Part shown: piece after piece, positions 1 to 60,956 of the stretch | How positions within the stretch are numbered: the stretch's first letter is position 1 | Layout: every line of letters begins with the position of its first letter | Source: an uncultured Methanocellales archaeon | Lineage (GTDB): Archaea; Halobacteriota; JAWCLZ01 | Reading direction: 5' to 3' | Assembly: GCA_964631075.1 (NCBI GenBank) | Contig: CAZVYP010000002.1 | Coordinates: 1-60,956 of the forward strand | DNA: 60,956 nucleotides | Notes under the pieces: generated by a model | What the model saw: only the letters and a program-made list of their open reading frames with translations | What the model was told of the DNA's origin: nothing | Databases searched by the model: none | Position numbers and translations under genes: made by a program

Positions 1-697
1 ATCCTTTTTCCATCATGTATTCCAGGCCTTCAACGAACCCATCTCCGTATAAGCGCCTGGCGTTATATCCAGCGATTTGTTTTAGCCCGGGAACTGCATT
101 TCCCACAGCAATGCTATAGCCGGCAACGCGGAAAAGCTCAAGGTCATTCTCAGAATCTCCGAAGGCAACCACTTCCTTCAGATTCAGCCCGGTTACTTCA
201 GCGATCTTCTTCAACCCCAGCCCTTTACTCACATTTTGGCTCTTGAGGTGAATGGCATAGCCACTGTCAATTATGTCAACGCCTGCGTTGCGAAGCTCGC
301 TGTTTGCAAGGAGCTCTCTGGCTCGGTTCACATCGAAGTTCCTTCTCAGCGCGATCTCTGATCTCCGCAACTTCGCATCGAGCTTCTCGACCTCGAAGTG
401 CTTCGAAAGCAGTTTGTAGACCAGCTCGCATTTCTCCAGAAAATTCTGCGGCACATTAAGTATTTCCTCGCCATCAAATTTGACGAGCACGACACCGCCG
501 TTCTCCGCAATAATCATCTCGCTTGTGCCGATGAGCTTGGCAGCGGTCCTGGTGAAGCAAATAGTATTGCCGGTTGCGAGGATAACCGGCACACTTACCC
601 CGCGGAGTTTCTCGATTGCCTTCAGATGAAGCCTTCTATCTCTGTGCGTGATCGTGCCATCTATATCCGTGACAATTGCACTGACCCTAGAAAACAT
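1..697 (-). CDS. HAD-superfamily phosphatase (Cof/phosphoglycolate-phosphatase-like); C-terminus runs off the window start
   Basis: Edge-truncated, so absent from the ORF track. Reverse-complement translation from the ATG (complement of 695-697) gives MFSRVSAIVTDIDGTITHRDRRLHLKAIEKLRGVSVPVILATGN (HAD motif I, DxDGT). Near 130-170 it gives VVAFGDSENDLELF (HAD motif IV). Track ORF 398..706(+) is its antisense shadow. Confidence 0.75.
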   Translation of the reverse strand, partial: MFSRVSAIVTDIDGTITHRDRRLHLKAIEKLRGVSVPVILATGNTICFTRTAAKLIGTSEMIIAENGGVVLVKFDGEEILNVPQNFLEKCELVYKLLSKHFEVEKLDAKLRRSEIALRRNFDVNRARELLANSELRNAGVDIIDSGYAIHLKSQNVSKGLGLKKIAEVTGLNLKEVVAFGDSENDLELFRVAGYSIAVGNAVPGLKQIAGYNARRLYGDGFVEGLEYMMEKG

Positions 698-789
698 CTG
701 AAGTAAGTTGTAAACCTAAATATAAATAAATTGACTTCTAACCGCTTTATACGTCACTTGTAATACTCCTCACACGGCAGTTCATCCAG

Positions 790-1070
790 AACAGGAATGC
801 AGCTACAGCAATGGCTACAAGCGTCATGCCCGCGGTATTATCAGCTCGAGTTTTATCCAGCTCCTGAAGAGGCGCGAGGAATATGAAAAAGCAAAGCGCC
901 CCAGCGGATTTTTAGCTCCCGAGCAATAATCGCACCGCTGCCATAGAGCACCGACAGCAAAACAATACAAATGGATTAAAGAACCCAGCAGGGGGTGAAG
1001 ATCCCGAGAGCAGCTCAGCGAGCACCGGTGAGATGAAGAACAAGACAAGCGCCGGGGATAAAAACCTCAT
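790..1070 (-). pseudogene. possible degraded remnant of a membrane-protein gene (coding sense split over three frames)
   Basis: The ATG at complement 1068-1070 gives MRFLSPALVLFFISPVLAELLSGSSPPAGFFNPFVLF and stops after 52 codons. A second frame continues LLSVLYGSGAIIARELKIRWG, and a third gives another hydrophobic stretch (MTLVAIAVAAFLFWM). Track ORF 824..1048(-) is one fragment. Confidence 0.3.
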
Positions 1071-1127
1071 AATTAAAATAAACCCGTAATTCTTATAAGC
1101 TAATCGACAAGTGCTGTGTGACTGAAA

Positions 1128-2057
1128 ATGAAAGCTAAGAAATCACCTAAATCAAAAAAGAAGCGCTTATCCGTCAATCCCAAAATTATCCTTGCCTTCG
1201 GTGTTTTCCTCATGCTCCTCGCCCTTTTCATGTTCACACAGAGCGGTGATAAGTGGAGTGTGAGCAAAGACGGCGTGCTCTCCTATCCACAAAACAGAGG
1301 CAAAGTCGATGTCAGAGTGCTGAAAAAAGAATCCAGCAGCAACTACACCCTTGAAACCATCGCATTCCAGAGCAAAGACTACACAGTAGAAGCACTGCTT
1401 CGCATCCCAAAGTCAGAGAAAAAAGTGCCCGCAGTGGTGATACTACCCGGTGCAACAGTGCCAAAAGAAGGCACGCAAACACTTGCAGAGATCTTTGCCA
1501 GAATGGGATACGCAAGCCTCGGCATAGAGCAGCGCAACCGCGGAGGAGTCGATTTCAAAGGCGATTACGAGCTCTTCATTCAGTTCAGAGAGCCAGTCGA
1601 GCACAAAATGGTATACGATGCCCTGCGCTCAGTCGACGTGCTGCGGCAGGACCCGCGCATTGATGCGGAGAAAATCGCTATAGTCGGAGAGAGCAACGGC
1701 GGGCGCTTCGCAATCATCGCAGCAGCAATCGAGCCAGGTATAAAAGGAGTCATTGGAATCAGCACAAGCGGCTACGATACGGAATCTTACATCCTTATGA
1801 ACAATATCAGAGACGAAACAACCATCAGATTTTACCGCTCAATCGACCCGGACACCTACCTCGGCTCAATCCCGCCGCGCAAACTCGTGATGCTCCACGC
1901 AGTAAACGACAGCATCATACCAATCTCCATGGCAGAGAACACCTATAAAAAAGCAAAAGAGCCGAAGCAGTTCTATGCCGTTAATGCAAGCGGACACGGA
2001 TACACAGGGGAGATGCGGGAGGGGCTGGAAAAAGAGATGAGGATTATGCTCGGATGA
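1128..2057 (+). CDS. membrane-anchored alpha/beta hydrolase (dienelactone hydrolase / S9-like)
   Basis: 309-aa ORF with a basic N-terminus and a TM helix (ILAFGVFLMLLALFMF). It has a nucleophile elbow GESNGG and later HAVNDSIIP and GHGY, consistent with a Ser-Asp-His triad. Confidence 0.7.
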   Translation: MKAKKSPKSKKKRLSVNPKIILAFGVFLMLLALFMFTQSGDKWSVSKDGVLSYPQNRGKVDVRVLKKESSSNYTLETIAFQSKDYTVEALLRIPKSEKKVPAVVILPGATVPKEGTQTLAEIFARMGYASLGIEQRNRGGVDFKGDYELFIQFREPVEHKMVYDALRSVDVLRQDPRIDAEKIAIVGESNGGRFAIIAAAIEPGIKGVIGISTSGYDTESYILMNNIRDETTIRFYRSIDPDTYLGSIPPRKLVMLHAVNDSIIPISMAENTYKKAKEPKQFYAVNASGHGYTGEMREGLEKEMRIMLG

Positions 2058-2111
2058 TTCTTATTCATCACTATTTCAGTTGTAAAAGCCTGCCAAGTGG
2101 GTGTTCGCTAT

Positions 2112-2579
2112 TCAGCTTTCTAAAATAACCTTGCTTATTGTGTTAAAATCCTCCTCTGTTATTCTTATTATGGAAACTTGGAGATATTGATTCCAAGTTC
2201 TGCCTTTGTCTGCAATGAATGTTATATCGTCTATGAGATTAGGAGTACCCCATTGAGCTTTGTTTCCTGTTTCTTCAGTTGAAAATGAAATCCGTGGAGG
2301 ATTTTTGCTTTCATGAATTATTCTAAAGTCAATTCTATAGGGGAACAGAAAACTAAACTTGCCCTTCTTCCACCCAATATCTTTGTTGCTAAAATAGTAT
2401 TGTCCTATAAATTCGATTACAGCAACAAATCTCCCGCCATGGGTGTAAACTATTGCCTTGTCTCCAACTTTCAAGAATTTTTCTAAAGTAACAAAGTATC
2501 GCGCGTCCATTCCCCAGACATTGTTTGCCCTACATATTCCCCAATTTTCAGCCGATGTTGATATACACCAATACCTCAC
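2112..2579 (-). CDS. EVE / PUA-like domain protein (COG1673-type)
   Basis: 155 aa. The N-terminus MRYWCISTSAENWGICRANNVWGM...VGDKAIVY matches the archaeal stand-alone EVE pattern (YWxCxT..ENW......NVWG...GD.l.iY). It lies at the edge of the AT-rich R-M islet. Confidence 0.65.
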   Translation of the reverse strand: MRYWCISTSAENWGICRANNVWGMDARYFVTLEKFLKVGDKAIVYTHGGRFVAVIEFIGQYYFSNKDIGWKKGKFSFLFPYRIDFRIIHESKNPPRISFSTEETGNKAQWGTPNLIDDITFIADKGRTWNQYLQVSIIRITEEDFNTISKVILES

Positions 2580-2631
2580 TGATTATCCACCTCATTCATC
2601 GTGACATGCAAACAGCTATTTCTAGTACAGA

Positions 2632-3414
2632 TCATTTTCTTCTGAAATCAGCAAACTTTTTATCTATCTCTACTCTTAACTCTTCACCTGCCTCTTGAAA
2701 AATGTCCAGTAATTCCTCGTATATATTGTCGCTTGCAACAAAATTCCAGAATTCTTCACCGACGAGAATCTCCCCATCCTCCAGATCATATAATCCCTTC
2801 AATGTCCATCGCTCATAAGGTTCGGGATGATATGGATTATATGGAATCGCCAGTCTTGTAAAAACTTTGGCATTTTTATCCTGACTGAGTCTTAATGCAG
2901 TCCATCTGAGAAGTTTTAGTTTCAATGCCACAAATTCCTTCATATTGGGCTTTGCACTTGTGATATCAAAGTAGTTTTCTGTTTCATTGATCTTTACAAA
3001 TAAATCTACTATCGAATCTGGATCTGCTTTAGGTTGCCCCTTCTTTACTTTTCTTCTAATCCGCTCAACTTCTTCTTTTTTGTTCGCGACAATTTCACCC
3101 TTTCTTAACTTGTAGTGAATCTCATTGATAACTTTCTCTGTACGTGGATCTACTTCACCAAGTAATTTGTATTGTCTCTCTGCATGACTGTTAGAGCCTT
3201 TAGCCAAAACAACCGCAACCTGTTCCCAGATAGACATACCGAAAGTGGTATTCATTGAGTGAATGAAAGAAAACATTGCATATCTATCTTTACCAAGTAG
3301 CCTGTGATGAAAAGGCATATGCACTGTTTCGGGACTATATGTTCTTAATTTTTCCATCACTGTGGTTACGAGAAGTTCAAGTATTTCCTTTTTTGTTTCT
3401 GGTGATATACCCAT
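2632..3414 (-). CDS. putative type II restriction endonuclease (TdeIII-like, tentative)
   Basis: 260 aa. The motif run MPFHHRLLG...FSFIHSMNTTFGMSIWEQVA...FDITSAKPN recalls the TdeIII REase family from memory. The gene is abutted (1-nt gap) by the upstream ORF in the same operon as a DNA methyltransferase. Confidence 0.45.
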   Translation of the reverse strand: MGISPETKKEILELLVTTVMEKLRTYSPETVHMPFHHRLLGKDRYAMFSFIHSMNTTFGMSIWEQVAVVLAKGSNSHAERQYKLLGEVDPRTEKVINEIHYKLRKGEIVANKKEEVERIRRKVKKGQPKADPDSIVDLFVKINETENYFDITSAKPNMKEFVALKLKLLRWTALRLSQDKNAKVFTRLAIPYNPYHPEPYERWTLKGLYDLEDGEILVGEEFWNFVASDNIYEELLDIFQEAGEELRVEIDKKFADFRRK

Positions 3415-3415
3415 A

Positions 3416-3682
3416 TTATACCTTCGATTTCATTAATCCTTCAAGCCCCTTATAGTCTGGGTAATGCGTTTTAAGAGCAATTGTATCTTCTGCCTTAACT
3501 ATTTCATTTCTGACATTTTTCGGAACTTTTTCTAATACACATCTATAATGATAATGTAACCCTTTAGCATACTTGTGTCGAGCAAATTTCTTTGTTTTAG
3601 CTTTCTTTCTGTAATACTTGGTATAAGGGCACTTTCCTTTCGCTACATCTTTCTGGAATAAATTTTGCATTCCTCTAAACAT
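3416..3682 (-). CDS. small basic hypothetical protein (R-M islet)
   Basis: 88-aa Lys/Arg/Tyr-rich ORF. It overlaps the upstream gene by 40 nt and ends 1 nt before the next gene. I recognise no family. Confidence 0.4.
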   Translation of the reverse strand: MFRGMQNLFQKDVAKGKCPYTKYYRKKAKTKKFARHKYAKGLHYHYRCVLEKVPKNVRNEIVKAEDTIALKTHYPDYKGLEGLMKSKV

Positions 3683-4572
3683 CTGACTTCAGATTTAGTT
3701 ATTTTTAAGTCGAAGTTAGAATAGTTGTTTATTACAAACTCACAAAATGGAATCCATCTTTTACATATAGGACATCTATCAGAAGTTCTGGAGTTTTCTG
3801 TATCGATCGTTGCTGAAGGAATAGCAGTTTGTAAAGAAAATGAACCCGATTGAATTTCTTTTTTTCTACCTACTTCAATACCATATATTCGCCTATCATA
3901 TGTTATAATTAAAAAATCTGGTGGGATTATACTATCACGTAAACTCATTACACGCTGAGATAACAATAAAGGAACAATGTAACCCAAATTGCTCCGGAGT
4001 AAGAATATATAAACTAATAGCTCATGCCATAACCCCCCAGCAGTTTTTGGGAGCATAGAATCAAAATATTCGTCTAATTCTTCTGAAGCATCCGATTCTT
4101 CTCTTATAAGTCCTACCGTCCCTTTAAAGTCCTTAAGCTCATTAAAGCGTTCTTCATCTCTAATTTCTGGAATTTTCTCTCCCAACTTTTCTAAGAACCG
4201 TCTCCTTAAATTATTAGAAACAGTAGTTACTTCATAACACATCAATAAGTCAACAAAATACAAAATTGCCCTAACAAAATTCTTTTTATCTTCTTTTGAG
4301 CGCGTAATAGAAGTTCGTATAGAGTAATATCCTCTTCCAAAAAAAATATACTCAAGAAAGTCTGCTAATATCATTTGTCTATCTTTTTCATTGTACAACT
4401 GGCTATCAAAATTTAATTTAGCCAAAACTTCTCTGAGTTTCTCTTCATTTTTTTTAAATATATTATAATCTAGCTTTTCATCAGTTCCAAAATTTTCTTC
4501 ATTCATAAAAATTTCATGAAAAATTTCGAGATGTTTTAAGGTGTTGTTCATCTTTTCATAGACACCCTTCAT
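3643..4572 (-). CDS. putative PD-(D/E)xK nuclease with C-terminal Cys cluster
   Basis: 309 aa. The C-terminal half carries WHE...PPDFLIITYDRRIYGIEVGRKKE (E / PD / ExK arrangement), then CPICKRW...C...C..EC. It starts 2 nt after the methyltransferase stop. Confidence 0.5.
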   Translation of the reverse strand: MKGVYEKMNNTLKHLEIFHEIFMNEENFGTDEKLDYNIFKKNEEKLREVLAKLNFDSQLYNEKDRQMILADFLEYIFFGRGYYSIRTSITRSKEDKKNFVRAILYFVDLLMCYEVTTVSNNLRRRFLEKLGEKIPEIRDEERFNELKDFKGTVGLIREESDASEELDEYFDSMLPKTAGGLWHELLVYIFLLRSNLGYIVPLLLSQRVMSLRDSIIPPDFLIITYDRRIYGIEVGRKKEIQSGSFSLQTAIPSATIDTENSRTSDRCPICKRWIPFCEFVINNYSNFDLKITKSEVRCLEECKIYSRKM

Positions 4573-4574
4573 TG

Positions 4575-5798
4575 TTATCTCACCTTTTTGAAATAGAATA
4601 TTGATTCAAAATACTTATTAGAATCTCTTTCGGTTCTCATCAAAACTGGTCTATGGAAAACATCAATCAGCTCAAATCCACATTGTTTACCTATGCTGGG
4701 ATATAGATTATACTGGTCGTTTGCCACAATAAAAACCGATGCTTCATCAATCAAATTTTTAGAGATATTTCTAAAAACATCCACTATACCTCTAACATAT
4801 TCCTTCTTAGCAACTCCGTTTTGACCCTTTCTGGCAGGTCCTATCTCCAGCTCATCCTGTCTTGGAAACTCAAAAAGTTCATAGGCATATCTATGCTGCT
4901 CGTGATAATCAATAACCCCAACGTAAGGTGGTGAAGTGAATACACCATCAATCTTTAAATCTTCTGGTAATTTTATTTTCCTGGCATCTCCCTGAATAAT
5001 CTTGATAAAAGTATTGGTTCTTAATTTATCAAAATCTTTTAATCTTCTTATCGTATCCAAACTATAACGATCGATAAACTTTAATGCCTCATTAATTGGT
5101 TCGCAATACCTTTTATGCTTTATACACCAGTAGGTTTCTCTAACTGGCTTTTTAGGACGGGCAAGGTCATAATGGGGAATCAGTCTTGCGGAACGAGCAG
5201 ACCTTGAGAGAATTATTTTTAAAATATCTTGATTTTTGTAATCGTTGATTATGCTTCTGTAAAATAAAATTTCCTGTAAAGCTATATCGGAAAACCACTC
5301 TTTAAGATACTCACTATCTGTTTCAAATTTTTCTATTTGCCCGCCAAAAAGAAGTTGATTTTTATTCTGCAAACCGTAACTAAAACTTTTCAGTCTCTTT
5401 AATGCGTCTTTAATTTCCGCCTCAACTTCTTTGATATTATACCTTTTCGTTTTCACTTCTTGAATAGAGACATTAAAAGGCGATAATTCTATTCCAATAG
5501 AGTTCATGCCCAGAACATTTGCTTCAATCAAAGCCGTCCCAGAGCCAGAAAAAGGATCAATAATTGTATCACCTTTCTTAAAATATTTTTTCAAGAAGAC
5601 CTCAACTAACTGAGGAATAAATTTACCGAGATAAGGATGTAACCGATGGACGTGTTTAGTTCGCTCAAACTCTCTGACGCTCAGGAAAGTTAAATCATTA
5701 CCCAAAATTTCAATATTCTTTTGAGTATCTGTTTTTCTCTCGATTAGAGCGGTATCTATCCCGAATTTAACTGCTGCTTTTTTATTTAGCTCAAGCAT
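4575..5798 (-). CDS. DNA methyltransferase (N4-cytosine/N6-adenine class; SPPY type)
   Basis: 407 aa. AdoMet motif I is IIDPFSGSGT, and ~200 residues later comes catalytic motif IV, TSPPY. That order with a long insert suggests an alpha-like architecture. SPPY is most typical of m4C enzymes. Confidence 0.85.
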   Translation of the reverse strand: MLELNKKAAVKFGIDTALIERKTDTQKNIEILGNDLTFLSVREFERTKHVHRLHPYLGKFIPQLVEVFLKKYFKKGDTIIDPFSGSGTALIEANVLGMNSIGIELSPFNVSIQEVKTKRYNIKEVEAEIKDALKRLKSFSYGLQNKNQLLFGGQIEKFETDSEYLKEWFSDIALQEILFYRSIINDYKNQDILKIILSRSARSARLIPHYDLARPKKPVRETYWCIKHKRYCEPINEALKFIDRYSLDTIRRLKDFDKLRTNTFIKIIQGDARKIKLPEDLKIDGVFTSPPYVGVIDYHEQHRYAYELFEFPRQDELEIGPARKGQNGVAKKEYVRGIVDVFRNISKNLIDEASVFIVANDQYNLYPSIGKQCGFELIDVFHRPVLMRTERDSNKYFESIFYFKKVR

Positions 5799-6002
5799 GT
5801 CATCAGTTCCTTATCGATAATTTGACTTAATAATCTTTGCATCCTTTTCCGATGACAAGTGGCAAGTTAATCTGTTCATGTTACAATATTTAGTCTATAT
5901 AATTGCAAATCCAGTGCGTGAACTTCTTCGCTTCTCCCACTTATGAATTAATATCCTGGAGGCTATTGAATATGCTCCTCCAGGTATATGACTTAATAAC
6001 GT

Positions 6003-6980
6003 CTAATCCACCACTCCATCCGTCGTCACGGTGAACACTGCTTCTCCCTCTGGCAGATATGGTGAGTCAACGAGGCGTGCGATGCGCTTGTCTCCCTTCG
6101 ACTTCCTCAGGTACAGTCTGAATGTGGCGGTGTGTCCTACGATGTGTCCGCCTATGGGTCTTGTGGGATCGCCGAAGAAGGTATCCGGTTTTGACATGAC
6201 CTGATTGGTGACCACGACTGCGGCGTTGTTCACGTCCGCGAATCGCATCAAATCATGCATGTGCTTGTTGAGCTTCTGCTGTCGATCTGCAAGTGTGCCT
6301 CTGCCGACGTATTCTGCGCGGAAGTGCGCTGTTAGAGAATCGACGACGATCAGCCTCACGGGTTTGTTGCTGTCTCTGAGCTTATCTGCCAGTTCAGATG
6401 CCGTATCTACGAGTAAAATCTGGTGATTGGAGTTATATGCCCTCGCCACATGGATGTTCTTTAGCACGTCTTCAGGAGAGAGATCCTCTTTATACTTCTT
6501 TTTGACCCCGCTGACCATCTGGGCAATTCGCTCCGGTCGGAAGGTGTTCTCTGTGTCGATTATTATCGCGGAGCCGTCAAGCCCGCCTTTCTCGCGCGGT
6601 AGCTGAACGTTTACCGTGAGCTGATGCGAGACCTGGGTTTTGCCTGATCCGAATTCGCCGTATAGCTCGGTAATTGCCTGGGTCTCAACTCCTCCCCCAA
6701 GCAATGTGTCAAAGGCATTGCACCCGGTTGTCAGCTTGCCAACGATTTTTCTGCGTTCAAAAACCACGTCGCCGGTTTCAAAGCCGCCTATATCCGCTGC
6801 CTGCCTCGCAGCGAGGATTATCTTCCCCGCGACTGCTTCGCCTACTTCAGCGGTAAGCGCAAGCTCCTGTGGTGAGGCCACAGCGATCGACTCAATCGTA
6901 TTGAAGCCAGCTTCCTTCAATTTCTCAGCAGTTGCCACTCCAACGCCTGGCAGATCTTCGATAGAAATTCTCTCACCCAT
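6003..6980 (-). CDS. radA: DNA repair and recombination protein RadA
   Basis: 325 aa with an N-terminal HhH ([13 protein letters not shown]), Walker [10 protein letters not shown] and Walker B LIVVDS. The length and layout are those of archaeal RadA. Confidence 0.97.
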
Positions 6981-7149
6981 ATACCCATCGCTCCATATCG
7001 CTCTGTTGAGCGCATTTTTGCTTTTACCAATAGATGAAGTATAGATTATTAAAAGCTCTGGTAAGCAGGGTGAAAGTAATTAGCAGTTGGAGCAATTATT
7101 ATCTAGGAGAGATACCCTTTAAAAATATGGTACTACAATATTACTACGA

Positions 7150-7541
7150 GTGATTCTTTTGAGAGAAGAAGTCAAAAGCTGGTGGAAACAGGCAGCAAAG
7201 GATTTAGATAGTGCTAACAAAAATTTTGAAATCAAAGAATATTATCTGGTTGCATTCCTGTGCCAGCAGAGTGTAGAAAAGGCATTGAAGGCTCTTTATA
7301 TCCACAAGTTGAGAGAGTCTCCAGGTTTAACTCACTCACTGATTTTCCTGGGGAAAAGCGTAGAAGTTCCTGAAGAATTTCATACTGCGCTCGGAGGTTA
7401 AACCCCGACTTCGTGTTAACAAGATACCCTGACGCGGCACATACAACACCATACGAACTTTATGATGAGGAGATCGCAAAGGAAAAATTAGAAATGGCTA
7501 AAAAAGTGGTAAAATGGGTAGAAAAGCAGTTAAAAAAATAG
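7150..7541 (+). pseudogene. HEPN-domain toxin-like gene interrupted by a 1-nt frameshift near 7390
   Basis: Frame 1 gives ...QQSVEKALKALYIHK...EEFHTALGG and then stops at 7399-7401. The frame open from 7374 continues (A)RRLNPDFVLTRYPDAAHTTPYELYDEEIAKEKLEMAKKVVKWVEKQLKK and stops at 7539-7541. It contains the HEPN-type RYPDAAH (Rx4-6H) box. Joined, the two parts make a normal ~130-aa HEPN protein. Confidence 0.65.
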
Positions 7542-7843
7542 AAATTAGAGAAATAGCAGATTTCCTGAAGAAGCTCAACGAAAGATTCAAAATTGAAAAA
7601 GTAATCCTCTTTGGCAGCAGAGCCAGAGGTGAGCACCTCAAGCAAAGCGATTATGATTTTATTGTAATAAGTCATGATTTTAAAAAAGTACCATTTCTCA
7701 GGAGACTGGAAATGCTCTATGAGCTCTGGGACAATGATTTACATTCGGATATTCTAGCTTACACTCCTGATGAGTTCGAACACAAAAGCAAGCAAATAGG
7801 GATTGTACAGCAGGCAGCCAAAGAAGGCGTGGTTATTCGATGA
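7514..7843 (+). CDS. minimal nucleotidyltransferase (MNT) partner of HEPN
   Basis: 109 aa with the Pol-beta NTase signature LFGSRARGEHLKQSDYDFIV (GS..RG...DxD). It overlaps the HEPN 3' end by 28 nt. Confidence 0.85.
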   Translation: MGRKAVKKIEIREIADFLKKLNERFKIEKVILFGSRARGEHLKQSDYDFIVISHDFKKVPFLRRLEMLYELWDNDLHSDILAYTPDEFEHKSKQIGIVQQAAKEGVVIR

Positions 7844-7860
7844 TCACTGTTGTCGATATT

Positions 7861-10011
7861 CTATTTAACTTTTGACAGTCTCAGTGCATTCAGAATCACG
7901 CCTAAACTCACACCCATATCTCCTATTGCAACTGCCATCCAGAGTGTTACGAGTCCGGGGAATACCAGGATGGCGAATATTAGTTTGATTCCAATGGATA
8001 AAGCTATGTTCTGTTTAACCACGCTCATCGTCTTTTTACCAAGGGATAGCAGATAGGGAACTTTTGACAGGTCGTCGTTCATCAATGCTATGCTGGCCAC
8101 TTCTAATGCGGTGTCGGAGCCGGCTACACCCATCGCTATTCCTACGTCGGCTCTGGCTAACGCCGGAGCGTCGTTTACGCCGTCTCCTATCATTGCGACT
8201 CCTCCGCTTCCTCCGCTGATTTTTTCTATGACCGATACTTTTTGTTCCGGGAGTAGATCTGCGTAGTATTCATCCACACAGATTTTTGCTGCAACTGCCT
8301 TCGCTGTTCTTTCATTGTCACCGGTGAGCATGACTATTCGCTTCACGCCCGTTTTGTGAAGAGAGTCAACCACGTGCCTGCTGTCGTCACGGATTTTATC
8401 CGATATTCCTATGACTCCTGCTACCTCGTTTGCTTTTCCCACGATAACCAGAGTCTTTGCTTCATCTTCCAGTTTTGAAAAGGTTTCTTCAAGGCCTGTG
8501 AGTGCGTCTGCGCTGAAAAGGTTTTTGCTTCCCACTAGGTAGCTTTCATTTCTCATTCTTCCCCTTATTCCTTTGCCAGTTATTGCAGTAAAGTCCTCGA
8601 CGCATTCCTTTTTTGCCATTTCCCTCTCTGCAAGCTCCACTATTGCTTTGCCAAGAGGGTGCTCTGAGAGACATTCGAGCGAGGCTGCAATGGAGAGAAT
8701 CTCTTTCCGGGAGTAGTCATTAAAAGGGATGACATCTGTCACCACCGGTTTACCTTCGGTGAGCGTACCTGTTTTGTCAAAAGCTAAAGTGTCGATCCCT
8801 GCTAATTTCTCGATATAGATGCCGCCTTTGAATAGAACTCCATTTTTTGCACCGCTTGTTATGCCGGAGACTATGGAAACCGGCGTGGAGATAGCGAGGG
8901 CGCATGGACAGGAGATGAGGAGCAGGAGCAGGGCTTTGTAGAACCAGACATTAAAAGGCTGCATAAATATCAATGTCGGAATGGTGGCGACACATATTGC
9001 GATTCCCACAACAAATGGTGTGTAGTATTTTGCAAATCTATTTATGAACCGCTCTGTCGGGGATTTCTGTTCTTCAGCCATTTCTATCAGCTCAACGATT
9101 TTTGCCAAGGTGCTGTCCTTTACCTCCTTTACTGCCTTTACTTCCAGGCTTCCTTCCTGGTTTATCGTGCCGCCAAACACTCCATCTCCAGCGCCTTTGT
9201 TTACAGGCATGGATTCTCCGGTGATAGGGGCTTGATTTACTGAAGAATATCCCTTGATAACAAGTCCATCCACGCCTATTCTTTCACCCGGCTTTATCAG
9301 AACAATATCCCCTACCCGGATTTTCTCTACTGGTATTTCGACAAATGCATCTCCTCTTTTGACAGAAGCAACGTGGGGTGTGAGGTTGATAAGCTCGCTC
9401 AATGACCTGCGGGATCTCTCCACTGCGTAGTCCTCCAATAGCTCTGCTATCGAAAACAGGAACAAAACTGCTGCACCTTCTGCAAAAGCGTCGATGAACA
9501 CCGCGCCCACCGCGGCGATAATCATAAGTGAATCTATCACAAAAGTGCGGCTGAGCAGTGCCCTGATCGCATTACCTGCTACGAAATAACCTCCGAAAAT
9601 CATAGCAATGGTGTAGAAGGACTCGGAGAGGGGAATTTCATAATAGAAATCCAGAATGAAGGGATCTGGAGTTAAGAAAGAAATAAGGAGTCCGGTGAAC
9701 AGGGCAATTCCAGACACAAGGGCAAAGACAAACTCGCGATTATCCAGCGACAGAATCTTCTCCTCTTCAATCTCTGCTCCGAGAATGTCATATCCTAAAC
9801 TTTTGACCTTTGACTTTATCTCGCATGGTGATATTATGTCCGGGTCATATTTGACTTCCATTTTGCCCGTGCTGAGACTCAATTTTATTTTATGTATACC
9901 TCGCACCGCTGACATTGCGCTTTCAATTTTCTTCACGCAATCCGCACAGTGAAGCCCTTTTATTCTCAGTTCTCTTTTTTCAATCAAGGTCTCACTCTGT
10001 GGCGTGCTCAT
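7861..10011 (-). CDS. heavy-metal (Cd/Zn/Co-type) P1B-type ATPase
   Basis: 716 aa. It has an N-terminal HMA domain (GLHCADCVKKIE), the TM CPC motif (ISCPCALAIS), DKTGTLT, SEHPLGKAI, and the GDGVNDAPAL hinge. Confidence 0.95.
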   Translation of the reverse strand: MSTPQSETLIEKRELRIKGLHCADCVKKIESAMSAVRGIHKIKLSLSTGKMEVKYDPDIISPCEIKSKVKSLGYDILGAEIEEEKILSLDNREFVFALVSGIALFTGLLISFLTPDPFILDFYYEIPLSESFYTIAMIFGGYFVAGNAIRALLSRTFVIDSLMIIAAVGAVFIDAFAEGAAVLFLFSIAELLEDYAVERSRRSLSELINLTPHVASVKRGDAFVEIPVEKIRVGDIVLIKPGERIGVDGLVIKGYSSVNQAPITGESMPVNKGAGDGVFGGTINQEGSLEVKAVKEVKDSTLAKIVELIEMAEEQKSPTERFINRFAKYYTPFVVGIAICVATIPTLIFMQPFNVWFYKALLLLLISCPCALAISTPVSIVSGITSGAKNGVLFKGGIYIEKLAGIDTLAFDKTGTLTEGKPVVTDVIPFNDYSRKEILSIAASLECLSEHPLGKAIVELAEREMAKKECVEDFTAITGKGIRGRMRNESYLVGSKNLFSADALTGLEETFSKLEDEAKTLVIVGKANEVAGVIGISDKIRDDSRHVVDSLHKTGVKRIVMLTGDNERTAKAVAAKICVDEYYADLLPEQKVSVIEKISGGSGGVAMIGDGVNDAPALARADVGIAMGVAGSDTALEVASIALMNDDLSKVPYLLSLGKKTMSVVKQNIALSIGIKLIFAILVFPGLVTLWMAVAIGDMGVSLGVILNALRLSKVK

Positions 10012-10381
10012 AAGCCATTTTCAAAAGCTGAACTATGTGGTCATCGTCCAGAGAATAATAAACGATCTTACCATCTTTTCTGTATTTTACCAGCTTCATG
10101 TTCCTCAGAACTCTCAACTGGTGTGAAACTGCGGATACGCTCATGTTTAGCACTTCTGAGATGTCGCAGACGCAGAGCTCTCCCTTGGAAAGTGCATATA
10201 ATATTTTTACACGGGTTCTATCACCCAGGGTCTTGAAAGTGTCACCGAGACTGGCAAAAATATCATCCTCCAGCATTTGCCTCCTCACTGCGCTGACCTT
10301 TTTTTCATTTATGACTCTTACCTGGCAGACATCTTCTCTATTGCTCATAGCTGCACCAATCATAATTGAACAATTACTCAA
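9992..10381 (-). CDS. ArsR/SmtB-family metalloregulator
   Basis: 129 aa with ELCVCDISEVLNMSVSAVSHQLRVLRNMKLV (CxC metal site plus the ArsR HTH). It overlaps the ATPase start by 20 nt. Confidence 0.9.
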   Translation of the reverse strand: MSNCSIMIGAAMSNREDVCQVRVINEKKVSAVRRQMLEDDIFASLGDTFKTLGDRTRVKILYALSKGELCVCDISEVLNMSVSAVSHQLRVLRNMKLVKYRKDGKIVYYSLDDDHIVQLLKMAYEHATE

Positions 10382-10465
10382 ATGTTCAATTGAATAGTAT
10401 ATAAAGCTTTGCAGAAAAAATATGCCTGAATTTACTCGAATCTGAGCTTGCTCGCCTTTTCTCTT

Positions 10466-11764
10466 TCATAAATTGTTTTCAAGCAGCCATTTCCAGAGCG
10501 GTATGAGCTTGATCCTCTGGTTTTTGTATTTTTCAGCTCCTTCCTGATCCCATGTGATCACAAGCATGTTCCTGCATTTGAATTCTCTGCCCGCTTTTAC
10601 CAGCGCGCTCAGCTCTCTTTCTCTGGTGTTAAAGTCCTCTATGCTATAGCAGACCTGTATGAGCTGCGTGATCTTTTCTTTCTCTTTCAAAACGAAATCG
10701 ACTTCTTTGTTGCCGGAGTAAAAGTAAAACAGGTTGCTGTTCAGAGTAAAGTTTCTTCTCACCAGCTCCATTAACACAATGTTTTCCATTAATCGGCTCT
10801 GGCTTTCAACTCCGCTAACAGACATCAAGCCATTGTCAGCAAAATATATCTTGGGAGAAGTTTGCTCTATCTCCCTGTAGGATCTGGAGTATTTTCTCAG
10901 CATAAACAGAATCAGAGAGTCCAGGAAGTACTCCGTATAGGTGTATATCGTGTTTTTGCTGACTTTTATTCCCAGAGATTTGAGGTAGTTGTAGAATTTG
11001 TGGATCGAAAAATGGGTTGACGAGAGGAGGCTTTTGAGGAGCAGTTTTAGAACCTTGATGTTTTTAACTTTATACCTCTCCACCACGTCTCTGTAGATTG
11101 TTACGTCGAGAATTTCCTTCAGGATTTTTTCACGCTCTTTTTCAAAAAAGATGGCCTCAGGGTACCCGCTGATGGTGTACTTTTCGAGAAGGTTGAGGAG
11201 CTTTGCCTTCTGTGAAGAGGAAAGATGTTTATCCACCCTGAAGTCTTTTGCTTTTAAAAATTCTTTGAAGCTGAAGGGATAAATGTAGTAAGGCAGGGTT
11301 CTCCCCCTCAAGCTGGTGGCAATTTCCTTTGAAAGCAGCCTGGAAGACGAACCGCTGATATACACCTGAACGTTTTCACTATCCATGACAGCGCGAACGA
11401 ATTTCTCCCAGCTCTGAACATTTTGAACTTCGTCTAAAAAAAGATAGACTTTTCTGCTTTTATTTTCAGGGTAAATTTCATAAAAAATTTCAATCATGCT
11501 CCTCAAATCTGCTGCCCCGCAGCCGATCAGCAAGTCGCTCTCGAAATTAATGTACAGCACTCTGTTTTTTTCCACCTTTTTTTCCAGCAGCTTTTTCATA
11601 ACCTGGTACATGAAAAATGTCTTGCCTGCTCGCCTTGGCCCGAGTATGGAGATAACTCGTTTTATCGGTGGTTCGACTGCTTCAACGTCTCGCTCTACCA
11701 GATCCGGCAGCTCGCGCTCTTGAAAATCCTTTATTGTTCTTATCCAGATCTCTCGACTTATCAT
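10466..11764 (-). CDS. AAA-family ATPase with DUF4143-type C-terminal domain (COG1373-like)
   Basis: 432 aa with P-loop GPRRAGKT and Walker B LFLDEVQ. The size and layout are typical of the archaeal AAA_14/DUF4143 family. Confidence 0.75.
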   Translation of the reverse strand: MISREIWIRTIKDFQERELPDLVERDVEAVEPPIKRVISILGPRRAGKTFFMYQVMKKLLEKKVEKNRVLYINFESDLLIGCGAADLRSMIEIFYEIYPENKSRKVYLFLDEVQNVQSWEKFVRAVMDSENVQVYISGSSSRLLSKEIATSLRGRTLPYYIYPFSFKEFLKAKDFRVDKHLSSSQKAKLLNLLEKYTISGYPEAIFFEKEREKILKEILDVTIYRDVVERYKVKNIKVLKLLLKSLLSSTHFSIHKFYNYLKSLGIKVSKNTIYTYTEYFLDSLILFMLRKYSRSYREIEQTSPKIYFADNGLMSVSGVESQSRLMENIVLMELVRRNFTLNSNLFYFYSGNKEVDFVLKEKEKITQLIQVCYSIEDFNTRERELSALVKAGREFKCRNMLVITWDQEGAEKYKNQRIKLIPLWKWLLENNL

Positions 11765-11815
11765 CTGGTATTATTTATAGGGAAACTAATTTAAATAGTT
11801 TCCCTCTTTATAGAA

Positions 11816-13000
11816 CTACTCGAATCTGAACTTGCTCGCCGCAACTGCTATGAACACCGCGGCTATCGCAAGCAGCATAGCTATCTCCGGCAGCACTTCT
11901 CTCAAGCCATAGCCATGCCAGAGGAGATCGTAGAAGCCGTCCATTGCCCAGGCATTTATAGTTAAGTGCGCGAGCGTTTGCATGAAGTCGGGCATTATGA
12001 AAATGGGCCACCAGCTACCGCCCAGCCCGGACATCGTGATCACTATCATGGTTGACAGCGACTCTGCCTGCTCCTTGCTGCTGACGAACACCGAGATTAA
12101 TATGCCAAGTCCGGTTGCCGGTGCCGTGAGTGCCATCAGCAGCAGTGCAAAAGCTAAAGGATCTTCCCCGAAGCTTAATCCGAAGGCAAAGTGTCCGAAT
12201 AGCATCAGCACGGTTATCTGGATTAATCCCCTGATGTAGTTGCTGAGGACCTTGCCCGCGATTATGGTTGAGCGCGAGATCGGCGCGGTCAGCAATCTTC
12301 GAAGCGTGCCTGATTCTCTTTCTTTCAATATCGCCACCGATCCGGCTGAAGAGCATGTGAGCAGAAGGAACATTATCGAGAAGCCGGGCACGTTCTGGGT
12401 GAACGGATCAAGGGCTTTGCTCTTGGAAGTTGATTCGGTTTGCGTGATAACTGGCATTGGCTCCATGAATGTGCTTGCAACGGCAACGATTTCATCGATC
12501 TTTTTCTCGTTGTAAACCGGTATGCCGTAGGCGCTAACAGTTTTCACGGCTACCACGTTGATTGAAACCCGGTTGGTAAAGCCCCCGACTATTTGCTCCA
12601 CAACCGTGTTGGAGCTTCCTTTTGTAGGATCCTCCACTATTAATATCTCCGCATTTTGTCCGCTGAGCACTCTCTTACTGAAGTCCTGCGGTATAATTAT
12701 CAGCTGTCCGTACTTTCCGCTCTTAACCATTTCACGCGCTGCGAACTCATTTGATTCATAGTCGACGTTTAAAACGTTTATATCATTGATGTAGTCCAGA
12801 AAGTCGTGCGAAACGCGGGCATCGTCCTGATCCACGACTAGCACTGTGATCGTAATGCCTGTTCCCCACATATCCGCAAGCGCGAATCCCACTATGCTTA
12901 TTATTACCATTGGCAGGACGAACATCATTGCCACGGCTCTTCGATCTTTTGAGAGCACTTTGAGGTCGTTCAGTGTTATCTCAAGAAATTTGGTGTCCAT
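11816..13000 (-). CDS. ABC-2 type exporter permease
   Basis: 394 aa. It has an N-terminal TM helix, a large extracytoplasmic loop and a C-terminal bundle of about 5 TM helices. It abuts the ATPase gene with no gap. Confidence 0.85.
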   Translation of the reverse strand: MDTKFLEITLNDLKVLSKDRRAVAMMFVLPMVIISIVGFALADMWGTGITITVLVVDQDDARVSHDFLDYINDINVLNVDYESNEFAAREMVKSGKYGQLIIIPQDFSKRVLSGQNAEILIVEDPTKGSSNTVVEQIVGGFTNRVSINVVAVKTVSAYGIPVYNEKKIDEIVAVASTFMEPMPVITQTESTSKSKALDPFTQNVPGFSIMFLLLTCSSAGSVAILKERESGTLRRLLTAPISRSTIIAGKVLSNYIRGLIQITVLMLFGHFAFGLSFGEDPLAFALLLMALTAPATGLGILISVFVSSKEQAESLSTMIVITMSGLGGSWWPIFIMPDFMQTLAHLTINAWAMDGFYDLLWHGYGLREVLPEIAMLLAIAAVFIAVAASKFRFE

Positions 13001-13948
13001 TTATGCATGCTCCTTCAGCTTGCTCCCAGTTAAGTGCAGGAACACTGTCTCGAGATTGGGCTCTATCACGTGAAGCATTTCTATCTTTCCACCCAATGCA
13101 TCGATTTTTTGAACCACTCGCGGCAGGAGCTCGCGGTTATGGGTTGCTGTGATTGTGAGCCTATTTTCAACCGCCGAGACTTCGATCACACCTGCTTCTT
13201 TTTTGAGAGCTTCCAAAATTTCTTCGCTCAGATTTCTAGCGCTTATCTCGATCACATCTGCTTCTCCCACGAGAGCGAGAAGCTCTTCCAGGTTACCGAG
13301 CGCGATCAGCTTTCCTCTGTCAACTATACCTATGCGATCGCAGAGTCGCTCGGCTTCTTCCATTATGTGAGTGGTGAGCAAAACTGTAAGTCCCTTTGAG
13401 TTCAGATCTTCGATCATCTCGTAGATCTCTTTGCGGGAGTGGGGATCAACCCCTGCGGTTGGCTCGTCGAGGAAAAGCACTTCCGGCTCGTGAAGTATTG
13501 AGGCGGCAATGTTTACCCTGCGCTTCATGCCGCCCGAGAAAAGCTCCACTCTGTCATAAGCACGATCAGCAAGTCCAACGTTATTTAAAACTTTCCAGAC
13601 CCGCTCTTCCAGTGTTTTTCCACTGATTCCGTAAATTCGGCCGTAGAACCTTAGGTTTTCAATTGCGCTTAAAGTCTGGTAGAGGCTGATTTCCTGTGGC
13701 ACTACGCCGATTAATTTTTTTACCTCGAGCTCGTCTTTGATAAGGTCTTTGCCTTTTATCAAAGCGGTACCTGAGGTTGGCTCGAGCAGGGTGCAGAGCA
13801 TGCTGATCGTGGTCGATTTCCCGGCTCCATTTGGTCCCAGCAGTCCGAAGATCTCTCCCTTTTTTATGGTGAAGCTGATACTGTCCACTGCGGTAAAACC
13901 GTTGAATTTCTTGGTTAAGCTCTTAACTTCAATGAGGTCATCACTCAT
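13001..13948 (-). CDS. ABC transporter ATP-binding protein (ABC-2/DrrA-like)
   Basis: 315 aa with Walker A GPNGAGKST, the signature FSGGMKRR, and Walker B LFLDEPTAGVD. Confidence 0.92.
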   Translation of the reverse strand: MSDDLIEVKSLTKKFNGFTAVDSISFTIKKGEIFGLLGPNGAGKSTTISMLCTLLEPTSGTALIKGKDLIKDELEVKKLIGVVPQEISLYQTLSAIENLRFYGRIYGISGKTLEERVWKVLNNVGLADRAYDRVELFSGGMKRRVNIAASILHEPEVLFLDEPTAGVDPHSRKEIYEMIEDLNSKGLTVLLTTHIMEEAERLCDRIGIVDRGKLIALGNLEELLALVGEADVIEISARNLSEEILEALKKEAGVIEVSAVENRLTITATHNRELLPRVVQKIDALGGKIEMLHVIEPNLETVFLHLTGSKLKEHA

Positions 13949-13962
13949 AGTTTCATTTGCTC

Positions 13963-15009
13963 TTATTTCACTTTATTTCGGGTTCTGCGGTATAAAACGT
14001 ATGCTACTATCGCCACCACGATACCGGCTGACATTATAATTAGCAACATGTTTCTCTGGATCTTCTGCTCGAGCGTCTCAGCAGGGGATATGGTTACCGG
14101 TATTTTCACTGTGTCCGATGTTATGAGCTTGCCCTTCGAGTCTTCAAATTTTATCTCGGATTTTATGGAGTAGGTCTTGGAGATTGCACTTTTATCCACC
14201 TTGACTTTGAACTCAGCTTTTTTGCTTTCGCCCGGCTGTAAATCACCAAGGTACGAGGTGTAGTCCGAGCTGCTGAACGGATCCACGACTTTGATCTGCG
14301 CTACCGCATCCTTCGCAGGCTCTTCACCTGTGTTTTCGTAAATCACCTGAATTGCGCCTTCCTCGCCAGCTACCAAATTGCCTCTAACTTCCTTGACCTT
14401 GAAGTCCGCCTCCGGCCTCACCAATATCTCTATATACTGGCTCTGGTTTTTGCTTTCATACCAGAAGTTGTAGTCGACCGTACTCTGCGAGACGTTACCC
14501 TCTACCTGTGCATCTTTCTGATAGTCATATTCAAGTTTTAACTTAAGGTTATACTTCCCCGCTTTTGCATTGTCATGTATCTCTATGCTGAACTCCACCG
14601 GTGTCGAGAGCTGTCCACTTCGCAGCGAGCCAGCAGGCTGAGGCCCTGTCTTGACATCAACAGGCACGCCTTCCTCTGCGAGAAGTGTGGCGAACACTCC
14701 TATCGCCGTTGTTGCCTGATTCTCAAGTTGGACTTCAAGTTGTGAGAGTGCTACTTCATTGGCACTAGCAGGATCTTTTTCTGATTTGAAGCCCTCGATT
14801 TTGCCGTCGTTCATCAACTGGATTAAAAGCGGGGCTTTATCACCGCGGTAGTACTCATTGCTGCCCATCAAACTCGCGGTTAAATTGGGCTCTGCATATA
14901 CAGTGTAGAAGTCATGTCCGAACTTCTCCATATTTGGAGGTATGTAAGCAGCATATGCAGTGTTGAAAGCGATCAAGAAAATTATTGCTATGACGATTAT
15001 TTTTTTCAA
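13963..15009 (-). CDS. secreted surface protein with C-terminal TM anchor (COG1361/CARDB-like, tentative)
   Basis: 348 aa with a signal peptide (MKKIIVIAIIFLIAFNTAYA), beta-rich domains, and a C-terminal TM helix plus basic tail (LLIIMSAGIVVAIVAYVLYRRTRNK). The TTG start overlaps the gatE stop (TTGA). Confidence 0.5.
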   Translation of the reverse strand: MKKIIVIAIIFLIAFNTAYAAYIPPNMEKFGHDFYTVYAEPNLTASLMGSNEYYRGDKAPLLIQLMNDGKIEGFKSEKDPASANEVALSQLEVQLENQATTAIGVFATLLAEEGVPVDVKTGPQPAGSLRSGQLSTPVEFSIEIHDNAKAGKYNLKLKLEYDYQKDAQVEGNVSQSTVDYNFWYESKNQSQYIEILVRPEADFKVKEVRGNLVAGEEGAIQVIYENTGEEPAKDAVAQIKVVDPFSSSDYTSYLGDLQPGESKKAEFKVKVDKSAISKTYSIKSEIKFEDSKGKLITSDTVKIPVTISPAETLEQKIQRNMLLIIMSAGIVVAIVAYVLYRRTRNKVK

Positions 15010-16919
15010 GTTATGCCTCCTCTTCCCAGCTCTTCCTCAATTTTTTGCTTCAGCAGCCTGCTTACTACCCTGCCGTCAACCTTCCCTCTGAACTGCTTCA
15101 TAGCCAGTCCCATGAGCGGACTCAGCGCCGCGCTGCCCTTCTCTCTGATAAATTCTCTCTTTTCCTCCACAATTTGCTCGATAACTTTTTCAATTTCTCC
15201 TTCTTTCGCACCGATGTCGCTTAGCCCCAGCTCCTTCAAGGCCTGTTTAGCGCTCTTCGCAGGATTTGATGCAATGAGTTTCAGCACCCCCGGTATGCCT
15301 TCTTTGGCGAGCTTTTGATCGCTCAGCAATTCGAAGATTTGCAGGAAGTGCTCCTCCCCGAGCTTCTCAACTGCAATACCCTCGCGCTTCAGCTCCTGGG
15401 GTATTACCTCAAGTGCTCTTACAGCGATCGATGCAGGTAGCCAGGGGTATTGTTTCATCACCAGCTCGAAAAGCTCAAAGTTCGGCGAGCGCGCAATAAG
15501 CTCAGCCATCTCTTTGCTCAAGCCAAACTCCCGCATATAGCGCTGTTTCTTGATATCCAACGTTTCAGGAAGCTTTGCTTTCATCTGCTCCAGAAGAGCG
15601 AAGTCCAACTCAACAGGCGGCACATCTGTCTCAGGATACATGCGCGCTGCACCAGGCAGCGGTCTCATATAAGCTGAGTTGCCATCAGCGAGTGCGCGAC
15701 GCGTTTCCTCGGGGATGCCTTTCATAGCGAGCCTCGCTCTTTCTATCGCTGCCCGTATTGCACTTCCCGCTCTGCTCTCAACATCGGCAATAATTATTAT
15801 ACAGTCACTTTCCCCTGCTTTGATGAGGCTCCGCAACGCACTGATTTCCTCTACAGTGATGCCATACGCAGGCAGTTCATCGGTGTGGAATAAGCCACCT
15901 ACGCCAAAGCGCCTGGCATAATCCACAAGCTCGCTTCCCAGCCTTCTACCGGGCTGAATCTCTCTGCCGACTAAACCTGCGAATTTCGGCAGCTTTGCTG
16001 CGAGCACCCGCCCATCGCCTCGAAGCACTTTTGCTATTACCGCTGACTTTGTACTTGCGAATACCTCTGTTACGTCGATTATTTCAGGTTGAAAATCAGT
16101 CACACCTCTCCTCAATAGCTCGTCTCGAATTTTAATCAAATTCTGCTGGCGCTGCGCTTCCCGCTCCACAATTGTATCTATTAAGTCGAGCTCCTGAACG
16201 CCCTTGACCTCGACTCTTGCACCGCTGGCTATTGATATATTCACGTCCTGGCGAATTGTACCAATTCCGCGCTTGACCTTTCGCGTTGAGCGAAGCAGCA
16301 TGCCGATTTGCCTAGCCACTTCCTTCGCATGCTGAGGCGACTTTATATCAGGGGCTGTACCGATTTCAACGAGTGGAATACCCAAGCGGTCGAGAGAATA
16401 CGTTGTAGAAGCTTTGTCGGCAGATATGATCTGTGCCGCTTCTTCCTCGAGGCATAAGCTATCGATACCCACTCTGCCCTTACTCGTATCGAGATAGCCG
16501 TTTTTTGCGACAAGCGCGGTTCTCTGAAAACCAGAGGTGTTGGAGCCATCTATAACTATCTTTCGCATCACGTGCACCTGCTCCACCACCTCCATGTTAA
16601 ACATGAGGGCGATTTCCATGCAGGTTTGAAGGGCTTCCACATTCAAGCGTTCAGGTGGCTCTTCATCGTTTTCTACGAGGCACGTGGAATCATAGATTTT
16701 GTACACGAACTTCCGCCTGAGTACTGCCTCTGCCAGCGCTGCCTGATCTATTTCTCCAAGCTCGCTCTGCATTGGCTGCAGGAAGCGAATAAACTCACCA
16801 TTTGAATCCTTTATGTCTCTCAGCTTTGGAGTGCAGCCACAGAAAAGCTTTGATCTGGTATCGAGCTGCTGATGGATCTCGATGCCTGCTTTCAATCCAG
16901 TTTTTTCAAAATCCATCAT
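15006..16919 (-). CDS. gatE: Glu-tRNA(Gln) amidotransferase subunit E
   Basis: 637 aa. The N-terminus GLKAGIEIHQQLDT..KLFC and the GatB-like core and tail match GatE. It is paired with gatD immediately upstream (14-nt overlap). Confidence 0.95.
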   Translation of the reverse strand: MMDFEKTGLKAGIEIHQQLDTRSKLFCGCTPKLRDIKDSNGEFIRFLQPMQSELGEIDQAALAEAVLRRKFVYKIYDSTCLVENDEEPPERLNVEALQTCMEIALMFNMEVVEQVHVMRKIVIDGSNTSGFQRTALVAKNGYLDTSKGRVGIDSLCLEEEAAQIISADKASTTYSLDRLGIPLVEIGTAPDIKSPQHAKEVARQIGMLLRSTRKVKRGIGTIRQDVNISIASGARVEVKGVQELDLIDTIVEREAQRQQNLIKIRDELLRRGVTDFQPEIIDVTEVFASTKSAVIAKVLRGDGRVLAAKLPKFAGLVGREIQPGRRLGSELVDYARRFGVGGLFHTDELPAYGITVEEISALRSLIKAGESDCIIIIADVESRAGSAIRAAIERARLAMKGIPEETRRALADGNSAYMRPLPGAARMYPETDVPPVELDFALLEQMKAKLPETLDIKKQRYMREFGLSKEMAELIARSPNFELFELVMKQYPWLPASIAVRALEVIPQELKREGIAVEKLGEEHFLQIFELLSDQKLAKEGIPGVLKLIASNPAKSAKQALKELGLSDIGAKEGEIEKVIEQIVEEKREFIREKGSAALSPLMGLAMKQFRGKVDGRVVSRLLKQKIEEELGRGGIT

Positions 16920-18147
16920 GCCTGGTGCTCTCCGTTATTTCTCCAGCGATATTGCTCTGCATGATCTTCTTAACTTGCTCCCTGTCAGAGCTCTGTCCGA
17001 GTGCCCACATCAGCTTTACAAGAGCTACCTCGGGCAGCATATCCTCACCTTCTATTACTCCTGCACTTAGCAGGTCTCTGCCTGTGTCATAGACTCGATC
17101 GCACACTCGACCGTATAAACACTGAGAGGTCATCACAACCGGTATATTCACCTGTTTCAAATACTCAATCCAGCTTGAGTGCACATGCCCCAGTCCGGTG
17201 CCCTCTAATACTATGCCTTTATACCCACTTTCAACGTAATGACGAACTACATCAACCCTCATTCCCGGATGGAATTTGATGAGCGCACACCTCTGCTCCA
17301 TTTTGTCCCTCAGCAGAAGCTGCTTTTCACCGCGCTTTACGTATTTCTGGTTAATGGTTATCCTGCAAGAGGGATAATCGACAGTGCCAATCGGTATGTC
17401 GCTTATCGAGCGAAAGGCATCGCGCCTCGAGGTATGCATCTTCCTGACCTTTGTGCCTCTGTGGATGTAGCAAAAATTATCATCTGTGCTGCCGTGCATA
17501 ACCACAGTAACCTCGGCGATATCGCTTACTGCAACTGCTGCTGCGCAAGCGGCGTTGATCACGTTGTCGCTGCTGGGTCTATCCGCGGATCTCTGCGAGC
17601 CTACAAGCACAATCGGCACCGGAGTTTGAACCATGAACGAAAGTGCCGCCGAAGTATACGCCATCGTGTCGGTACCATGGGTGATCAGAATCCCGCTTGC
17701 TCCAGCTTCAATTTTCTTTGCGACTGCTCTTGCAAGATCTACCCAGATGTCAGGTGTCATGTTCTCGCTGAAGATGCTGCAGAGCATAGTTGCATCGAAG
17801 TTAGCAATATCAGAGAGATCCGGAATCGCGGTTAGAATATCCTCAGCATTGAACTGAGGCGAAACCGCACCGGTGCGGTAGTCGACCCTGCTTGCGATAG
17901 TACCGCCTGTGGAGATAATCGATACCCTTGGCAGAGAGGAATTTTGCCTGTGAAGCATTCGAGTGTGATGAGCTTCCACCTTTTTCCTTACCACCTCGAT
18001 TTTCGCATCGTCATCGAGCTTTACACCGGCATTGTAGCCGCTGTCGAGTTTTATCACGGCATACCCACCGCTGGGTGGCATCAATATGCCAGTGTAAATT
18101 TTACCTTTCCGCTCGATCCTTACGTAATCACCGGGCTTCGGATCCAT
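16906..18147 (-). CDS. gatD: Glu-tRNA(Gln) amidotransferase subunit D (asparaginase-like)
   Basis: 413 aa. It has the asparaginase motifs ISTGGTIAS and ITHGTDTM behind the N-terminal GatD-specific domain. Confidence 0.95.
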   Translation of the reverse strand: MDPKPGDYVRIERKGKIYTGILMPPSGGYAVIKLDSGYNAGVKLDDDAKIEVVRKKVEAHHTRMLHRQNSSLPRVSIISTGGTIASRVDYRTGAVSPQFNAEDILTAIPDLSDIANFDATMLCSIFSENMTPDIWVDLARAVAKKIEAGASGILITHGTDTMAYTSAALSFMVQTPVPIVLVGSQRSADRPSSDNVINAACAAAVAVSDIAEVTVVMHGSTDDNFCYIHRGTKVRKMHTSRRDAFRSISDIPIGTVDYPSCRITINQKYVKRGEKQLLLRDKMEQRCALIKFHPGMRVDVVRHYVESGYKGIVLEGTGLGHVHSSWIEYLKQVNIPVVMTSQCLYGRVCDRVYDTGRDLLSAGVIEGEDMLPEVALVKLMWALGQSSDREQVKKIMQSNIAGEITESTRHDGF

Positions 18148-19692
18148 TCATCCACCTTTGAGGGATTTCTCCACAGTGCATTTAAGCTCACGCTTCGCCC
18201 CTTCGATTTGCTTGATTTTATTATTAACCAGCTTTTTATCGCTATCCAGAGCTTTTTTGCTTACCGCGATCATTCGGATAACTTCCCCCGGTGACGGCCC
18301 GCCTTTGCCTTTTCGAACTTCAACATTTTGCTTAACATCAAGCGCTTTCTCAAGCAGTTCCTCAGTAAGTCCACGCGTGCTAAGCTTTTTACCTGTTACC
18401 TCCAGCGCAGCTTTATCAACTGCCTTTAAATTCACCGCTTTTCCCCTTGCAGCTATACCAACAATTTGATGAGCAGTTCTGAACGGGACGTTGCACGAGC
18501 GCACAATTGAATCCGCAAGCTCGGTAGCCACTGTGAAGCCCGCCGGAGCCATTTCTTCCATCCTTTTCTCATTCACTTTCATGGTGCCGATCACACCGAT
18601 GCAGATCCTGACCGAAGCACGAGTTGTATTCATGGCGATCAGCAGATGAGGTGTTACCTCCTGCAGATCGCGGTTGTAGCTCATCGGCAGCGCCTTGCAA
18701 ATCGTAATAGCTGAGAACAAATTCCCCGCAACCGTACTCGCTTTTGCCCTTACAAGCTCAAGTACGTCGGGATTTTTCTTCTGCGGCATTATCGAGCTGG
18801 TGGAAGCATATCCCTCGCTGAGCTCTATGAATCCGAACTCAGGGGTGCTCCAGATTATCAGCTCTTCCGATATCCTGCTGAGACTCACCATCAAATTTGC
18901 CATCACTGCCAGAGCTTCGATGATGAAATCACGGGTTGAAACCGCGTCCATTGAATTCACGATCAAATCATCGAAACCAAGCAACTTTGCGGTCAGCTCG
19001 CGGTCGACATCAAAGCCTGTCGAGGCAAAAGCAGCGCTTCCCAGCGGGTTCAAATTCACCCGGGCATAAGCTTCAAAACCCCGGTCGAAATCACGCTCAA
19101 AAGCACCGGAGTAAGCGAGCAGGTGATGCGCGAGAGTTGTGGGCTGCGCGTGCTGCATATGCGTGAAACCAGGCATAATGGTATTAACATGCTGCCCCGC
19201 TTTTTTCAGCAAAGCTGATCTTAATCGGAGAAGCTCATTCATCAAACCAAGCAACTCACCCCTCAGCGCTATCCTGATGCAGGTCGCTACTTCATCATTT
19301 CGAGACCTTGCCACGTGCATCTTCCCACCGATCTCTTCACCAATTTCCTTTATTACATTCGATTCAATGGCAATGTGCACATCGTCGTGCTTTGCAAGAT
19401 CCAGAGCTTCAACACCTCTCTGCTCGATTTTATTAAGTGCTCGAAGGATCCGCGCGCAGTCCTGCCCGGCAATAATTCCCTTACGGCAGAGCATCACCGC
19501 GTGTGCCCTGTCCACCATTAAATCAGCATTGAAAATCCATTTATCAGCCTCTAACGAAGCGGTAAATTTTTTAACTTCATCAGAAGCCTCTCCTTTGAAC
19601 CTTCCACGGCGCAAAATATCGCTTGACATCTGTTCGCTCACCCTGCAAGTTGAAGACATTGTCTGCGAGATATTTAATTTTTTGCGAGCCAT
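18148..19692 (-). CDS. argH: argininosuccinate lyase
   Basis: 514 aa with fumarate-lyase family signatures (SRNDEV, GFTHMQHAQP, SSIMPQKKNPD). The first ~21 codons look like an overextension. An internal ATG at 19629 (MSSDILRRGRF) is a plausible true start. Confidence 0.93.
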   Translation of the reverse strand: MARKKLNISQTMSSTCRVSEQMSSDILRRGRFKGEASDEVKKFTASLEADKWIFNADLMVDRAHAVMLCRKGIIAGQDCARILRALNKIEQRGVEALDLAKHDDVHIAIESNVIKEIGEEIGGKMHVARSRNDEVATCIRIALRGELLGLMNELLRLRSALLKKAGQHVNTIMPGFTHMQHAQPTTLAHHLLAYSGAFERDFDRGFEAYARVNLNPLGSAAFASTGFDVDRELTAKLLGFDDLIVNSMDAVSTRDFIIEALAVMANLMVSLSRISEELIIWSTPEFGFIELSEGYASTSSIMPQKKNPDVLELVRAKASTVAGNLFSAITICKALPMSYNRDLQEVTPHLLIAMNTTRASVRICIGVIGTMKVNEKRMEEMAPAGFTVATELADSIVRSCNVPFRTAHQIVGIAARGKAVNLKAVDKAALEVTGKKLSTRGLTEELLEKALDVKQNVEVRKGKGGPSPGEVIRMIAVSKKALDSDKKLVNNKIKQIEGAKRELKCTVEKSLKGG

Positions 19693-19695
19693 CGG

Positions 19696-20073
19696 CTAAC
19701 TCAGTACTGCAACCGCCTCAATTTCAATATCAACATCTCTCGGCAGCCCTGAAACCTCTACGGTGGAGCGCGCAGGCGGACTTTCTTTGAAGCACTCGGC
19801 ATATACTTCGTTCATAGCTGCAAAATCCTTCATGTGCTTGAGAAAAACCGTGGTCTTGACCACATTTTCAAGCGACATTCCTTCAGATTGCAGTATCGCT
19901 TTGATGTTCTCCAGCACTTGGCTGGTTTGATGCTTGATATCGCCTCTGACAGGCTCGCCGCTTGCGGATAGTGGTATTTGACCGGATATGAAAACGAATT
20001 GCCCCGCTCTTATAGCCTGAGAATATGGGCCAATTGCTTTCGGTGCTTTATCGCTTTTAAGTGCCTTTTTCAT
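19696..20073 (-). CDS. ridA: RidA/YjgF-family reactive-intermediate deaminase
   Basis: 125 aa. [12 protein letters not shown]...GQIP...ARSTVEV matches the RidA family. Confidence 0.9.
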
Positions 20074-20234
20074 TTCCCCTTGCTCTCCCTGTCCACCATT
20101 ATCTCCACCCTGCTCCAGTCAGGCTCTACTTTCTTTAGCTTGCTAACCGTGCCTTCGATCATTCCTGCGAAGATCTCCTGAACAAATTTGTTCGTCGGAA
20201 TTTTTTTCCCGTCAATTTTTATCTCGACTTTCAT
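20070..20234 (-). CDS. small conserved-looking hypothetical protein (54 aa), translationally coupled to ridA
   Basis: Below the track's 60-aa cutoff. My translation is [61 protein letters not shown] lies 5 nt upstream of the ATG, and the stop overlaps the ridA ATG (ATGA). Confidence 0.55.
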
Positions 20235-20255
20235 TATTTCACCTCGTTTAAAGAT

Positions 20256-20711
20256 CTAATCAAAGGTAACTTCTCCACTACTTCCAATATATATCTCAAA
20301 ATCTCCTGTGATCACGCGATTCTCAATCTTATCTTTTTTCTCAGCATTTATTCTTGCGATCAACTCAATCGAGTTTAGCTTCACCTTTATTTTATTTCGA
20401 TCCGCTTCTTTGAAAATCAACCCGGGAATATCAAGCACGTCCACTCCTTTTTCAACTCTCACCTTCAAAGGCGCCGTTAAAACACCGTATTCCCTTAGCG
20501 TCGCCTTTGCTTTTTCCAGATTAAGCCTCGCCCTCTTTTCAATAGTGCTGACATTTGCCCTGCTGGTGCCCAGCATCTGCGCGATCTCCCTCTGCGTGTA
20601 CCCCTCATTTCGAAGCTTCAACACCTTCTTCTGTTCATCGGTTAAAAGAGAGCCCGCAGCCTTCATCGCAGAAAGATCTCCATCTGGAGATATAAACATT
20701 ATGTGAAACAA
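20256..20711 (-). CDS. tfx: Tfx-family DNA-binding transcription regulator
   Basis: 151 aa. LTDEQKKVLKLRNEGYTQREIAQMLGTSRANVSTIEKRARLNLEKA is the Tfx N-terminal HTH. The true start may be an internal Met (MKAAGS). Confidence 0.85.
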   Translation of the reverse strand: MFHIMFISPDGDLSAMKAAGSLLTDEQKKVLKLRNEGYTQREIAQMLGTSRANVSTIEKRARLNLEKAKATLREYGVLTAPLKVRVEKGVDVLDIPGLIFKEADRNKIKVKLNSIELIARINAEKKDKIENRVITGDFEIYIGSSGEVTFD

Positions 20712-20726
20712 TAAAAATAAAAAAAG

Positions 20727-21622
20727 TTATAGCAGCAAGTCGTCTGTGAATGAATCGCTTATAGTTGGCGTCTGATATATGCAATATGCCTTTGCATAGT
20801 CATAAGCTTCCTCGACTGTCACATCGCTTATGCCAGGAATGCTGTCGTACTTATCTGCCAGCCCCTGCAGCATTCCCTTATCGGCAAAATAGTATGTGAA
20901 CTGGCCATTCTGCAGGCTGTCGAATTCATAGGAGTAGCCGTTCTCTGTGCTCGCCATTGCGATTACCCTATCGGGTGCTTTCAAGTCTGTCATACCGCCA
21001 GCGAGACAGCTATCAAATATGAACACTATCCTATCGGTTTTAAAGTCGCTGAACCAGTCTCTTAATTCCCCATCCCAAATGTAGACCAATTTGGAGCCAT
21101 CGTGAGCAACTATTGCCTCGTCGATTGTTTCTGCATCATTATCGCTGGCTTTCCCTTTACCTCCGTGTCCGCTGAAGAAGAACACAACTTCGTCACCGGG
21201 TTGTGCTTTTGATTTTATGTCATTAATAGCCGAGTATATTGCAGTCCGTGTCGCATCGAGATTTGTGAACAACATAATATTCCCTAAGGGAAAGTCATAA
21301 TTCTGAATCAAAGTGTTTTTCATATCAGTTGCGTCGTCATCCGCATAGCTAATATAAGGTCACTTCCTGTGCCTGGATAATCGGAGATACCGATTATGAT
21401 GGCGTAGCGGTTCTTCCCACTTCCCAGCGGTACCGATATGCCTGTTGCCGCTGGTCCAGATGGCTTACCCTGTCCTTTGGATCCCTTCACAGTTACTTTT
21501 TTAACCAGTTCGACATCTGTTGCATGAACTGGTTTGTCTTTATCCTGACTGGCGCTGACCATCGTAAGCGGCACTGCTAAAGCCAGCGTTGCGATTATTA
21601 TTAAAGTAAAAATTTTTCTCAT
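20727..21622 (-). pseudogene. secreted caspase-like (C14/C13 fold) cysteine peptidase split by a 1-nt frameshift near 21356
   Basis: Track ORFs 21320..21622 and 20727..21323 are one gene. The first part has a signal peptide and RYAIIIGISDYPGTGSDL. After a -1 shift the second part reads YISYADDDATDMKNTL..., with the His box FFFSGHGG and the Cys box FIFDSCLAGGM. A TGA in the downstream frame, 2 codons before YIS, pins the shift site. Confidence 0.7.
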
Positions 21623-21780
21623 TAATTATTTTGCCCCAATTATGAATAAAATCAGAGATTTATAAAGATTTCTGACATAATGATGAAGCGGAGCGCTATG
21701 TCTGATTTTTCCTTCCTCTCTAGCTATAAGGAAATTATCAAATATATGAAACGATGTTAAAGAGGGAGTGGTGAGGGTTA

Positions 21781-22635
21781 ATGAAGGCAGAAATAGGGAT
21801 AATTGGTGGTAGCGGGCTTTACAGCACAGATATAATTAAAGAAAAGCAGAAGATTGAGATCGACACGCCATTCGGCAAACCCAGTGATGCAGTTACCCTT
21901 GGAGTTATTGGCGGTCGAGAGATAGCATTTCTGCCCCGCCACGGCACAGGCCACAGGATCTCACCGAGCGAGATAAACGCGAGAGCGAATATTTTTGCCC
22001 TTAAAAAGCTTGGAGTTAAGCGAATAATATCAATTTCCGCTGTTGGAAGCCTGAAGGAAGAAATCAAGCCTCTGAACATAGTTGTGCCTGACCAGCTCTT
22101 TGACAGAACAAAAACCAGGCCACCGACCTTTTTCTCAAATGGAATCGTCACCCACGTTGGCTTCGCCGATCCATTCTGCCCGGAGCTATCAAAATTGCTA
22201 ATTGAAACAGCTACAAAAAAGAAATATAAAGTCCATGGAAAAGGCACTTATGTCTGCATAGAAGGCCCTCAATTTTCAACCCGCGCGGAGTCAAGGGTAA
22301 ACAGGCAGCTCGGCTTTGACATAGTCGGTATGACAGCTCTTCCGGAGGCAAAGCTGGCGAGAGAGGCAGAAATATGCTACGCAACGATCGCAACAGTAAC
22401 AGATTACGACGTCTGGTACGAGCGGGATGTAAACGTGGAGATAATTCTTGAGAATATGAAGAAAAATGAAGCAGCGGTGCAGGAGATTTTGAAGAACACC
22501 ATACCGGCGATTCCGGCAGAGGGCAAGTGCGGCTGCCAGAGTGCCCTGGCCGGAGCAATTGTAACAGTTGCTGATAAAATCTCGCGAGAGCGCAAAGTCC
22601 TGCTCCAGCCGCTGATCGGAAAATATGTTAAGTGA
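21781..22635 (+). CDS. mtnP: S-methyl-5'-thioadenosine phosphorylase
   Basis: 284 aa. IGIIGGSGLY, FLPRHGTGHRISPSEINARANIFALKKLGV and GMTALPEAKLAREAE match the MTAP/PNP family. Confidence 0.9.
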   Translation: MKAEIGIIGGSGLYSTDIIKEKQKIEIDTPFGKPSDAVTLGVIGGREIAFLPRHGTGHRISPSEINARANIFALKKLGVKRIISISAVGSLKEEIKPLNIVVPDQLFDRTKTRPPTFFSNGIVTHVGFADPFCPELSKLLIETATKKKYKVHGKGTYVCIEGPQFSTRAESRVNRQLGFDIVGMTALPEAKLAREAEICYATIATVTDYDVWYERDVNVEIILENMKKNEAAVQEILKNTIPAIPAEGKCGCQSALAGAIVTVADKISRERKVLLQPLIGKYVK

Positions 22636-22644
22636 GCATAGATT

Positions 22645-23436
22645 ATGGCAAAGAGGCCGGGGATTCTGGTAACAAACGACGATGGCGTTTACTCTTCAGG
22701 CATTTTTGCAGCATATGAGAGCGTTAAAAATTTAGGCAGCGCAACAATCGTGGCGCCAGCTACTCAGAAAAGCGCTGTGGGAAGATCGCTTTCGGTTTTT
22801 GATCCTATCAGAGTTAATAAAATCCGGGTAAACAGTATCGAAGCATATTCAGTCGGAGGGACTCCAACAGATGCAGTTATCCTTTGGATATATACAATTT
22901 TGAATCAGAAGCCAGGGCTGATTTTATCAGGATTCAATGCAGGTGAGAACCTGAGCACCGAATCACTCACAACATCAGGCACTGTCTGCACAGCACTCGA
23001 AGCAGCCTCTCATGGAATCCCCGCTATCGCGGCATCGGTTCAGGTGGTTGAAGAGCGATTCAAGTTTGAAGAAAACCTTTCTCCTAGCAACTTCGATGTA
23101 CCCAAGAAAGTGGTCAATAGTATTGCCTCAAAGGTGCTGGGTAAAGGGCTTCCTGAAAATGTCGATCTGCTTAATATAAATTTCCCTGCGAGCATAAGCA
23201 AAGATACCGAGATCGAGATAACGCATCTCGCCAAAAAGGTATATAGCACCAAGGCTGAGAAGAGGCAGGATCCAAGAGGTAGAACTTATTACTGGATCGA
23301 CGGCGAGCTGATACGTGAGGCAGAGAAAGGGAGCGATGTCCATGCCGTGCTTAAAAAAGGCAATATCTCAATCACGCCTCTCACTCTTGATTCAACCGCG
23401 CGGATTGATTTAAAAAAGATCGAGGATTTGATTTGA
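22645..23436 (+). CDS. surE: 5'/3'-nucleotidase SurE
   Basis: 263 aa with the N-terminal ILVTNDDGVYSSGI and GFNAGENL motifs. Confidence 0.93.
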   Translation: MAKRPGILVTNDDGVYSSGIFAAYESVKNLGSATIVAPATQKSAVGRSLSVFDPIRVNKIRVNSIEAYSVGGTPTDAVILWIYTILNQKPGLILSGFNAGENLSTESLTTSGTVCTALEAASHGIPAIAASVQVVEERFKFEENLSPSNFDVPKKVVNSIASKVLGKGLPENVDLLNINFPASISKDTEIEITHLAKKVYSTKAEKRQDPRGRTYYWIDGELIREAEKGSDVHAVLKKGNISITPLTLDSTARIDLKKIEDLI

Positions 23437-24137
23437 TGACTGTAGATAAAATAAAGGAAAAGAGAGAGCTTGACAAAAAAATTGTCGGCGAATTTGCAGC
23501 AAAGCTCGTGAAGGATGGAATGGTCATCGGCCTTGGAACTGGCTCTACAACGGCTTATGCAATCAAAAAGATCGGGGGAAGGATCAGAAGGGAGAAAATA
23601 AGCGTACTGGGTATCGCTACTTCACATCAGGCTGAAATGATGGCCCTTTCCAGCGGCATTCCACTGACAACTCTGGAAGAGCATCCCGTCGTGGATCTGA
23701 CGATCGACGGCGCGGATCAGGTTGACCCTAATCTGCATCTGATCAAAGGAGGCGGTGGTGCCCATACCAAGGAGAAAATTGTGGCGCTGGCTTCAAAGCG
23801 ATTCGTGGTAGTTGTGGATGAGAGCAAAGTCGTAAAAGTTCTGAGCCGCGCGGTTCCGCTTGAGATCCTTCCCTTTGCCAGAGCTTTTGTTGAAAAGCAG
23901 ATTGCTAGACTGGGAGGGAGCGCACATCTGAGGATGGCAAAAGCCGAAAAAGCAGGGCCGATTATAAGCGACAATGGCAATTTTATTGTCGATGCGGATT
24001 TTGGCGAGATACGGGATGCAAAAAAGCTGGATCTGGATCTGAATCAGATTGAGGGCATTATTGCACACGGAGTTTTCACTATTAAAAACGAGGTATATAT
24101 CGGGAAAAATGGAAAAGTAGTGCAGCTGAAAAAATAG
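23433..24137 (+). CDS. rpiA: ribose-5-phosphate isomerase A
   Basis: 234 aa with GLGTGSTT, IDGADQVD and LIKGGGGAHTKEKIVA. It overlaps the surE stop by 4 nt. Confidence 0.93.
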   Translation: MMTVDKIKEKRELDKKIVGEFAAKLVKDGMVIGLGTGSTTAYAIKKIGGRIRREKISVLGIATSHQAEMMALSSGIPLTTLEEHPVVDLTIDGADQVDPNLHLIKGGGGAHTKEKIVALASKRFVVVVDESKVVKVLSRAVPLEILPFARAFVEKQIARLGGSAHLRMAKAEKAGPIISDNGNFIVDADFGEIRDAKKLDLDLNQIEGIIAHGVFTIKNEVYIGKNGKVVQLKK

Positions 24138-24140
24138 CTG

Positions 24141-24554
24141 CTACTCTGCACCCTTCTCTGTTTTCTCAAGAGATCGGCTCAGGTTGCGAAGTCGTGCGAT
24201 ATTCTTGAGATCCTGCTCTGCCTCTCTTTGCTTTCTCTGCTCAAAGTAATTTATGATTTCTTTTAACGGCACTGAGAGTTTATAGCATTTCAGAGGTCTG
24301 CCTTTACCTTCTTTTTTTATCTCTCTTTCCTCAATCCAGCCTTCTTCCCTGAGCTCACGCATTGCAATGCTGACCTCGGGCTGCCTCAGATCTGCGCCCA
24401 GCTCTATATCTCTGGACACTGTTTCACCTGCATTGGCAAGGTAGATCAGCGTTCTCGCAACGTTTCTCTTCAGCCCGATATTTATAAGCGTACCCGCAAA
24501 TTCCTCATCTTTCTCATCCAGAACAAAAACTTGCTCTTTCCTCATAGAACTCAA
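24141..24554 (-). CDS. winged-helix transcription regulator (ArsR/MarR-like)
   Basis: 137 aa. VARTLIYLANAGETVSRDIELGADLRQPEVSIAMRELREEGWIEEREIKKEGKGRPLKCYKL gives an HTH plus a wing. Confidence 0.65.
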   Translation of the reverse strand: MSSMRKEQVFVLDEKDEEFAGTLINIGLKRNVARTLIYLANAGETVSRDIELGADLRQPEVSIAMRELREEGWIEEREIKKEGKGRPLKCYKLSVPLKEIINYFEQRKQREAEQDLKNIARLRNLSRSLEKTEKGAE

Positions 24555-24953
24555 ACCCCATGTTTCATAACTGGCTTTTAATATTGGCCCCCATTATCTC
24601 CAATATATGTTTATTATCCTTAATATATTTAAGGGATTTATAGATAAGTACTTCATTTATTTATATCTTGCGATTAATTGCTTCAGTTCCGTATTGTTAT
24701 TGATAAGCTTAAAATCTAAATTTAAATATTATTGTAATAATTAAATACAGGATTCACATCCGATTATAGCGCCCTGACTTCAATAATTATAAGACGCTTT
24801 AATCAATTTGTTGCTATGAGGAAACAAAGTCCTGGTATCGACCTGTAAACAGCCAAAAATAATTTATAAGAATATTAAAATAAAACAACAATTCGATAAT
24901 TCTGTCATCGCAAAACAGCTTTTAAATAATCAGCACCCCAATATTTTGCTTCA

Positions 24954-25757
24954 ATGAAACTCGGTGCAAAAATTGCGAATATCAAAGCAGCACTAAAGGC
25001 AAAGCAGAGCATGCTCGTGGCATTCTCAGGAGGAGTCGATAGCTCGGTTGTGGCAGCGCTAGCTTTTCAAGCACTGGGCAAAAATGCCATTGCTGTTACA
25101 GCCGCATCCGAGACGCTGCCTCCATTCGAGCTTGAAAATGCCATTGAGGTTGCTAAGAAAATCGGCATAGCCCATAAAATCGTTAAATTCAGCGAACTCG
25201 ATGTCGAGGAGTTCAGGATGAATCCTCCAGAACGTTGCTACTACTGCAAGAAGAGCCTGCTACAGGTATTGAAGAAAGTAGCGGAAAAAGAAGGGTTGAA
25301 AGTGATAGCTGATGGCACCAATGCGGATGATAAACTGGCCCATAGACCAGGAATAAAAGCACTCGGCGAGTTCAACGTGTTCTCACCCCTCGCAGAGCTT
25401 GGCGTAAGCAAGGCAGAGGTCAGAGCAATCGCGACAAAACTTGGACTGCCAAATGCGGATAAGCCATCGATGGCGTGCATTGCCTCGCGCTTCCCATATG
25501 GACAGAAGATTACAATGGAAAAGCTGGATAGAGTTAAAAAAGCTGAGGCATTTTTAATGAAGCTGGGATTCAGGCAGATCAGGGTAAGAGACCACGAAGG
25601 AATCGCGCGGATCGAGGTGCTGCCTGATGAGCAAAAAGGGATTTTGAAAAACAGCGTGAAAATTGCAGGCGAAATGAGAAAGCTCGGCTACCGATATATA
25701 ACCCTGGATTTAGAAGGATACAGATCCGGGAGCATGGATGAAGTGCTGATAAAATGA
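24954..25757 (+). CDS. PP-loop ATP pyrophosphatase, LarE-like sulfur transferase family (TIGR00268-type)
   Basis: 267 aa with PP-loop AFSGGVDSSVV and a conserved Cys region (PSMACIASRFPYG). The family call is from memory. Confidence 0.75.
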   Translation: MKLGAKIANIKAALKAKQSMLVAFSGGVDSSVVAALAFQALGKNAIAVTAASETLPPFELENAIEVAKKIGIAHKIVKFSELDVEEFRMNPPERCYYCKKSLLQVLKKVAEKEGLKVIADGTNADDKLAHRPGIKALGEFNVFSPLAELGVSKAEVRAIATKLGLPNADKPSMACIASRFPYGQKITMEKLDRVKKAEAFLMKLGFRQIRVRDHEGIARIEVLPDEQKGILKNSVKIAGEMRKLGYRYITLDLEGYRSGSMDEVLIK

Positions 25758-25785
25758 ATCCAAAACTCTTTTCAATCTTGAGCAC

Positions 25786-26982
25786 ATGTTTTTTAGAAGT
25801 ATGTACGACATCAGTAAAGTGCGCATGGATTTCCCGATTTTAAGCAGGGTAATATACCTCGACTGCGCAGCTACGAGCCTGAAGCCAGTGCAGGTTTTAG
25901 AGGCAATGAAAGAGTTTTTCTATGAATACTCGGGCAACTACGGCAGAGGCGCGCACAGATTAGCAAGAGAGTCAACGGAGCGATATGAAAGCGTACGCGA
26001 GAGTGCGGCGAAATTTATAGGTGCCAGGCCAGAGCAGTTTTTCTTCACAAAAAATACCACTGAAGCAATAAATGCGGTAGCATTAGGTCTTGAGTGGCAA
26101 AAAGGCGACCAAGTGATAGCCACCTCCGTCGAGCATCATTCAAACCTCCTCCCCTGGCAGCGATTGCAAAAGCAGGGTGTAAAACTCGAGGTCGTCGAAG
26201 CTGGCAAAACTGGAGCAGTTAGCGCCGGTGCAATCGAAGCTGCTATAAAAAAACAAACAAAACTTATTTCCATTTCTCACGTCTCCAATGCTCTTGGAGC
26301 CACGCAGCCAGTGGAAGAGATAGCAAAAATCGCGCGCGATAGCGGTGCCATGGTGCTCATCGACGCAGCGCAGTCCCTCGGACACTTAGAAGTGAATGTA
26401 AAAAAACTGGGGTGCGACTTCCTCGCATTCTCGGGGCATAAAGGACTCCTCGGCCCTCAGGGTACAGGCGCGCTGTATGCACGCGACCTTTCCCTTCTAA
26501 CCCCGATTTTCGCGGGTGGAGGTGCGGTGCATAACGTTACTGCTTCGAGCTTTAAGTGGCTTGAGTCACCTGCCCGCTTCGAAGCTGGAACACCGAATCT
26601 ACCGGGCATAATCGGGCTTGGTAAAGGCATAGAGTATGTGGAAAAGATCGGTGTAGCGAATATTGGCCAGCACATAGAAAATTTAAGCTCATATCTCGCT
26701 CGAAATTTAGAGAGCATAAAAAACGTGGAGACCTATGGTCCGAATAAGAAACATGGCATTGTTTCCTTTAACATTAAAGGTATTAACTGCCACGATGTGG
26801 CAATGATCCTGGACGAGACCAAAAAGATCTGCATCAGGAGCGGACATCACTGTGCCTCCCTTGCTATGGAATTAATAGGCGTCGAAGGTACGGTAAGAGC
26901 TTCATTTGGTTTATATAACACAAAGGAAGAAGTTGATATTTTAGTAGAAACTATTAAAATCATGGCTAAAGATCTGGTGTGA
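25786..26982 (+). CDS. cysteine desulfurase (class V aminotransferase, SufS/CsdA-like)
   Basis: 398 aa with the PLP-lysine region FSGHKGLLGPQGTGALY and the active-site RSGHHCA. The true start may be an internal Met (MYDISKV). Confidence 0.88.
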   Translation: MFFRSMYDISKVRMDFPILSRVIYLDCAATSLKPVQVLEAMKEFFYEYSGNYGRGAHRLARESTERYESVRESAAKFIGARPEQFFFTKNTTEAINAVALGLEWQKGDQVIATSVEHHSNLLPWQRLQKQGVKLEVVEAGKTGAVSAGAIEAAIKKQTKLISISHVSNALGATQPVEEIAKIARDSGAMVLIDAAQSLGHLEVNVKKLGCDFLAFSGHKGLLGPQGTGALYARDLSLLTPIFAGGGAVHNVTASSFKWLESPARFEAGTPNLPGIIGLGKGIEYVEKIGVANIGQHIENLSSYLARNLESIKNVETYGPNKKHGIVSFNIKGINCHDVAMILDETKKICIRSGHHCASLAMELIGVEGTVRASFGLYNTKEEVDILVETIKIMAKDLV

Positions 26983-27611
26983 ATATGGAAAAAGATATGA
27001 TTCGAACATGCACAAGCCACGGTTACTTCAGGGGAGAGAAGTGCAAATGCGGGGATAACGGGCGGTTTGTGCTATCATCATACAAAGCTGATAAGTTAGG
27101 GAGAATCGTGAGTGGAGCGCTTCGCCATTTTCCACAGGAGCTAGGGCTAAGTGTGGATAAACAGGGCTGGGTGGTTTACGACGAACTGATTAAAGCAGTG
27201 CAAACACGATATCCCTGGGCAAGAGACTTTCACATCAAGGCACTTGTTGAATCCGACGAAAAAGGCAGGTATCAGATAAAAGATGGCAAAATAAGGGCAA
27301 CATACGGGCACTCCATCGACGTTGAGCTGGATCATCCCCTGAATGACCAGCCAATGTTATACTACGGCACGAGTGAGGAAGAAGCAGAGATGATTCTCGT
27401 GTCAGGCTTAAAACCGGTTAAGCAGCGCTATGTTCACCTGAGCAGGACAATCGAAAATGCGGTTACCGTTGCAAACATTCACACCGACAAACCCATAATC
27501 GTGACGGTAGACGCAAAGGGAGCGAGCGAGAGCGGGATAAAAATTATGAAAGTCGGAGACATATGCCTCTCAGACCCGATACCCGCGAATTTCCTGAGCA
27601 TAAAAACATAG
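26979..27611 (+). CDS. kptA: RNA 2'-phosphotransferase (Tpt1/KptA) with N-terminal Cys/His extension
   Basis: 210 aa with LRHFPQELGLSVDKQGWV, YGHS and VHLS motifs. About 35 extra N-terminal residues carry C-x2-H...C-x-C. It overlaps the upstream stop by 4 nt. Confidence 0.85.
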   Translation: MNMEKDMIRTCTSHGYFRGEKCKCGDNGRFVLSSYKADKLGRIVSGALRHFPQELGLSVDKQGWVVYDELIKAVQTRYPWARDFHIKALVESDEKGRYQIKDGKIRATYGHSIDVELDHPLNDQPMLYYGTSEEEAEMILVSGLKPVKQRYVHLSRTIENAVTVANIHTDKPIIVTVDAKGASESGIKIMKVGDICLSDPIPANFLSIKT

Positions 27612-27613
27612 GA

Positions 27614-28879
27614 TTATTTTTTCAATTCTTCCAGCAGCTCCTTCGCGCGATCCACGCGCACCTTTCTCTCTCTGACCATGATCTCGGCGATTTTATCGAC
27701 CAGCTCGCCAGTGGCACCCGCTGCGATTGCGATATTCCTGGAGTGCAGGCCCATGTGCCCCCTCTGGATTCCCTCGGTTGCAAGAGCTCGAAGCGCAGCG
27801 AAGTTCTGAGCAAGGCCGACTGCAGCCATGATCTCTCCCGCCTCAGTAGCGGTTTTCACCCCAAGAATTTTCACGTTAACCCGCGCTGTGGGATGGGTCT
27901 TAGTTGCACCTCCCACCAGTCCGACGGCTAAAGGCAGCTCAATCGTGCCCACAAGATCGCCATCCACATTCTTCTCCCACTTTGAGAGCGGCTCATATCT
28001 CCCGCTCCGCGAAGCATAGGCATGCGCCCCTGACTCAACCGCACGTGTATCATTCCCTGTCGCTGTTACCACCGCGGTAATTCCATTCATAATGCCCTTG
28101 TTATGCGTAGTCGCGCGATAGTGATCAGCCGCAGCAAAGTTATACGCGAGCACAATCCCGTCTACAACCTCCTCGCCGCCTATGTTTGTCTTCGTAAAAA
28201 CCGCTCTCGCTCTCACCAAACGCTTATCAGCAAAGTTTGAGATAATCCTGAGGTAAACCCTTCCGCCGGTAATCTTTTCAATCAGCGGGGCAGCTGCCTC
28301 AGCCATGGTGTTCACAGCATTCGCCCCCATCGCATCGCGGCAGTCCACAATCAGGTGAGTTATCACCATAGCACCCGAGCCAGTTTGAATCACCCTAGCC
28401 TCAACGTCCTTCGCCCCGCCACCGAACTTGACCAGAACTGGATCCTGATCGTTGGCGAGCTTTATAAGCTCCTCCTTCCGCTCCAGAATGCGATTCCGCG
28501 CGCCATAGGGGTCTTTTATTCCAACCGCCTGAATCTGACCGATCATTATGGGTCCTGAGTTGCTTGTGTAAAAACCGCTGGACATCCTAGCAGCATTGCT
28601 TGCTGCCGCCACAACCGAAGGCTCCTCAATAGCCATCGGAATAAGATAATCTTTACCGTTGATAACAAAGTTAACAGCGATACCGAGAGGCAGAGGCAAG
28701 ACCCCGACCACATTCTCAATCATCTTATCTGCCTGTTCCTGAGAAAGAGCACCTGTATCACCAAGGACTTTAACTTCCTCATCACTCAGCTCTGCAAACT
28801 TCTTAACAAACTCAAGTCGCTCTTTAATGCTGAGCTTATAAAACCCTGAAACCCTCGACGACTTCTTTGACAACGACAA
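27614..28879 (-). CDS. hmgA: HMG-CoA reductase, class II type
   Basis: 421 aa. The N-terminus [13 protein letters not shown]...[47 protein letters not shown] aligns by eye with class II (Pseudomonas mevalonii-type) enzymes rather than the usual archaeal class I. Confidence 0.9.
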
Positions 28880-28921
28880 ACCTCCTGAATAGCATCATAT
28901 AATATTCATTACTCAACTTAA

Positions 28922-29059
28922 CCTTATCCAAGATCTCAACTTTTAAAAGCCTGTCTCCATGCGAATAAGAGCGATGCTCTGAAGATTTTGAAGAAGCGAT
29001 ATGCTACAGGGGAAATTTCGAAAGGTGAGTTTCTGGAGAAGAAAAAGGATTTAGAGTAA
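28922..29059 (+). pseudogene. start-less SHOCT-domain remnant
   Basis: The frame open after TAA (28919-28921) reads PYPRSQLLKACLHANKSDALKILKKRYATGEISKGEFLEKKKDLE. The last ~28 aa match the SHOCT pattern (L..L..ry..GEIs.eEf...k..L). There is no ATG, GTG or TTG in the frame. Confidence 0.4.
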
Positions 29060-29086
29060 AAAGGTTGAATACTACTAACGATTCTA

Positions 29087-29296
29087 ATGAAGAAAGAGTC
29101 TGAAATGAGCAACATCGAGCTTCTCAGAAGATGGAGAGTGCGAATAGGCAGCCAGCTTGTGTCTCCGAAGCAGACTTTTTGCCCCGTGGATAAGAAGATG
29201 GTTGATGTTGCCAGTAATTGCATTGAATGTAATTTTGCAAAAAGAGGTTTGGACGGCTTTCCATATTGCGAGTATGAATACTTGGAAAGAATTTAA
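29087..29296 (+). CDS. small hypothetical Cys-containing protein
   Basis: 69-aa ORF (FCPVD...CIECNF...YCEY) in an orphan-gene patch. No family recognised. Confidence 0.3.
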   Translation: MKKESEMSNIELLRRWRVRIGSQLVSPKQTFCPVDKKMVDVASNCIECNFAKRGLDGFPYCEYEYLERI

Positions 29297-29374
29297 GCCT
29301 GAATTATGAATAATAAATAGCGACACATATAAATACGAAGATAATTAAGTATAGAGGGGGACTGCTGGAGTTAA

Positions 29375-29983
29375 ATGAAGAAAATGGGATACAGGATACC
29401 TGCCTTTTTAATGGCACTAACTGTTATGGTGATCATAACCGGGTGTGTCCAAACGAAAACTCCCACACCAACTCCCACGCCGGTTCCTAGCATGACAGTA
29501 CTTACACCCACACCCACAATAAATTTAACACCTGGACTACCACCTGTGATTATCGTTAATGAGACTCCAAGTTATAAATTTGAGGATTTCCAGAAATGGG
29601 TGTTGGATAACAGAAGAGGTGCCCTAAGAGACAAAGCAAATGTCACACATAGAACATTTACGATAGATTTTGAGATCAATGCCTCGGCTGGCGGATTTAA
29701 GGTATACGATTTACTCTTGAAAGGGGAAACTTATGAACTTGAGGGTTTAATTGTAAAATTAGACAATAAATGGTATTACATCGATCCTGATTTCAATGAT
29801 ATTGTTCCGATCGAAAATGTATACGGATATTATTTGTATAATTTCGAGGAAATTTACAGATTTGAAAAAGGAAGAGTGTTTTACAATCATTTTAATAACA
29901 CATGTGTTATCAAAGGATTAACAGATAGCGAAGGATGGATAAATTTAAAAGAAATATACGAAAAGGCTTGGAAGAGAACTTAA
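29375..29983 (+). CDS. putative lipoprotein with Thr/Pro linker
   Basis: 202 aa with a signal peptide and lipobox (VIITGC), a TPTPTPTPVP linker, then a globular domain. GGAG lies ~9 nt upstream of the ATG. Confidence 0.6.
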   Translation: MKKMGYRIPAFLMALTVMVIITGCVQTKTPTPTPTPVPSMTVLTPTPTINLTPGLPPVIIVNETPSYKFEDFQKWVLDNRRGALRDKANVTHRTFTIDFEINASAGGFKVYDLLLKGETYELEGLIVKLDNKWYYIDPDFNDIVPIENVYGYYLYNFEEIYRFEKGRVFYNHFNNTCVIKGLTDSEGWINLKEIYEKAWKRT

Positions 29984-29984
29984 A

Positions 29985-30260
29985 TTATCGACCAGATTTT
30001 TTTCGGGCACAATTTATAATGATCTGAAAAGTTTCATACAGAGTCAGGTCCCAGAACCACTTCCGCCTTATGCAAGTTGCCTGGGCCTCAATCTGCAATG
30101 CTCTATGCGATAAATATCGATCCTCAAGTACTCCATATATTTTTACCCCTAACACAAGAGTTGCAATTAATAGTGCTAATGTTGCAAAAGCAATGAAATA
30201 GTCATACGTGGTCGGAGGAGAGAATTCTAGTAATACCTCATAGTCAACGCTCATAATCAA
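29985..30260 (-). CDS. small single-TM hypothetical protein
   Basis: 91-aa ORF with one clear TM helix (YFIAFATLALLIATLVLGVKIY). No family recognised. Confidence 0.35.
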   Translation of the reverse strand: MIMSVDYEVLLEFSPPTTYDYFIAFATLALLIATLVLGVKIYGVLEDRYLSHRALQIEAQATCIRRKWFWDLTLYETFQIIINCARKKSGR

Positions 30261-30392
30261 TCATTGCCCTTAATATTAATTCTAGCAGCATATACTAAAA
30301 CACTTTCTCCTGATGAGTTAAGAACGGTTTCCCAAGTCCCGTATGGAAAGAATATAAATAATATTAAACTAATTTATATTTTTGAGCAAAAT

Positions 30393-30848
30393 ATGGCAGA
30401 TAAAGTGGAGAAAGAAAAACCATTATTCGTAAAAACTTGTCCCTGGTGCCACTGGACCGTTATAGACCAGCTAGATGTGTTTGAGCTCCCCTATTCCATT
30501 TGCGAGAAATGTGGTAAAGAGCTCGAGATAAGGGATGAGAGAGAAATTCTGGTTGAATTCAAGATGTTCGGAGAAGCTGATGAACTTATCAAGCAGAATG
30601 TCGAAGCTCTCACCCCTCAGCAGAGAAAATGCGTGCTTGGAACTGCTGTAAACCATGAAAAAATAGAGATATACCTCGACAACCTCCTGAGGCTAACAAA
30701 AGAAGATACAGGCGCACTGATCTTCATGCTCGAGCGAATTATGCTGCACGAACTGGCTCACGTGCTTGCCAGGACCATTCAGGAGGAGGAAATCCATAAA
30801 TTTACAGATAAGGCAATGGTAATGAGACTCCAAATTAAGCCAGTTTAG
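30393..30848 (+). CDS. zinc-ribbon + HExxH mini-metalloprotease-like protein
   Basis: Track ORF 30264..30848 is probably overextended. The ATG at 30393 gives MADKVEKEK..., with CPWC...CEKC (a zinc ribbon) and IMLHELAHVL (a zincin HExxH). Confidence 0.5.
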   Translation: MADKVEKEKPLFVKTCPWCHWTVIDQLDVFELPYSICEKCGKELEIRDEREILVEFKMFGEADELIKQNVEALTPQQRKCVLGTAVNHEKIEIYLDNLLRLTKEDTGALIFMLERIMLHELAHVLARTIQEEEIHKFTDKAMVMRLQIKPV

Positions 30849-30865
30849 AGGTAACGAATATTGCT

Positions 30866-31426
30866 TTATGTGCCACCTTTTTTAAATCGATCCAGAAACT
30901 CAAGTGCGCCCTCCTCGTCAAAGGAGAAATTCCAGAAGTCGATTTTTACATCTGCATCCAGGCAGTGAATGTTTCCACATTCTTTGATCATGCCTATCTT
31001 TGAAAAAAAGTTCTCCGGAGCTGAAGCTTCATCATTAACCCATCTTGAGATCAGCTTGACACGCCCATCAAAACCATTTATTATGGATTGCTCCACCGCA
31101 TCCCTCATAAGCATGGTTCCGACTAATCGCATCTCTCCCTTTGCAACTGATTCGATGCAGTTTATATAAAGACAGCCCTTGCTTGTGTCGAGAGAAAACG
31201 CATATGCCCCAAGGACTTTGCCACTCTTCTTTTCTTTCAATATTCTGAGCTTATAGCTGCTACTGGCTATCTCACCCCATCCGAAAACAGTGTTCTTCCA
31301 AGAATCGCTGTAAGCTAAAAATCTTATATCTTCCCATCCAGCCCAGTCAATTTTTACTTCAATAGGCTTACCTGTTTTTTTATGCACAACGCGATACTCG
31401 GAATACAAGCTTAACGCTCCATTCAA
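30866..31426 (-). CDS. hypothetical protein (possibly GNAT-fold)
   Basis: 186 aa. A central stretch (LGAYAFSL...LYINCIESVAKGEMRLVGTMLMRDAVEQSIINGFDGRVKL...FFSKIGM) loosely resembles the acetyltransferase core. This is a weak call. Confidence 0.3.
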   Translation of the reverse strand: MNGALSLYSEYRVVHKKTGKPIEVKIDWAGWEDIRFLAYSDSWKNTVFGWGEIASSSYKLRILKEKKSGKVLGAYAFSLDTSKGCLYINCIESVAKGEMRLVGTMLMRDAVEQSIINGFDGRVKLISRWVNDEASAPENFFSKIGMIKECGNIHCLDADVKIDFWNFSFDEEGALEFLDRFKKGGT

Positions 31427-31629
31427 ATTCCTTTAAATATAATGATTGTTCATACAATATATAGTTTTCCAAAATATTTTTATTTAACAATTTAAAAATT
31501 AAAAAAAACAACTTTAATACAAAAATATGCTCTTTTATGATATATTAATGAAACCGTTCCCGAGCTTGCACTAAGATGGTCCCAGATTTTGGCAATAGTT
31601 TCTCATCTCTGCAAGATAATGGCTGTCTC

Positions 31630-33339
31630 TCAGGTCTTCCATGCATCGGTGATTTCTTTATCTAATTGCTCATACATGTCCTTTCTTGCTATCTCCATCA
31701 TCCTTGCTCTCTTTGTCACATAGCTCTCGACTCTGCCAAGCACTATTTTCGGTATATCTTCATTTTTCTCAACGTTGTAGAAGCTGACATTTGCTTTCAA
31801 GCCAACATTTTCCATAAGCTCTTCAACATACTCATTCAACCCAAGGTAGACTAGGGTTGCTCTGTTCTCAATTTTAGAAAAATAGTCGATCACATTCGGC
31901 AGATTTGTTATCGCGATATCGCTTATCATTAAGATATCAGGAGACCTTGTTTTTGTGGTGCTTCTCAGCGCGTCGATTTTGCTCAAATTCACAGCTGTAC
32001 CCCCACCGAAGTACTTGCAGAGAGTTTCATAGATTTGCTTTCTATCCCGTGTATACTCCAGAGCGAGCTCGTTACCGCCGAATGCGTCACTGTAATTATA
32101 TACTGCAACTCTGGCTCCATTTTCAAGGTACGCATTTGCCGCGCAGAAGCTGCCGAGCACAGCGTAAGATAAAATCTCTCTGGGATTTGCCATGCTGCCT
32201 GAGGAATCGATTATGATCAGGCAATCAGGTATGCCACCCAGGGCGCCATGCGTCTCGCCTTCTGCTTTTCTCCAGATTTTAGTAACACCGGGCAAAATCC
32301 TGCCAAAAGACCCCCAGATATTGATATCATGAATCGGCTTTTCGATTTCCCACTCTGAAAGCGAATATGGATAGAGAGAGCCATCTTTTTCAAGCGGCAA
32401 TTTCTGAACAGGAATTGTATAGTTCTCCGCCAGCTTTTGATAGAAAAGCACGCTTGCATCTATAAGACTTCCTCTTCCGATCCCCATTTGAACTTTTTTC
32501 TCGATATATTTGTGATACACCGGTGCAAAGTCTTCCTGTTTCTCCGGATTCTTACCATTCTTTTCCGCATCAACATCGCCTATCAAGCTTTCAAGATCTC
32601 TGACAATTTCTGTGAATTTCTTTGGATCTCCAATTCGCTTTGCAAAATCGCGTAGACTGCTTTCCATCTCTGATTTTGAATATCTGCTGAAGCCGCTTGT
32701 TGAAAGAGTACTCGCATCGCACTGCAGCAGTTCTTTTATATATCTTGCGAATCGCTTGCTTTCCACTTCCCATCTTGCCTTATTTGAGTAGTTCAGCGAG
32801 GCAAGCTTTTTTGTGATAGGGTGCTCTCCAACGCCCAGATCTATTTTCCAGAGCTCCTGATAAACCGAGCAGATGGCTTTTTCGAGCTCAGACTTATCCA
32901 TATTCAAGTAAAGCTCTGGTATGGCCGTTTCCATCTGGGTAATGCAGTATGTATTAGCTGCGATGTCCATGAAGTAATCGCTTGCTTTTACGGCCATCTC
33001 ATGGTTTTGAAGCACTTCCTTTACAGATGCATAAATCAGCAGATGAGTTGTCAAATCGAATGGACAGAAGCAGTGGTGGGATAGCTCGTGATCGAGCAGT
33101 GCTTCGATAATCAGATCCCGATCCATTTTTTCCGCAAGTTTATCGCAGAATTCTTTCCCGATTTTTATCTGCTTGTTCTTCATCTGAATTGAGGAACGCC
33201 CTGGCAGTGATGTAACTTCAGGCTTTGGCATAGCAGGGTATAGATGTTTTTTCCTCAGCTCTGGCCAGATCTCATCTATTATAATCCGGTACTGAAGCCG
33301 CACTATGTCTTTTTTCATTGCATCCAGCGGGTTATCCAT
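31630..33339 (-). CDS. zincin-like (HExxH) + von Willebrand A domain fusion protein (DUF2201-type architecture)
   Basis: Track ORF 31630..33393. I prefer the ATG at 33339 (MDNPLDAMKK), which gives an 8-nt overlap with the upstream stop. The N-terminal half has LLDHELSHHCFCP. The C-terminal half has the vWA MIDAS motif DCLIIIDSSGSM, plus later GGGT and LMISD. Confidence 0.75.
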   Translation of the reverse strand: MDNPLDAMKKDIVRLQYRIIIDEIWPELRKKHLYPAMPKPEVTSLPGRSSIQMKNKQIKIGKEFCDKLAEKMDRDLIIEALLDHELSHHCFCPFDLTTHLLIYASVKEVLQNHEMAVKASDYFMDIAANTYCITQMETAIPELYLNMDKSELEKAICSVYQELWKIDLGVGEHPITKKLASLNYSNKARWEVESKRFARYIKELLQCDASTLSTSGFSRYSKSEMESSLRDFAKRIGDPKKFTEIVRDLESLIGDVDAEKNGKNPEKQEDFAPVYHKYIEKKVQMGIGRGSLIDASVLFYQKLAENYTIPVQKLPLEKDGSLYPYSLSEWEIEKPIHDINIWGSFGRILPGVTKIWRKAEGETHGALGGIPDCLIIIDSSGSMANPREILSYAVLGSFCAANAYLENGARVAVYNYSDAFGGNELALEYTRDRKQIYETLCKYFGGGTAVNLSKIDALRSTTKTRSPDILMISDIAITNLPNVIDYFSKIENRATLVYLGLNEYVEELMENVGLKANVSFYNVEKNEDIPKIVLGRVESYVTKRARMMEIARKDMYEQLDKEITDAWKT

Positions 33340-34099
33340 AGATCCCTGTCTTCTCCTTACCCCGGTAAATCTTACCGGCTTTAATTTCACCAAGGCTCTC
33401 GATTTTACCTTTCACCCAGATTTCCCCTCCAATCATATTGCTCCCCAGATTGGCACCTGCATCGCCCTCTATTATTATCCGCCCGGATCTCATGTTCTGC
33501 CCTGCCGAATCGCCAGCGTTGCCTTTTACCAGTATTTTCCCATCAGACATGTTTAATCCTGCACCCGCACCCGCGCTGCCTTCCACTACAATCTCACCCG
33601 ATTGCATGCTTTCTCCTAGCCAGTTGCCGGAATTGCCTCTTATTAAAATTTTACCTCCATTCATACTGCTTCCAACTCTATCCCCCGTGCTGCCTTCTAC
33701 AATTATTTCACCCCCTTGCATGTAGTAGCCGAGGTAGTGTCCGGCGTCTCCCTTCAGGGTTATTTTCTTATTGTTATTCTTGCCGAGGTAGTTTATTCTC
33801 TCCCCGAGCTCGATCTCGAATTCGCTGTCCTCTGACCCAACGATGAGGAGCGAAAGAAATTCACCTGAGTGCTTGAAGTCCCGATCTTTTACTTCATATG
33901 GATATTTTGAGAAGTCGCGGATTGCCCGCGCGCTGTGACTCCTGACCCCCGGGGTTTTGAAGATCTCATAGATGTAGTACAGCTCAACATCGGCATTCCA
34001 TTTTTCAAAATCGTCAATAACTTCCTCAACGCCGGTTTCCCGCTGGGATATTTCCTTACCCTTAGGGCTGAAATCCTTGAATCTTTCAAGTATTCCCAT
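33332..34099 (-). CDS. stand-alone GXGXG-repeat right-handed beta-helix protein (GltB C-terminal / FwdC-like fold)
   Basis: 255 aa. A ~115-aa unique N-domain is followed by six ~19-aa repeats: GDAGHYLGYYMQGGEIIVEG / STGDRVGSSMNGGKILIRG / NSGNWLGESMQSGEIVVEG / SAGAGAGLNMSDGKILVKG / NAGDSAGQNMRSGRIIIEG / DAGANLGSNMIGGEIWVKG. Confidence 0.8.
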   Translation of the reverse strand: MGILERFKDFSPKGKEISQRETGVEEVIDDFEKWNADVELYYIYEIFKTPGVRSHSARAIRDFSKYPYEVKDRDFKHSGEFLSLLIVGSEDSEFEIELGERINYLGKNNNKKITLKGDAGHYLGYYMQGGEIIVEGSTGDRVGSSMNGGKILIRGNSGNWLGESMQSGEIVVEGSAGAGAGLNMSDGKILVKGNAGDSAGQNMRSGRIIIEGDAGANLGSNMIGGEIWVKGKIESLGEIKAGKIYRGKEKTGIYG

Positions 34100-35420
34100 T
34101 CTTAATCACATAGCTCTTGATTTCACGGTAAACCGGGTGGTCCCCCTGCACAAGCGTCTCAATTCCTGCTTTGCCTTCTTCAACGTAATAGGCCGCTTTG
34201 AGAGCGCTCTTGATATTATTTTTCTGCTCGGCGTAGCGATTGAAGACCTCGCCAACCGCTTTTTTTGCAAGGAAAATAGTGGCAGGATCGTTTCTGATTT
34301 CCTTTTTATATCGCGAGAGAAAAGTCTCGCTCCAGCGAATTCGATGAGCGAGAGTAAACGGAGCCATTTCCCGCACGTGCTCAATGCTGACCTCTTTTTC
34401 CCCTAAAAACCATGCGAGGGCTCGCGAGTATTCCTTTATGGAGAGCGGTACTCTGTTGGAAGCACAGTTTTCGATCGAGTGGCAGAGGTATCCTACGAAG
34501 TGGCAGCCTTCCTCGCACATCTGATTTGTCCTCTTCTGACCATAATTATGGCAAAAGCTCAGCTCGGCTATTAAGGTCAGCAGGAATGCAGTTGCGTCCT
34601 CGCTCAGCGGTATGCCCCTGACGTTCTTCCTTATTTCCTCTCTCTGCTCATAGCCCGGGGTTTCAATCCCGAGCTCTCTTTTCAACCTAGAGGCATATTT
34701 TGTAGACATATCCCTGATACTTTTGATTTTCTCTTCATATTCCACTTTGCTTTTTAGTATTCTGTTGATTTCCCTGGTGAGCTGGAAATCCCTTATGATC
34801 TTTTCAGCTTCCTTCTTCTGTCCATCTATCTCCGAGGAGTAAACCGCACCGGGATATTTGGACTCGACTTCAACGTCGAAGCGATCCAGCAGCGGCGGGA
34901 GAAGATCGGTCGTGCCCCTGTCCGAGTAATTCGCAGTTGCAAACAAGCAGTACTCCTCGTTCAGCAGCAGCTCGTCGAGGTACCTCCAAATACCGGTGTC
35001 GCAGCCCTTCAGGATTAAGCTCTGCTTCGAAGGCGGCAGGCGGTTGATTTCGTCAACTATCTTGGGCTGAAGCTGGGTGAAATTCGACCAGATCACCTCT
35101 TCCTGCCCGGCATTCAGCCTGCCGAGGTCTGGTCTGCCTTTAATTTTCTCCTCGGTCTGCTCGGGGTGTCCCTCCACCTCGGAGTCCCAGATTGTATCGA
35201 GCGGGAGCTGGTATACCAAGCAGGAGACATACTCTGCACCAGTGGTCTTACCGAGCCCTGGCTCGCCGACGATTAACTCTTTTCCCCCGATTAACGCTGT
35301 GATCAGGCTTAAAAGCAGGGTTGAGTTATATTTTTTTTCCTGAACTGCCATATCCGGTATGTTGAAATACAGGTTTTCTCCGATGAAGGAGTAGAGCTCT
35401 TCGATTTGCTTATTTTCCAT
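34086..35420 (-). CDS. MoxR-like AAA+ ATPase with Cys/His-rich insert
   Basis: 444 aa with Walker A VGEPGLGKTT, Walker B IVDEINRLPP (a MoxR hallmark), sensor-1 FATAN and LLDRF. Residues 290-319 read CH-x10-C-x3-CH-x5-CH-x4-C. Confidence 0.8.
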   Translation of the reverse strand: MENKQIEELYSFIGENLYFNIPDMAVQEKKYNSTLLLSLITALIGGKELIVGEPGLGKTTGAEYVSCLVYQLPLDTIWDSEVEGHPEQTEEKIKGRPDLGRLNAGQEEVIWSNFTQLQPKIVDEINRLPPSKQSLILKGCDTGIWRYLDELLLNEEYCLFATANYSDRGTTDLLPPLLDRFDVEVESKYPGAVYSSEIDGQKKEAEKIIRDFQLTREINRILKSKVEYEEKIKSIRDMSTKYASRLKRELGIETPGYEQREEIRKNVRGIPLSEDATAFLLTLIAELSFCHNYGQKRTNQMCEEGCHFVGYLCHSIENCASNRVPLSIKEYSRALAWFLGEKEVSIEHVREMAPFTLAHRIRWSETFLSRYKKEIRNDPATIFLAKKAVGEVFNRYAEQKNNIKSALKAAYYVEEGKAGIETLVQGDHPVYREIKSYVIKNGNT

Positions 35421-35461
35421 GGACTATCGACTTGTGGCTAATACTATATCGCAAATGGTTT

Positions 35462-36319
35462 TTAAATCTTATCCAGCTCATTTCTGATTTTCCTGCTCAC
35501 GTTCGAAATGCTGACCTGGGAGATGTTCAGCGATTTTTCGATTTCCCTCTGCGATAGCACTTTATTTGAGCAAATGTAAATCACGGCTGCAGAAAGCACA
35601 GCCGGGTTATGTCCGCTTGGCTCTAATTTGCCCAGAATTTCTTTAGCCTGACTTTCAATGTTATACCTGTTTATGCTGAGATCCTCGTTGTTCCTTGCCA
35701 GCACCATCATCTGAGCTTCGATATATTCGGCAGGAGTCATCCTCTGCTTTATACCTGTTATCTTTCTGGCAACTGCGAGGTGACTCATCTTCAAATCGAA
35801 TTCCACTATGCAGCCATTTTCATCGCACGCCAGTTTGAGCGCGAGCTCCACCATTTTTTCATGGGAATACTTCCTGAACTTTTTATTATCCTTCAGGCAC
35901 GCAAAAATTCGCCTGGCATCGAATATCATTGCTGCTTTTACTTCCTCATCAAGAATAATATTTTCAAGCTTCTGGTAAAACTGGCTTTGTTTGCAATTAT
36001 CGCAAATGCCAAGGGCAAAAACATTGTATTTAAAATTATTTATAGTCTCTAAAAAATGCATTCCTGCGTCAGCTTTTGAGATCTCCAGATCGCACACCGC
36101 GCAGCGCTCACTATAAGTATAGAATCTCTCATAATAAACATCTGCTACCTTCCCCACATAGTAGCCCAAGTCGCACGCATCACAATACACGCTGAATCCA
36201 TTTATGCCTCTATCAAGATTTTTAAGCTCTCTACCGCATTTCTGACATCTTTCATAATCCTTTTGAACCAGGGTTAACCATTTTTGCTTCTCGATACCGC
36301 CCATTAACATTATGTTCAT
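35462..36319 (-). CDS. divergent TFIIB/TFB-like protein with multi-CxxC N-terminus
   Basis: Track ORF 35462..36430. The start is ambiguous, and I prefer the ATG at 36319. The C-terminal half shows two cyclin-like repeats. The second ends NPAVLSAAVIYICSNKVLSQREIEKSLNISQVSISNVSRKIRNEL, a TFB-type HTH. The N-terminus has CQKC..CDAC, CAVC and CDNC pairs. Confidence 0.6.
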   Translation of the reverse strand: MNIMLMGGIEKQKWLTLVQKDYERCQKCGRELKNLDRGINGFSVYCDACDLGYYVGKVADVYYERFYTYSERCAVCDLEISKADAGMHFLETINNFKYNVFALGICDNCKQSQFYQKLENIILDEEVKAAMIFDARRIFACLKDNKKFRKYSHEKMVELALKLACDENGCIVEFDLKMSHLAVARKITGIKQRMTPAEYIEAQMMVLARNNEDLSINRYNIESQAKEILGKLEPSGHNPAVLSAAVIYICSNKVLSQREIEKSLNISQVSISNVSRKIRNELDKI

Positions 36320-36411
36320 GACCGGTGACTTATATCTTTTACTCACTTTTTTCAATAGATTTATATTGAAGAAGGACATTTTTCCTGTTAAAATGGGGGA
36401 GAAAGTGCAAT

Positions 36412-37056
36412 ATGGCAACCCAGCAAACAAAGTTCACGCGAAGAAGAGTCCTCGAATATTTGCTTTTTGAGGACATGACGACAATTCAGCTATCGAAACT
36501 ACTTGGCATCAGAGAATTTGCAATGCGCCGCCATCTCGAACTGATGGAGAAGGAAGGTCTCGTAACCTATAACTTTAAACAAATCGGAATGGGGCGACCC
36601 AAAAAAATGTATTCACTTACCGAAAAGGCACGGGATACATTTCCAAAGCGATATTCTCTACTCTCAAACCTGATGATTGAAAACATGATCAAGCAGAGCG
36701 GAAAAGAATACGCTAGAAATGTGCTTGTAGGAGTATCGGAAGAGATAGCAAAATACTACGTGTCACAAGCTAAAGACCTTGAAGGAAGATTAAAAGAATT
36801 CACAAGGTTCCTTACAGAATTCGGCTGCTTTGCCTCATATTCGAAAGAAAATGACATTTACTTACTCTTTAAGCGCAACTGCGTGTTTTCTGATGTAGCA
36901 AAGCAATATGAAGATATAATGTGCGAAGTGGACGCTCAGGCAACAATAAAAGCCCTTGGAAATGTTACGCTGATTCGGGAGATGTGCCTAGGCAAGGGCG
37001 ACAGAATGTGCAAATACGTGATCATACCTCTTGAAACGGAAGAAAAAGGGCAATGA
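36412..37056 (+). CDS. wHTH (ArsR/DeoR-like) regulator with Cys-rich C-terminal sensor-like domain
   Basis: 214 aa. The N-terminus RRVLEYLLFEDMTTIQLSKLLGIREFAMRRHLELMEKEGLV...GRPKKMY is a winged helix. The C-terminus CFASY...CVF...CEVD...CLGKGDRMCKY resembles V4R/methanogen-output-type domains. It is divergent from the TFB-like gene. Confidence 0.65.
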   Translation: MATQQTKFTRRRVLEYLLFEDMTTIQLSKLLGIREFAMRRHLELMEKEGLVTYNFKQIGMGRPKKMYSLTEKARDTFPKRYSLLSNLMIENMIKQSGKEYARNVLVGVSEEIAKYYVSQAKDLEGRLKEFTRFLTEFGCFASYSKENDIYLLFKRNCVFSDVAKQYEDIMCEVDAQATIKALGNVTLIREMCLGKGDRMCKYVIIPLETEEKGQ

Positions 37057-37126
37057 TCCTCATCTCAGCAAAAGATTTTTATCATTAAGAAGAGTATCAT
37101 TGGGATCTATCATCGGAGGAATTTTA

Positions 37127-37576
37127 TTGGCAAAAATGCATACAAGGCGAAAGGGATCATCAAAATCTTCGCATGTCAACCGCAAAACACCCCCTGAGTG
37201 GAGCGAGACCTCGCCGCAAGATATTGAAAAAATCGTTGTAAAATTGCGAAATCAAGGACTATCCTCTAGCGTAATTGGCGTTATGATGCGCGACAAATAC
37301 GGCGTGCCTGATGTGGAAGTTGCAACCGGCAAGAAAATAGTGCAAATTTTGAAAGAAAACAAACTAGCATCCGAGCTACCTGAAGAACTTCAAAATCTTA
37401 TCAATAAGGCAGTCAGGCTCAAAGAGCATCTATCCGGCTCCCCCAAGGACTTGCATAACAAAAGATCCCTGCATAACACTGAATCGAAAATAAGAAGACT
37501 TGTCAGCTACTATCGCAGGGAAGGAGTTTTGCCAGCAAGCTGGGAATACCAACAGGAGACCGCGACAAGAAAGTAA
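37127..37576 (+). CDS. rps15: 30S ribosomal protein uS15 (S15P/S13e)
   Basis: Track ORF 37031..37576 is overextended. The in-frame TTG at 37127 gives MAKMHTRRKGSS..., the canonical archaeal S15 N-terminus (an ATG at 37136 is the alternative). The C-terminus HNKRSLHNTESKIRRLVSYYRREGVLP also fits. Confidence 0.9.
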   Translation: MAKMHTRRKGSSKSSHVNRKTPPEWSETSPQDIEKIVVKLRNQGLSSSVIGVMMRDKYGVPDVEVATGKKIVQILKENKLASELPEELQNLINKAVRLKEHLSGSPKDLHNKRSLHNTESKIRRLVSYYRREGVLPASWEYQQETATRK

Positions 37577-37592
37577 CCGTCTCGAGGGCCTA

Positions 37593-38894
37593 ATGCTTGA
37601 AAAGCTAGATGCGCTTGCAAAAACGGCCGCGGATAGAATCAGAACACTTGATTTTGTTAGAGTACTCTCACATCACGATGCCGACGGCATCGCAGCAGCA
37701 GGGGTGATCTGCAACACCCTGCTCCGCCAGAAAATTCCATTCCAGGCAACCCTTTTAAGCAGTCTCGATGAAGAATCAATTAAAGATATAAAAGAAAATG
37801 TCATAATATGCGATATGGGAAGCAGTCAGATAGAAGTTCTTCGAAATTTAAAAAACGTTATAATAATCGACCACCATAAGCCGATTGATAATAATGCGAA
37901 GTTCCTCCAAGTAAATCCACACCTCGCCGGCATTGATGGTGCATTTGAACTCACCGCAAGTGGCACAGCATACGCCGTGGCCAAGCAAATTGATCCTTCA
38001 AACGTAGATCTCGCAGGGCTGGCTATTTGCGGTACAGTTGGTGATAAACAGCAGATGATAGGTGCCAACAGGGATATTCTCGACGAAGCACTTGCACGGG
38101 GGGTGGTTTCTATATCAAAAGACCTTCTCAATAGCGACGGTACTTTGAAGGAGATTCTGGAGTATAATTCCGAGCCCTACTTCGAAATCACAGGGGATGA
38201 GAAAAAAATCGAAGAATTTCTAAAGCAGCTCAAGCTCGAAGGAAACAGAAGTTACAGGGAGCTGAATGAAGAGGAAAAAAGACGGTTTATAAGCGCAATG
38301 ATGCTGAAGCTGATGAAGCAAAGCTCTCCGGAAAGCATTGAAGAACTGATCGGTGAAATTTACTTTTTGAATAGCGAAGTGTACTCGCACTCACTTGGAT
38401 TTGCGAACATCCTGAATGCTTGTGGAAAGCTTGGGAAAGCTGGACTGGCGCTTTCGCTCTGTCTCAGAGACAGCACACAGCTCAATGAAGCCAGGAAGCT
38501 CCATAGGGAATATCAAAAAAAAGTAATAGCGGAGGTGAGAGCTGTTGAGGGTAAAATTAAGAAATGCACAGCAATTCAATATGTTAAAATAAGCGATCCC
38601 GACGTTACAAGCGCGGTCTCAGGAAGCATAATGCGGTATGTCACACACGGTGTACCTCTTCTCGTGCTGAGTCAGGATGAGAAAAAGATCAAGGTCTCTG
38701 CACGCGGCAGTAAAAGACTTGTTGAAATGGGGCTTAATTTAGCAGATGCACTTAGAGAGGGTGCGAAAAAAGCTGGAGGAGTGGGCGGCGGTCACAGTGT
38801 CGCCTCAGGTGCCTCGTTACCTTTCGGAACGGAAAATATATTTATCCAGACAGTTGACGAAATTGTTGCAAAGCAGTTAAAGAAGGGATCCTGA
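37593..38894 (+). CDS. RecJ/GAN-like DHH-family phosphoesterase (paralog 1)
   Basis: Track ORF starts at 37500. The ATG at 37593 lies after the rps15 stop. DHH motifs: LSHHDADGIAAAG, FTD-equivalent ICDMGS, IIDHH, GDKQ. The C-terminal DHHA1-like region is GGGHSVASGA. Confidence 0.85.
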   Translation: MLEKLDALAKTAADRIRTLDFVRVLSHHDADGIAAAGVICNTLLRQKIPFQATLLSSLDEESIKDIKENVIICDMGSSQIEVLRNLKNVIIIDHHKPIDNNAKFLQVNPHLAGIDGAFELTASGTAYAVAKQIDPSNVDLAGLAICGTVGDKQQMIGANRDILDEALARGVVSISKDLLNSDGTLKEILEYNSEPYFEITGDEKKIEEFLKQLKLEGNRSYRELNEEEKRRFISAMMLKLMKQSSPESIEELIGEIYFLNSEVYSHSLGFANILNACGKLGKAGLALSLCLRDSTQLNEARKLHREYQKKVIAEVRAVEGKIKKCTAIQYVKISDPDVTSAVSGSIMRYVTHGVPLLVLSQDEKKIKVSARGSKRLVEMGLNLADALREGAKKAGGVGGGHSVASGASLPFGTENIFIQTVDEIVAKQLKKGS

Positions 38895-38908
38895 TTTTAA
38901 AATGTAAA

Positions 38909-39121
38909 TTGAGTATTCCAAATAAATCGGAAATAATCGCAAAATCCGTTGAGCCGGACAACCTGCCAAATATGCATTTAGAGATAAGCAAAGATTTTAT
39001 TACCACTGAGATAGAAGTTGAAGAGATAGGCACCCTGATCTCAACGGTAGACGATTATCTCATGAATTTGAAAATTGCCGAAAGCACAGTGGGAGAAATA
39101 TGCAAGAGCAAATTGAAATGA
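38909..39121 (+). CDS. pcc1: KEOPS subunit Pcc1-like protein
   Basis: 70 aa. [12 protein letters not shown]...[28 protein letters not shown] fits the Pcc1/CTAG pattern. The stop overlaps the serS ATG (ATGA). Confidence 0.55.
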
Positions 39122-40626
39122 AATTTTATCTGAAAGGCTATTATAAACTGAGTGGAAGTGCAGCGCTGGCAAAGCCTGAAATAGCAGCGCTCATGAGCGA
39201 TGCAAATGAGAATCTGCTGCAGAAAGGCGCTCCAAAGGGAAAAGGGGCAAAGGTTACAAACTGGAGCCTCGTTGAAAGCAAACTCGAAGTTGAAATCATT
39301 TCAGACAGATATGCAAGGGTGCACGATGCGATGCTCAGGCTGAGAAAGCCGCTCGCAACGCTGCTCGGAAAGCATCGCACAGGTATAAGAGGAATTGAAA
39401 TTGAAACCTTCACGATCGAAGTAAAATCCAAGCAGCCGCTGAAGAAGCTCACGATACCTTTCGTCAAATCAATGGAATATCGCGATGGAAAAATTTTGCT
39501 ATCTCTAAGCGTTGAAGAATCAGACATCGAGAACCGCGTGCCTGATCGAATAATCTCACTGCTCGATGAAAAAATCGCTGCCCAGCAATACGGCGGAAAG
39601 GGAGAGCACTGGGAGCTAATCTGGGACAGCGGGAAAAAGCAGCATTATTTCGACAGAGATCCCACTGAGGAAATGGTAAAAAGAGCGTGGATCAAGCGCG
39701 GTGCAAGCAGAGGACAGTGGATCTACGGACCTCAGATAACTAAGATATTCCGGACATTTGAAGAAATTGTTGAGAAAGAAATACTCAAGCCCCTTGGATA
39801 CCACGAGATGATATTCCCGAAGATGGTGACATGGGAGGTCTGGAAGCGAAGCGGACACCTTAAAGGATTGTATCAGGGTGGCTTCGAGCCGTACATGGTA
39901 TGCCCCCCGAAAACTCGCGACCCGGAGTTCTGGGAGGAAATTGTCGACTACTATAAAGTAACAAATGAGCTGCCGCTTGAAAAAGTGAAGGAAAAGCTCG
40001 ACCTCCCTCTGGGTGGAATGTGCTTCGCGCAGTGTCCGCCTTTCTGGGTGTTCCTGCAGGGGACAACTCTGCCCGACAGGATCTTCCCAGTAAAAGTCTT
40101 CGACCGCTCAGGTACCTCGCATCGCTATGAAAGCGGAGGCATACACGGCATAGAGCGCCTTGACGAGTTCCACAGGATAGAGCTCGTGTGGATCGGTAAG
40201 TCTGAGCAGGTGGTGGCACATTCAAAAGAGCTTCAGGAGCGCTACAAATACATATTTAACGACATACTTGACCTGGAGTGGCGCACTGCCTGGGTTACTC
40301 CCTGGTTCATGGCACAGGAGGGCAAGACGGGTGTGGCTGAGAAAAGAGATGTTGGCACAATAGATTACGAAGCGTTTCTACCATACAGAGGCGAGGGAGG
40401 CACTCGACTTGAGTTCCAGAACCTCAGTGTAAACGGCGAAAAATATCCAAAGGGATTCAACGTTAAGCTGCAGAGCGGTGGCGAACTCTGGAGCGGATGC
40501 TCGGGCATAGGTCTGGAGCGCTGGGCAGCAACTTTCCTTGCGCAGAAGGGCTTCGATACCAAAAACTGGCCGGAGAAATTCCGGAAGCTTACAGGAGAAC
40601 TCCCGGAAGTATTCAAGTTTCTGTAA
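39118..40626 (+). CDS. serS: seryl-tRNA synthetase, methanogen-type (type 2)
   Basis: ~502 aa from the ATG at 39118 ([13 protein letters not shown]). The class II motifs carry the Zn-site residues expected for the methanogen type ([46 protein letters not shown]). The length and N-domain are unlike bacterial-type SerRS. Confidence 0.85.
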
Positions 40627-40721
40627 CCACAATTCTACATCCCGAAACAGAGCCCGTTTCAATAAGAAATTATATATAGCAAGAAGTTATATCTCCATAG
40701 ACTTGTCGTGGAGGAAATCAA

Positions 40722-41345
40722 TTGGCCAAGCGCATAGCAAAAAAAGTCGAAGGCTGGAAAGCCAAGCAGTGGTATAACGTACTTGCACCGGAGTCCTTTG
40801 GTAGAGCAATCATCGGAACAACGCCAGCCGATGAACCAGTAAAACTTATTGGAAGAGTAATTGAAACAACCCTTGGCGAGCTGATAAATGACTGGTCAAA
40901 GCAAAACATAAAAATGATGTTCAGAATAGAAAACGTGGCAGGTGAGAACTGCAACACTTCCTTTATCGGACACGAGATGACCCGCGATTACATGCGCTCA
41001 TTGATCAAGCGAAGAACCTCCAGAATAGACTCAAATGTTGTAGCTGTTACACAGGACGGCAGAAAAATAAGAGTCAAGCCCGCGTGCTTCACTGTGAAAA
41101 GAGCTCACAGTCCTCAGGTTGAGGCAATCCGCAGGACCATGGAGAAGATCGTGCAGGAAAGATCAAAGTCCTTTACAATGGAACAATTTATACAGGAAAT
41201 GGTTCTCGGAAAGATTGCCTCGGATATATACAAGGAAGTCAAAACGATATATCCATTGAGACGGGTGGAAATCACCAAGTCAGAGATAGAGACAGATGTA
41301 AAAGCAGAACTTACCGCTGAAGCAGCCGCAGCCAGATCGAGTTAA
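40722..41345 (+). CDS. rps3ae: 30S ribosomal protein eS1 (S3Ae)
   Basis: 207 aa. MAKRIAKKVEGWKAKQWYNVLAPESFG is the canonical S3Ae N-terminus. Confidence 0.93.
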   Translation: MAKRIAKKVEGWKAKQWYNVLAPESFGRAIIGTTPADEPVKLIGRVIETTLGELINDWSKQNIKMMFRIENVAGENCNTSFIGHEMTRDYMRSLIKRRTSRIDSNVVAVTQDGRKIRVKPACFTVKRAHSPQVEAIRRTMEKIVQERSKSFTMEQFIQEMVLGKIASDIYKEVKTIYPLRRVEITKSEIETDVKAELTAEAAAARSS

Positions 41346-41410
41346 AACAAAATTTCATTTTCACCCTGCTTACCAAAACATTTTCATATCTCCCCGCTGA
41401 ATAGCCCTTA

Positions 41411-42805
41411 ATGCAGCAGCTATTAAACGTAGCCGGGAATTGCGCTTCCGAGATCAAAAAATGCAGGAGTGCACTTGTTGTTTCTCATATAGATGCCGAT
41501 GGTCTTGCGAGTGCAGCCATAGTTTGCCGGGCACTTGAAAGAGCCGGGGTCAATTTTTCTTACAGAATTTTGAAGAAGCTTGACGATAAAGCCCTGGATG
41601 AAATTGCCGATCAAAATGCGGAGCTGGTCGTATTCACGGATCTCGGCAGCGGTGCTCAGAGTAAAATAGCCGAGCATAAGCTAAACGCGATTGTGATCGA
41701 CCACCATCAGCCGAAAGGCAGTGGAGTTAAGCCCGAATTTCATTTGAATCCGCATCTTTTTGGTCTCAGCGGCTCGACAGAACTGAGTGGCGCAGGTGCA
41801 AGCTACCTGGTTGCGAGAACTATGGGAAATAACAACGATCTTATTCCCCTTGCAATAGTCGGCGCAGTAGGAGACCTCCAGGACAGAAGGGACAATATGC
41901 TTGCCGGTGTAAACCGCTGGATTCTTGAGGAGGGTAAGAAGCTTGGCCTTGTTGCTTTTGAAAGAGATCTGAAGCTATTCGGACGGCAAACAAGACCGCT
42001 CCACAAGCTGCTGGAATACTGCTCGGATCCCTTTATCCCGGATCTAACCGGAAACGAAGACGCATGCCTCGCATTTTTAATGAACAACGGCATAAACCTG
42101 AAGCACGAAGACTGGAGGCGCTGGATCGATTTATCACGGGAGGAGAAACAAATCGTTGTCTCAAAGCTGTCTCAGCTATGCCTCGAACGGGGGATACCTC
42201 CCAGGAGTGTGCAGCGACTGGTGGGCGAGGTATACACTTTCCTGAAAGAACCACCCGGCACAGAGGTAAGAGATGCATCCGAGTTTGCCACGCTGCTCAA
42301 CGCAACCGCACGGTACGACTTCGCCGAAGTCGGAATCGCAGTCTGCCTGGGCGATAGAGGCCTTGCCTTCGCAAGTGCAAGAAACCTGCTCCACCAGCAC
42401 CGCAGGAACCTCGTTGAGGGACTGAGATTTGTGAAAGAAAAAGGCATTGTTGCTCTTGAAAATCTCCAGTACTTCCACGCAGGCAGCAACATACGTGAGA
42501 CAATCGTCGGAATAATCGCAGGTATGAGCACAGGCTCAAACTCCACAGGTATAAACAGAGATCTGCCCATAGTCGCATTTGCACATACCGAAGACGGAGT
42601 GAAGGTCTCAGCGCGCGGCAACCAGGAACTGGTTCGAAGAGGGTTAAACCTAGCCAGTGCTCTAAGCGAGTCAGCCACCTGCGTGGGTGGCACCGGAGGA
42701 GGGCACGATATCGCCGCAGGGGCGACGATTCCCGCCAGCAGCGAGGAGGAGTTTTTGAGGATACTTGACATGAAGATAGGGGAGCAAATCAGGAGGAAAG
42801 AATAG
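41411..42805 (+). CDS. RecJ/GAN-like DHH-family phosphoesterase (paralog 2)
   Basis: 464 aa with VVSHIDADGLASAAI, VFTDLGS, VIDHHQP, GDLQ and GGGHDIAAGA. Its length and layout match paralog 1. Confidence 0.85.
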   Translation: MQQLLNVAGNCASEIKKCRSALVVSHIDADGLASAAIVCRALERAGVNFSYRILKKLDDKALDEIADQNAELVVFTDLGSGAQSKIAEHKLNAIVIDHHQPKGSGVKPEFHLNPHLFGLSGSTELSGAGASYLVARTMGNNNDLIPLAIVGAVGDLQDRRDNMLAGVNRWILEEGKKLGLVAFERDLKLFGRQTRPLHKLLEYCSDPFIPDLTGNEDACLAFLMNNGINLKHEDWRRWIDLSREEKQIVVSKLSQLCLERGIPPRSVQRLVGEVYTFLKEPPGTEVRDASEFATLLNATARYDFAEVGIAVCLGDRGLAFASARNLLHQHRRNLVEGLRFVKEKGIVALENLQYFHAGSNIRETIVGIIAGMSTGSNSTGINRDLPIVAFAHTEDGVKVSARGNQELVRRGLNLASALSESATCVGGTGGGHDIAAGATIPASSEEEFLRILDMKIGEQIRRKE

Positions 42806-42866
42806 ATTCATTCTGTGAATCCGAAAATCATTGAACGCGTGAATCTTCATTCACTTATTTTTGTGT

Positions 42867-43346
42867 TCACTGAGTGGTCTGTGAAATGCTTGCTTCAACG
42901 CCTGTTATCCTTTCTGCTTCAACGAGTTTGTACTCCCACTGGGTGCGGTTGCCCTTTCGCTCCAGCAAGCCCTCTCTGTGCATCCTTGCGAGGTACTCCG
43001 AAATGGTGCTCAGCCCGATTTTTGTCTCAAAGATTTCTTCGAAGCTCTGCTTTACGTCGAGCGATTTGAACCATACCCGGGGGTATTCGTATTTTATGAA
43101 GCCCCGCAGGCGGTCTTTTGTGGTGAGGGTTTCTTTTGAAAGCGCTTTTATCTCTGGAGTTACAACGCGTTTTTGAGAAAGAACGGGTTTTGAGAGCTGT
43201 TTCGATGAAGACCCTGTTTCCGCTGCCTCGAGTGCGTCGATTATCCTCCGAGCGATTTCACTGCTGGAGGTTACTACTTTTGTCCTGGCACCGGTTTCGT
43301 CTTCGAACTGTATCTGGATCTTCATCGTGGCTCTCTCCATGCACAA
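42867..43346 (-). CDS. hypothetical protein with C-terminal winged-helix
   Basis: 159 aa (TTG start in the track; ATG alternatives at 43340 and 43325). The C-terminus LSTISEYLARMHREGLLERKGNRTQWEYKL is wHTH-like. Confidence 0.5.
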   Translation of the reverse strand: MCMERATMKIQIQFEDETGARTKVVTSSSEIARRIIDALEAAETGSSSKQLSKPVLSQKRVVTPEIKALSKETLTTKDRLRGFIKYEYPRVWFKSLDVKQSFEEIFETKIGLSTISEYLARMHREGLLERKGNRTQWEYKLVEAERITGVEASISQTTQ

Positions 43347-43672
43347 TCATCATCCATCCCCTGATGATGCCGCGCATTCCCTCGCTGTTAACTGCACTAT
43401 CCATCCCCTGATAGTGTCCGTTTTTTGGTGAATGACAAGAATATATTATACCGTTTTTCTATTTAAATCTTTCTAAAATAAGCTTAATTTTGGAATATTT
43501 TTGATAAATATGACACATTCACTAGTATACGCCCTAAATATTTATTATTATTGGGTATATTGCCATCCAAGTGAACCATTTGTGAATGTATTCTAGAATG
43601 TTATTCTAAGGCGATTGATGATTGTATTAATGATTGTATTAATATATCCAAGGGTATAATCAGAGAAGCAGG

Positions 43673-45394
43673 ATGTGGCCGGATAGAATAGCGCGTGTTG
43701 ACCTGAGCAGGGAAAAAATCGAGGTGGAGCGAACAGATGCGGTCAGGAAATTTTTAGGTGGCCGGGGACTCGGAGTCAAGCTACTGTTCGATTCGATGGA
43801 AAGAGGCATTGATCCCTTCTCGCCTGATAACCTGCTCATCTTTGCGATTGGTCCACTCACAGGTATAGCGCCCATGTCAGGCAGGCATGTTGCTGTCTCA
43901 AAATCCCCTCTCACCGGCACGATTTTTGACTCCAGCGCAGGCGGCTTCTTCGGAGTGGGGCTCAGGCGCTGCAACTATGCCGCAATCGCGCTGCATGGCG
44001 CTGCCGATTCACCGGTATACCTTGTGATTCACGATAAAGAGATAGAGATAAAAAACGCAGATGAACTCTGGGGGCTTAATGTTAAGGAGACAACCCGTAT
44101 TTTATCCAGGCAGGGTAGAGTTGCCTGCATCGGAAAGGCTGGAGAGGGTCTGACCAAGCTTGCGAATATAATGAGCGACGGCACTCATGCCTGCGGGAGA
44201 GGAGGTTTAGGCGCTGTTATGGGCTCGAAAAAGCTCAAGGCAATAGTTGTGAATGGCTCCACAAAGATTGCCGCTGTGAATGAAGCAGAGTATCATAAAG
44301 CTGAAGAAGAAGCAATGCGCCTGATAAACGCGAGTCAGGCTCTGTCAAAAGGACTTGCGGAGTACGGTACGCCTGCACTTGTAAATCTGATGAACCACAT
44401 GCGAGTTTTACCGGCCAATAATTTCAGAGAAAGGAAGTTCGCACACGCTGAGAAAATATCGGCCGAGCATATCAGGGATAAATTTGAGCTTGAGAGAAAA
44501 ACATGCGCGCGCTGTCCGGTTGCGTGTAAAAGAGTCATAAAGCAATCGAAGCTCGAAGTTCCGGAGTATGAAACCATCTGGGCATTCGGTGCCGATTGTG
44601 GCAATAGCGATATTAGCGAGATCATAAAGGTGAATGCACTTTGCAATGACTATGGCATTGACACAATTTCAAGTGGAGCAACGATCGCAAGCTATGCGGA
44701 AATCACAGATTGCAATGTAAATAATATCTCTGAACTCGTGCAAGAAATGATAGCAAAAACTGGAGCAGGTAAGGAACTCGGTGATGGATCCCTTGCATAC
44801 TGCAGGGGGAGAGAAAAACCTGAGGCAAGCATGACTGTGAAAGCACTGGAAATTCCTGCGTATGATCCAAGGGGACTTCGCGGTCAGGCACTAGCATATG
44901 CCACTTCCAATCGAGGAGGGTGCCATCTTCGAGCATATATGGTCGCGATGGAAATCCTCGGGAAGCCAAAGCTGATCGATCGCTTTACATTTACAGGCAA
45001 GCCAGCACTCGTTGCGCTATTGCAGAATTTATCAGCCGCGGTTGATTCCCTGGTGCTCTGCAGATTTTCAATGCTCGCACTCAGCGAGGAGGAATACTCC
45101 GATCTGTTAAGCCCCGCTGCAGGCGAGAGAGTCAGCCCTCAGGATTTCCTAGTAGCGGGTGAGAGGATATGGAATCTTGAGCGTCTTTTCAACATTAGAG
45201 AGGGATTCACTGCAGAGGATGATGCTCTGCCGGAAAGATTTTTCTCCATAGATGGCTTAAGCAGAAATGAATTTGAATCTGCACTGTTAGAATACTATCA
45301 AATCAGAGGCTGGAGCAGAGAAGGAGCGCCGCTAACTGCGAAGCTTAAAGAACTTGGACTTGAAAGCGAGGGAAGAAAATGTGGCGTGAAATAG
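43673..45394 (+). CDS. aor: aldehyde:ferredoxin oxidoreductase family (tungstopterin) enzyme
   Basis: 573 aa. It has the AOR N-terminal domain (RIARVDLS...FLGGRGLG), a Cys cluster (CARCPVACK) and the conserved ATSNRGGCHLRAY. Confidence 0.9.
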   Translation: MWPDRIARVDLSREKIEVERTDAVRKFLGGRGLGVKLLFDSMERGIDPFSPDNLLIFAIGPLTGIAPMSGRHVAVSKSPLTGTIFDSSAGGFFGVGLRRCNYAAIALHGAADSPVYLVIHDKEIEIKNADELWGLNVKETTRILSRQGRVACIGKAGEGLTKLANIMSDGTHACGRGGLGAVMGSKKLKAIVVNGSTKIAAVNEAEYHKAEEEAMRLINASQALSKGLAEYGTPALVNLMNHMRVLPANNFRERKFAHAEKISAEHIRDKFELERKTCARCPVACKRVIKQSKLEVPEYETIWAFGADCGNSDISEIIKVNALCNDYGIDTISSGATIASYAEITDCNVNNISELVQEMIAKTGAGKELGDGSLAYCRGREKPEASMTVKALEIPAYDPRGLRGQALAYATSNRGGCHLRAYMVAMEILGKPKLIDRFTFTGKPALVALLQNLSAAVDSLVLCRFSMLALSEEEYSDLLSPAAGERVSPQDFLVAGERIWNLERLFNIREGFTAEDDALPERFFSIDGLSRNEFESALLEYYQIRGWSREGAPLTAKLKELGLESEGRKCGVK

Positions 45395-45936
45395 CAAAAT
45401 ACGGGAAAACAATGGTGGAACGCAATCTCGTGGGCGGTCACTTTGGAAATATCAGCGTTCGAGCCGGAAACAAAATATTGATAACCAGAACAGGTGCCAG
45501 GCTCGATGAACTCGATGAGAACTCAATAGTGAAAGTGGAGATCGAAAAGTCCACGAGCTTTGACCTGATTGCCTCTACGGAAACAGTTGTTCATCGCGAG
45601 GTATATAAGCAGACCTCTGCGCTTGCCATCATACATGCCCACTCACCGTTTGCAGTCGTGGAGTCGCTGCTTTTGAAGAAAAAATATTTAGTGCCTGTGG
45701 ACACCGAGGGGCAGTACTTCCTCCACAAAATTCCAATTATCAAGGGAGCCATGGGCTCAAAAGAGCTGGCGAAAAACGTTGCGGGCGCGCTGAGAGAGCA
45801 TAAAGGGGTAATAGTTAGAGGACACGGCACCTTCGCAGCGGGCAAACTACTGGAAGAAGCCTTCGTCCACACCTCGATGATCGAGCACAGCTCCATGCTG
45901 AAGTACTACTGCGATCTTGCCGGGAGAAGAAAGTAG
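45379..45936 (+). CDS. class II aldolase/adducin-family protein
   Basis: 185 aa with GGHFGNISVR, ITRTGA, ETVVHREVY and IIHAHSP (metal His ligands). It overlaps the aor end by 16 nt. Confidence 0.8.
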   Translation: MWREIAKYGKTMVERNLVGGHFGNISVRAGNKILITRTGARLDELDENSIVKVEIEKSTSFDLIASTETVVHREVYKQTSALAIIHAHSPFAVVESLLLKKKYLVPVDTEGQYFLHKIPIIKGAMGSKELAKNVAGALREHKGVIVRGHGTFAAGKLLEEAFVHTSMIEHSSMLKYYCDLAGRRK

Positions 45937-45939
45937 AGA

Positions 45940-46533
45940 ATGAAGCAGAAGCAGCTTGAGATTTTGCTTGAGAAAGTAAAAGGCTTTCCAAGACCTCATG
46001 CCTGGAAGGAGCAGTACTTAACGCCTGCTCCCGTTGCAGCTGAGGTTCTGCATTTCGCATATATGCTTGGCGATTTAAAAAGAGTGGTCTACGATCTGGG
46101 ATGCGGCACTGGAATTCTGGCGGTAGGGGCGAAGCTGCTCGGGGCAGAAAAAGTTATAGGTATAGACAGCGATATTAATGCGCTTAATATAGCAAGAGAA
46201 AATGCAAAGCATATGGGCGTTGAAGTGGAGTTCATCGCCTGCGATGTTACCCATGCACAGGGAACCGCAGATACAGTATTGATGAACCCTCCATTTGGCG
46301 CTCAGAAAAAGGGAAGCGATCGTCCATTCTTGAAAAAAGCACTGGAAATCGCTGAGGTGGTATATTCCATTCACAACTCAGGCAGCAAGCATTTCATTGA
46401 AGGATTCATAAGAAATAAAGCAAGAATAACCCACTTTAAGCCACTGCTTTTTCCAATGAAGAGGACATATAGCTTTCATAGAAGAGATGTTGAGCAGATA
46501 GAAGTTGAGCTGTATAGAATTGAGAGGCGATAG
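45940..46533 (+). CDS. METTL5-like / COG2263 putative RNA m6A methyltransferase
   Basis: 197 aa with motif I VYDLGCGTGILAVGA and motif IV LMNPPFG. Confidence 0.8.
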   Translation: MKQKQLEILLEKVKGFPRPHAWKEQYLTPAPVAAEVLHFAYMLGDLKRVVYDLGCGTGILAVGAKLLGAEKVIGIDSDINALNIARENAKHMGVEVEFIACDVTHAQGTADTVLMNPPFGAQKKGSDRPFLKKALEIAEVVYSIHNSGSKHFIEGFIRNKARITHFKPLLFPMKRTYSFHRRDVEQIEVELYRIERR

Positions 46534-46534
46534 C

Positions 46535-47101
46535 ATGCAGAACAAATTCGTTATTCCCGGCGACTTCATAGGTACTTCCGAGGAATTTATAGCCGGCAGT
46601 GGTACTTATGAAGAAAAAGGAAGCATATTTGCAGCGATTACCGGGAATGTAAAAATAAATCCCAGAGAAAGGGAAGTAATCGTAATTCCCAGGACCAATG
46701 TACCACCCATTCCAAAAGTAGGAGACGTGGTAGTTGGCAGAATCGTTGATTTAAAAAACTCAGTTGCACTGGTAGAGATAGCGCGCATAAAGGGCAGAGA
46801 GGATAGAGAAATCGTCAACACAGACGAGGGAGCGATTCACATTTCAAATGTGAAGAGCTCTTACGTTAACGAGCTAGGCAGAGAATTTGCAGTGCACGAT
46901 ATAGTGAAGGCAAAGGTAATCGACACGCGCACAATGCGACTGAGCACAGCAGATAAGCAGCTTGGCGTGGTAAAGGCACTCTGCACCAGATGCAGAAGTC
47001 CACTCAGGCGGAAGGAGAACTCATCCACACTTATCTGTACAAAATGCGAGCGCGTGGAAAACAGGAAAATATCAGAAGATTATGGTCTAGGGATAATCTG
47101 A
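46535..47101 (+). CDS. csl4: exosome RNA-binding subunit Csl4
   Basis: ATG at 46535 (MQNKFVIPGD; the track start 46505 overlaps the previous gene). It has an N-terminal domain, an S1 domain (GDVVVGRIVDLKNSVALVEI) and a C-terminal zinc ribbon (CTRC...CTKC). Confidence 0.85.
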   Translation: MQNKFVIPGDFIGTSEEFIAGSGTYEEKGSIFAAITGNVKINPREREVIVIPRTNVPPIPKVGDVVVGRIVDLKNSVALVEIARIKGREDREIVNTDEGAIHISNVKSSYVNELGREFAVHDIVKAKVIDTRTMRLSTADKQLGVVKALCTRCRSPLRRKENSSTLICTKCERVENRKISEDYGLGII

Positions 47102-47111
47102 AGTGATAAAC

Positions 47112-47393
47112 ATGGAGATAAAAATCTTCTCTAAATCCGAGAGAGAGATCGAGATCGAAATAGGCGGTGAGGGACATACCTTTCTCAATCTTATGAAGTC
47201 CGCATTGCTGCAGGACAAACGCGTGGAAGCAGCCACTTACGATATAGAGCACCCGATGATCAGCGACCCCATATTATATCTCAGAACAGATGGCAGCGAC
47301 CCGGTTGCGGTGCTCAAAGATGCTGCAACGAGCATTGGCAAGCAGTGCGATGAATTCAAAAAGAAATTTACTGGCGCAGCGAGCAAAGCGTAA
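47112..47393 (+). CDS. rpoL: DNA-directed RNA polymerase subunit Rpo11 (L)
   Basis: MEIKIFSKSEREIEIEIGGEGHTFLNLMKSALLQDKRVEAATYDIEHPMISDPILYLRTDG is the classic RpoL pattern. It immediately follows csl4. Confidence 0.88.
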   Translation: MEIKIFSKSEREIEIEIGGEGHTFLNLMKSALLQDKRVEAATYDIEHPMISDPILYLRTDGSDPVAVLKDAATSIGKQCDEFKKKFTGAASKA

Positions 47394-47651
47394 CAGGCGA
47401 GAGCAAATTTAATTATCTCTCCTTATTATTCGGCTCACTGCGATCCTTTTGCTTATTGTCTCTTCCAGTTTCGCTTATTCCAAAGTAAAGAAATAATCCC
47501 ACGTTCTCAAATCTGAACAGCATCGAGTGCAAAAAGGCTTCCATGATCGTTTTCAGTTTTTGCATAACCGACTAACTACCTACATTTATTCTATTATATA
47601 AGGAATTTGTTATAATTATTAATAGATAACGAGGAAAAAACCTTGCCAGTG

Positions 47652-48008
47652 CTACCCGAAGTACTGCTTCAACTTCTCCTCGTTCAGAAGCATTCTTATC
47701 TTGGGTCTGCCGAATGGCATTGACACTTTTTCCTCGCTTATGATTCCTAAATTCTTTAAAAAATCTTTTCTCCTTGAGAATGTTGCTTTGTTTGCGATTT
47801 TATTCTCCTCACCCCACTTTGCAACGTCATAGAACAGTTCCTTGTTTTTGGCTGCTGCAATTAAAGCAGTTGTTACCCTGTCTATCACCATCCGGCGCAT
47901 CATGGTGTATCGGGTATCTTCAAACATTCTATTCATAAGCAAGAAATCTATGATTGTAGCTTCTGACAGATATCCTGCCATCGATTCTACAAAGTCATTT
48001 AATTTCAT
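47652..48008 (-). CDS. hypothetical protein
   Basis: 118-aa ORF with AT-rich intergenic DNA on both sides. No family recognised. Confidence 0.4.
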   Translation of the reverse strand: MKLNDFVESMAGYLSEATIIDFLLMNRMFEDTRYTMMRRMVIDRVTTALIAAAKNKELFYDVAKWGEENKIANKATFSRRKDFLKNLGIISEEKVSMPFGRPKIRMLLNEEKLKQYFG

Positions 48009-48221
48009 ATATTAGCAACAAAGCTCTTATAGATAATAAAAGTTTTGTTTTTTTAAAAATCAACCTCATAATCATAATGATACCTTTCCGCATCTCAAAA
48101 TCTCAATATAATATTAAAATAAATAATAAATTGCTCTCTAAAACTTACAACATCATTTAAACCTCCAATGGGAAAAGAAATGTGGATTGGGAAATCACCT
48201 CCCCTTCCAATCCCAACAAAA

Positions 48222-48380
48222 CTATTTTTGAATCTTCGCACTTATGGGATAGATTTCCATGCATTTTTCACAATAAAGCGAGCCCGTTATAATTTCGCTC
48301 TCGCTCTCTTCTTTAATATCAAGCTTCAAATCGCTGTGGCACAGAGGACAGGCCAGAATATCCATAAGCTCTTTCTTCAT
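48222..48380 (-). CDS. trm112: Trm112-like zinc-ribbon protein (52 aa)
   Basis: Below the track cutoff. My translation is MKKELMDILACPLCHSDLKLDIKEESESEIITGSLYCEKCMEIYPISAKIQK. It matches the Trm112 pattern L.dILaCP.C...L.......l.C..C...YPI, but it ends earlier than the canonical YPIxDGIPxLL. It replaces the spurious + ORF 48168..48437. Confidence 0.6.
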   Translation of the reverse strand: MKKELMDILACPLCHSDLKLDIKEESESEIITGSLYCEKCMEIYPISAKIQK

Positions 48381-48460
48381 TGTCTCCACCCAAATTTTGG
48401 TAATTCCAAATTCCCACCAAGGACACAGGAGTATTAAATGTTACGATTTATTTCCCTTAC

Positions 48461-48964
48461 CTAAATCTCTCCCTTTCCTTTTTTCTCAACATAATACTTC
48501 AGTACTCCAACGTGATAGATGAAAAACTGCTCTGGCTCACTCTCCAGAAGCCTCTTCAACTCCGAAAACCTGACCCACCGCTGCCCCCTCGCATCCCGCG
48601 TGTCCCTCTTCAGCTCACCCTTAGCCCTGCAGACAAACACAAAGCCGAGGTACTTCGAGTCAACCCGCTGCTCTCCGCAAAATGGCACAAAAGCAATAGA
48701 CTTAGCGCCCTCAAACTGGCTTGAGATCTCAACCCCTGGCTTCACCTCAACGATTTCCAGTCCGCACTCCTCACGCACCTCGCGATATAGGGCTTCGAAA
48801 ACACTCTCACCCGCCTCGATCTTGCCGCCGGGAATCTCAAGCTTACCCAAGTTTCCGGGATCTGTCTCGGGCTTCCAGCGCGTTTGAAGCAAAATTTCCG
48901 GCTCTCCTCCGGAAAGCTCGCGCTCGATAATCGCGCTGACAGTGGGAATGGGAAACACATTCAT
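48461..48964 (-). CDS. NUDIX hydrolase
   Basis: 167 aa with the Nudix box GGKIEAGESVFEALYREVREECGLEI. Confidence 0.9.
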   Translation of the reverse strand: MNVFPIPTVSAIIERELSGGEPEILLQTRWKPETDPGNLGKLEIPGGKIEAGESVFEALYREVREECGLEIVEVKPGVEISSQFEGAKSIAFVPFCGEQRVDSKYLGFVFVCRAKGELKRDTRDARGQRWVRFSELKRLLESEPEQFFIYHVGVLKYYVEKKGKGEI

Positions 48965-48984
48965 ACCGAATCTCCAACAAGGAT

Positions 48985-49623
48985 ATGCTTTTAAGTATAG
49001 GATCTATTTGTTATTTATATATGCATACTTCAAAGCAAATGCACATCAAGCCCGAGATCCGCATCCTTGGCATCGACGACTCCCCCCTCATATCGAAAAA
49101 AGTGCTGCTCGTTGGCACTGTTTTCAGGGGCGGTCTGTGGCTCGATGGTATTTTGAAGACCGAGGTTGAGCGAGATGGCCTTGACGCGACGCGGAAAATT
49201 ATTGAGATTACAAGAAATTCGAGGCACTTCGGGCAGGTGCGCGTTATTATGCTCAACGGTGTAACGATTGCGGGCTTCAACGTTGTTGATATTCAGAAAG
49301 TCTTCAGAGAAACAGAGCTTCCGATTATCGCTGTTATGCGCCGTATGCCCGACTTCAGGGCAATAGAAGAAGCGCTCCAAAATCTCAGCAAGCCGAAGAC
49401 GAGGCTCAATATCATAAAACGCGCTGGGGAGATTCGCGAGGTCAAGACTCAGAAGAGAGGCTTACCTGTTTATTTTCAATGCGCGGGAATTGATGTGGAG
49501 AGCGCGAAGGAAATTGTTAAGCTCTCCTCGACGCATAGCCGCATACCCGAGCCCCTGCGTGTGGCGCACCTCATAGCGAGCGCGATGGTGTATGGCGAGA
49601 GCGCGGGTAGATCGAGGGCTTGA
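48985..49623 (+). CDS. DUF99/UPF0215-family protein (endonuclease V-like fold)
   Basis: IRILGIDDSP...LLVGTVFRGGLWLDG...VIMLNGVTIAGFNVVD fits UPF0215. The true start is probably an internal ATG (49039, MHIKPEIRILG). Confidence 0.75.
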   Translation: MLLSIGSICYLYMHTSKQMHIKPEIRILGIDDSPLISKKVLLVGTVFRGGLWLDGILKTEVERDGLDATRKIIEITRNSRHFGQVRVIMLNGVTIAGFNVVDIQKVFRETELPIIAVMRRMPDFRAIEEALQNLSKPKTRLNIIKRAGEIREVKTQKRGLPVYFQCAGIDVESAKEIVKLSSTHSRIPEPLRVAHLIASAMVYGESAGRSRA

Positions 49624-49717
49624 TGAAGAGGAATTTATTTTCTTTTCCAGCAGAAAATTATTATATGTTGAAATAGAAATTAGATCCATCCGGGGGAATT
49701 AGGGAGGTGAAAAATTA

Positions 49718-50158
49718 ATGAATTATAAAGTTCCTTTTGCTATCTTGATACTGGCAATTATTTTTGGCTCTCTGGGATGTGCTGCTCCGCCTGCCTCTAC
49801 GCCGACGCCAACAGCCACACCAACTACAACAGCAGCACCAACAGCAACGCCCACGCCTACGCCGACTCCAACGCCAACTCCTTCGCCGATTGCAACGCCC
49901 ACTGGCAATGTCACGGTAATTTCACTTCGATCGAATCAGATCTTTCCCAGAAATGTAACGATTCAGGCTGGCGATACAGTCAAGTGGTACAATGATGCAA
50001 CTGAGACTTTGACGATTTTGGCGCTGGATGGATCCTGGAGCTCCACTCCGATTGTTGTGATGCAGAATTATACCATGGTATTTTCGACTGCCGGAACCTT
50101 CGAATATAAACTCAAAGAGATTCCATCGTTCACTGGAGTAATAATTGTTACTCATTGA
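49718..50158 (+). CDS. lipobox-anchored cupredoxin-like protein lacking the Cu ligand set
   Basis: 146 aa with a signal peptide and lipobox (GSLGC), a ~40-aa Thr/Pro/Ala linker, then VTIQAGDTVKWYNDA...GTFEYKLKEIPSFTGVIIV. This is a cupredoxin-like strand pattern, but there is no C..H..M where type-1 Cu sites have it. Confidence 0.55.
   Translation: MNYKVPFAILILAIIFGSLGCAAPPASTPTPTATPTTTAAPTATPTPTPTPTPTPSPIATPTGNVTVISLRSNQIFPRNVTIQAGDTVKWYNDATETLTILALDGSWSSTPIVVMQNYTMVFSTAGTFEYKLKEIPSFTGVIIVTH
49792..49900 (+). repeat. low-complexity (Thr/Pro/Ala)n coding tract
   Basis: ACN-CCN codon iteration encodes STPTPTATPTTTAAPTATPTPTPTPTPTPSPIATPT. It generates the antisense GVGV ORF 49723..49914. Confidence 0.8.
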
Positions 50159-50266
50159 AATCTTTATATTTGATCATTTTTTATTGTAGCCTGGTAATTC
50201 GGTATTTGTTTAGGCTAAGAGACATAAGTTCAAACATAATCCGGGGGTGGTTTATTTGCTTTATTG

Positions 50267-50941
50267 TTAAAGCTTCATCGCCTTTTTGAGCAGTTGCTCT
50301 ATATGCTCATTAGCTCTTCTCAATACTTCGTAGCCAAGGAAGCGCTTTTCCTTTAAGAGCTTGTCCATGCTATAGTGAAGTCCCAGGTCGTCGATTATGA
50401 ATAGCCGCGACATTTGAATATCCTCTACGCCTTTCCACTCGAGGTATTCCCACCCTTCTTTGTTGGTGTATGCTGCCTGAAACAGCTCTCTGTCAACAGT
50501 TGTGTCTGCTCTTGTCCACTTATCGCCAACGAAGCACTGGCAGTATATATGGTTGGTAACATCAGTGGTGAGATCGTACAGCTCATCGGTAGCAACAGGT
50601 CGAAGGGCTTCTTTTTTGATTATCATTGATCCATAGCCTGCCGGTATGCCTGTTGCTCTCAGCAGCGCAACCTGGAGGTTTGCTTTGTTTGCGCACATCC
50701 CGCTTTTTCTTTCCAGAGTGGTAGAGGCTCTTATGTTCCAGTGGTCGAAGCGGTATTTTATTTCATCGCGTACATAGTTGAAGATTGCAATTGCTCTTTC
50801 CAGATCATAATTGCAATTAGCCGTCAGATGTCTAGCAAGCTGTATTATCTCCGGGTTATCGCTCTCGCAGTATTCAGTAGGCCTTAGAAATCTTTTATTC
50901 ATTTTCCCCTGGCTTCTATTTCTTTCCAACCGGACATGCAT
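50267..50941 (-). CDS. transglutaminase-like cysteine protease-fold protein
   Basis: 224 aa with a catalytic-type Cys (KSGMCANKANL), a later HIYCQ (His) and RADTT (Asp). The likely start is an internal ATG at 50902 (MNKRFLRP). Confidence 0.7.
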   Translation of the reverse strand: MHVRLERNRSQGKMNKRFLRPTEYCESDNPEIIQLARHLTANCNYDLERAIAIFNYVRDEIKYRFDHWNIRASTTLERKSGMCANKANLQVALLRATGIPAGYGSMIIKKEALRPVATDELYDLTTDVTNHIYCQCFVGDKWTRADTTVDRELFQAAYTNKEGWEYLEWKGVEDIQMSRLFIIDDLGLHYSMDKLLKEKRFLGYEVLRRANEHIEQLLKKAMKL

Positions 50942-51689
50942 TTATGCACTCGAAGCAGTTGTTGAAGTTGCCTATCAGCAGATTTTGCCAGAGCTCCCAG
51001 AGTGTGGGGCTACCTATATGAGCTTTCAGCTCATCGTCCTTCAAACCTGTTGCTTTCATTCCAAATCTTACAACCCCTGGCAAACCGTACTGGAGCGAGA
51101 CCCTCATGCATTTGTTAAGATCCAGAGAGCCGTCTTCCCCTATGGCTCCCGCCGGACAGTTTTTCACGCACTCTTTGCATTCCGTGCAAACTCTATCTTT
51201 GAGGGGCTCATCCGGCTTCAGATCCACATCGGTGAGTATGCTTCCTATTCTCAGACTGGGGCCAAAATCCGGTGATAAGAACAATCTGCTGATTCCTATG
51301 TTGCCCAGACCTGCTGCGGTGGCTGCGCATTTTTGATTTACTTCTCCGTACATTCCCTTTTTTTGCGGGCCGAAATCTACTGGCATATTTGGGGGTATGG
51401 ATACGGCTTTAAAGCCCTTTTCTTTGAGATACATGGTGACTTTATACATTATGGAGTCCAGCTCCTGGTAAGCGCAGATGGAATTATACTGGGCGATTTT
51501 AATGTTTTTAGAGGATATAGCGTCATCGTTTAATCGCTTGGCAATTACGACCAGAGATTTACAGCCAGGAAGTATTGCTTCAATGCTTGTCTTATTTGCC
51601 TTCAGGAACTCTGAATCTGACGGGGCGATTCCCACTAAATCGGCACCCAGAGATTTTGAAAATTCTTTGATCTCGACTTCAACAGACAT
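50916..51689 (-). CDS. QueG/reductive-dehalogenase-like 4Fe-4S protein
   Basis: 257 aa. It has IKEFSKSLGADLVGIA, KCAATAAGLGNIGISRLF and two ferredoxin-type clusters (CTECKECVKNCP and CFECINACP). Confidence 0.6.
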   Translation of the reverse strand: MSVEVEIKEFSKSLGADLVGIAPSDSEFLKANKTSIEAILPGCKSLVVIAKRLNDDAISSKNIKIAQYNSICAYQELDSIMYKVTMYLKEKGFKAVSIPPNMPVDFGPQKKGMYGEVNQKCAATAAGLGNIGISRLFLSPDFGPSLRIGSILTDVDLKPDEPLKDRVCTECKECVKNCPAGAIGEDGSLDLNKCMRVSLQYGLPGVVRFGMKATGLKDDELKAHIGSPTLWELWQNLLIGNFNNCFECINACPVGKK

Positions 51690-51792
51690 TTTTTATCACC
51701 AAACATTTTTGTTTTAGATATGAAGTAGATATGTTAAATAAAGTATTAGTACTATTAAGTTTGAATTTATATCGCAAGTATTCAACGAGAGA

Positions 51793-52188
51793 GTGAATAT
51801 GCATAAGGAAAGTAACAGGGTAAATGCGGGTAAAAAATCCCGTATATCGCAAGCAGATGGAGATGGAACATGTTTGCGCTGCGTTGAGAACGTTATCGAT
51901 ATATTGAGCAAAAAGTGGAGTTTGAAGATAATAAGCGTCTTCAACACCAAAACAAAAATGAGGTTCAAAGAGTTACTGCATGCGCTCTCAGGAATTAGTC
52001 CAAAGACTCTTACAGATAGACTTAGAGACCTTGAGAAAAGTGGCATGATCAGAAGAGAGGTATTTGCCGAAATCCCTCCCAGGGTGGAGTATTCTCTAAC
52101 GGAAGAAGGAACTGAGCTTCGAGATGCAATGATTCCTCTAATTTACTTTGCCATGCGTAAATATCATAGCCAGAAAACTCAAGTTTAA
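51793..52188 (+). CDS. HxlR-family transcription regulator
   Basis: 131 aa. C..C.ENVIDILSKKWSLKII...MRFKELLHALSGISPKTLTDRLRDLEKSGMIRREVFAEIPPRVEYSLTEEG is the HxlR signature. Confidence 0.88.
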   Translation: MNMHKESNRVNAGKKSRISQADGDGTCLRCVENVIDILSKKWSLKIISVFNTKTKMRFKELLHALSGISPKTLTDRLRDLEKSGMIRREVFAEIPPRVEYSLTEEGTELRDAMIPLIYFAMRKYHSQKTQV

Positions 52189-52374
52189 CAAGCTTTTTTG
52201 GTCTTGCTGGCTTTCAGTGTCATCGTATACCACTCTTGATACCGGGGGATTTCGCTTTTTTGAGCTTTTGCCACGGTATTTCCGTCGGGCGGGCATTCCA
52301 TCGCGTGATCGACGCCTCTAATTGCTATTATCAGCCGTGCAGGCGCGGCGGAGAGAGCGGGTGCTTTATATATC

Positions 52375-53187
52375 TCAGGTATCAATTCCCCTCTCCCTTA
52401 GATATTGCTTGACCTCTTTTATCCTGTAGTATCCGTAGTGGAAAATGCTTGCTGCAAGGCATGCATCCGCGCCGTTAATGAACGCCTGGTACATGTGATC
52501 GATGTTTCCCACGCCCCCACTGGCTATGACAGGTATTTTCACCGCCTCAGCTATAGCTTTCGTAATCGGTATGTCATAGCCGATTTTGGTGCCGTCTCTG
52601 TCTTTGCTTGTTAGAAGGATTTCTCCTGCACCTAGCTGCTCGACCTGCTTTGCCCATTCTATTGCGTCGATTCCTGTGAGCTTTTTGCCGCCGTATATCA
52701 CCACATCGTACCATGCTTTGCTTCCATCTTCCAGCGTGATGCTGGTCTTGCCTTTTTTAATTTCAGGTATTCTCTTGCAGTCAATTGCTGATACTATTCG
52801 CTCGCTACCGAATTTCTTCGCTGCCTCTTTGATCAGATTTGGATCTTTTACGCCAGCTGTATTTATGCCGACTTTGCTCGCACCTGCTGATATAATCCTC
52901 TCAACATCTTCAACGCTTTTAATTCCACCGCCGACTGCAAATGGAACGGCCACAACTCCTGCAACTTTTTTCACCACCTCGACCATCGTATCTCTGTTTT
53001 CAATAGACGCGCTTATGTCGAGAAAAACAAGCTCATCTGCACCCTCTTGGGAATATAGCTGCGCCAGATCAACTGGATCACCTGCATAGCGAAGCTGCTC
53101 AAATTCAACACCCTTAACAACAACTGCCTTACCGCTTTGATCGAATTTTGTATCGAGACATGGAATTATCCTTTTTTTACGCGACAT
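52375..53187 (-). CDS. hisF: imidazole glycerol phosphate synthase cyclase subunit HisF
   Basis: 270 aa with RIIPCLD, ADELVFLDI, GGGI, AGASKV and ASGGVG motifs. Confidence 0.95.
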   Translation of the reverse strand: MSRKKRIIPCLDTKFDQSGKAVVVKGVEFEQLRYAGDPVDLAQLYSQEGADELVFLDISASIENRDTMVEVVKKVAGVVAVPFAVGGGIKSVEDVERIISAGASKVGINTAGVKDPNLIKEAAKKFGSERIVSAIDCKRIPEIKKGKTSITLEDGSKAWYDVVIYGGKKLTGIDAIEWAKQVEQLGAGEILLTSKDRDGTKIGYDIPITKAIAEAVKIPVIASGGVGNIDHMYQAFINGADACLAASIFHYGYYRIKEVKQYLRERGIDT

Positions 53188-53228
53188 AATTTCCCTCTCA
53201 CCACGGTCTAAATAATTGCGATAAGTAA

Positions 53229-53669
53229 TTATAACCTTATTCCTTCGATCTCCAGCAATTTTTTCTTTATGCCCACTCCTGCTGAGTATCCGCCTAATTC
53301 GTGGTTCTTGCGCAAAACTCGATGGCAGGGTATTATTACGGGAATCGGATTTCTGGCAAGCGCGTTTCCTACCGCACGCGCTGCTTTCGTGCCTGCCAGC
53401 TCTGAGTAGCTGATTGTCTTGCCGTATGGTATTTTCCGTGCCTCTAGAAGCACAAATTTCTCGAAGCTCGTATGCCCCGATAGATCGACTTGATACCGGG
53501 AAAAAGAGATTTCTTTTCTATTCAGATATTTTTTAAGATCTTCTATAAGAGCGCTTCCAGTTTCCTTTCCCCTTGAAGATCTGCTAAAACCAGCTTCCTT
53601 TATCCAGCCTTCTTCTGTCTCAACGTAAAAAAAATGTCTGAGACGACTGGAGTAAAAAGATTCGATCAT
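53229..53669 (-). CDS. ogt: methylated-DNA-protein-cysteine methyltransferase
   Basis: 146 aa with the active site IPCHRV, preceded by GKTISYSELA and NPIPVIIP. Confidence 0.9.
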   Translation of the reverse strand: MIESFYSSRLRHFFYVETEEGWIKEAGFSRSSRGKETGSALIEDLKKYLNRKEISFSRYQVDLSGHTSFEKFVLLEARKIPYGKTISYSELAGTKAARAVGNALARNPIPVIIPCHRVLRKNHELGGYSAGVGIKKKLLEIEGIRL

Positions 53670-54370
53670 AGCAGGTACCAGTCATAGTTATCGCGCGATT
53701 CCCCGGTAATTCCAACTGTGCGTTTCTTGATTCCATACAGATCGGCAATTGCGTCCGCCAGTTCCTGCAGATACTCTCTCCGGCTCAAGCTTCCGTAAAC
53801 AAAGGCTTTATTTTCGAGCTTATTCCGCTCAAGCGTTTCCTCTTTAGGTACTACCACCACTTCAACGCCGCTGAGTTCGATTGCTTTGAGCATTGCCCTG
53901 CGAAAATCACCTGAGCAGTAGGCAATTCTATATTTATAAAATCTCCCAGTTTTCTCAAGGTATCGTCTCAGCCTCTGACTCTCGATTTCTATGAACTCTT
54001 TTTTAACCTCCGATACGTTGCACCTGCCCAGCATGAAGCTGTAGTTCATAAATGGATATTCCTCGTCAAGCTCTCTCGGAGTAACGCCGCAGGTGCCGAA
54101 TGCAACTATGTGCACTTTTTCCTCAGCGAGCAAGCTGAAAATTATTCTATCATAGGTCTTGTGAGATGGACTTGCATGATAGGGCTTGACTTTTGAACAC
54201 GGGACAAAGATGCAGATTTCTTTTTCAGGCGGTGTATACTTAGTTAGAATCCACTCGTTGGCTCTCACTATATCAGGATGCTTTATCACTCCCTCACCTG
54301 AGAGAGGTTGCTCTGATCGCTCGTTCTCCGGGATTATCATCAAAACATCAGAGAAGGCTGAGACTCTCAA
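53666..54370 (-). CDS. stand-alone ArcS-type (DUF5591) domain protein
   Basis: 234 aa. It contains [15 protein letters not shown], an exact fit to the archaeosine-synthase motif PC-x3-KPY-x2-S-x2-H. It overlaps ogt by 4 nt and the tbp 3' end by 23 nt. Confidence 0.6.
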
Positions 54371-54932
54371 GCTCTTTAACTATTCTCTCAACCGCCGATC
54401 CTGCATCCTGGGGCTTCTTACCGCCTGTTACCACAAGTTTTCCAGATCCAAAGAGCAGCACAACTACCTTTGGCTCATCTATGCGGTATACCAGACCCGG
54501 GAACTGCTCTGGCTCATATTCTATGTTCTCCAGGCCAAGACCGATTGCAATCGCATTCAAATTCAGCTCTGAACCTAAATCAGCAGATGCCACGATATTT
54601 TGAACTGTAATTTCAGGGTGTCCTACCACTTTTATGCCCACAGTCTCCATTTTCTTAAAAACCTTTTTCAATCCCTTATCAACGTCCTCAATGCTCTTTG
54701 CACCGGTGCAAACTATTTTGCCGGATCTGAAAATTAATGCAGCGGTTTTCGGGTCTTTTGTGCGATACACCAAACCCGGGAACTGCTCCGGGTCGTAATC
54801 AGCACCCTCCAGTGCCTGGGTTATATCTTTTAAATCAATTTCCCGCCCAATCGATGTAGAAGCCACGACATTCTCGATCTTGATGGTTGCCTTCGCCTCA
54901 TCAGCTTTAGACATAAATTCATCTCCACTCAA
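54348..54932 (-). CDS. tbp: TATA-box binding protein
   Basis: 194 aa with two direct repeats (IENVVAST...EQFPGLVYR...[14 protein letters not shown], and VQNIVASA...EQFPGLVYR...[13 protein letters not shown]). Confidence 0.96.
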
Positions 54933-54960
54933 TAGAAGAAGTATTTAAAGTATATAAAGA

Positions 54961-55497
54961 GTGTCTATGAATGTAATAAGGGGAAAGATGGAAGTCAAGG
55001 TGATTAGAAGCCCGAACAGAAAAAAGACAGTTCAAGCTAAAGTTGTCGGGGGAACTCTCCTGGTCTACCTCCCCCTGGGAATAAACAGCGATGAGGAGCG
55101 AAAGCTTATCGCACGTATGAAGGAAAAAATCGAGAAAAAGCAGCTTAAGAGTCGGATCAACAGAGAGTGCTGTCTGAGAGAGCGATTTGATTATTTTAAC
55201 AGAAAGTACTTCCAGGGAGAGCTCAGAGCTAGCTCAATCGAGTTTGTTACAAACCAGGAGAGCAAGATCGGGAGCTGCACTCCCTCCAGAGGCAGCATTC
55301 GAATCTCTCATAAGCTTCTAACTATGCCACGCTGGGTGCTTGACTATGTTATAATGCATGAGATGACCCATCTCATATATTCCAATCACTCAAAAGCATT
55401 CTGGGCTAAAGCTGGCGAGTATAAATATACAGAGAGGGCAAGAGGCTTCTTAATCGCAAAAGGCATGGAAGAAACAGAACCGGAGCAGTTGAAATGA
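54961..55497 (+). CDS. DUF45/YgjP-like zinc metallohydrolase
   Basis: 178 aa with RISHKLLTMPRWVLDYVIMHEMTHLIYSNHSKAFW (HExxH with the family context). Confidence 0.75.
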   Translation: MSMNVIRGKMEVKVIRSPNRKKTVQAKVVGGTLLVYLPLGINSDEERKLIARMKEKIEKKQLKSRINRECCLRERFDYFNRKYFQGELRASSIEFVTNQESKIGSCTPSRGSIRISHKLLTMPRWVLDYVIMHEMTHLIYSNHSKAFWAKAGEYKYTERARGFLIAKGMEETEPEQLK

Positions 55498-56507
55498 ACC
55501 TTGCTTTTGAGCTCTCAGGCGAAAATGAAAATCTCGCCAAGGCAGAGGTGCTTGGATATCTTGCAAGCACAGAGCTGGAATACCAGGTGCTGGCATCTTT
55601 AAAACAGCTGCTGCTCGTAGAAATTAATTCACTCCCACGCGATGCTGCAAGTAGACTTGCGATGACGCATCGCATAATCGAAGTGCTGGGGATATGCAAT
55701 GCTGATGAAAAATGTATTGTGTCGATGGTCAGAAAACTGAAGCTGGATCTGGAGCAATGGCAAAAGTTCTGTGTTCGCGTGAGAAAAACTGGAGAGTCAA
55801 AGACGCCTATAAGCACTGTTCAACTGGAGAAAAAAATCGGTGAGCTAATACATAGAAGAGGTTACAGCGTTGACCTTAAAAATCCCGATGCTGTGCTCAG
55901 ACTGATTCTTTCTGACAATCTGGCTATATTTGGAAAGGTGCTGCAAACAATCGAAAGGGGGAAGTTCGAGGAACGAAGTCCGCAGTTGAAGCCTTTTTTC
56001 CACCCCGGCGTGCTCTTGCCACATATCGCCCGAGCACTGGTTAATATCTCACAGATAAAAAGCAAAGAGCTATTGCTGGACCCATTTTGCGGCACAGGTG
56101 GAGTGCTGGTTGAGGCAGGACTGGCAGGAGCAAAAGTTATCGGCAGCGATTTTCAGAGCAAAATGGTGAGAGGTGCAAAGCTGAACCTGGATTGCTATAA
56201 AGCAGAGTACTTTCTCTTCACAGGAGATGCCTGCAATCTGCCATTAAAGCACGAATGCATTGATTCAATTGTTACAGATCCACCTTACGGGAGATCCGCA
56301 CGAATTGGAGCAAAGGATATCGAAGATCTCTACAGGAAAGCACTGATTGAGATGCACCGGGTTTTAAAGGACAATAAAATCGCAATTGTGGTCGCACAGC
56401 AAACCATTGAATCACTGGCCAGGGATGCCGGATTTGAAATCCAGGGTGTTATAAAGCAGCGAGTGCATAAAAGCATGACCAGGCACATATATATACTGCG
56501 AAAATAA
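55494..56507 (+). CDS. trm11: tRNA (guanine10-N2)-methyltransferase Trm11/TrmG10 (THUMP + MTase)
   Basis: 337 aa with an N-terminal THUMP-like half, motif I LLDPFCGTGGVLVEAG, and motif IV VTDPPYG. Confidence 0.82.
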   Translation: MNLAFELSGENENLAKAEVLGYLASTELEYQVLASLKQLLLVEINSLPRDAASRLAMTHRIIEVLGICNADEKCIVSMVRKLKLDLEQWQKFCVRVRKTGESKTPISTVQLEKKIGELIHRRGYSVDLKNPDAVLRLILSDNLAIFGKVLQTIERGKFEERSPQLKPFFHPGVLLPHIARALVNISQIKSKELLLDPFCGTGGVLVEAGLAGAKVIGSDFQSKMVRGAKLNLDCYKAEYFLFTGDACNLPLKHECIDSIVTDPPYGRSARIGAKDIEDLYRKALIEMHRVLKDNKIAIVVAQQTIESLARDAGFEIQGVIKQRVHKSMTRHIYILRK

Positions 56508-56666
56508 AAAAACCTCATCCTGAGGGCGCACAGGGCAAATACAATAAATAAACAGCAGATTTCGGGACAATCTTCTATCTCGTTAAAAAACAATCATGAT
56601 TGAAAAAGTTTAATTTGAATACTATAAAAAACAAGTTTTAAATATTTTTAAGTAAAATTTTATCTC

Positions 56667-57020
56667 GTGACCTTTCACAATAAGCGTAAGAACCCTCATC
56701 AGACCTATCAGATTCTCACGGATTCGGGATTAAGATCGATCACAAAAAGCTATGCCAGACTATACATCATGGACCTGCTCTATCGAGAGCCACAGGGGCT
56801 AACCTCTACAATGATCTATTGCAATTACAAGGATAAACTCCAGGAAAGTGAAGCCGGCGAGGATTCGGCGAGATCTCGATCTAATATAATAGATCACCTC
56901 AATGAATTAGAGGGAGAGAACATAATTCAAAAAGGGGTTTTCAAGCAATATATACTCACGGAAAAAGGGCGCAAGGTCTTTGAGATAACAATGAAACTCG
57001 CCAGGAAAATAAGGCAATAA
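56667..57020 (+). CDS. hypothetical winged-helix-like protein flanking the cassette array
   Basis: 117 aa (GTG start in the track). LYREPQGLTSTMIY...NIIDHLNELEGENIIQKG looks like an HTH plus wing. It is convergent with the minus-strand array. Confidence 0.4.
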   Translation: MTFHNKRKNPHQTYQILTDSGLRSITKSYARLYIMDLLYREPQGLTSTMIYCNYKDKLQESEAGEDSARSRSNIIDHLNELEGENIIQKGVFKQYILTEKGRKVFEITMKLARKIRQ

Positions 57021-57049
57021 AAATCAAATTCCTTTTTCCCGCTCTGAAT

Positions 57050-57254
57050 TTATCTGGATAGAGTTAAGTAATCGCTCTCGATTTTGGCTCTCCTTCTGTT
57101 CCGGCTATTTTTAATATCGTGCCAGACTCCTTTTAGTGGAAGGTATCGAGTCCGACCTTTTGCCAGACATTTTCTTTCGTTCTTCTTTAACTGAGCTCCT
57201 CGCTTTTATACTGGGTCTTATTCTTCTTTGAATATTCATAATATTTCTTGTCAT
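57050..57254 (-). pseudogene. decayed copy of the TM-less Trp-repeat gene (B3-type)
   Basis: Three frames each carry a piece. They read MTRNIMNIQRRIRPSIKARSSVKEERK, then ENVWQKVGLDTFH, then KGVWHDIKNSRNRRRAKIESDYLTLSR-stop. The last two align with B3 (KTWSDVKVGMGSYTYDAQRVWEDIKADRERRKSKSAQSYLVEDV). Confidence 0.45.
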
Positions 57255-57280
57255 TAACTTCTCACCCCTGCAATTTTTTC

Positions 57281-57604
57281 TCAATATTTGCCCGTCAGAT
57301 ATGCCTCAATGTATCTGCCTTTTTTTCTGCTGTTACCGTCTTTCAGCTCGTACCATACTCTTCTGGCGCTGGAATCGTAGGTATCAACTTTATTTTTTGT
57401 GTATCTCCACCTCCTCTGTGCTCTGACTTCATGTTTTACTGTTCTCCACAGCCAGTTTATCTTCAGGTTGTTTCTTACACTTCTCCAGATCGCGTTGTCG
57501 CCTCTGAGGAGTCCGGCTTTCTGCTTTTTGATGAGCAATTCGATTTCTTTGATTGCTATTTTTCGGCCAATTGACAGACCTGTTATTATGCCGAATAAAA
57601 TCAT
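57281..57604 (-). CDS. cassette A, TM-anchored Trp-repeat protein (A2)
   Basis: The ATG at 57604 overlaps the A1 stop (TAATG); the track starts at GTG 57622. Sequence: MILFGIITGLSIGRKIAIKEIE..., with W boxes AIWRSV, RRWRYT, RVWYEL and the tail EAYLTGKY. Confidence 0.65.
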   Translation of the reverse strand: MILFGIITGLSIGRKIAIKEIELLIKKQKAGLLRGDNAIWRSVRNNLKINWLWRTVKHEVRAQRRWRYTKNKVDTYDSSARRVWYELKDGNSRKKGRYIEAYLTGKY

Positions 57605-57744
57605 TAATAAGATGTCCTGCACTTTCTCACGCCCTTTTTCTTTTTCTCGAAATTCATTGCGACTTTGATTTTAGTTAAAACTCGCCCAAATTCGATTCCT
57701 AAGAGGAAACCGAGCCCAAACGCGAGCAATAATCCAGCATTCAT
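57604..57744 (-). CDS. cassette A, glycine-zipper mini membrane protein (A1, 46 aa)
   Basis: Below the track cutoff. My translation is MNAGLLLAFGLGFLLGIEFGRVLTKIKVAMNFEKKKKGVRKCRTSY. It shares the GxGxxxGxxxGR plus basic-tail design of B1, C1 and D1. Confidence 0.6.
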   Translation of the reverse strand: MNAGLLLAFGLGFLLGIEFGRVLTKIKVAMNFEKKKKGVRKCRTSY

Positions 57745-57790
57745 CAGATATCTCCACTTTTTCTCTAATTATCAGTTATATTTGTCACAG

Positions 57791-57806
57791 AATAAAATTA
57801 GTCGTC
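57791..57806 (-). promoter_or_regulatory. conserved 16-nt cassette box GACGACTAATTTTATT (cassette A)
   Basis: On the + strand it reads aataaaattagtcgtc. It lies ~50-65 nt upstream of the A1 ATG. The same 16-mer is present before B1, C1 and D1. Confidence 0.6.
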
Positions 57807-57980
57807 AATATTTTGAAAATGTTTATCATATTTATTGAATTATTTATTTTATTTTAAAAAATAAGTTCATAAATTTAATGTTATGTTTATAAATTAAAAT
57901 ATTATTCAAAAATATAAACAATTTCTCAGAATATATACACTTTAGTCACTCTTTCGTGACTTAATACCTACCGGATGCGA

Positions 57981-58226
57981 TTAAACATCTTCTACAAGAT
58001 AGCTCTGTGCAGATTTACTCTTTCTCCGCTCACGATCAGCCTTTATATCTTCCCAGACTCTCTGAGCATCATATGTATAGGAACCCATACCAACTTTTAC
58101 ATCGCTCCAGGTCTTGTTTACCTTCAACTCACTTCTCGTTAACTCCCACCGGCGATTGACTTTGAACCCCCTCCTTAATTTTTTCCATACCGTATTTTCT
58201 TTAACGGTTACATTTTTTACTGCCAT
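57981..58226 (-). CDS. cassette B, TM-less Trp-repeat protein (B3)
   Basis: 81 aa with W boxes TVWKKL, RRWELT, KTWSDV, RVWEDI and the tail QSYLVEDV. GGTGA lies 7 nt upstream of the ATG. Confidence 0.6.
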   Translation of the reverse strand: MAVKNVTVKENTVWKKLRRGFKVNRRWELTRSELKVNKTWSDVKVGMGSYTYDAQRVWEDIKADRERRKSKSAQSYLVEDV

Positions 58227-58237
58227 ATTTTTTCACC

Positions 58238-58594
58238 TCAATTTGAGATCAAATACTTGCTTGAAAGCTCTCGCTTTCTGCGCCTCATAGCTATGTTAAC
58301 GTCGTTCCAGGTTTGAAGTGCTTTCATATCGTAGAAAATTAAATCTCTTTCTGTAGACTCCCAGATTCGATTTACTTTCAGACGATTCTTGGAACCCTCC
58401 CATCTTCTGCTGATGTTCAGGTTACTTTTAAGCTCGTTGTATGCGTTTTGAAACTTTATGCACTCCCACACCCTATTTCTTGGCACAATTTCTCTTTTTG
58501 CAGATCTGAACATCATTTCCACTTCTTTAACCGCAATTCTGTGACCAAGACTCAAACCTGTTGCAACCCCCAATGCAAATAGCACCAGAGTCAT
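58238..58594 (-). CDS. cassette B, TM-anchored Trp-repeat protein (B2)
   Basis: The ATG at 58594 overlaps the B1 stop (ATGA); the track start is 58600. Sequence: MTLVLFALGVATGLSLGHRIAVKEVE..., with RVWECI, RRWEGS, RIWEST, QTWNDV and the tail SKYLISN. Confidence 0.68.
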   Translation of the reverse strand: MTLVLFALGVATGLSLGHRIAVKEVEMMFRSAKREIVPRNRVWECIKFQNAYNELKSNLNISRRWEGSKNRLKVNRIWESTERDLIFYDMKALQTWNDVNIAMRRRKRELSSKYLISN

Positions 58595-58737
58595 CTGCAT
58601 GCTTTCACTTCCTGGATTCTTTTTTTCTTCAATCTCGATTCGTAAACCAGAGCAAGCTTTAGCTTGGTGATGAGCCTGCCCAGGAATGCACCCATTACAA
58701 GTCCGGAGCCAATTGCAAGTAAATAGGCTTCTTCCAT
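58591..58737 (-). CDS. cassette B, glycine-zipper mini membrane protein (B1, 48 aa)
   Basis: Below the track cutoff. Sequence: MEEAYLLAIGSGLVMGAFLGRLITKLKLALVYESRLKKKRIQEVKACR. GGTGA lies just upstream of the ATG. Confidence 0.65.
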   Translation of the reverse strand: MEEAYLLAIGSGLVMGAFLGRLITKLKLALVYESRLKKKRIQEVKACR

Positions 58738-58785
58738 TTTTTCACCAATCTTATATCTCTAAATTTGACTCTGTTTGGAAAGGGG

Positions 58786-58801
58786 AATAAAATTAGTCGT
58801 C
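58786..58801 (-). promoter_or_regulatory. conserved 16-nt cassette box (cassette B)
   Basis: Identical 16-mer, ~50-65 nt upstream of the B1 ATG (58737). Confidence 0.6.
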
Positions 58802-58924
58802 ATTAAAGATTGTTATCTGTAAAATGTAACATAATCACTACTTATTTCTAAAAATTCTTTTAAAAAAACGTAATTATGTATTTTTCTAAAAAATTTTATA
58901 AATAAATAAAAAATATGTTTAAAA

Positions 58925-59320
58925 TTACAACTCTTGGTCAGAAGTCTCATCTGTCAAATATTTGCTGGATAAATCGAATTTCCCTGGCTTTCGGGAAACC
59001 TTGATTTCCTCCCAGTTTGCAATTGACTTGAGATTATATCCATCAAGTCCCGTTCTTACACCCTGCCAGACCCTGTTTATTTCCACACTTCTTTTTGCCT
59101 CATTCCAGTCCTTGTTAACCCTGTATTTTTTCTTTAAATCTCTCCAGGTTTTGTTGGACTTGAAACTATTTCTGACACTCAGCCAGACCCTGTTCCCCCT
59201 GACCTTGCCACTTTTAGCAAGGTTAAACATAATTTCTACTTCTTTCATCGCAACCTTGCTTCCAACAGTCACACCGCCAACCGTTCCAGCTGCAAATAGA
59301 ATGAGAACTGTTTCAATCAT
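58925..59320 (-). CDS. cassette C, TM-anchored Trp-repeat protein (C2)
   Basis: The ATG at 59320 overlaps the C1 stop (ATGA); the track starts at GTG 59329. Sequence: MIETVLILFAAGTVGGVTVGSKVAMKEVE.... Using the numbering of the track ORF that starts at 59329, Trp sits at residues 49, 62, 75 and 88 (13-aa period), then 106. The tail is SKYLTDE. Confidence 0.7.
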   Translation of the reverse strand: MIETVLILFAAGTVGGVTVGSKVAMKEVEIMFNLAKSGKVRGNRVWLSVRNSFKSNKTWRDLKKKYRVNKDWNEAKRSVEINRVWQGVRTGLDGYNLKSIANWEEIKVSRKPGKFDLSSKYLTDETSDQEL

Positions 59321-59463
59321 CTTACGCACACTCCCTTATCTGCCCTGCGTTTCTTTAATCGCCACTCGTAGATCAATGCGAGTTTTAACTTTGTAATAAA
59401 TCTGCCGAGGATCATTCCAAATGCAAATCCCGAGCCTATGGCAACAAGATATATGTTTTCCAT
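59317..59463 (-). CDS. cassette C, glycine-zipper mini membrane protein (C1, 48 aa)
   Basis: Internal ATG of track ORF 59317..59532. Sequence: MENIYLVAIGSGFAFGMILGRFITKLKLALIYEWRLKKRRADKGVCVR. GGTGA lies 6 nt upstream. The upstream part of the track ORF is the conserved leader, not coding. Confidence 0.68.
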   Translation of the reverse strand: MENIYLVAIGSGFAFGMILGRFITKLKLALIYEWRLKKRRADKGVCVR

Positions 59464-59530
59464 ATGCGTCACCATCAACGTCTTTTCTACAAATAAACAT
59501 ATATTAAAGCTCAAAATAAAATTAGTCGTC
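59459..59530 (-). repeat. 72-nt perfect repeat copy 1 (promoter + leader + start codon of C1)
   Basis: Base-for-base identical to 60309-60380, checked in 10-mers: catatgcgtc accatcaacg tcttttctac aaataaacat atattaaagc tcaaaataaa attagtcgtc. Confidence 0.95.
59515..59530 (-). promoter_or_regulatory. conserved 16-nt cassette box (cassette C)
   Basis: Identical 16-mer, 52-67 nt upstream of the C1 ATG (59463). A TATA-like TTTAATATAT lies between the box and the ATG. Confidence 0.6.
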
Positions 59531-59734
59531 ATTAAACAAATTATATTTTAAAAATAAACATAATTTTCACTTATTTTTCAAAATTTCTATCTTTTTTAAA
59601 AATATATTAAATTTATTTAGTAATTATGTATTTAAGATGAATTTAAAATAATTTTTCAAAGAATTACTAAAAAAAATAAACTATTCTATAAAAAAATAGT
59701 AATTTTGTTTTATTGCTAGTTATGTTTTATCAAA

Positions 59735-60148
59735 CTACTTTTTGTCAGATGTTTGATTAACCAGGTACTGGCCGGAGACATCGAATCTATCCTTCTTCTG
59801 CTCAAATCTTATCGCCGACCACTTTTCACTTTGTTTCTCCCAGCTCTTATTTGCAGTTGCACGATAATCCTTTACATTACGCTTTACGCTATTCCACTTA
59901 TCGTTTTTGCCAAAGTCGTTCTTAACCTCATTCCAGCCCCTGTTAACCCTGTAGCTCTTCTTCACAGAACTCCATGTTTTATTCTTCCTGAAGCCAGACT
60001 TAATGCTCTCCCACTTTCTATTGCAGCGAGTTCTTCCACTCCTCGCCATGGCGAACATTATTTCCACTTCCTTCATCGCAACCTTGCTTCCAATCGTCAG
60101 GCCACCGGCAGCACCTGCCGCGAATAGAATCAAAATTGTTTGCAACAT
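59735..60148 (-). CDS. cassette D, TM-anchored Trp-repeat protein (D2)
   Basis: 137 aa. Sequence: MLQTILILFAAGAAGGLTIGSKVAMKEVE.... Trp sits at residues 46, 59, 72 and 85 (13-aa period), then 103 and 110. The tail is GQYLVNQ. GGAGGT lies ~9 nt upstream of the ATG. Confidence 0.7.
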   Translation of the reverse strand: MLQTILILFAAGAAGGLTIGSKVAMKEVEIMFAMARSGRTRCNRKWESIKSGFRKNKTWSSVKKSYRVNRGWNEVKNDFGKNDKWNSVKRNVKDYRATANKSWEKQSEKWSAIRFEQKKDRFDVSGQYLVNQTSDKK

Positions 60149-60154
60149 ACCACA

Positions 60155-60313
60155 TCAACCTCCTTCGACCTTTACAGTTTCAGCCCTAATCCGAGCTTTC
60201 TTCTTCAACCGCGATTCATAAACCAGGGCAATCTTCAGCTTAGTAATCAAACGACCCATAAAAGCACCAAACACCAACCCACACAACACAGCCAACACAT
60301 AAACATTCTCCAT
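60155..60313 (-). CDS. cassette D, glycine-zipper mini membrane protein (D1, 52 aa)
   Basis: Internal ATG of track ORF 60155..60364. Sequence: MENVYVLAVLCGLVFGAFMGRLITKLKIALVYESRLKKKARIRAETVKVEGG. Its leader is identical to that of C1. Confidence 0.68.
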   Translation of the reverse strand: MENVYVLAVLCGLVFGAFMGRLITKLKIALVYESRLKKKARIRAETVKVEGG

Positions 60314-60380
60314 ATGCGTCACCATCAACGTCTTTTCTACAAATAAACATATATTAAAGCTCAAAATAAAATTAGTCGTC
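60309..60380 (-). repeat. 72-nt perfect repeat copy 2 (promoter + leader + start codon of D1)
   Basis: Identical to 59459-59530. The flanking coding sequences are clearly diverged. Confidence 0.95.
60365..60380 (-). promoter_or_regulatory. conserved 16-nt cassette box (cassette D)
   Basis: Identical 16-mer, 52-67 nt upstream of the D1 ATG (60313). Confidence 0.6.
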
Positions 60381-60598
60381 TTAAAACTATTTTATTTGTT
60401 ATAATTTACCTTTTTTTTATTTTTTTAACATAATCACTTTAAATTTAATTAAAAATTAATTAAATGCAGTATTATTTTATTTTAAATCATTTTTACATTT
60501 TAAAATACATAAAATCTAAAAATTTTTGAAAGAGATATTGTTCAAAAAAGCATTAGTTTGTTAATTAAAATAAAAAAATGTAAATTGTTACATTATGT

Positions 60599-60956
60599 CT
60601 ATTTATTTTCTGGCTGCTCTTTCGTCAGGTAGTTTGCGGAGACGCCATATTTATCGCGCTTCTGCTCCTCCTTCAGGCTATTCCATTTATCCTGCTGAGA
60701 CTTCCATCTTTCGTCAGTGCGCTTACGATATGTCTTTACGCTTAGCTTGGCAGCATTCCACTTTTCATTGCTTCTGAGATCCTCCTTGATATCCTGCAGG
60801 TTCTGCTTCGTTTTCTCCCAGCCAACATTTGTCCTGTAGCTCTTTTTAACGTCTGCCCAGCGATCGTTCTTCTTAAAGTTTGCTTTTACGTCTTCCCATC
60901 TCTTATTTTTTCGTCTAACTCCTGTCTTTGACAGTTTCCACATCATTTCTACTTCG
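60599..60956 (-). CDS. cassette E, Trp-repeat protein (E2), N-terminus beyond the window end
   Basis: The frame stays open to the window edge. The edge codons read EVEMMWKLSKTG, which aligns with KEVEIMFAMARSG of D2, so the TM part lies outside the window. W boxes: KRWEDV, DRWADV, VGWEKT, EKWNAA, ERWKSQ, DKWNSL. The tail is ANYLTKE. Confidence 0.7.
   Translation of the reverse strand, partial: EVEMMWKLSKTGVRRKNKRWEDVKANFKKNDRWADVKKSYRTNVGWEKTKQNLQDIKEDLRSNEKWNAAKLSVKTYRKRTDERWKSQQDKWNSLKEEQKRDKYGVSANYLTKEQPENK

Follow-up and report, generated by a model that had tools for sequence, protein, structure and literature searches.

A MoxR-like AAA+, FwdC-type beta-helix and zincin–vWA gene trio shared by a Methanocellales lineage and anaerobic bacteria

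The window analyzed here (the whole stretch of 60,956 nt from contig CAZVYP010000002.1 of an uncultured Methanocellales archaeon) carries four closely packed minus-strand genes and a divergently transcribed gene, which the first-pass annotation had described as a four-gene operon with its regulator. These five genes, their motifs and their spacing were all confirmed when the sequence was re-read: the TFB-like and AAA+ genes are separated by 41 nt (35421-35461), 14 nt (34086-34099) belong to both the AAA+ and the GXGXG gene, and 8 nt are shared by the GXGXG and vWA genes, given a vWA start at ATG 33339, the start used by the archaeal homologues. The features are:

31470..31545, minus strand: T-rich tract 3' of the vWA stop, with T5-T8 runs on the coding strand, read directly
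31630..33393 as called, 31630..33339 from ATG 33339, minus strand: zincin + vWA ORF, 569 aa
32194-32208, minus strand: DSSGS of the complete MIDAS in the C-terminal vWA domain
33076-33090, minus strand: HELSH motif of the N-terminal helical HExxH domain
33332..34099, minus strand: GXGXG beta-helix ORF, 255 aa
34086..35420, minus strand: AAA+ ORF, 444 aa
34464-34553, minus strand: 5-Cys insert in the AAA+ lid
35040-35060, minus strand: AAA+ Walker B
35244-35267, minus strand: AAA+ Walker A
35445..35450, minus strand: GATATA (TATA-like) box, TTAAAAAC before it, about 27 nt ahead of the ATG of the AAA+ gene
35462..36430 as called, 35462..36304 revised, minus strand: TFB-like ORF
36305..36411, no strand: divergent intergenic region, 107 bp, between the TFB-like and HTH genes
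36412..37056, plus strand: wHTH regulator ORF, divergent

The overlapping or abutting arrangement of the AAA+, GXGXG and vWA genes suggests translational coupling, and the unit may end at the T-rich tract, a candidate archaeal terminator. The GATATA box in the 41-nt gap is invariant across the four archaeal loci aligned, which suggests a possible internal archaeal promoter, so that the three genes may have a promoter of their own. The TFB-like protein most likely starts at ATG 36304 (280 aa), matching the start of its homologues, and not at 36430, so the gene does not overlap the HTH gene. The intergenic region between them contains a block that is conserved when the window, L001 and L011 are aligned (CCCCCA-TTTAA-...-AAATGT...AATATAAAT-TATTGAAAA), a candidate promoter and operator region.

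In the AAA+ translation the motifs GEPGLGKT and IVDEINR were read directly, and an insert (GHPEQTEEK) lies between Walker A and Walker B. Pfam AAA_5 and AAA_lid_2 matched above their cut-offs, but AAA_3 scored 16 bits against a cut-off of 27 and the MoxR threshold was not reached; the best PDB profile match was 2r44 (E 3e-4), with the lids of Mg-chelatase ChlI next. By these matches the protein is classed as MoxR-like but divergent. Its bacterial orthologues are 49-56% identical, archaeal and bacterial proteins sharing about 50-55% of their residues; both Walker motifs and the remaining AAA+ motifs are invariant, and the mean column identity of the alignment is 65%.

The second protein has six G-x-x-G-x-x-x-G coils with a period of 19 (residues 118-219 of 255, 33443-33748) behind a short N-terminal domain. 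It matched Pfam PF01493 (GXGXG) at 5.8e-18 and TIGR03122 (FwdC) at 1.2e-32, the latter with a score of 113 that stays below the cut-off of 130.65, and profile comparison found FwdC/FmdC structures (1e-31 to 1e-16; 8rja_C at 1e-31) and glutamate synthase (Fd-GOGAT, 4e-8). The coil repeat is the same as in FwdC/FmdC of formylmethanofuran dehydrogenase and in the C-terminal domain of glutamate synthase, but the N-terminal domain is different and the gene is not flanked by Fwd or GOGAT partners; in further contrast to these enzymes, the coil number varies within the family (six in the window, four in the bacterial orthologues, one clear coil in the relative at L097) and the gene is always found between the AAA+ and vWA genes. 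The product is a stand-alone right-handed beta-helix protein of the FwdC type.

The third protein combines two domains, in which HELSHH and DSSGSM were read directly. The N-domain was modelled by AlphaFold with a pLDDT of about 90, whereas the linker (residues about 256-368) has low model confidence although it is conserved, with Y300, S344, G346, P350 and W356 near-universal. Foldseek matched the vWA part to NorD, TFIIH p44, Rpn10 and vWF A domains, and the MIDAS residues D378/S380/S382/T448/D474 are invariant in the orthologue alignment. Among 91 distant representatives the MIDAS is retained almost throughout (D378 in 90, S380 in 91, S382 in 90, T448 in 88 and D474 in 90), as is the zincin site (H84 in 88 of the 91, E85 in 81, H88 in 86, D/E125 in 89). 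The family-wide conservation of H-E-x-x-H and of a D/E 37 residues downstream bears out the initial call of a zincin-like domain and marks it as a genuine zincin-type domain, for which no covering sequence family was found in Pfam, NCBIfam, PADLOC or PDB. In BFVD the best full-length structural matches included phage proteins named CobT-like (the top match) or VWFA, which matched weakly (TM 0.22-0.32).

DUF2201-type proteins consist of an N-terminal putative metallopeptidase and a vWA-like C-terminus and have MoxR ATPases as neighbours. The window protein resembles them, being likewise a putative metallopeptidase with a vWA domain beside an AAA+ gene, and the first-pass annotation had assigned it to this type. 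That assignment was rejected: neither PF13203 nor PF09967 matched the window protein or its orthologues, which form a separate sequence family, and only one distant relative (P0226) gave a sub-threshold PF09967 match (E 0.0018).

The closest bacterial orthologues have Gly or Ala in place of the HExxH glutamate, although H84, H88, C92, D125 and C132 are still invariant in this clade. Judging from the 81 of 91 distant representatives that keep it, HExxH is ancestral in the wider family and was lost in this abundant bacterial clade. Because the glutamate is missing from the most abundant clade, proteolysis, which had been proposed from the window sequence, cannot be what the trio does in every lineage, and the zincin domain may serve only for binding or for holding a metal.

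The two remaining genes encode putative transcription factors. In the TFB-like protein a two-repeat cyclin-like core follows a tandem pair of Cys4 zinc ribbons, which contain four invariant CxxC pairs (about 35993-36247). The protein had no Pfam match at all, and the NCBIfam TFIIB model reached 18.7 bits against a cut-off of 384; Foldseek, however, returned 13 matches at E<=0.001 (down to 9e-5), every one a TFIIB/TFB-complex chain, and the Pyrococcus TFB structure 1ais_B was aligned with a TM of 0.54 over 193 columns (profile E 0.035). Sulfolobus TFB3 is not known to have a cyclin core, whereas the window protein keeps one and, again unlike TFB3, has its second Cys4 zinc ribbon at the position of the B-reader/B-linker. 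Both are lineage-specific TFB folds with non-canonical domain layouts and plausibly specialized regulatory roles, Sulfolobus TFB3 being an atypical archaeal TFB paralogue (PMC6101594). The regulator matched Pfam HTH_5 (9.6e-6) and NCBIfam SufR TIGR02702 (3.5e-20, yet 72.6 against a cut-off of 178.8), and two relatives annotated as SufR share its four invariant cysteines (C157, C171, C192 and C200). These matches agree with the original description of a wHTH protein with a Cys-rich, sensor-like part, and indicate a SufR-like regulator with an ArsR-type winged HTH and a C-terminal Cys4 sensor domain; it is lineage-specific.

Relatives of the trio are carried by about 200 (at least 200) species genomes. 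We examined 80 genome loci, nearly all from anaerobic bacteria (Thermodesulfobacteriota), together with three Methanocellales MAGs. The order AAA+, GXGXG, vWA holds at every examined locus with enough upstream DNA (collinearity was read at about 70 genome loci); the AAA+ gene is present in 68 of the 80 and the GXGXG gene in 72, the loci without one of them being cut off by contig ends, and any other neighbouring gene family occurs in at most 15. More distant relatives have genes for unrelated proteins, or no gene, between AAA+ and zincin-vWA, and some of these distant loci resemble mobile or unannotated islands. Co-occurrence outside this genome thus extends to the AAA+, GXGXG and vWA genes of distant genomes, whereas the TFB paralogue and the HTH regulator are absent from all bacterial loci and confined to one Methanocellales lineage. 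Of the four-gene operon and regulator originally described, the trio stands and the two factors drop out of the core, which consists of three genes (MoxR-like AAA+, FwdC-type GXGXG and zincin-vWA), not four or five.

Only synteny within a single lineage connects the trio with the TFB paralogue and the regulator. It is quite conceivable, if somewhat short of an even chance, that the five-gene block is not one system, i.e., that the trio is self-contained and the two factors are unrelated neighbours kept together by the shared ancestry of a few genomes. Besides their absence from bacteria, each has only about six homologues (among 5.8e9 proteins, six for the TFB paralogue and six close ones for the regulator) in one lineage and one syntenic context, so that the association amounts to a single evolutionary event, and the TATA-like box suggests separate transcription of the trio. 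On the other hand, these proteins include the TFB paralogue nowhere else, all its homologues with readable context lying in the same Methanocellales-type block, and wherever context is readable (window, L001/L010, L009, L011, L094-L096) its gene precedes the AAA+ gene on the same strand at a distance of 32-66 nt; every contig with context read (L001/L010, L011, L094-L096) has the regulator between the rpS15 and TFB-like genes. This upstream linkage is kept despite rearrangement on the downstream side of the trio; in L001 a transposase and CoA-transferase genes are inserted there.

The trio resembles NorQ/NorD, CbbQO, CoxDE and RavA-ViaA in that a MoxR/chelatase-type AAA+ gene adjoins a vWA gene with a complete MIDAS. 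The model of the vWA protein matched the NorD chain of the NorQD complex (9qhe_G) in Foldseek, and its conserved linker ahead of the vWA domain is reminiscent of that of NorD (cf. PMC13036017); both systems are chromosomal. NorD has a pore-inserting finger, and its linker and finger are functionally essential (PMC13036017), while CobT has a shaft (bioRxiv 10.64898/2026.07.21.739949); by analogy, the window linker could correspond to either. Compared with the NorQD class, however, the AAA+ protein (444 aa) has a Cys-rich lid insert and lies below the MoxR AAA_3 threshold, the vWA protein adds an N-terminal HExxH zincin domain without a Pfam family, and a gene for an FwdC-type beta-helix is placed between the two. 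No client of the NOR, Rubisco or CODH type is encoded near the trio. We found no description of the trio in the literature searched and no match to a functionally assigned chelatase or activase family, in line with the view that this is an undescribed MoxR-vWA system including a GXGXG protein.

We consider it about an even bet that the trio forms a three-subunit, ATP-driven protein-remodelling or processing machine of the MoxR-like AAA+/vWA kind, with a NorQD/CobST-like motor and adaptor and a client encoded elsewhere. The AAA+ protein would be the motor and the 569-aa protein the adaptor, its vWA domain gripping a partner or client at an acidic residue through the MIDAS metal and its N-terminal zincin domain acting on the gripped client; since HExxH is intact in this archaeon, this action would here probably be cleavage. 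The beta-helix protein would be a third structural subunit and, because its coil number varies between lineages, may be a scaffold or spacer.

A more specific version of this machine, chelatase-type metal insertion, appears rather unlikely. The AAA+ and zincin-vWA proteins would act like CobS/CobT or BchI/BchD, the His/His/Asp(/Cys) site of the N-domain would deliver a metal to a cofactor or apo-enzyme, and the beta-helix protein would be the substrate-side third subunit. Class I chelatases (CobS/CobT/CobN, BchI/BchD/BchH) indeed share the set of motor, vWA adaptor and third subunit, a layout paralleling CobSTN (bioRxiv 10.64898/2026.07.21.739949), as well as the adaptor plan, in which a flexible linker joins an N-domain to a vWA domain at the C-terminus. 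For the AAA+ lid there are matches to Mg-chelatase ChlI/BchI and to a cobaltochelatase model; the lid also has conserved Cys clusters, a SufR-like regulator adjoins, and the best BFVD match is named CobT-like. The five residues that stay invariant in the bacterial clade after loss of the glutamate suggest metal binding without catalysis. But Pfam CobT and CobT_C are unmatched, the NCBIfam chelatase models match the lid only and far below their cut-offs, and the BFVD TM-scores are low. Moreover, the third subunit is a 25-kDa beta-helix and not a 140-kDa CobN/BchH, no such large subunit and no tetrapyrrole genes were found nearby, and the N-domain carries a peptidase-type HExxH…D/E signature, which, with its glutamate intact in most family members, speaks for hydrolysis and not for delivery of a metal.

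Conflict systems built on MoxR-vWA cores with peptidase effectors have been proposed (PMC7159879), and the trio might likewise be a defence module in which a signal activates the AAA+/vWA switch and frees the zincin protease to attack a target of the cell or of an invader, the archaeal TFB paralogue coupling this to transcriptional reprogramming. The variable or empty middle slot and the island-like distant loci also fit such a system; at these loci there are numerous genes without annotation, a transposase or a phage-family-like protein, the archaeal block is lineage-specific, and a transposase adjoins it in one MAG. Nevertheless, we regard this reading as improbable, and the suggestion of a defence island was not upheld: PADLOC gave zero matches for all four proteins run, and the bacterial trio is chromosomal, keeps its synteny within lineages and is flanked by housekeeping genes (recurrently Lon, UvrA, guanylate kinase, YicC and an FtsJ-like methyltransferase). 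No phage protein matched the AAA+ protein, plasmids gave only two weak, partial matches to it (24-29% identity), and its high conservation across domains is atypical of fast-evolving defence genes. In addition, none of the VMAP-type third components by which the described ternary systems are defined was seen, and the supposed effector lacks its catalytic glutamate in the largest clade.

For the remodelling or processing machine, the most likely role would be to mature, repair or quality-control one specific client protein, which may be a metalloprotein of anaerobes, with NorQD, CbbQO, CoxDE and CobST as analogues. The trio itself is uncharacterized, and only in one archaeal lineage do a TFB-like factor and a Cys-rich regulator stand beside it; in these Methanocellales the TFB paralogue and the SufR-like Cys4 regulator may add redox, Fe-S or metal-dependent transcriptional control.

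The module comprises four minus-strand genes and a divergent regulator gene on the plus strand, whose positions in the window are as follows (from the ORF list and, for the TFB-like gene, also from the starts of its homologues).

35462..36430 as listed (likely gene 35462..36304, 280 aa), minus strand: TFB-like protein
34086..35420, minus strand: AAA+ protein, 444 aa
33332..34099, minus strand: GXGXG beta-helix protein, 255 aa
31630..33393 as listed (31630..33339, 569 aa, from the archaeal start), minus strand: zincin-vWA protein
36412..37056, plus strand: divergent HTH regulator

The tight spacing described in the first-pass annotation was borne out by the ORF list: there is a 41-nt gap between the TFB-like and AAA+ genes, a 14-nt overlap of the AAA+ and GXGXG genes and, provided that the vWA gene starts at ATG 33339 (where the archaeal homologues start), an 8-nt overlap of the GXGXG and vWA genes. 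The motifs it quoted are all present in the translations (GEPGLGKT, IVDEINR, six G-x-x-G-x-x-x-G coils, HELSHH and DSSGSM). The packing of the AAA+, GXGXG and vWA genes (hereafter the trio) probably reflects translational coupling. All six homologues of the TFB-like protein begin at the equivalent of ATG 36304 in the alignment, so the gene most likely spans 35462..36304, and 107 bp of divergent intergenic DNA then separate it from the HTH gene. No RNA features came up when the window was scanned with Rfam and for tRNAs. Elsewhere in the window, the G+C content of positions 2001..6000 and 57001..60956 (0.33-0.38) is markedly below the window average of about 0.45-0.49, and an ordinary Tpt1/KptA-family RNA 2'-phosphotransferase (26979..27611, plus strand; Pfam 1e-29) adjoins the HMG-CoA reductase gene.

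More than 670 cluster-level relatives of the vWA protein were found. Three of them are of Methanocellales type (74-77% identity); the remaining hundreds share about 43% identity, and the available source names point to Thermodesulfobacteriota and other Deltaproteobacteria. At least 200 loci encode a vWA relative in a scan of one genome per species, and the best 80 of these were fetched and examined. Their taxa include Syntrophaceae, Syntrophorhabdus, Desulfarculaceae, Desulfobacteraceae, Desulfatiglandales, Binatia, Latescibacterota, one Spirochaetales genome and three Methanocellales MAGs, and nearly all of the 80 loci belong to lineages that we take to be mainly anaerobic. The first-pass annotation had staked its reading on these genes recurring together. 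Tblastn with the window proteins placed the AAA+, GXGXG and vWA genes in this order on one strand in every locus with enough upstream DNA, far beyond the window genome (AAA+ in 68 of the 80 loci, GXGXG in 72; all others end at contig ends), and the TFB-like protein and the HTH regulator were found in the Methanocellales loci only. The proposal of an undescribed system is borne out in part, for a MoxR-like/vWA system with a beta-helix partner; the conserved unit is three genes.

When a client gene was sought by neighbourhood, clustering of the ORFs from the 80 loci showed that no additional family recurs in over 15 of them. The recurrent bacterial neighbours are housekeeping genes (Lon, an HD-domain protein, guanylate kinase, YicC, UvrA, FtsJ-like and other methyltransferases), which places the trio in the core chromosome and not in a defence island. 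The conflict or defence module that had been offered as one reading of the operon is therefore not supported by its setting, nor by PADLOC-DB v2, in which none of the four operon proteins matched a model (the sole resemblance was that of the regulator's generic wHTH to Csa3-type HTH domains). The AAA+ protein had no relatives among 50,697 phage records and just two weak partial matches (24-29% identity) in 72,556 plasmid records. What speaks for this reading is that some distant loci consist of runs of unannotated genes or carry a transposase or a phage-family-like protein. Distant AAA+/zincin-vWA pairs with the HExxH intact (L089, L090/L091, L092, L093 and L099) are mostly surrounded by unannotated co-directional genes; a transposase adjoins the pair in L092, L093 encodes a protein matching phrog_12057 and MTBMA_p00010, and L090 has an acidic, halophile-like composition. 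Such loci may be mobile elements or archaeal viruses; a PHROGs search of them gave almost no matches.

Lon adjoins the trio in 15 of the 80 loci. In one bacterial sublineage (L003-L008) an STT3-type oligosaccharyltransferase and two type IV pilin-like genes lie upstream of the trio, and Lon protease, an ArsA-HSP20 fusion ATPase and a small AF_1253-family protein lie downstream.

The AAA+ protein scored above threshold against Pfam AAA_5 (24.5 bits, cut-off 22) and AAA_lid_2 (35.9 bits, cut-off 22.7), and beyond such generic AAA+ models it had no family match in Pfam or NCBIfam. Assignment to MoxR proper (Pfam AAA_3, PF07726) was rejected (16.3 bits against a gathering threshold of 27), and even a weak AAA_3 match was obtained in merely 11 of 28 AAA+ orthologues. 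With a profile built from these 28 sequences, the best PDB match was 2r44 (E 2.9e-4; PDB title only "Uncharacterized protein"), which we take to be a Cytophaga MoxR-family protein, followed by the lids of Mg-chelatase ChlI/BchI. The features that define the MoxR/chelatase type (the helix-2-insert clade in the broad sense) are all found in the protein, i.e., Walker A and Walker B with an insert separating them, an Arg-containing DRFD motif, AAA_lid_2, and MoxR or ChlI as nearest solved relatives, and the AAA+ motifs are invariant among the aligned orthologues. The insert between Walker A and B, GHPEQTEEK, is conserved, as is a five-Cys insert in the lid (C290, C302, C306, C313 and C319), which is partial or missing in distant relatives. 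Taken together, the below-threshold AAA_3 score, the 2r44- and ChlI-type matches and the conserved inserts identify the protein, as judged from its sequence, as MoxR-like in the broad sense and as a separate subfamily marked by the GHPEQTEEK insert.

The middle protein of the trio is a GXGXG-domain protein (PF01493; 65.5 bits against a gathering threshold of 32.5, E 5.8e-18). Its nearest family is FwdC/FmdC (profile E 1e-31 to 8rja_C), glutamate synthase being more distant. FwdC itself, subunit C of formylmethanofuran dehydrogenase, was rejected (TIGR03122, 113.2 bits against an equivalog cut-off of 130.65; NF042910, 86.9 bits against 340), and those archaeal and bacterial loci whose flanks were annotated showed neither fwd nor fmd genes. 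The number of coils varies with lineage: the window protein has six and its bacterial orthologues four, and the L097 relative (L097:4125-4664) has one clear GXGXG coil. All of these proteins, L097 included, retain the same N-terminal region and the C-terminal end G-x-I-x-x-L-G-x-I-x-x-G-K-I-Y; a coil number that varies between kept ends is what one would expect if the protein were a spacer whose length can be adjusted. In more distant loci the middle slot holds an unrelated protein of 187 or 219 aa or is empty.

Only a weak match to VWA_2 was returned for the zincin-vWA protein by sequence and profile searches of Pfam, NCBIfam and the PDB (21 bits, below the threshold of 27), and its N-domain had no Pfam or PDB sequence match and is covered by no Pfam or NCBIfam model. 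CobT was rejected for want of a family match in the same searches. The label of a DUF2201-type architecture had to be dropped, as the whole protein did not match DUF2201 (PF09967) or DUF2201_N (PF13203) at E<=0.01, and none of 14 N-domains did so at E<=10. An AlphaFold model built on a 45-sequence alignment predicts a helical N-domain (residues 1-210, pLDDT about 90), in which three short strands precede the HELSH-bearing helix, then a linker modelled with low confidence (residues 256-368) and the vWA domain. In a Foldseek search against the PDB with the full-length model only the vWA part aligned, and it matched vWF A domains (including vWF A3), TFIIH p44, Rpn10 and the NorD chain of the NorQD complex. 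The vWA (Rossmann-like) fold with DxSxS and the downstream Thr and Asp makes this a vWA domain with a MIDAS. A profile of the N-domain detected 312 clusters among 1.84e9 representative proteins; nearly all full-length matches are 430-630 aa long and have the same layout of N-domain and vWA. Conservation was counted over 91 distant representatives of the family.

Residues kept among 91 distant representatives of the zincin-vWA family
H84: 88 of 91
E85: 81 of 91
H88: 86 of 91
D/E125 (37 residues past the second His, in a later helix): 89 of 91
MIDAS residues D378, S380, S382, T448 and D474: each in 88-91 of 91

A helix-borne HExxH with a downstream acidic ligand, as in zincin-like metallopeptidases, is thus found family-wide (HELSH in the window), and the predicted signature of the family is this zincin-type motif with its distal acidic ligand together with a complete MIDAS. 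The exception is an abundant clade of Thermodesulfobacteriota, in which the Glu of HExxH is lost and the motif reads D-H-[G/A]-x-x-H-Y. In a neighbour-joining tree (distance-based, without support values) the Methanocellales sequences group with two other Glu-bearing sequences, adjoining the Glu-less bacterial clade and outside it. The linker is strongly conserved (Y300, W330, S344, G346, P350 and W356) and structurally unassigned. It is possible that the trio is a chelatase-like variant for metal insertion, a reading suggested by the conservation of His/Cys/Asp in the Glu-less clade, by the ChlI-like lid of the AAA+ protein, and by structural matches, at low TM, to phage proteins named CobT-like.

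The archaeal additions are rarer. The TFB-like protein has four invariant CxxC pairs, i.e., two Cys4 ribbons. TFB/TFIIB proteins have an N-terminal Zn ribbon, a B-reader/linker and two cyclin repeats, and the second ribbon here lies where the B-reader/linker would be expected. Its profile matched Pyrococcus TFB weakly, and Foldseek with its predicted structure returned 13 matches at E<=0.001 (down to 9e-5), all of them chains of TFIIB/TFB-containing complexes; 1ais_B aligned with a TM of 0.54 over 193 columns, and the zinc-ribbon part of the model is of low confidence. The TFB fold called in the first-pass annotation is supported by this model, but the thresholds of sequence models for TFB are not reached (18.7 bits against a cut-off of 384 for NF001658; Pfam TFIIB not matched). 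In the regulator an ArsR-type wHTH is joined to a C-terminal domain that contains four Cys, and these are invariant also in two relatives annotated as suf repressors. SufR itself (TIGR02702) was rejected (72.6 bits against a cut-off of 178.8), suf genes are not adjacent in the window, and on these scores the regulator is SufR-like, not SufR.

Six relatives only of the TFB-like protein were found among 5.8e9 clustered proteins, and the regulator likewise has only six close relatives. The gene order is rpS15, HTH gene (on the opposite strand), TFB-like gene and AAA+ gene in every contig with readable context. With so few relatives, and with the same arrangement wherever it could be read, the association with the trio is exclusive, yet it belongs to a single lineage, and a functional link would rest on synteny there. 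In the 41-nt gap TTAAAAAC is followed by a GATATA box, which lies some 27 nt before the ATG of the AAA+ gene and is invariant in the four aligned archaeal loci (4/4), so that the trio may be transcribed from a promoter of its own. The intergenic region between the HTH and TFB-like genes contains a conserved block, which could be a promoter with an operator.

Two further genes of the window lie near the module also in related Methanocellales MAGs (L001, L010 and L011). One (30264..30848, plus strand; 194 aa; 65-68% identity) encodes a protein that begins with a zinc-ribbon-like CxxC...CxxC motif and has an HExxH of its own (MLHELAHVL), with weak Zincin_1 and Peptidase_Mx1 matches only in Pfam. 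The other (30866..31426, minus strand; 186 aa; 62% identity) directly follows the vWA gene on the same strand and had no match in Pfam, NCBIfam or PADLOC. In MAG GCA_038850285.1 (L001) a DDE_Tnp_1 transposase gene (10024..10578) lies just 3' of the vWA gene, separating the module from the homologue of 30866..31426, and two CoA-transferase genes, both absent from the window, lie between the module and the HMG-CoA reductase gene, which indicates that the region downstream of the module has been rearranged among close relatives.

In the MoxR-vWA paradigm a MoxR-like hexamer engages a vWA adaptor whose finger or shaft enters the pore of the ring, and ATP hydrolysis remodels the linker of the adaptor and thereby a client bound on the far side (NorQD, PMC13036017; CobSTN, bioRxiv 10.64898/2026.07.21.739949). 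The sequence prerequisites for this are all present in the trio (intact AAA+ catalytic motifs, a complete MIDAS, a conserved linker and tight gene packing), and on this basis we propose that it is a machine of motor, adaptor and scaffold that captures and processes a client, working by analogy like NorQD, CobST and other MoxR-vWA systems. The processing in this archaeon, in which the HExxH is intact, would probably be cleavage, and the client would be encoded elsewhere, not nearby. A role in maturation, repair or quality control is favoured over defence, because the trio sits among housekeeping genes, is highly conserved across domains, occurs almost only in mainly anaerobic lineages as far as the 80 examined loci go, has conserved clusters of Cys and lies next to a SufR-like sensor. 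In its most far-reaching form, which we regard as quite unlikely to hold in full, this proposal makes the trio an unrecognised cross-domain family of ATP-driven processing machines that in Methanocellales is wired to a double-zinc-ribbon TFB paralogue and a Cys4 redox/Fe-S sensor, the TFB paralogue being either a dedicated initiation factor of the module or the client that is captured and cleaved.

The vWA-MoxR ternary conflict systems (Kaur et al. 2020, PMC7159879) are defined by a MoxR and vWA core, a VMAP third component and effector domains; that survey does not describe the architecture of the trio, names metallopeptidases only as rare effectors, and is silent on glutamate synthase, DUF2201 and TFIIB. 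In the literature searched, no paper brings vWA or MoxR together with a GXGXG or FwdC-like protein, and a search for MoxR, vWA and HExxH gave an unrelated review only. By sequence models the trio and its additions lie outside MoxR proper (AAA_3), DUF2201, CobT, FwdC, TFB and SufR. As a family the trio is widespread and unannotated. In one lineage only, a double-zinc-ribbon TFB paralogue is attached to it, and this attachment may have a functional meaning.

Few AAA+ machines are as poorly understood as the MoxR-like AAA+/vWA pairs, and the mechanisms of NorQD and CobST are only now emerging. The trio adds a variant that is widespread, being carried by at least 200 species genomes and represented in more than 670 protein clusters, and in which the adaptor has its own zincin domain and an FwdC-type beta-helix of variable length is the fixed third partner. 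Its Glu-present and Glu-lost clades form a natural active-site pair, which could help to separate proteolytic from non-proteolytic roles of the adaptor. The exclusive association with the TFB paralogue, if functional, would link an AAA+ machine to the basal transcription apparatus, and if the TFB paralogue were the cleaved client, basal transcription in an archaeon would be switched by proteolysis.

Follow-up and report, generated by a model that had tools for sequence, protein, structure and literature searches.

A conserved tandem array of paired genes for predicted glycine-zipper and tryptophan-repeat membrane proteins in a Methanocellales-related archaeon

The minus strand of positions 57050-60956, at the end of a 60,956-nt window (the whole stretch of archaeal DNA analysed here), carries five similar gene cassettes in tandem, with cassette E, cut short by the window end, followed by D, C, B and A. 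This raises the question of whether such short reading frames are genuine members of an old gene family and, if so, what their products might build together. Comparative analysis supports, with a probability above 0.95, a chromosomal array in a Methanocellales-related archaeon of at least five tandem transcription units that arose by ancient duplication, each with its own promoter-like motif and an SD-led mini gene to which a second gene is coupled, and all under purifying selection. The function of the products can be addressed more tentatively.

The original prediction had placed at least five paralogous cassettes on this strand, and all the ORFs it described are found there (Table 1). The gene for a 46-52-aa glycine-zipper mini-protein is present in A, B, C and D, and the coupled gene 2, put at 107-137 aa, is joined to it as described, by an ATGA overlap in B and C, by TAATG in A and by TGA-tgtggt-ATG in D. 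At the D junction, GGAGGT sits within the 3' end of the mini gene, while B offers an extra ATG 6 nt further upstream, and in A gene 2 has a GTG start with the ATG of the TAATG junction six codons in. GGTGA or GGAGGT precedes every start, and the stop/start overlaps couple the genes. The expected third genes are also recovered, the B copy being intact (81 aa), free of a TM helix and preceded by GGTGA 7 nt upstream of its ATG, and the A copy being a frameshifted remnant in two pieces, 57186-57133 (ending in ENVWQKVGLDTFH and a stop) and 57133-57050 (KGVWHDIKNSRNRRRAKIESDYLTLSR and a stop), with the C-terminal motif VWHDIKNSRNRRRAKIESDYL out of frame with the 57-aa ORF. The cassette E frame, which includes EVEMMWKLSKTGVRRKNKRW, is open to the last base of the window as ...EVEMMWKLSK, and it aligns from residue 27 onward of its orthologue in a 103-kb metagenome contig, L001 (4163-4594). 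The rest of the window holds no further copies of the array genes. Relatives possess an additional cassette of a longer type (E', 157-162 aa) on the upstream side of E, and judging by these the array may extend past the window end to six cassettes in total.

Table 1. Array features, with positions in the window and comparisons with relatives (L, related loci; P, related proteins).
Feature	Position	Strand	Description	Relatives and divergence
Cassette E gene 2	60599..60956	-	N-terminus cut by window end; TM helix and mini gene beyond 60956	L001 4163-4594: 78% identity, pN 0.110, pS 0.776 (saturated)
Cassette D promoter-like motif	60365..60381	-	aGACGACTAATTTTATT; putative BRE plus TATA box	
Cassette D mini-protein, 52 aa	60155..60313	-	Glycine-zipper TM helix and basic amphipathic helix	L001 4894-5055: 73% identity, dN/dS 0.146
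Cassette D gene 2, 137 aa	59735..60148	-	TM helix, KEVE box, 13-residue Trp repeats, long C-terminal helix	P0003: 67% identity
Cassette C promoter-like motif	59515..59531	-	Motif match	
Cassette C mini-protein, 48 aa from MENIY	59317..59463	-	ORF and orthologue	L001 5703-5855: 77% identity, dN/dS 0.125
Cassette C gene 2, 131 aa from ATG of ATGA overlap	58925..59320	-	ORF and orthologue	L001 5852-6247: dN/dS 0.146; P0008
Cassette B promoter-like motif	58786..58802	-	Motif match	
Cassette B mini-protein, 48 aa	58591..58737	-	ORF and orthologue	L002 1811-1948: 79% identity, dN/dS 0.154
Cassette B gene 2, 120 aa	58238..58600	-	ORF and orthologues	L001 6536-6883 (dN/dS 0.147), L004 2188-2550, L006 2138-2500
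Cassette B third gene, 81 aa	57981..58226	-	Gene-2 paralogue from juxtamembrane box on, without TM helix	L001, L002, L004, L006; dN/dS 0.099
Cassette A promoter-like motif	57791..57807	-	Motif match	
Cassette A mini-protein, 46 aa	57604..57744	-	Most divergent mini copy	
Cassette A gene 2	57281..57622	-	113 aa from GTG, 107 aa from ATG	P0029 (L010), P0030 (L009)
Cassette A third gene, decayed	57050..57284	-	Frameshifted remnant	

Array spacers are only 11-21% GC, and a motif, GACGACTAATTTTATT, which reads as a putative BRE plus TATA box, occurs once per cassette behind a 187-236-nt spacer. It has four matches in the window against 0.26 expected by chance, all four upstream of mini genes, and it is kept upstream of the cassettes in L001-L007. 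In addition, the 72-nt stretch 59530-59459, which holds the cassette C motif, is identical to the D leader at 60380-60309. The conserved individual motifs, the AT-rich spacers, the SD boxes and the coupled starts together mark the cassettes as separate transcription units.

The paralogues had been thought to share motif-level identity only, which understates their similarity, as BLASTP places it far above chance among both the gene-2 copies (E 1e-44 to 2e-3; identity 26-47%) and the minis (E 8e-19 to 5e-5; identity 37-77%), including the A mini against those of B, C and D (E 3e-8 to 5e-5). Along 2973 nt the array and L001 align collinearly, with 70% DNA identity, and the order of the paralogues is unchanged across this ~2.9 kb. 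The E, D, C, B, third-gene and A types each cluster with their orthologues from other genomes and not with one another; the types are older than the species splits. Furthermore, dN/dS is about 0.10-0.15 for all orthologue pairs with estimable dS, and for the gene 2 of D and E, where pS is saturated, pN is low. The clustering by type, the kept order and these ratios bear out the view of an old, maintained family as opposed to an assembly duplication. Some lineages nevertheless lose or decay cassettes, as seen in an E' remnant in L001, a C-type mini without gene 2 in L004 and the A third gene here, which suggests that the cassettes are partially redundant.

Substitutions also identify the coding strand. 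Differences between D gene 2 and its orthologue fall 25/27/71 at sense codon positions 1/2/3, and the same differences mapped to the plus-strand ORF 59753-60127 are, by coordinate arithmetic, in excess at position 1; third-position substitutions are in excess throughout the minus-strand frames. The C and D copies in the window contain antisense stop-free stretches of 130-134 codons, and the sense strand of the array is purine-rich (60-70% purine); by this comparison, the long plus-strand ORFs are shadow ORFs of that purine-rich strand.

The family matches only 8 of 1.84 billion representatives, and in GTDB it occurs in two genomes, both of them Methanocellales MAGs; as far as such searches reach, it is extremely narrow and confined to a few uncultured Methanocellales-type archaea. 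Searches of Pfam, NCBIfam, PADLOC, PHROGs, PDB sequences and Foldseek found no significant match to the array proteins, in line with the original prediction, which could place neither protein in a named family. The observations that could have spoken against that prediction point the same way as far as they are testable, with no confident family or structure match and with substitutions favouring the minus strand. A core-chromosome setting is supported by the neighbouring genes, which encode TBP, HisF and a THUMP methyltransferase, and by the lack of the family in 2.9 million viral contigs and, at significant scores, in the defence (PADLOC) and PHROGs libraries.

Minis and gene-2 proteins share a common architecture. 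The most hydrophobic 17-residue window (Kyte-Doolittle 1.8-2.3) lies within residues 3-20 in all of them, and their net charge is +6 to +18 with a pI of ~10. Alignment columns G12, G16, G20 and R21 are invariant in the minis, and G12, G16, G20, A24 and E27 in the gene-2 proteins, where V28 and E29 are nearly so; the juxtamembrane box reads K-E-V-E in A-D and S-E-V-E in the E type. It is therefore the glycines and the polar residues of both juxtamembrane helices, and not the bulk hydrophobics, that are invariant. Residues before the TM helix carry no charge or are negative, those after it are Lys/Arg, and the tails have a net charge of +9 to +18. Within the tails, Trp spacing is strictly 13, 13, 13 and then 18, plus 7 in D and E only, and the 13-mer consensus is N-[KR]-x-W-[ED]-x-[VI]-K-x-x-[FLY]-[KR]-x (51 distinct repeats, with W at position 4 in every one and K/R at position 8 in 49). 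The TM-less third gene marks the repeat domain as an autonomous module. Structure predictions for the D protein and the B third-gene protein are all-helical, and the two AF2 models differ in helix continuity, the former showing broken helices (pLDDT 57) and the latter one long continuous helix (pLDDT 73).

These features can be accommodated, tentatively and with less than even confidence, in a model in which the products form heteromeric single-pass membrane complexes whose basic tails line the inner face of the membrane as a coat or scaffold. Both proteins would adopt an N-out, C-in topology, and the charge pattern around the TM helix is consistent with such complexes and with cytoplasmic tails. 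The G-x3-G-x3-G helices of mini and partner would pack side by side into a heteromer, and the invariant basic amphipathic helix of the mini (R-x2-T-K-x-K-x-A-x3-E) could dock on the acidic box of the partner (A-x-[KS]-E-V-E). The tails, made up of three or four units of 13 residues and then a long helix with Trp 18 and 7 apart, would offer Lys/Arg-flanked Trp/aliphatic patches both to one another and to the inner surface of the membrane, so that several paralogues with graded tail lengths might assemble a membrane-bound coat, which the TM-less third protein could join through the common repeat domain. The likely role in this clade would be structural or protective for the membrane. Several observations temper the model, including the low pLDDT of the D protein, the disagreement between the two AF2 models and the decay of cassettes in some lineages. 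The 13-mer has a mean hydrophobic moment of 0.53 (0.34 +/- 0.17 in shuffles) and a mean hydrophobicity of -0.45, but its hydrophobic face is narrow (3/13 residues), and helix-helix packing or a charged single helix therefore fits as well as membrane binding. Moreover, a 13-residue period rotates successive patches by ~220 degrees, so that an alpha-helix would present no single continuous amphipathic stripe.

The same tails could instead hold nucleic acid, ribosomes or another polyanion at the membrane, much like YqjD/ElaB/YgaM of E. coli, which bind ribosomes from a membrane anchor, or recall Trp-cluster DNA-binding domains (Myb, IRF). Their charge, evenly spaced Trp, many Arg and predicted helicity would suit such a tether, and an Orc1/Cdc6 gene lies 1.3 kb from the array in L001 and L002. 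This neighbour is, however, absent from the window and the MAG loci, the tails also contain 10-19 acidic residues, no nucleic-acid-binding family is matched, and the Myb_DNA-bind_5 hits in two members (E = 1.7-7) are at noise level, with a Trp spacing of 13 instead of the 18-19 of Myb, which makes this reading rather unlikely.

Glycine-zipper helices of the G-x3-G-x3-G kind are typical of homo-oligomeric channel formers and two-peptide bacteriocins, and the minis, being short, cationic and encoded by tandem paralogues, might oligomerise into pores or lesions in the manner of holins, type I toxins or leaderless and two-peptide bacteriocins, with the coupled protein as regulator, antidote or co-peptide. 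Such a role is improbable for genes kept at one fixed syntenic chromosomal site, in constant order and under strong purifying selection; the minis lack an export leader, transporter, immunity and mobile-element genes are missing nearby, and the viral, PADLOC and PHROGs searches described above were negative.

A further reading concerns a radical-SAM gene (279-326 aa, weak SPASM match) that in L001, L003 and L005 immediately precedes the array on the same strand, the L001 and L005 products sharing 85% identity. Among solved structures, the enzyme is closest to two peptide maturases, SkfB (E = 6e-9) and PqqE (E = 4e-8), and the nearly constant W-x3-K units could be cross-linked into stapled helices by chemistry such as the Lys-Trp or cyclophane links of streptide, darobactin and triceptides. 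This is very improbable, as the enzyme stays below every curated NCBIfam cut-off (best, the PTO1314 family, 120 bits against 306), its gene is not found within the window, and TrmO and DsrE/TusA genes further upstream are likewise conserved, so that the adjacency may be general synteny of close relatives; moreover, the array proteins are membrane-anchored, without a leader/core layout or a conserved Cys.

Finally, despite the long antisense stretches in C and D, the notion that the ORFs are chance frames in AT-rich filler, or that plus-strand 58962-59396 and 59753-60127 are the real genes, is refuted as far as comparative sequence data allow, given a substitution pattern that fits the minus-strand frames only, antisense frames broken in several orthologues (e.g. 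61-69 codons in L004) and homologue E-values down to 1e-61.

Among known systems, the TMP repeat of phage tape-measure proteins (PF05017, W-x-x-h) resembles the tails in its evenly spaced Trp, the hydrophobic residue at +3 and its long helices, and weak matches begin exactly at the repeat Trp in 4 of 17 array-family members; per-protein scores are nevertheless 7.8-9.5 bits against a cut-off of 15 (best E 0.022), the period is 13 instead of 11, the composition is Lys/Arg/Asn-rich instead of Gly/Ala/Ser-rich, and phage context is lacking. Class IIb two-peptide and leaderless multi-peptide bacteriocins share cationic chains of 40-55 aa, helices that are rich in Lys/Trp and pair through GxxxG, and paralogous genes in tandem, whereas the array has no leader, transporter, immunity genes or HMM match, occupies a fixed core-genome locus under purifying selection and pairs the mini with a 107-160-aa anchored protein. 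The E. coli YqjD/ElaB/YgaM proteins (DUF883) and Bacillus YtxH (PF12732) resemble the predicted array proteins in being small and bitopic, with a TM helix rich in glycine, a long, charged and helical part in the cytoplasm and several paralogues per genome, but they show no sequence match, no dedicated coupled mini-subunit and no 13-residue Trp period, and the DUF883 anchor is C-terminal, not N-terminal. TatA/TatB (MttA_Hcf106, PF02416) give no HMM match even at E <= 10, no tatC lies nearby, Trp-periodic tails are unknown in Tat proteins, and where Tat has one pair the array has at least five diverged ones. Yet the predicted layout of the array proteins is alike, with a very short N-terminus leading into one N-out TM helix, a Gly hinge and basic residues, then an amphipathic helix on the cytoplasmic side and a charged tail; small and larger paralogues are likewise encoded next to each other, and would likewise act as hetero-oligomers.

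The array at 57050-60956 is made up of real, selected genes of a lineage-restricted orphan family, which are organized in independently promoted cassettes of two or three genes. Inspection of the ORFs in this interval recovered every minus-strand ORF of the original prediction together with the junctions it had described between the short glycine-zipper transmembrane (TM) gene (mini) and the following gene for a TM protein with a Trp-repeat tail (gene 2), namely an ATGA overlap in cassettes B and C, TAATG in A, and a 6-nt gap in D with GGAGGT inside the end of the mini gene. In cassette E the window end truncates gene 2; the frame is open to the last base (..EVEMMWKLSK), and the alignment begins at residue 27 of the orthologue. 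Similarity among the paralogues is well above chance, with BLASTP E-values as low as 1e-44 (gene 2) and 8e-19 (minis), and 2e-3 for the weakest pair. No further array copies were found elsewhere in the window.

Positions of the array genes, spacers, leaders and other features in the window
Feature	Element	Position	Strand	Remark
Cassette E	gene 2	60599-60956	minus	partial; mini past window end; no third gene
Cassette D	mini	60155-60313	minus
Cassette D	gene 2	59735-60148	minus	no third gene
Cassette C	mini	59317-59463	minus
Cassette C	gene 2	58925-59320	minus	no third gene
Cassette B	mini	58591-58737	minus
Cassette B	gene 2	58238-58600	minus
Cassette B	third gene	57981-58226	minus	81 aa, intact
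Cassette A	mini	57604-57744	minus
Cassette A	gene 2	57281-57622	minus
Cassette A	third gene	57186-57050	minus	frameshifted remnant
Inter-cassette spacer		60365-60598		low GC
Inter-cassette spacer		59533-59734		low GC
Inter-cassette spacer		58738-58924		low GC
Inter-cassette spacer		57745-57980		low GC
D leader		60309-60380	minus	72 nt
C leader		59459-59530	minus	72 nt
Winged-helix-like gene		56667-57020	plus	117 aa
Regulator-like small protein		24150-24545	minus
Restriction-modification island		2632-5798	minus	low GC; probably acquired

The array is collinear with that of L001, a 103-kb metagenome contig, across 2973 nt at 70% identity, and the orthologous protein pairs are 62-79% identical. 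For every mini, gene 2 and B third gene with estimable dS, dN/dS lies at 0.10-0.15, and in gene 2 of D and E, pS is saturated (0.78-0.83) with pN at just 0.11-0.17. Most differences fall on the third codon position, as in D, where 25, 27 and 71 are found at positions 1, 2 and 3. The plus-strand ORF at 59753-60127 is not the coding frame, since by arithmetic on the coordinates its position 1 is position 3 of the D gene. The sense strand is purine-rich (60-70%), and the long antisense ORFs, which are a by-product of this composition, are interrupted in several orthologues. The third-position excess in the minus frames and the broken antisense ORFs thus bear out the earlier choice of the minus strand as the coding one.

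When the proteins are clustered, each window paralogue groups with the orthologues of other genomes and not with its neighbors, which yields the types E' (a longer cassette type upstream of E in relatives), E, D, C, B, third gene and A. Because the paralogue types cluster across genomes, the duplications predate the divergence of these organisms; cassette order is also conserved among relatives, and together with the low dN/dS these findings uphold the view of an old, maintained family. The A-type orthologues are P0029 and P0030, found in the relatives' loci L010 and L009, respectively. In all genomes seen, gene 2 becomes monotonically shorter along the array, from 157-162 aa in E' through 142-146 aa in E, 137 aa in D, 131 aa in C and 115-120 aa in B to 107-113 aa in A, and the TM-less third-gene paralogue is the shortest member of the series with 80-81 aa (loci compared: window 57281-60956, L001 4163-7134, L004 242-2799 and L005 9143-10593). 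In L001, a decayed E'-type remnant (FWDRTKDIHKSHIADAKRRVEDAQ) lies at ~3540-3620 between a radical-SAM gene and the first intact cassette, so cassettes have been lost in some lineages. In addition, L004 holds a C-type mini without gene 2, and the third gene of A has been lost from the window except for pieces in two frames, one of which retains VWHDIKNSRNRRRAKIESDYL, the C-terminal motif of the family.

Ahead of every mini gene lies a spacer 187-236 nt long with 11-21% GC, in a window of ~45% GC overall. The motif [TA]GACGACTAATTTTATT is located ~55-70 nt upstream of each mini ATG; it occurs four times in the window, where 0.26 copies are expected, with every copy in that upstream position, and this promoter-like motif is conserved upstream of the relatives' cassettes. 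Judged by the established promoter consensus, ACTAAT followed by TTTATT would fit an archaeal BRE and TATA box, and each start codon is preceded by GGTGA or GGAGGT. From the promoter motif through ATGGA, the leaders of C and D do not differ at any position, whereas the flanking coding DNA has diverged (the C and D minis are 59% identical) and the corresponding L001 leaders differ from one another, which suggests that the 5' region has either undergone gene conversion recently or is strongly constrained.

The family is narrowly distributed. A search with D gene 2 returned only nine proteins among 5.8 billion, whose loci have the mini-plus-gene-2 layout in three or four successive copies, an HMM search run exhaustively over 1.84 billion representatives returned 8, and a mini profile search returned 17. 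The family is present in two of 185,579 GTDB species genomes, which are both MAGs labelled Methanocellales archaeon (GCA_038850275.1 and GCA_037443105.1), and a metagenome search added one short contig. The window itself is ordinary archaeal chromosomal DNA, with TBP, HisF, a THUMP methyltransferase, GatE, argininosuccinate lyase and aldehyde:ferredoxin oxidoreductase. A regulator-like small protein in it is 88-90% identical to a gene lying just downstream of the array in Methanocellales MAGs (L004 4012-4431, L009 1676-2098), which places the source organism close to those MAGs; in the window this gene is 33 kb from the array, so the region has been rearranged. Elsewhere in the window, a low-GC island (33-36% GC) encodes a TdeIII-type restriction endonuclease together with a DNA methylase, probably as a restriction-modification system that was acquired.

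A winged-helix-like gene, weakly matched by HTH_45, is convergent with the array. In the window as in L004, L009 and L010 it occupies the array 3' end; L005 has a paralogue upstream of its array. Its family comprises 12 clade-restricted proteins, with at least three paralogues in GCA_037443105.1, two of which flank the array there; it also occurs without any array at L012-L015 and L017, and elsewhere travels with an unrelated 80-91-aa gene (MDIERLELGNGKFEV...). A role as the dedicated regulator of the array was rejected on these grounds, and because the family occurs without an array it is treated as a neighbor, at most a candidate regulator.

The mini begins with M-E-N, followed by a hydrophobic stretch of ~17 residues in which G12, G16 and G20 are invariant, then by invariant R21, T24, K25, K27, A29, E33 and K37, and ends in a variable, basic C-terminus. 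Gene 2 starts with M-L-Q-T and a hydrophobic helix that also carries invariant G12, G16 and G20, after which come the box [SR]-[KR]-[VI]-A-[MIV]-[KS]-E-[VI]-E and the tail. The possibility that the mini is a duplicate of the gene-2 N-terminus was rejected, as hhalign gave a probability of 3% and thus no detectable homology. The tail is built of 13-mers, with the consensus N (46/51), K/R, x, W (51/51), E/D, x, V/I, K/R (49/51), x, x, F/L/Y, K/R, x over 51 distinct repeats; the Trp residues are spaced 13, 13, 13 and then 18, plus 7 in D and E, and S-x-x-Y-L near the C-terminus is nearly invariant. The alignment of the third gene with gene 2 sets in at the juxtamembrane box, and the third gene is a TM-less paralogue of gene 2. 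The proteins have a net charge of +6 to +18 and a pI of ~10. From the charge distribution and the positive-inside rule, both mini and gene 2 are predicted to be N-out/C-in. Extracellular, N-glycosylated tails were considered and rejected, since N-x-[ST] is present in only ~1/5 of the repeats and the charge distribution is also contrary. AF2 predicts nothing but helices, namely three short ones (44-54, 57-68 and 70-80) and a long one (83-133) in D gene 2 (pLDDT 57) and one long helix in the third gene (12-79; pLDDT 73). On a continuous helix the 13-residue period would rotate the patches by ~220 degrees, which implies a tail that is segmented at the Asn residues or packs on several partners; in the last helix, the 18- and 7-residue spacings place Trp on one face.

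The reading preferred for these proteins is a heteromer whose cytoplasmic tails form a coat or scaffold, a tentative model drawn from sequence features, with a probability of roughly 0.35. The mini and gene 2 of one cassette would associate as a parallel TM heteromer via their glycine zippers and also via their juxtamembrane helices, which are conserved and of opposite charge. On the cytoplasmic side, the Trp/Lys/Arg tails would rest on the inner membrane surface and on one another and thereby build the coat, which the TM-less paralogue could join.

Among the alternatives, tethering of nucleic acid or ribosomes is unlikely, though it fares best of those named: of the Myb/IRF Trp-cluster domains only Myb_DNA-bind_5 appears, at E = 1.7-7, and the Trp spacing of 13, 13, 13, 18 and 7 differs from the ~18-19 of Myb. 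Less probable again is a pore, toxin or antimicrobial peptide function; the sole PADLOC match is noise (a type II restriction enzyme model, E = 0.014, 28 residues), and the array locus is syntenic and chromosomal, not island-like or mobile as would be expected of a defence or toxin-antitoxin system. It is more doubtful still that the array proteins are substrates of a radical-SAM enzyme. In L001 (2435-3415), L003 (4511-5491) and L005 (7129-7968), the gene next to the array on its upstream side, in the same orientation, encodes a radical-SAM protein with a weak SPASM match; the L001 and L005 enzymes are 85% identical, and the peptide maturases SkfB and PqqE are the closest relatives of solved structure, yet the enzyme scores under all curated NCBIfam cut-offs. 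The gene was not found within the window and probably lies just past its end in the source genome. That the ORFs are not genes at all is so improbable, with selection evident on them, that it can be dismissed. The remaining probability falls to other functions, such as accessory subunits of a larger membrane complex.

An extension of the heteromeric coat model, which is speculative and unlikely to hold, proposes a so far undescribed membrane scaffold specific to one uncultured Methanocellales lineage. Five to seven ancient paralogous heterodimers and the TM-less paralogue would co-assemble as an ordered inner-face lattice or ruler with length-graded, Trp-periodic helical tails, and these might be stapled via Trp-Lys links by the radical-SAM neighbor.

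If the membrane-bound assembly is true, the family would represent a new class of archaeal membrane-associated structural proteins that combines an unusual 13-residue Trp repeat with a dedicated glycine-zipper partner subunit. It would also show clearly how a small-protein system with multiple paralogues is put together and kept up, with a promoter for each pair, conserved order and graded lengths. Genes of ~50 aa are easily missed in MAG annotation, and at this locus they rank with the best-conserved parts. Because only a handful of uncultured genomes carry the family, its immediate impact is limited.

As had been stated for both proteins, no named family accommodates them. The ten window proteins have no significant match in Pfam, NCBIfam, PADLOC or PHROGs, the best match in a PDB sequence search has E = 0.49, Foldseek with the AF2 models found nothing in PDB at E <= 0.001, and literature searches yielded nothing on this family. 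Per-member Pfam scans at E <= 10 gave scattered noise only (TMP repeat in 4/17 and DUF6291 in 3/17 members, UPF0154 in 3/11 minis). The TMP repeat (PF05017; W-x-x-hydrophobic) is the only recurring weak signal, beginning on the repeat Trp in 4/17 members, but it reaches 7.8-9.5 bits in the members listed against a gathering cut-off of 15, with a best E-value of 0.022. Regarding phage and virus proteins, the lowest E-value against PHROGs is 0.014, for a family without known function, and 0/75 candidate stretches on IMG/VR viral contigs were confirmed. By these comparisons the array proteins form a family without known relatives, whose novelty lies only in the absence of a detectable relative or matching architecture and not in a mechanism.

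The Pfam glycine-zipper families (Gly-zipper_Omp, _OmpA, _YMGG and Rick_17kDa_Anti) gave no match at E <= 10 and have only the bare G-x3-G-x3-G pattern in common with the array proteins. For the YtxH/DUF883 stress proteins, the PF12732 and DUF883 HMMs are likewise absent from the Pfam scans at E <= 10. As for TatA/TatB, PF02416 (MttA_Hcf106) is matched neither at E <= 1 by the ten window proteins nor at E <= 10 by 17 gene-2/third-gene members and 11 minis, and no TatC turned up in the genes called on either side of the arrays (L001-L005 and L009) or in the part of the window scanned for genes at 48-57 kb. TatA/TatB have an N-out TM helix, a hinge and a cytoplasmic amphipathic helix; in the array proteins, a hydrophobic stretch at residues 3-20 is followed by G-R or G-S-K and next by a helical segment that bears conserved polar residues, with a helical hydrophobic moment of only 0.34-0.37. 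In architecture the pair appears to resemble TatA/TatB and membrane-anchored basic stress proteins, but membership in none of these families is supported.
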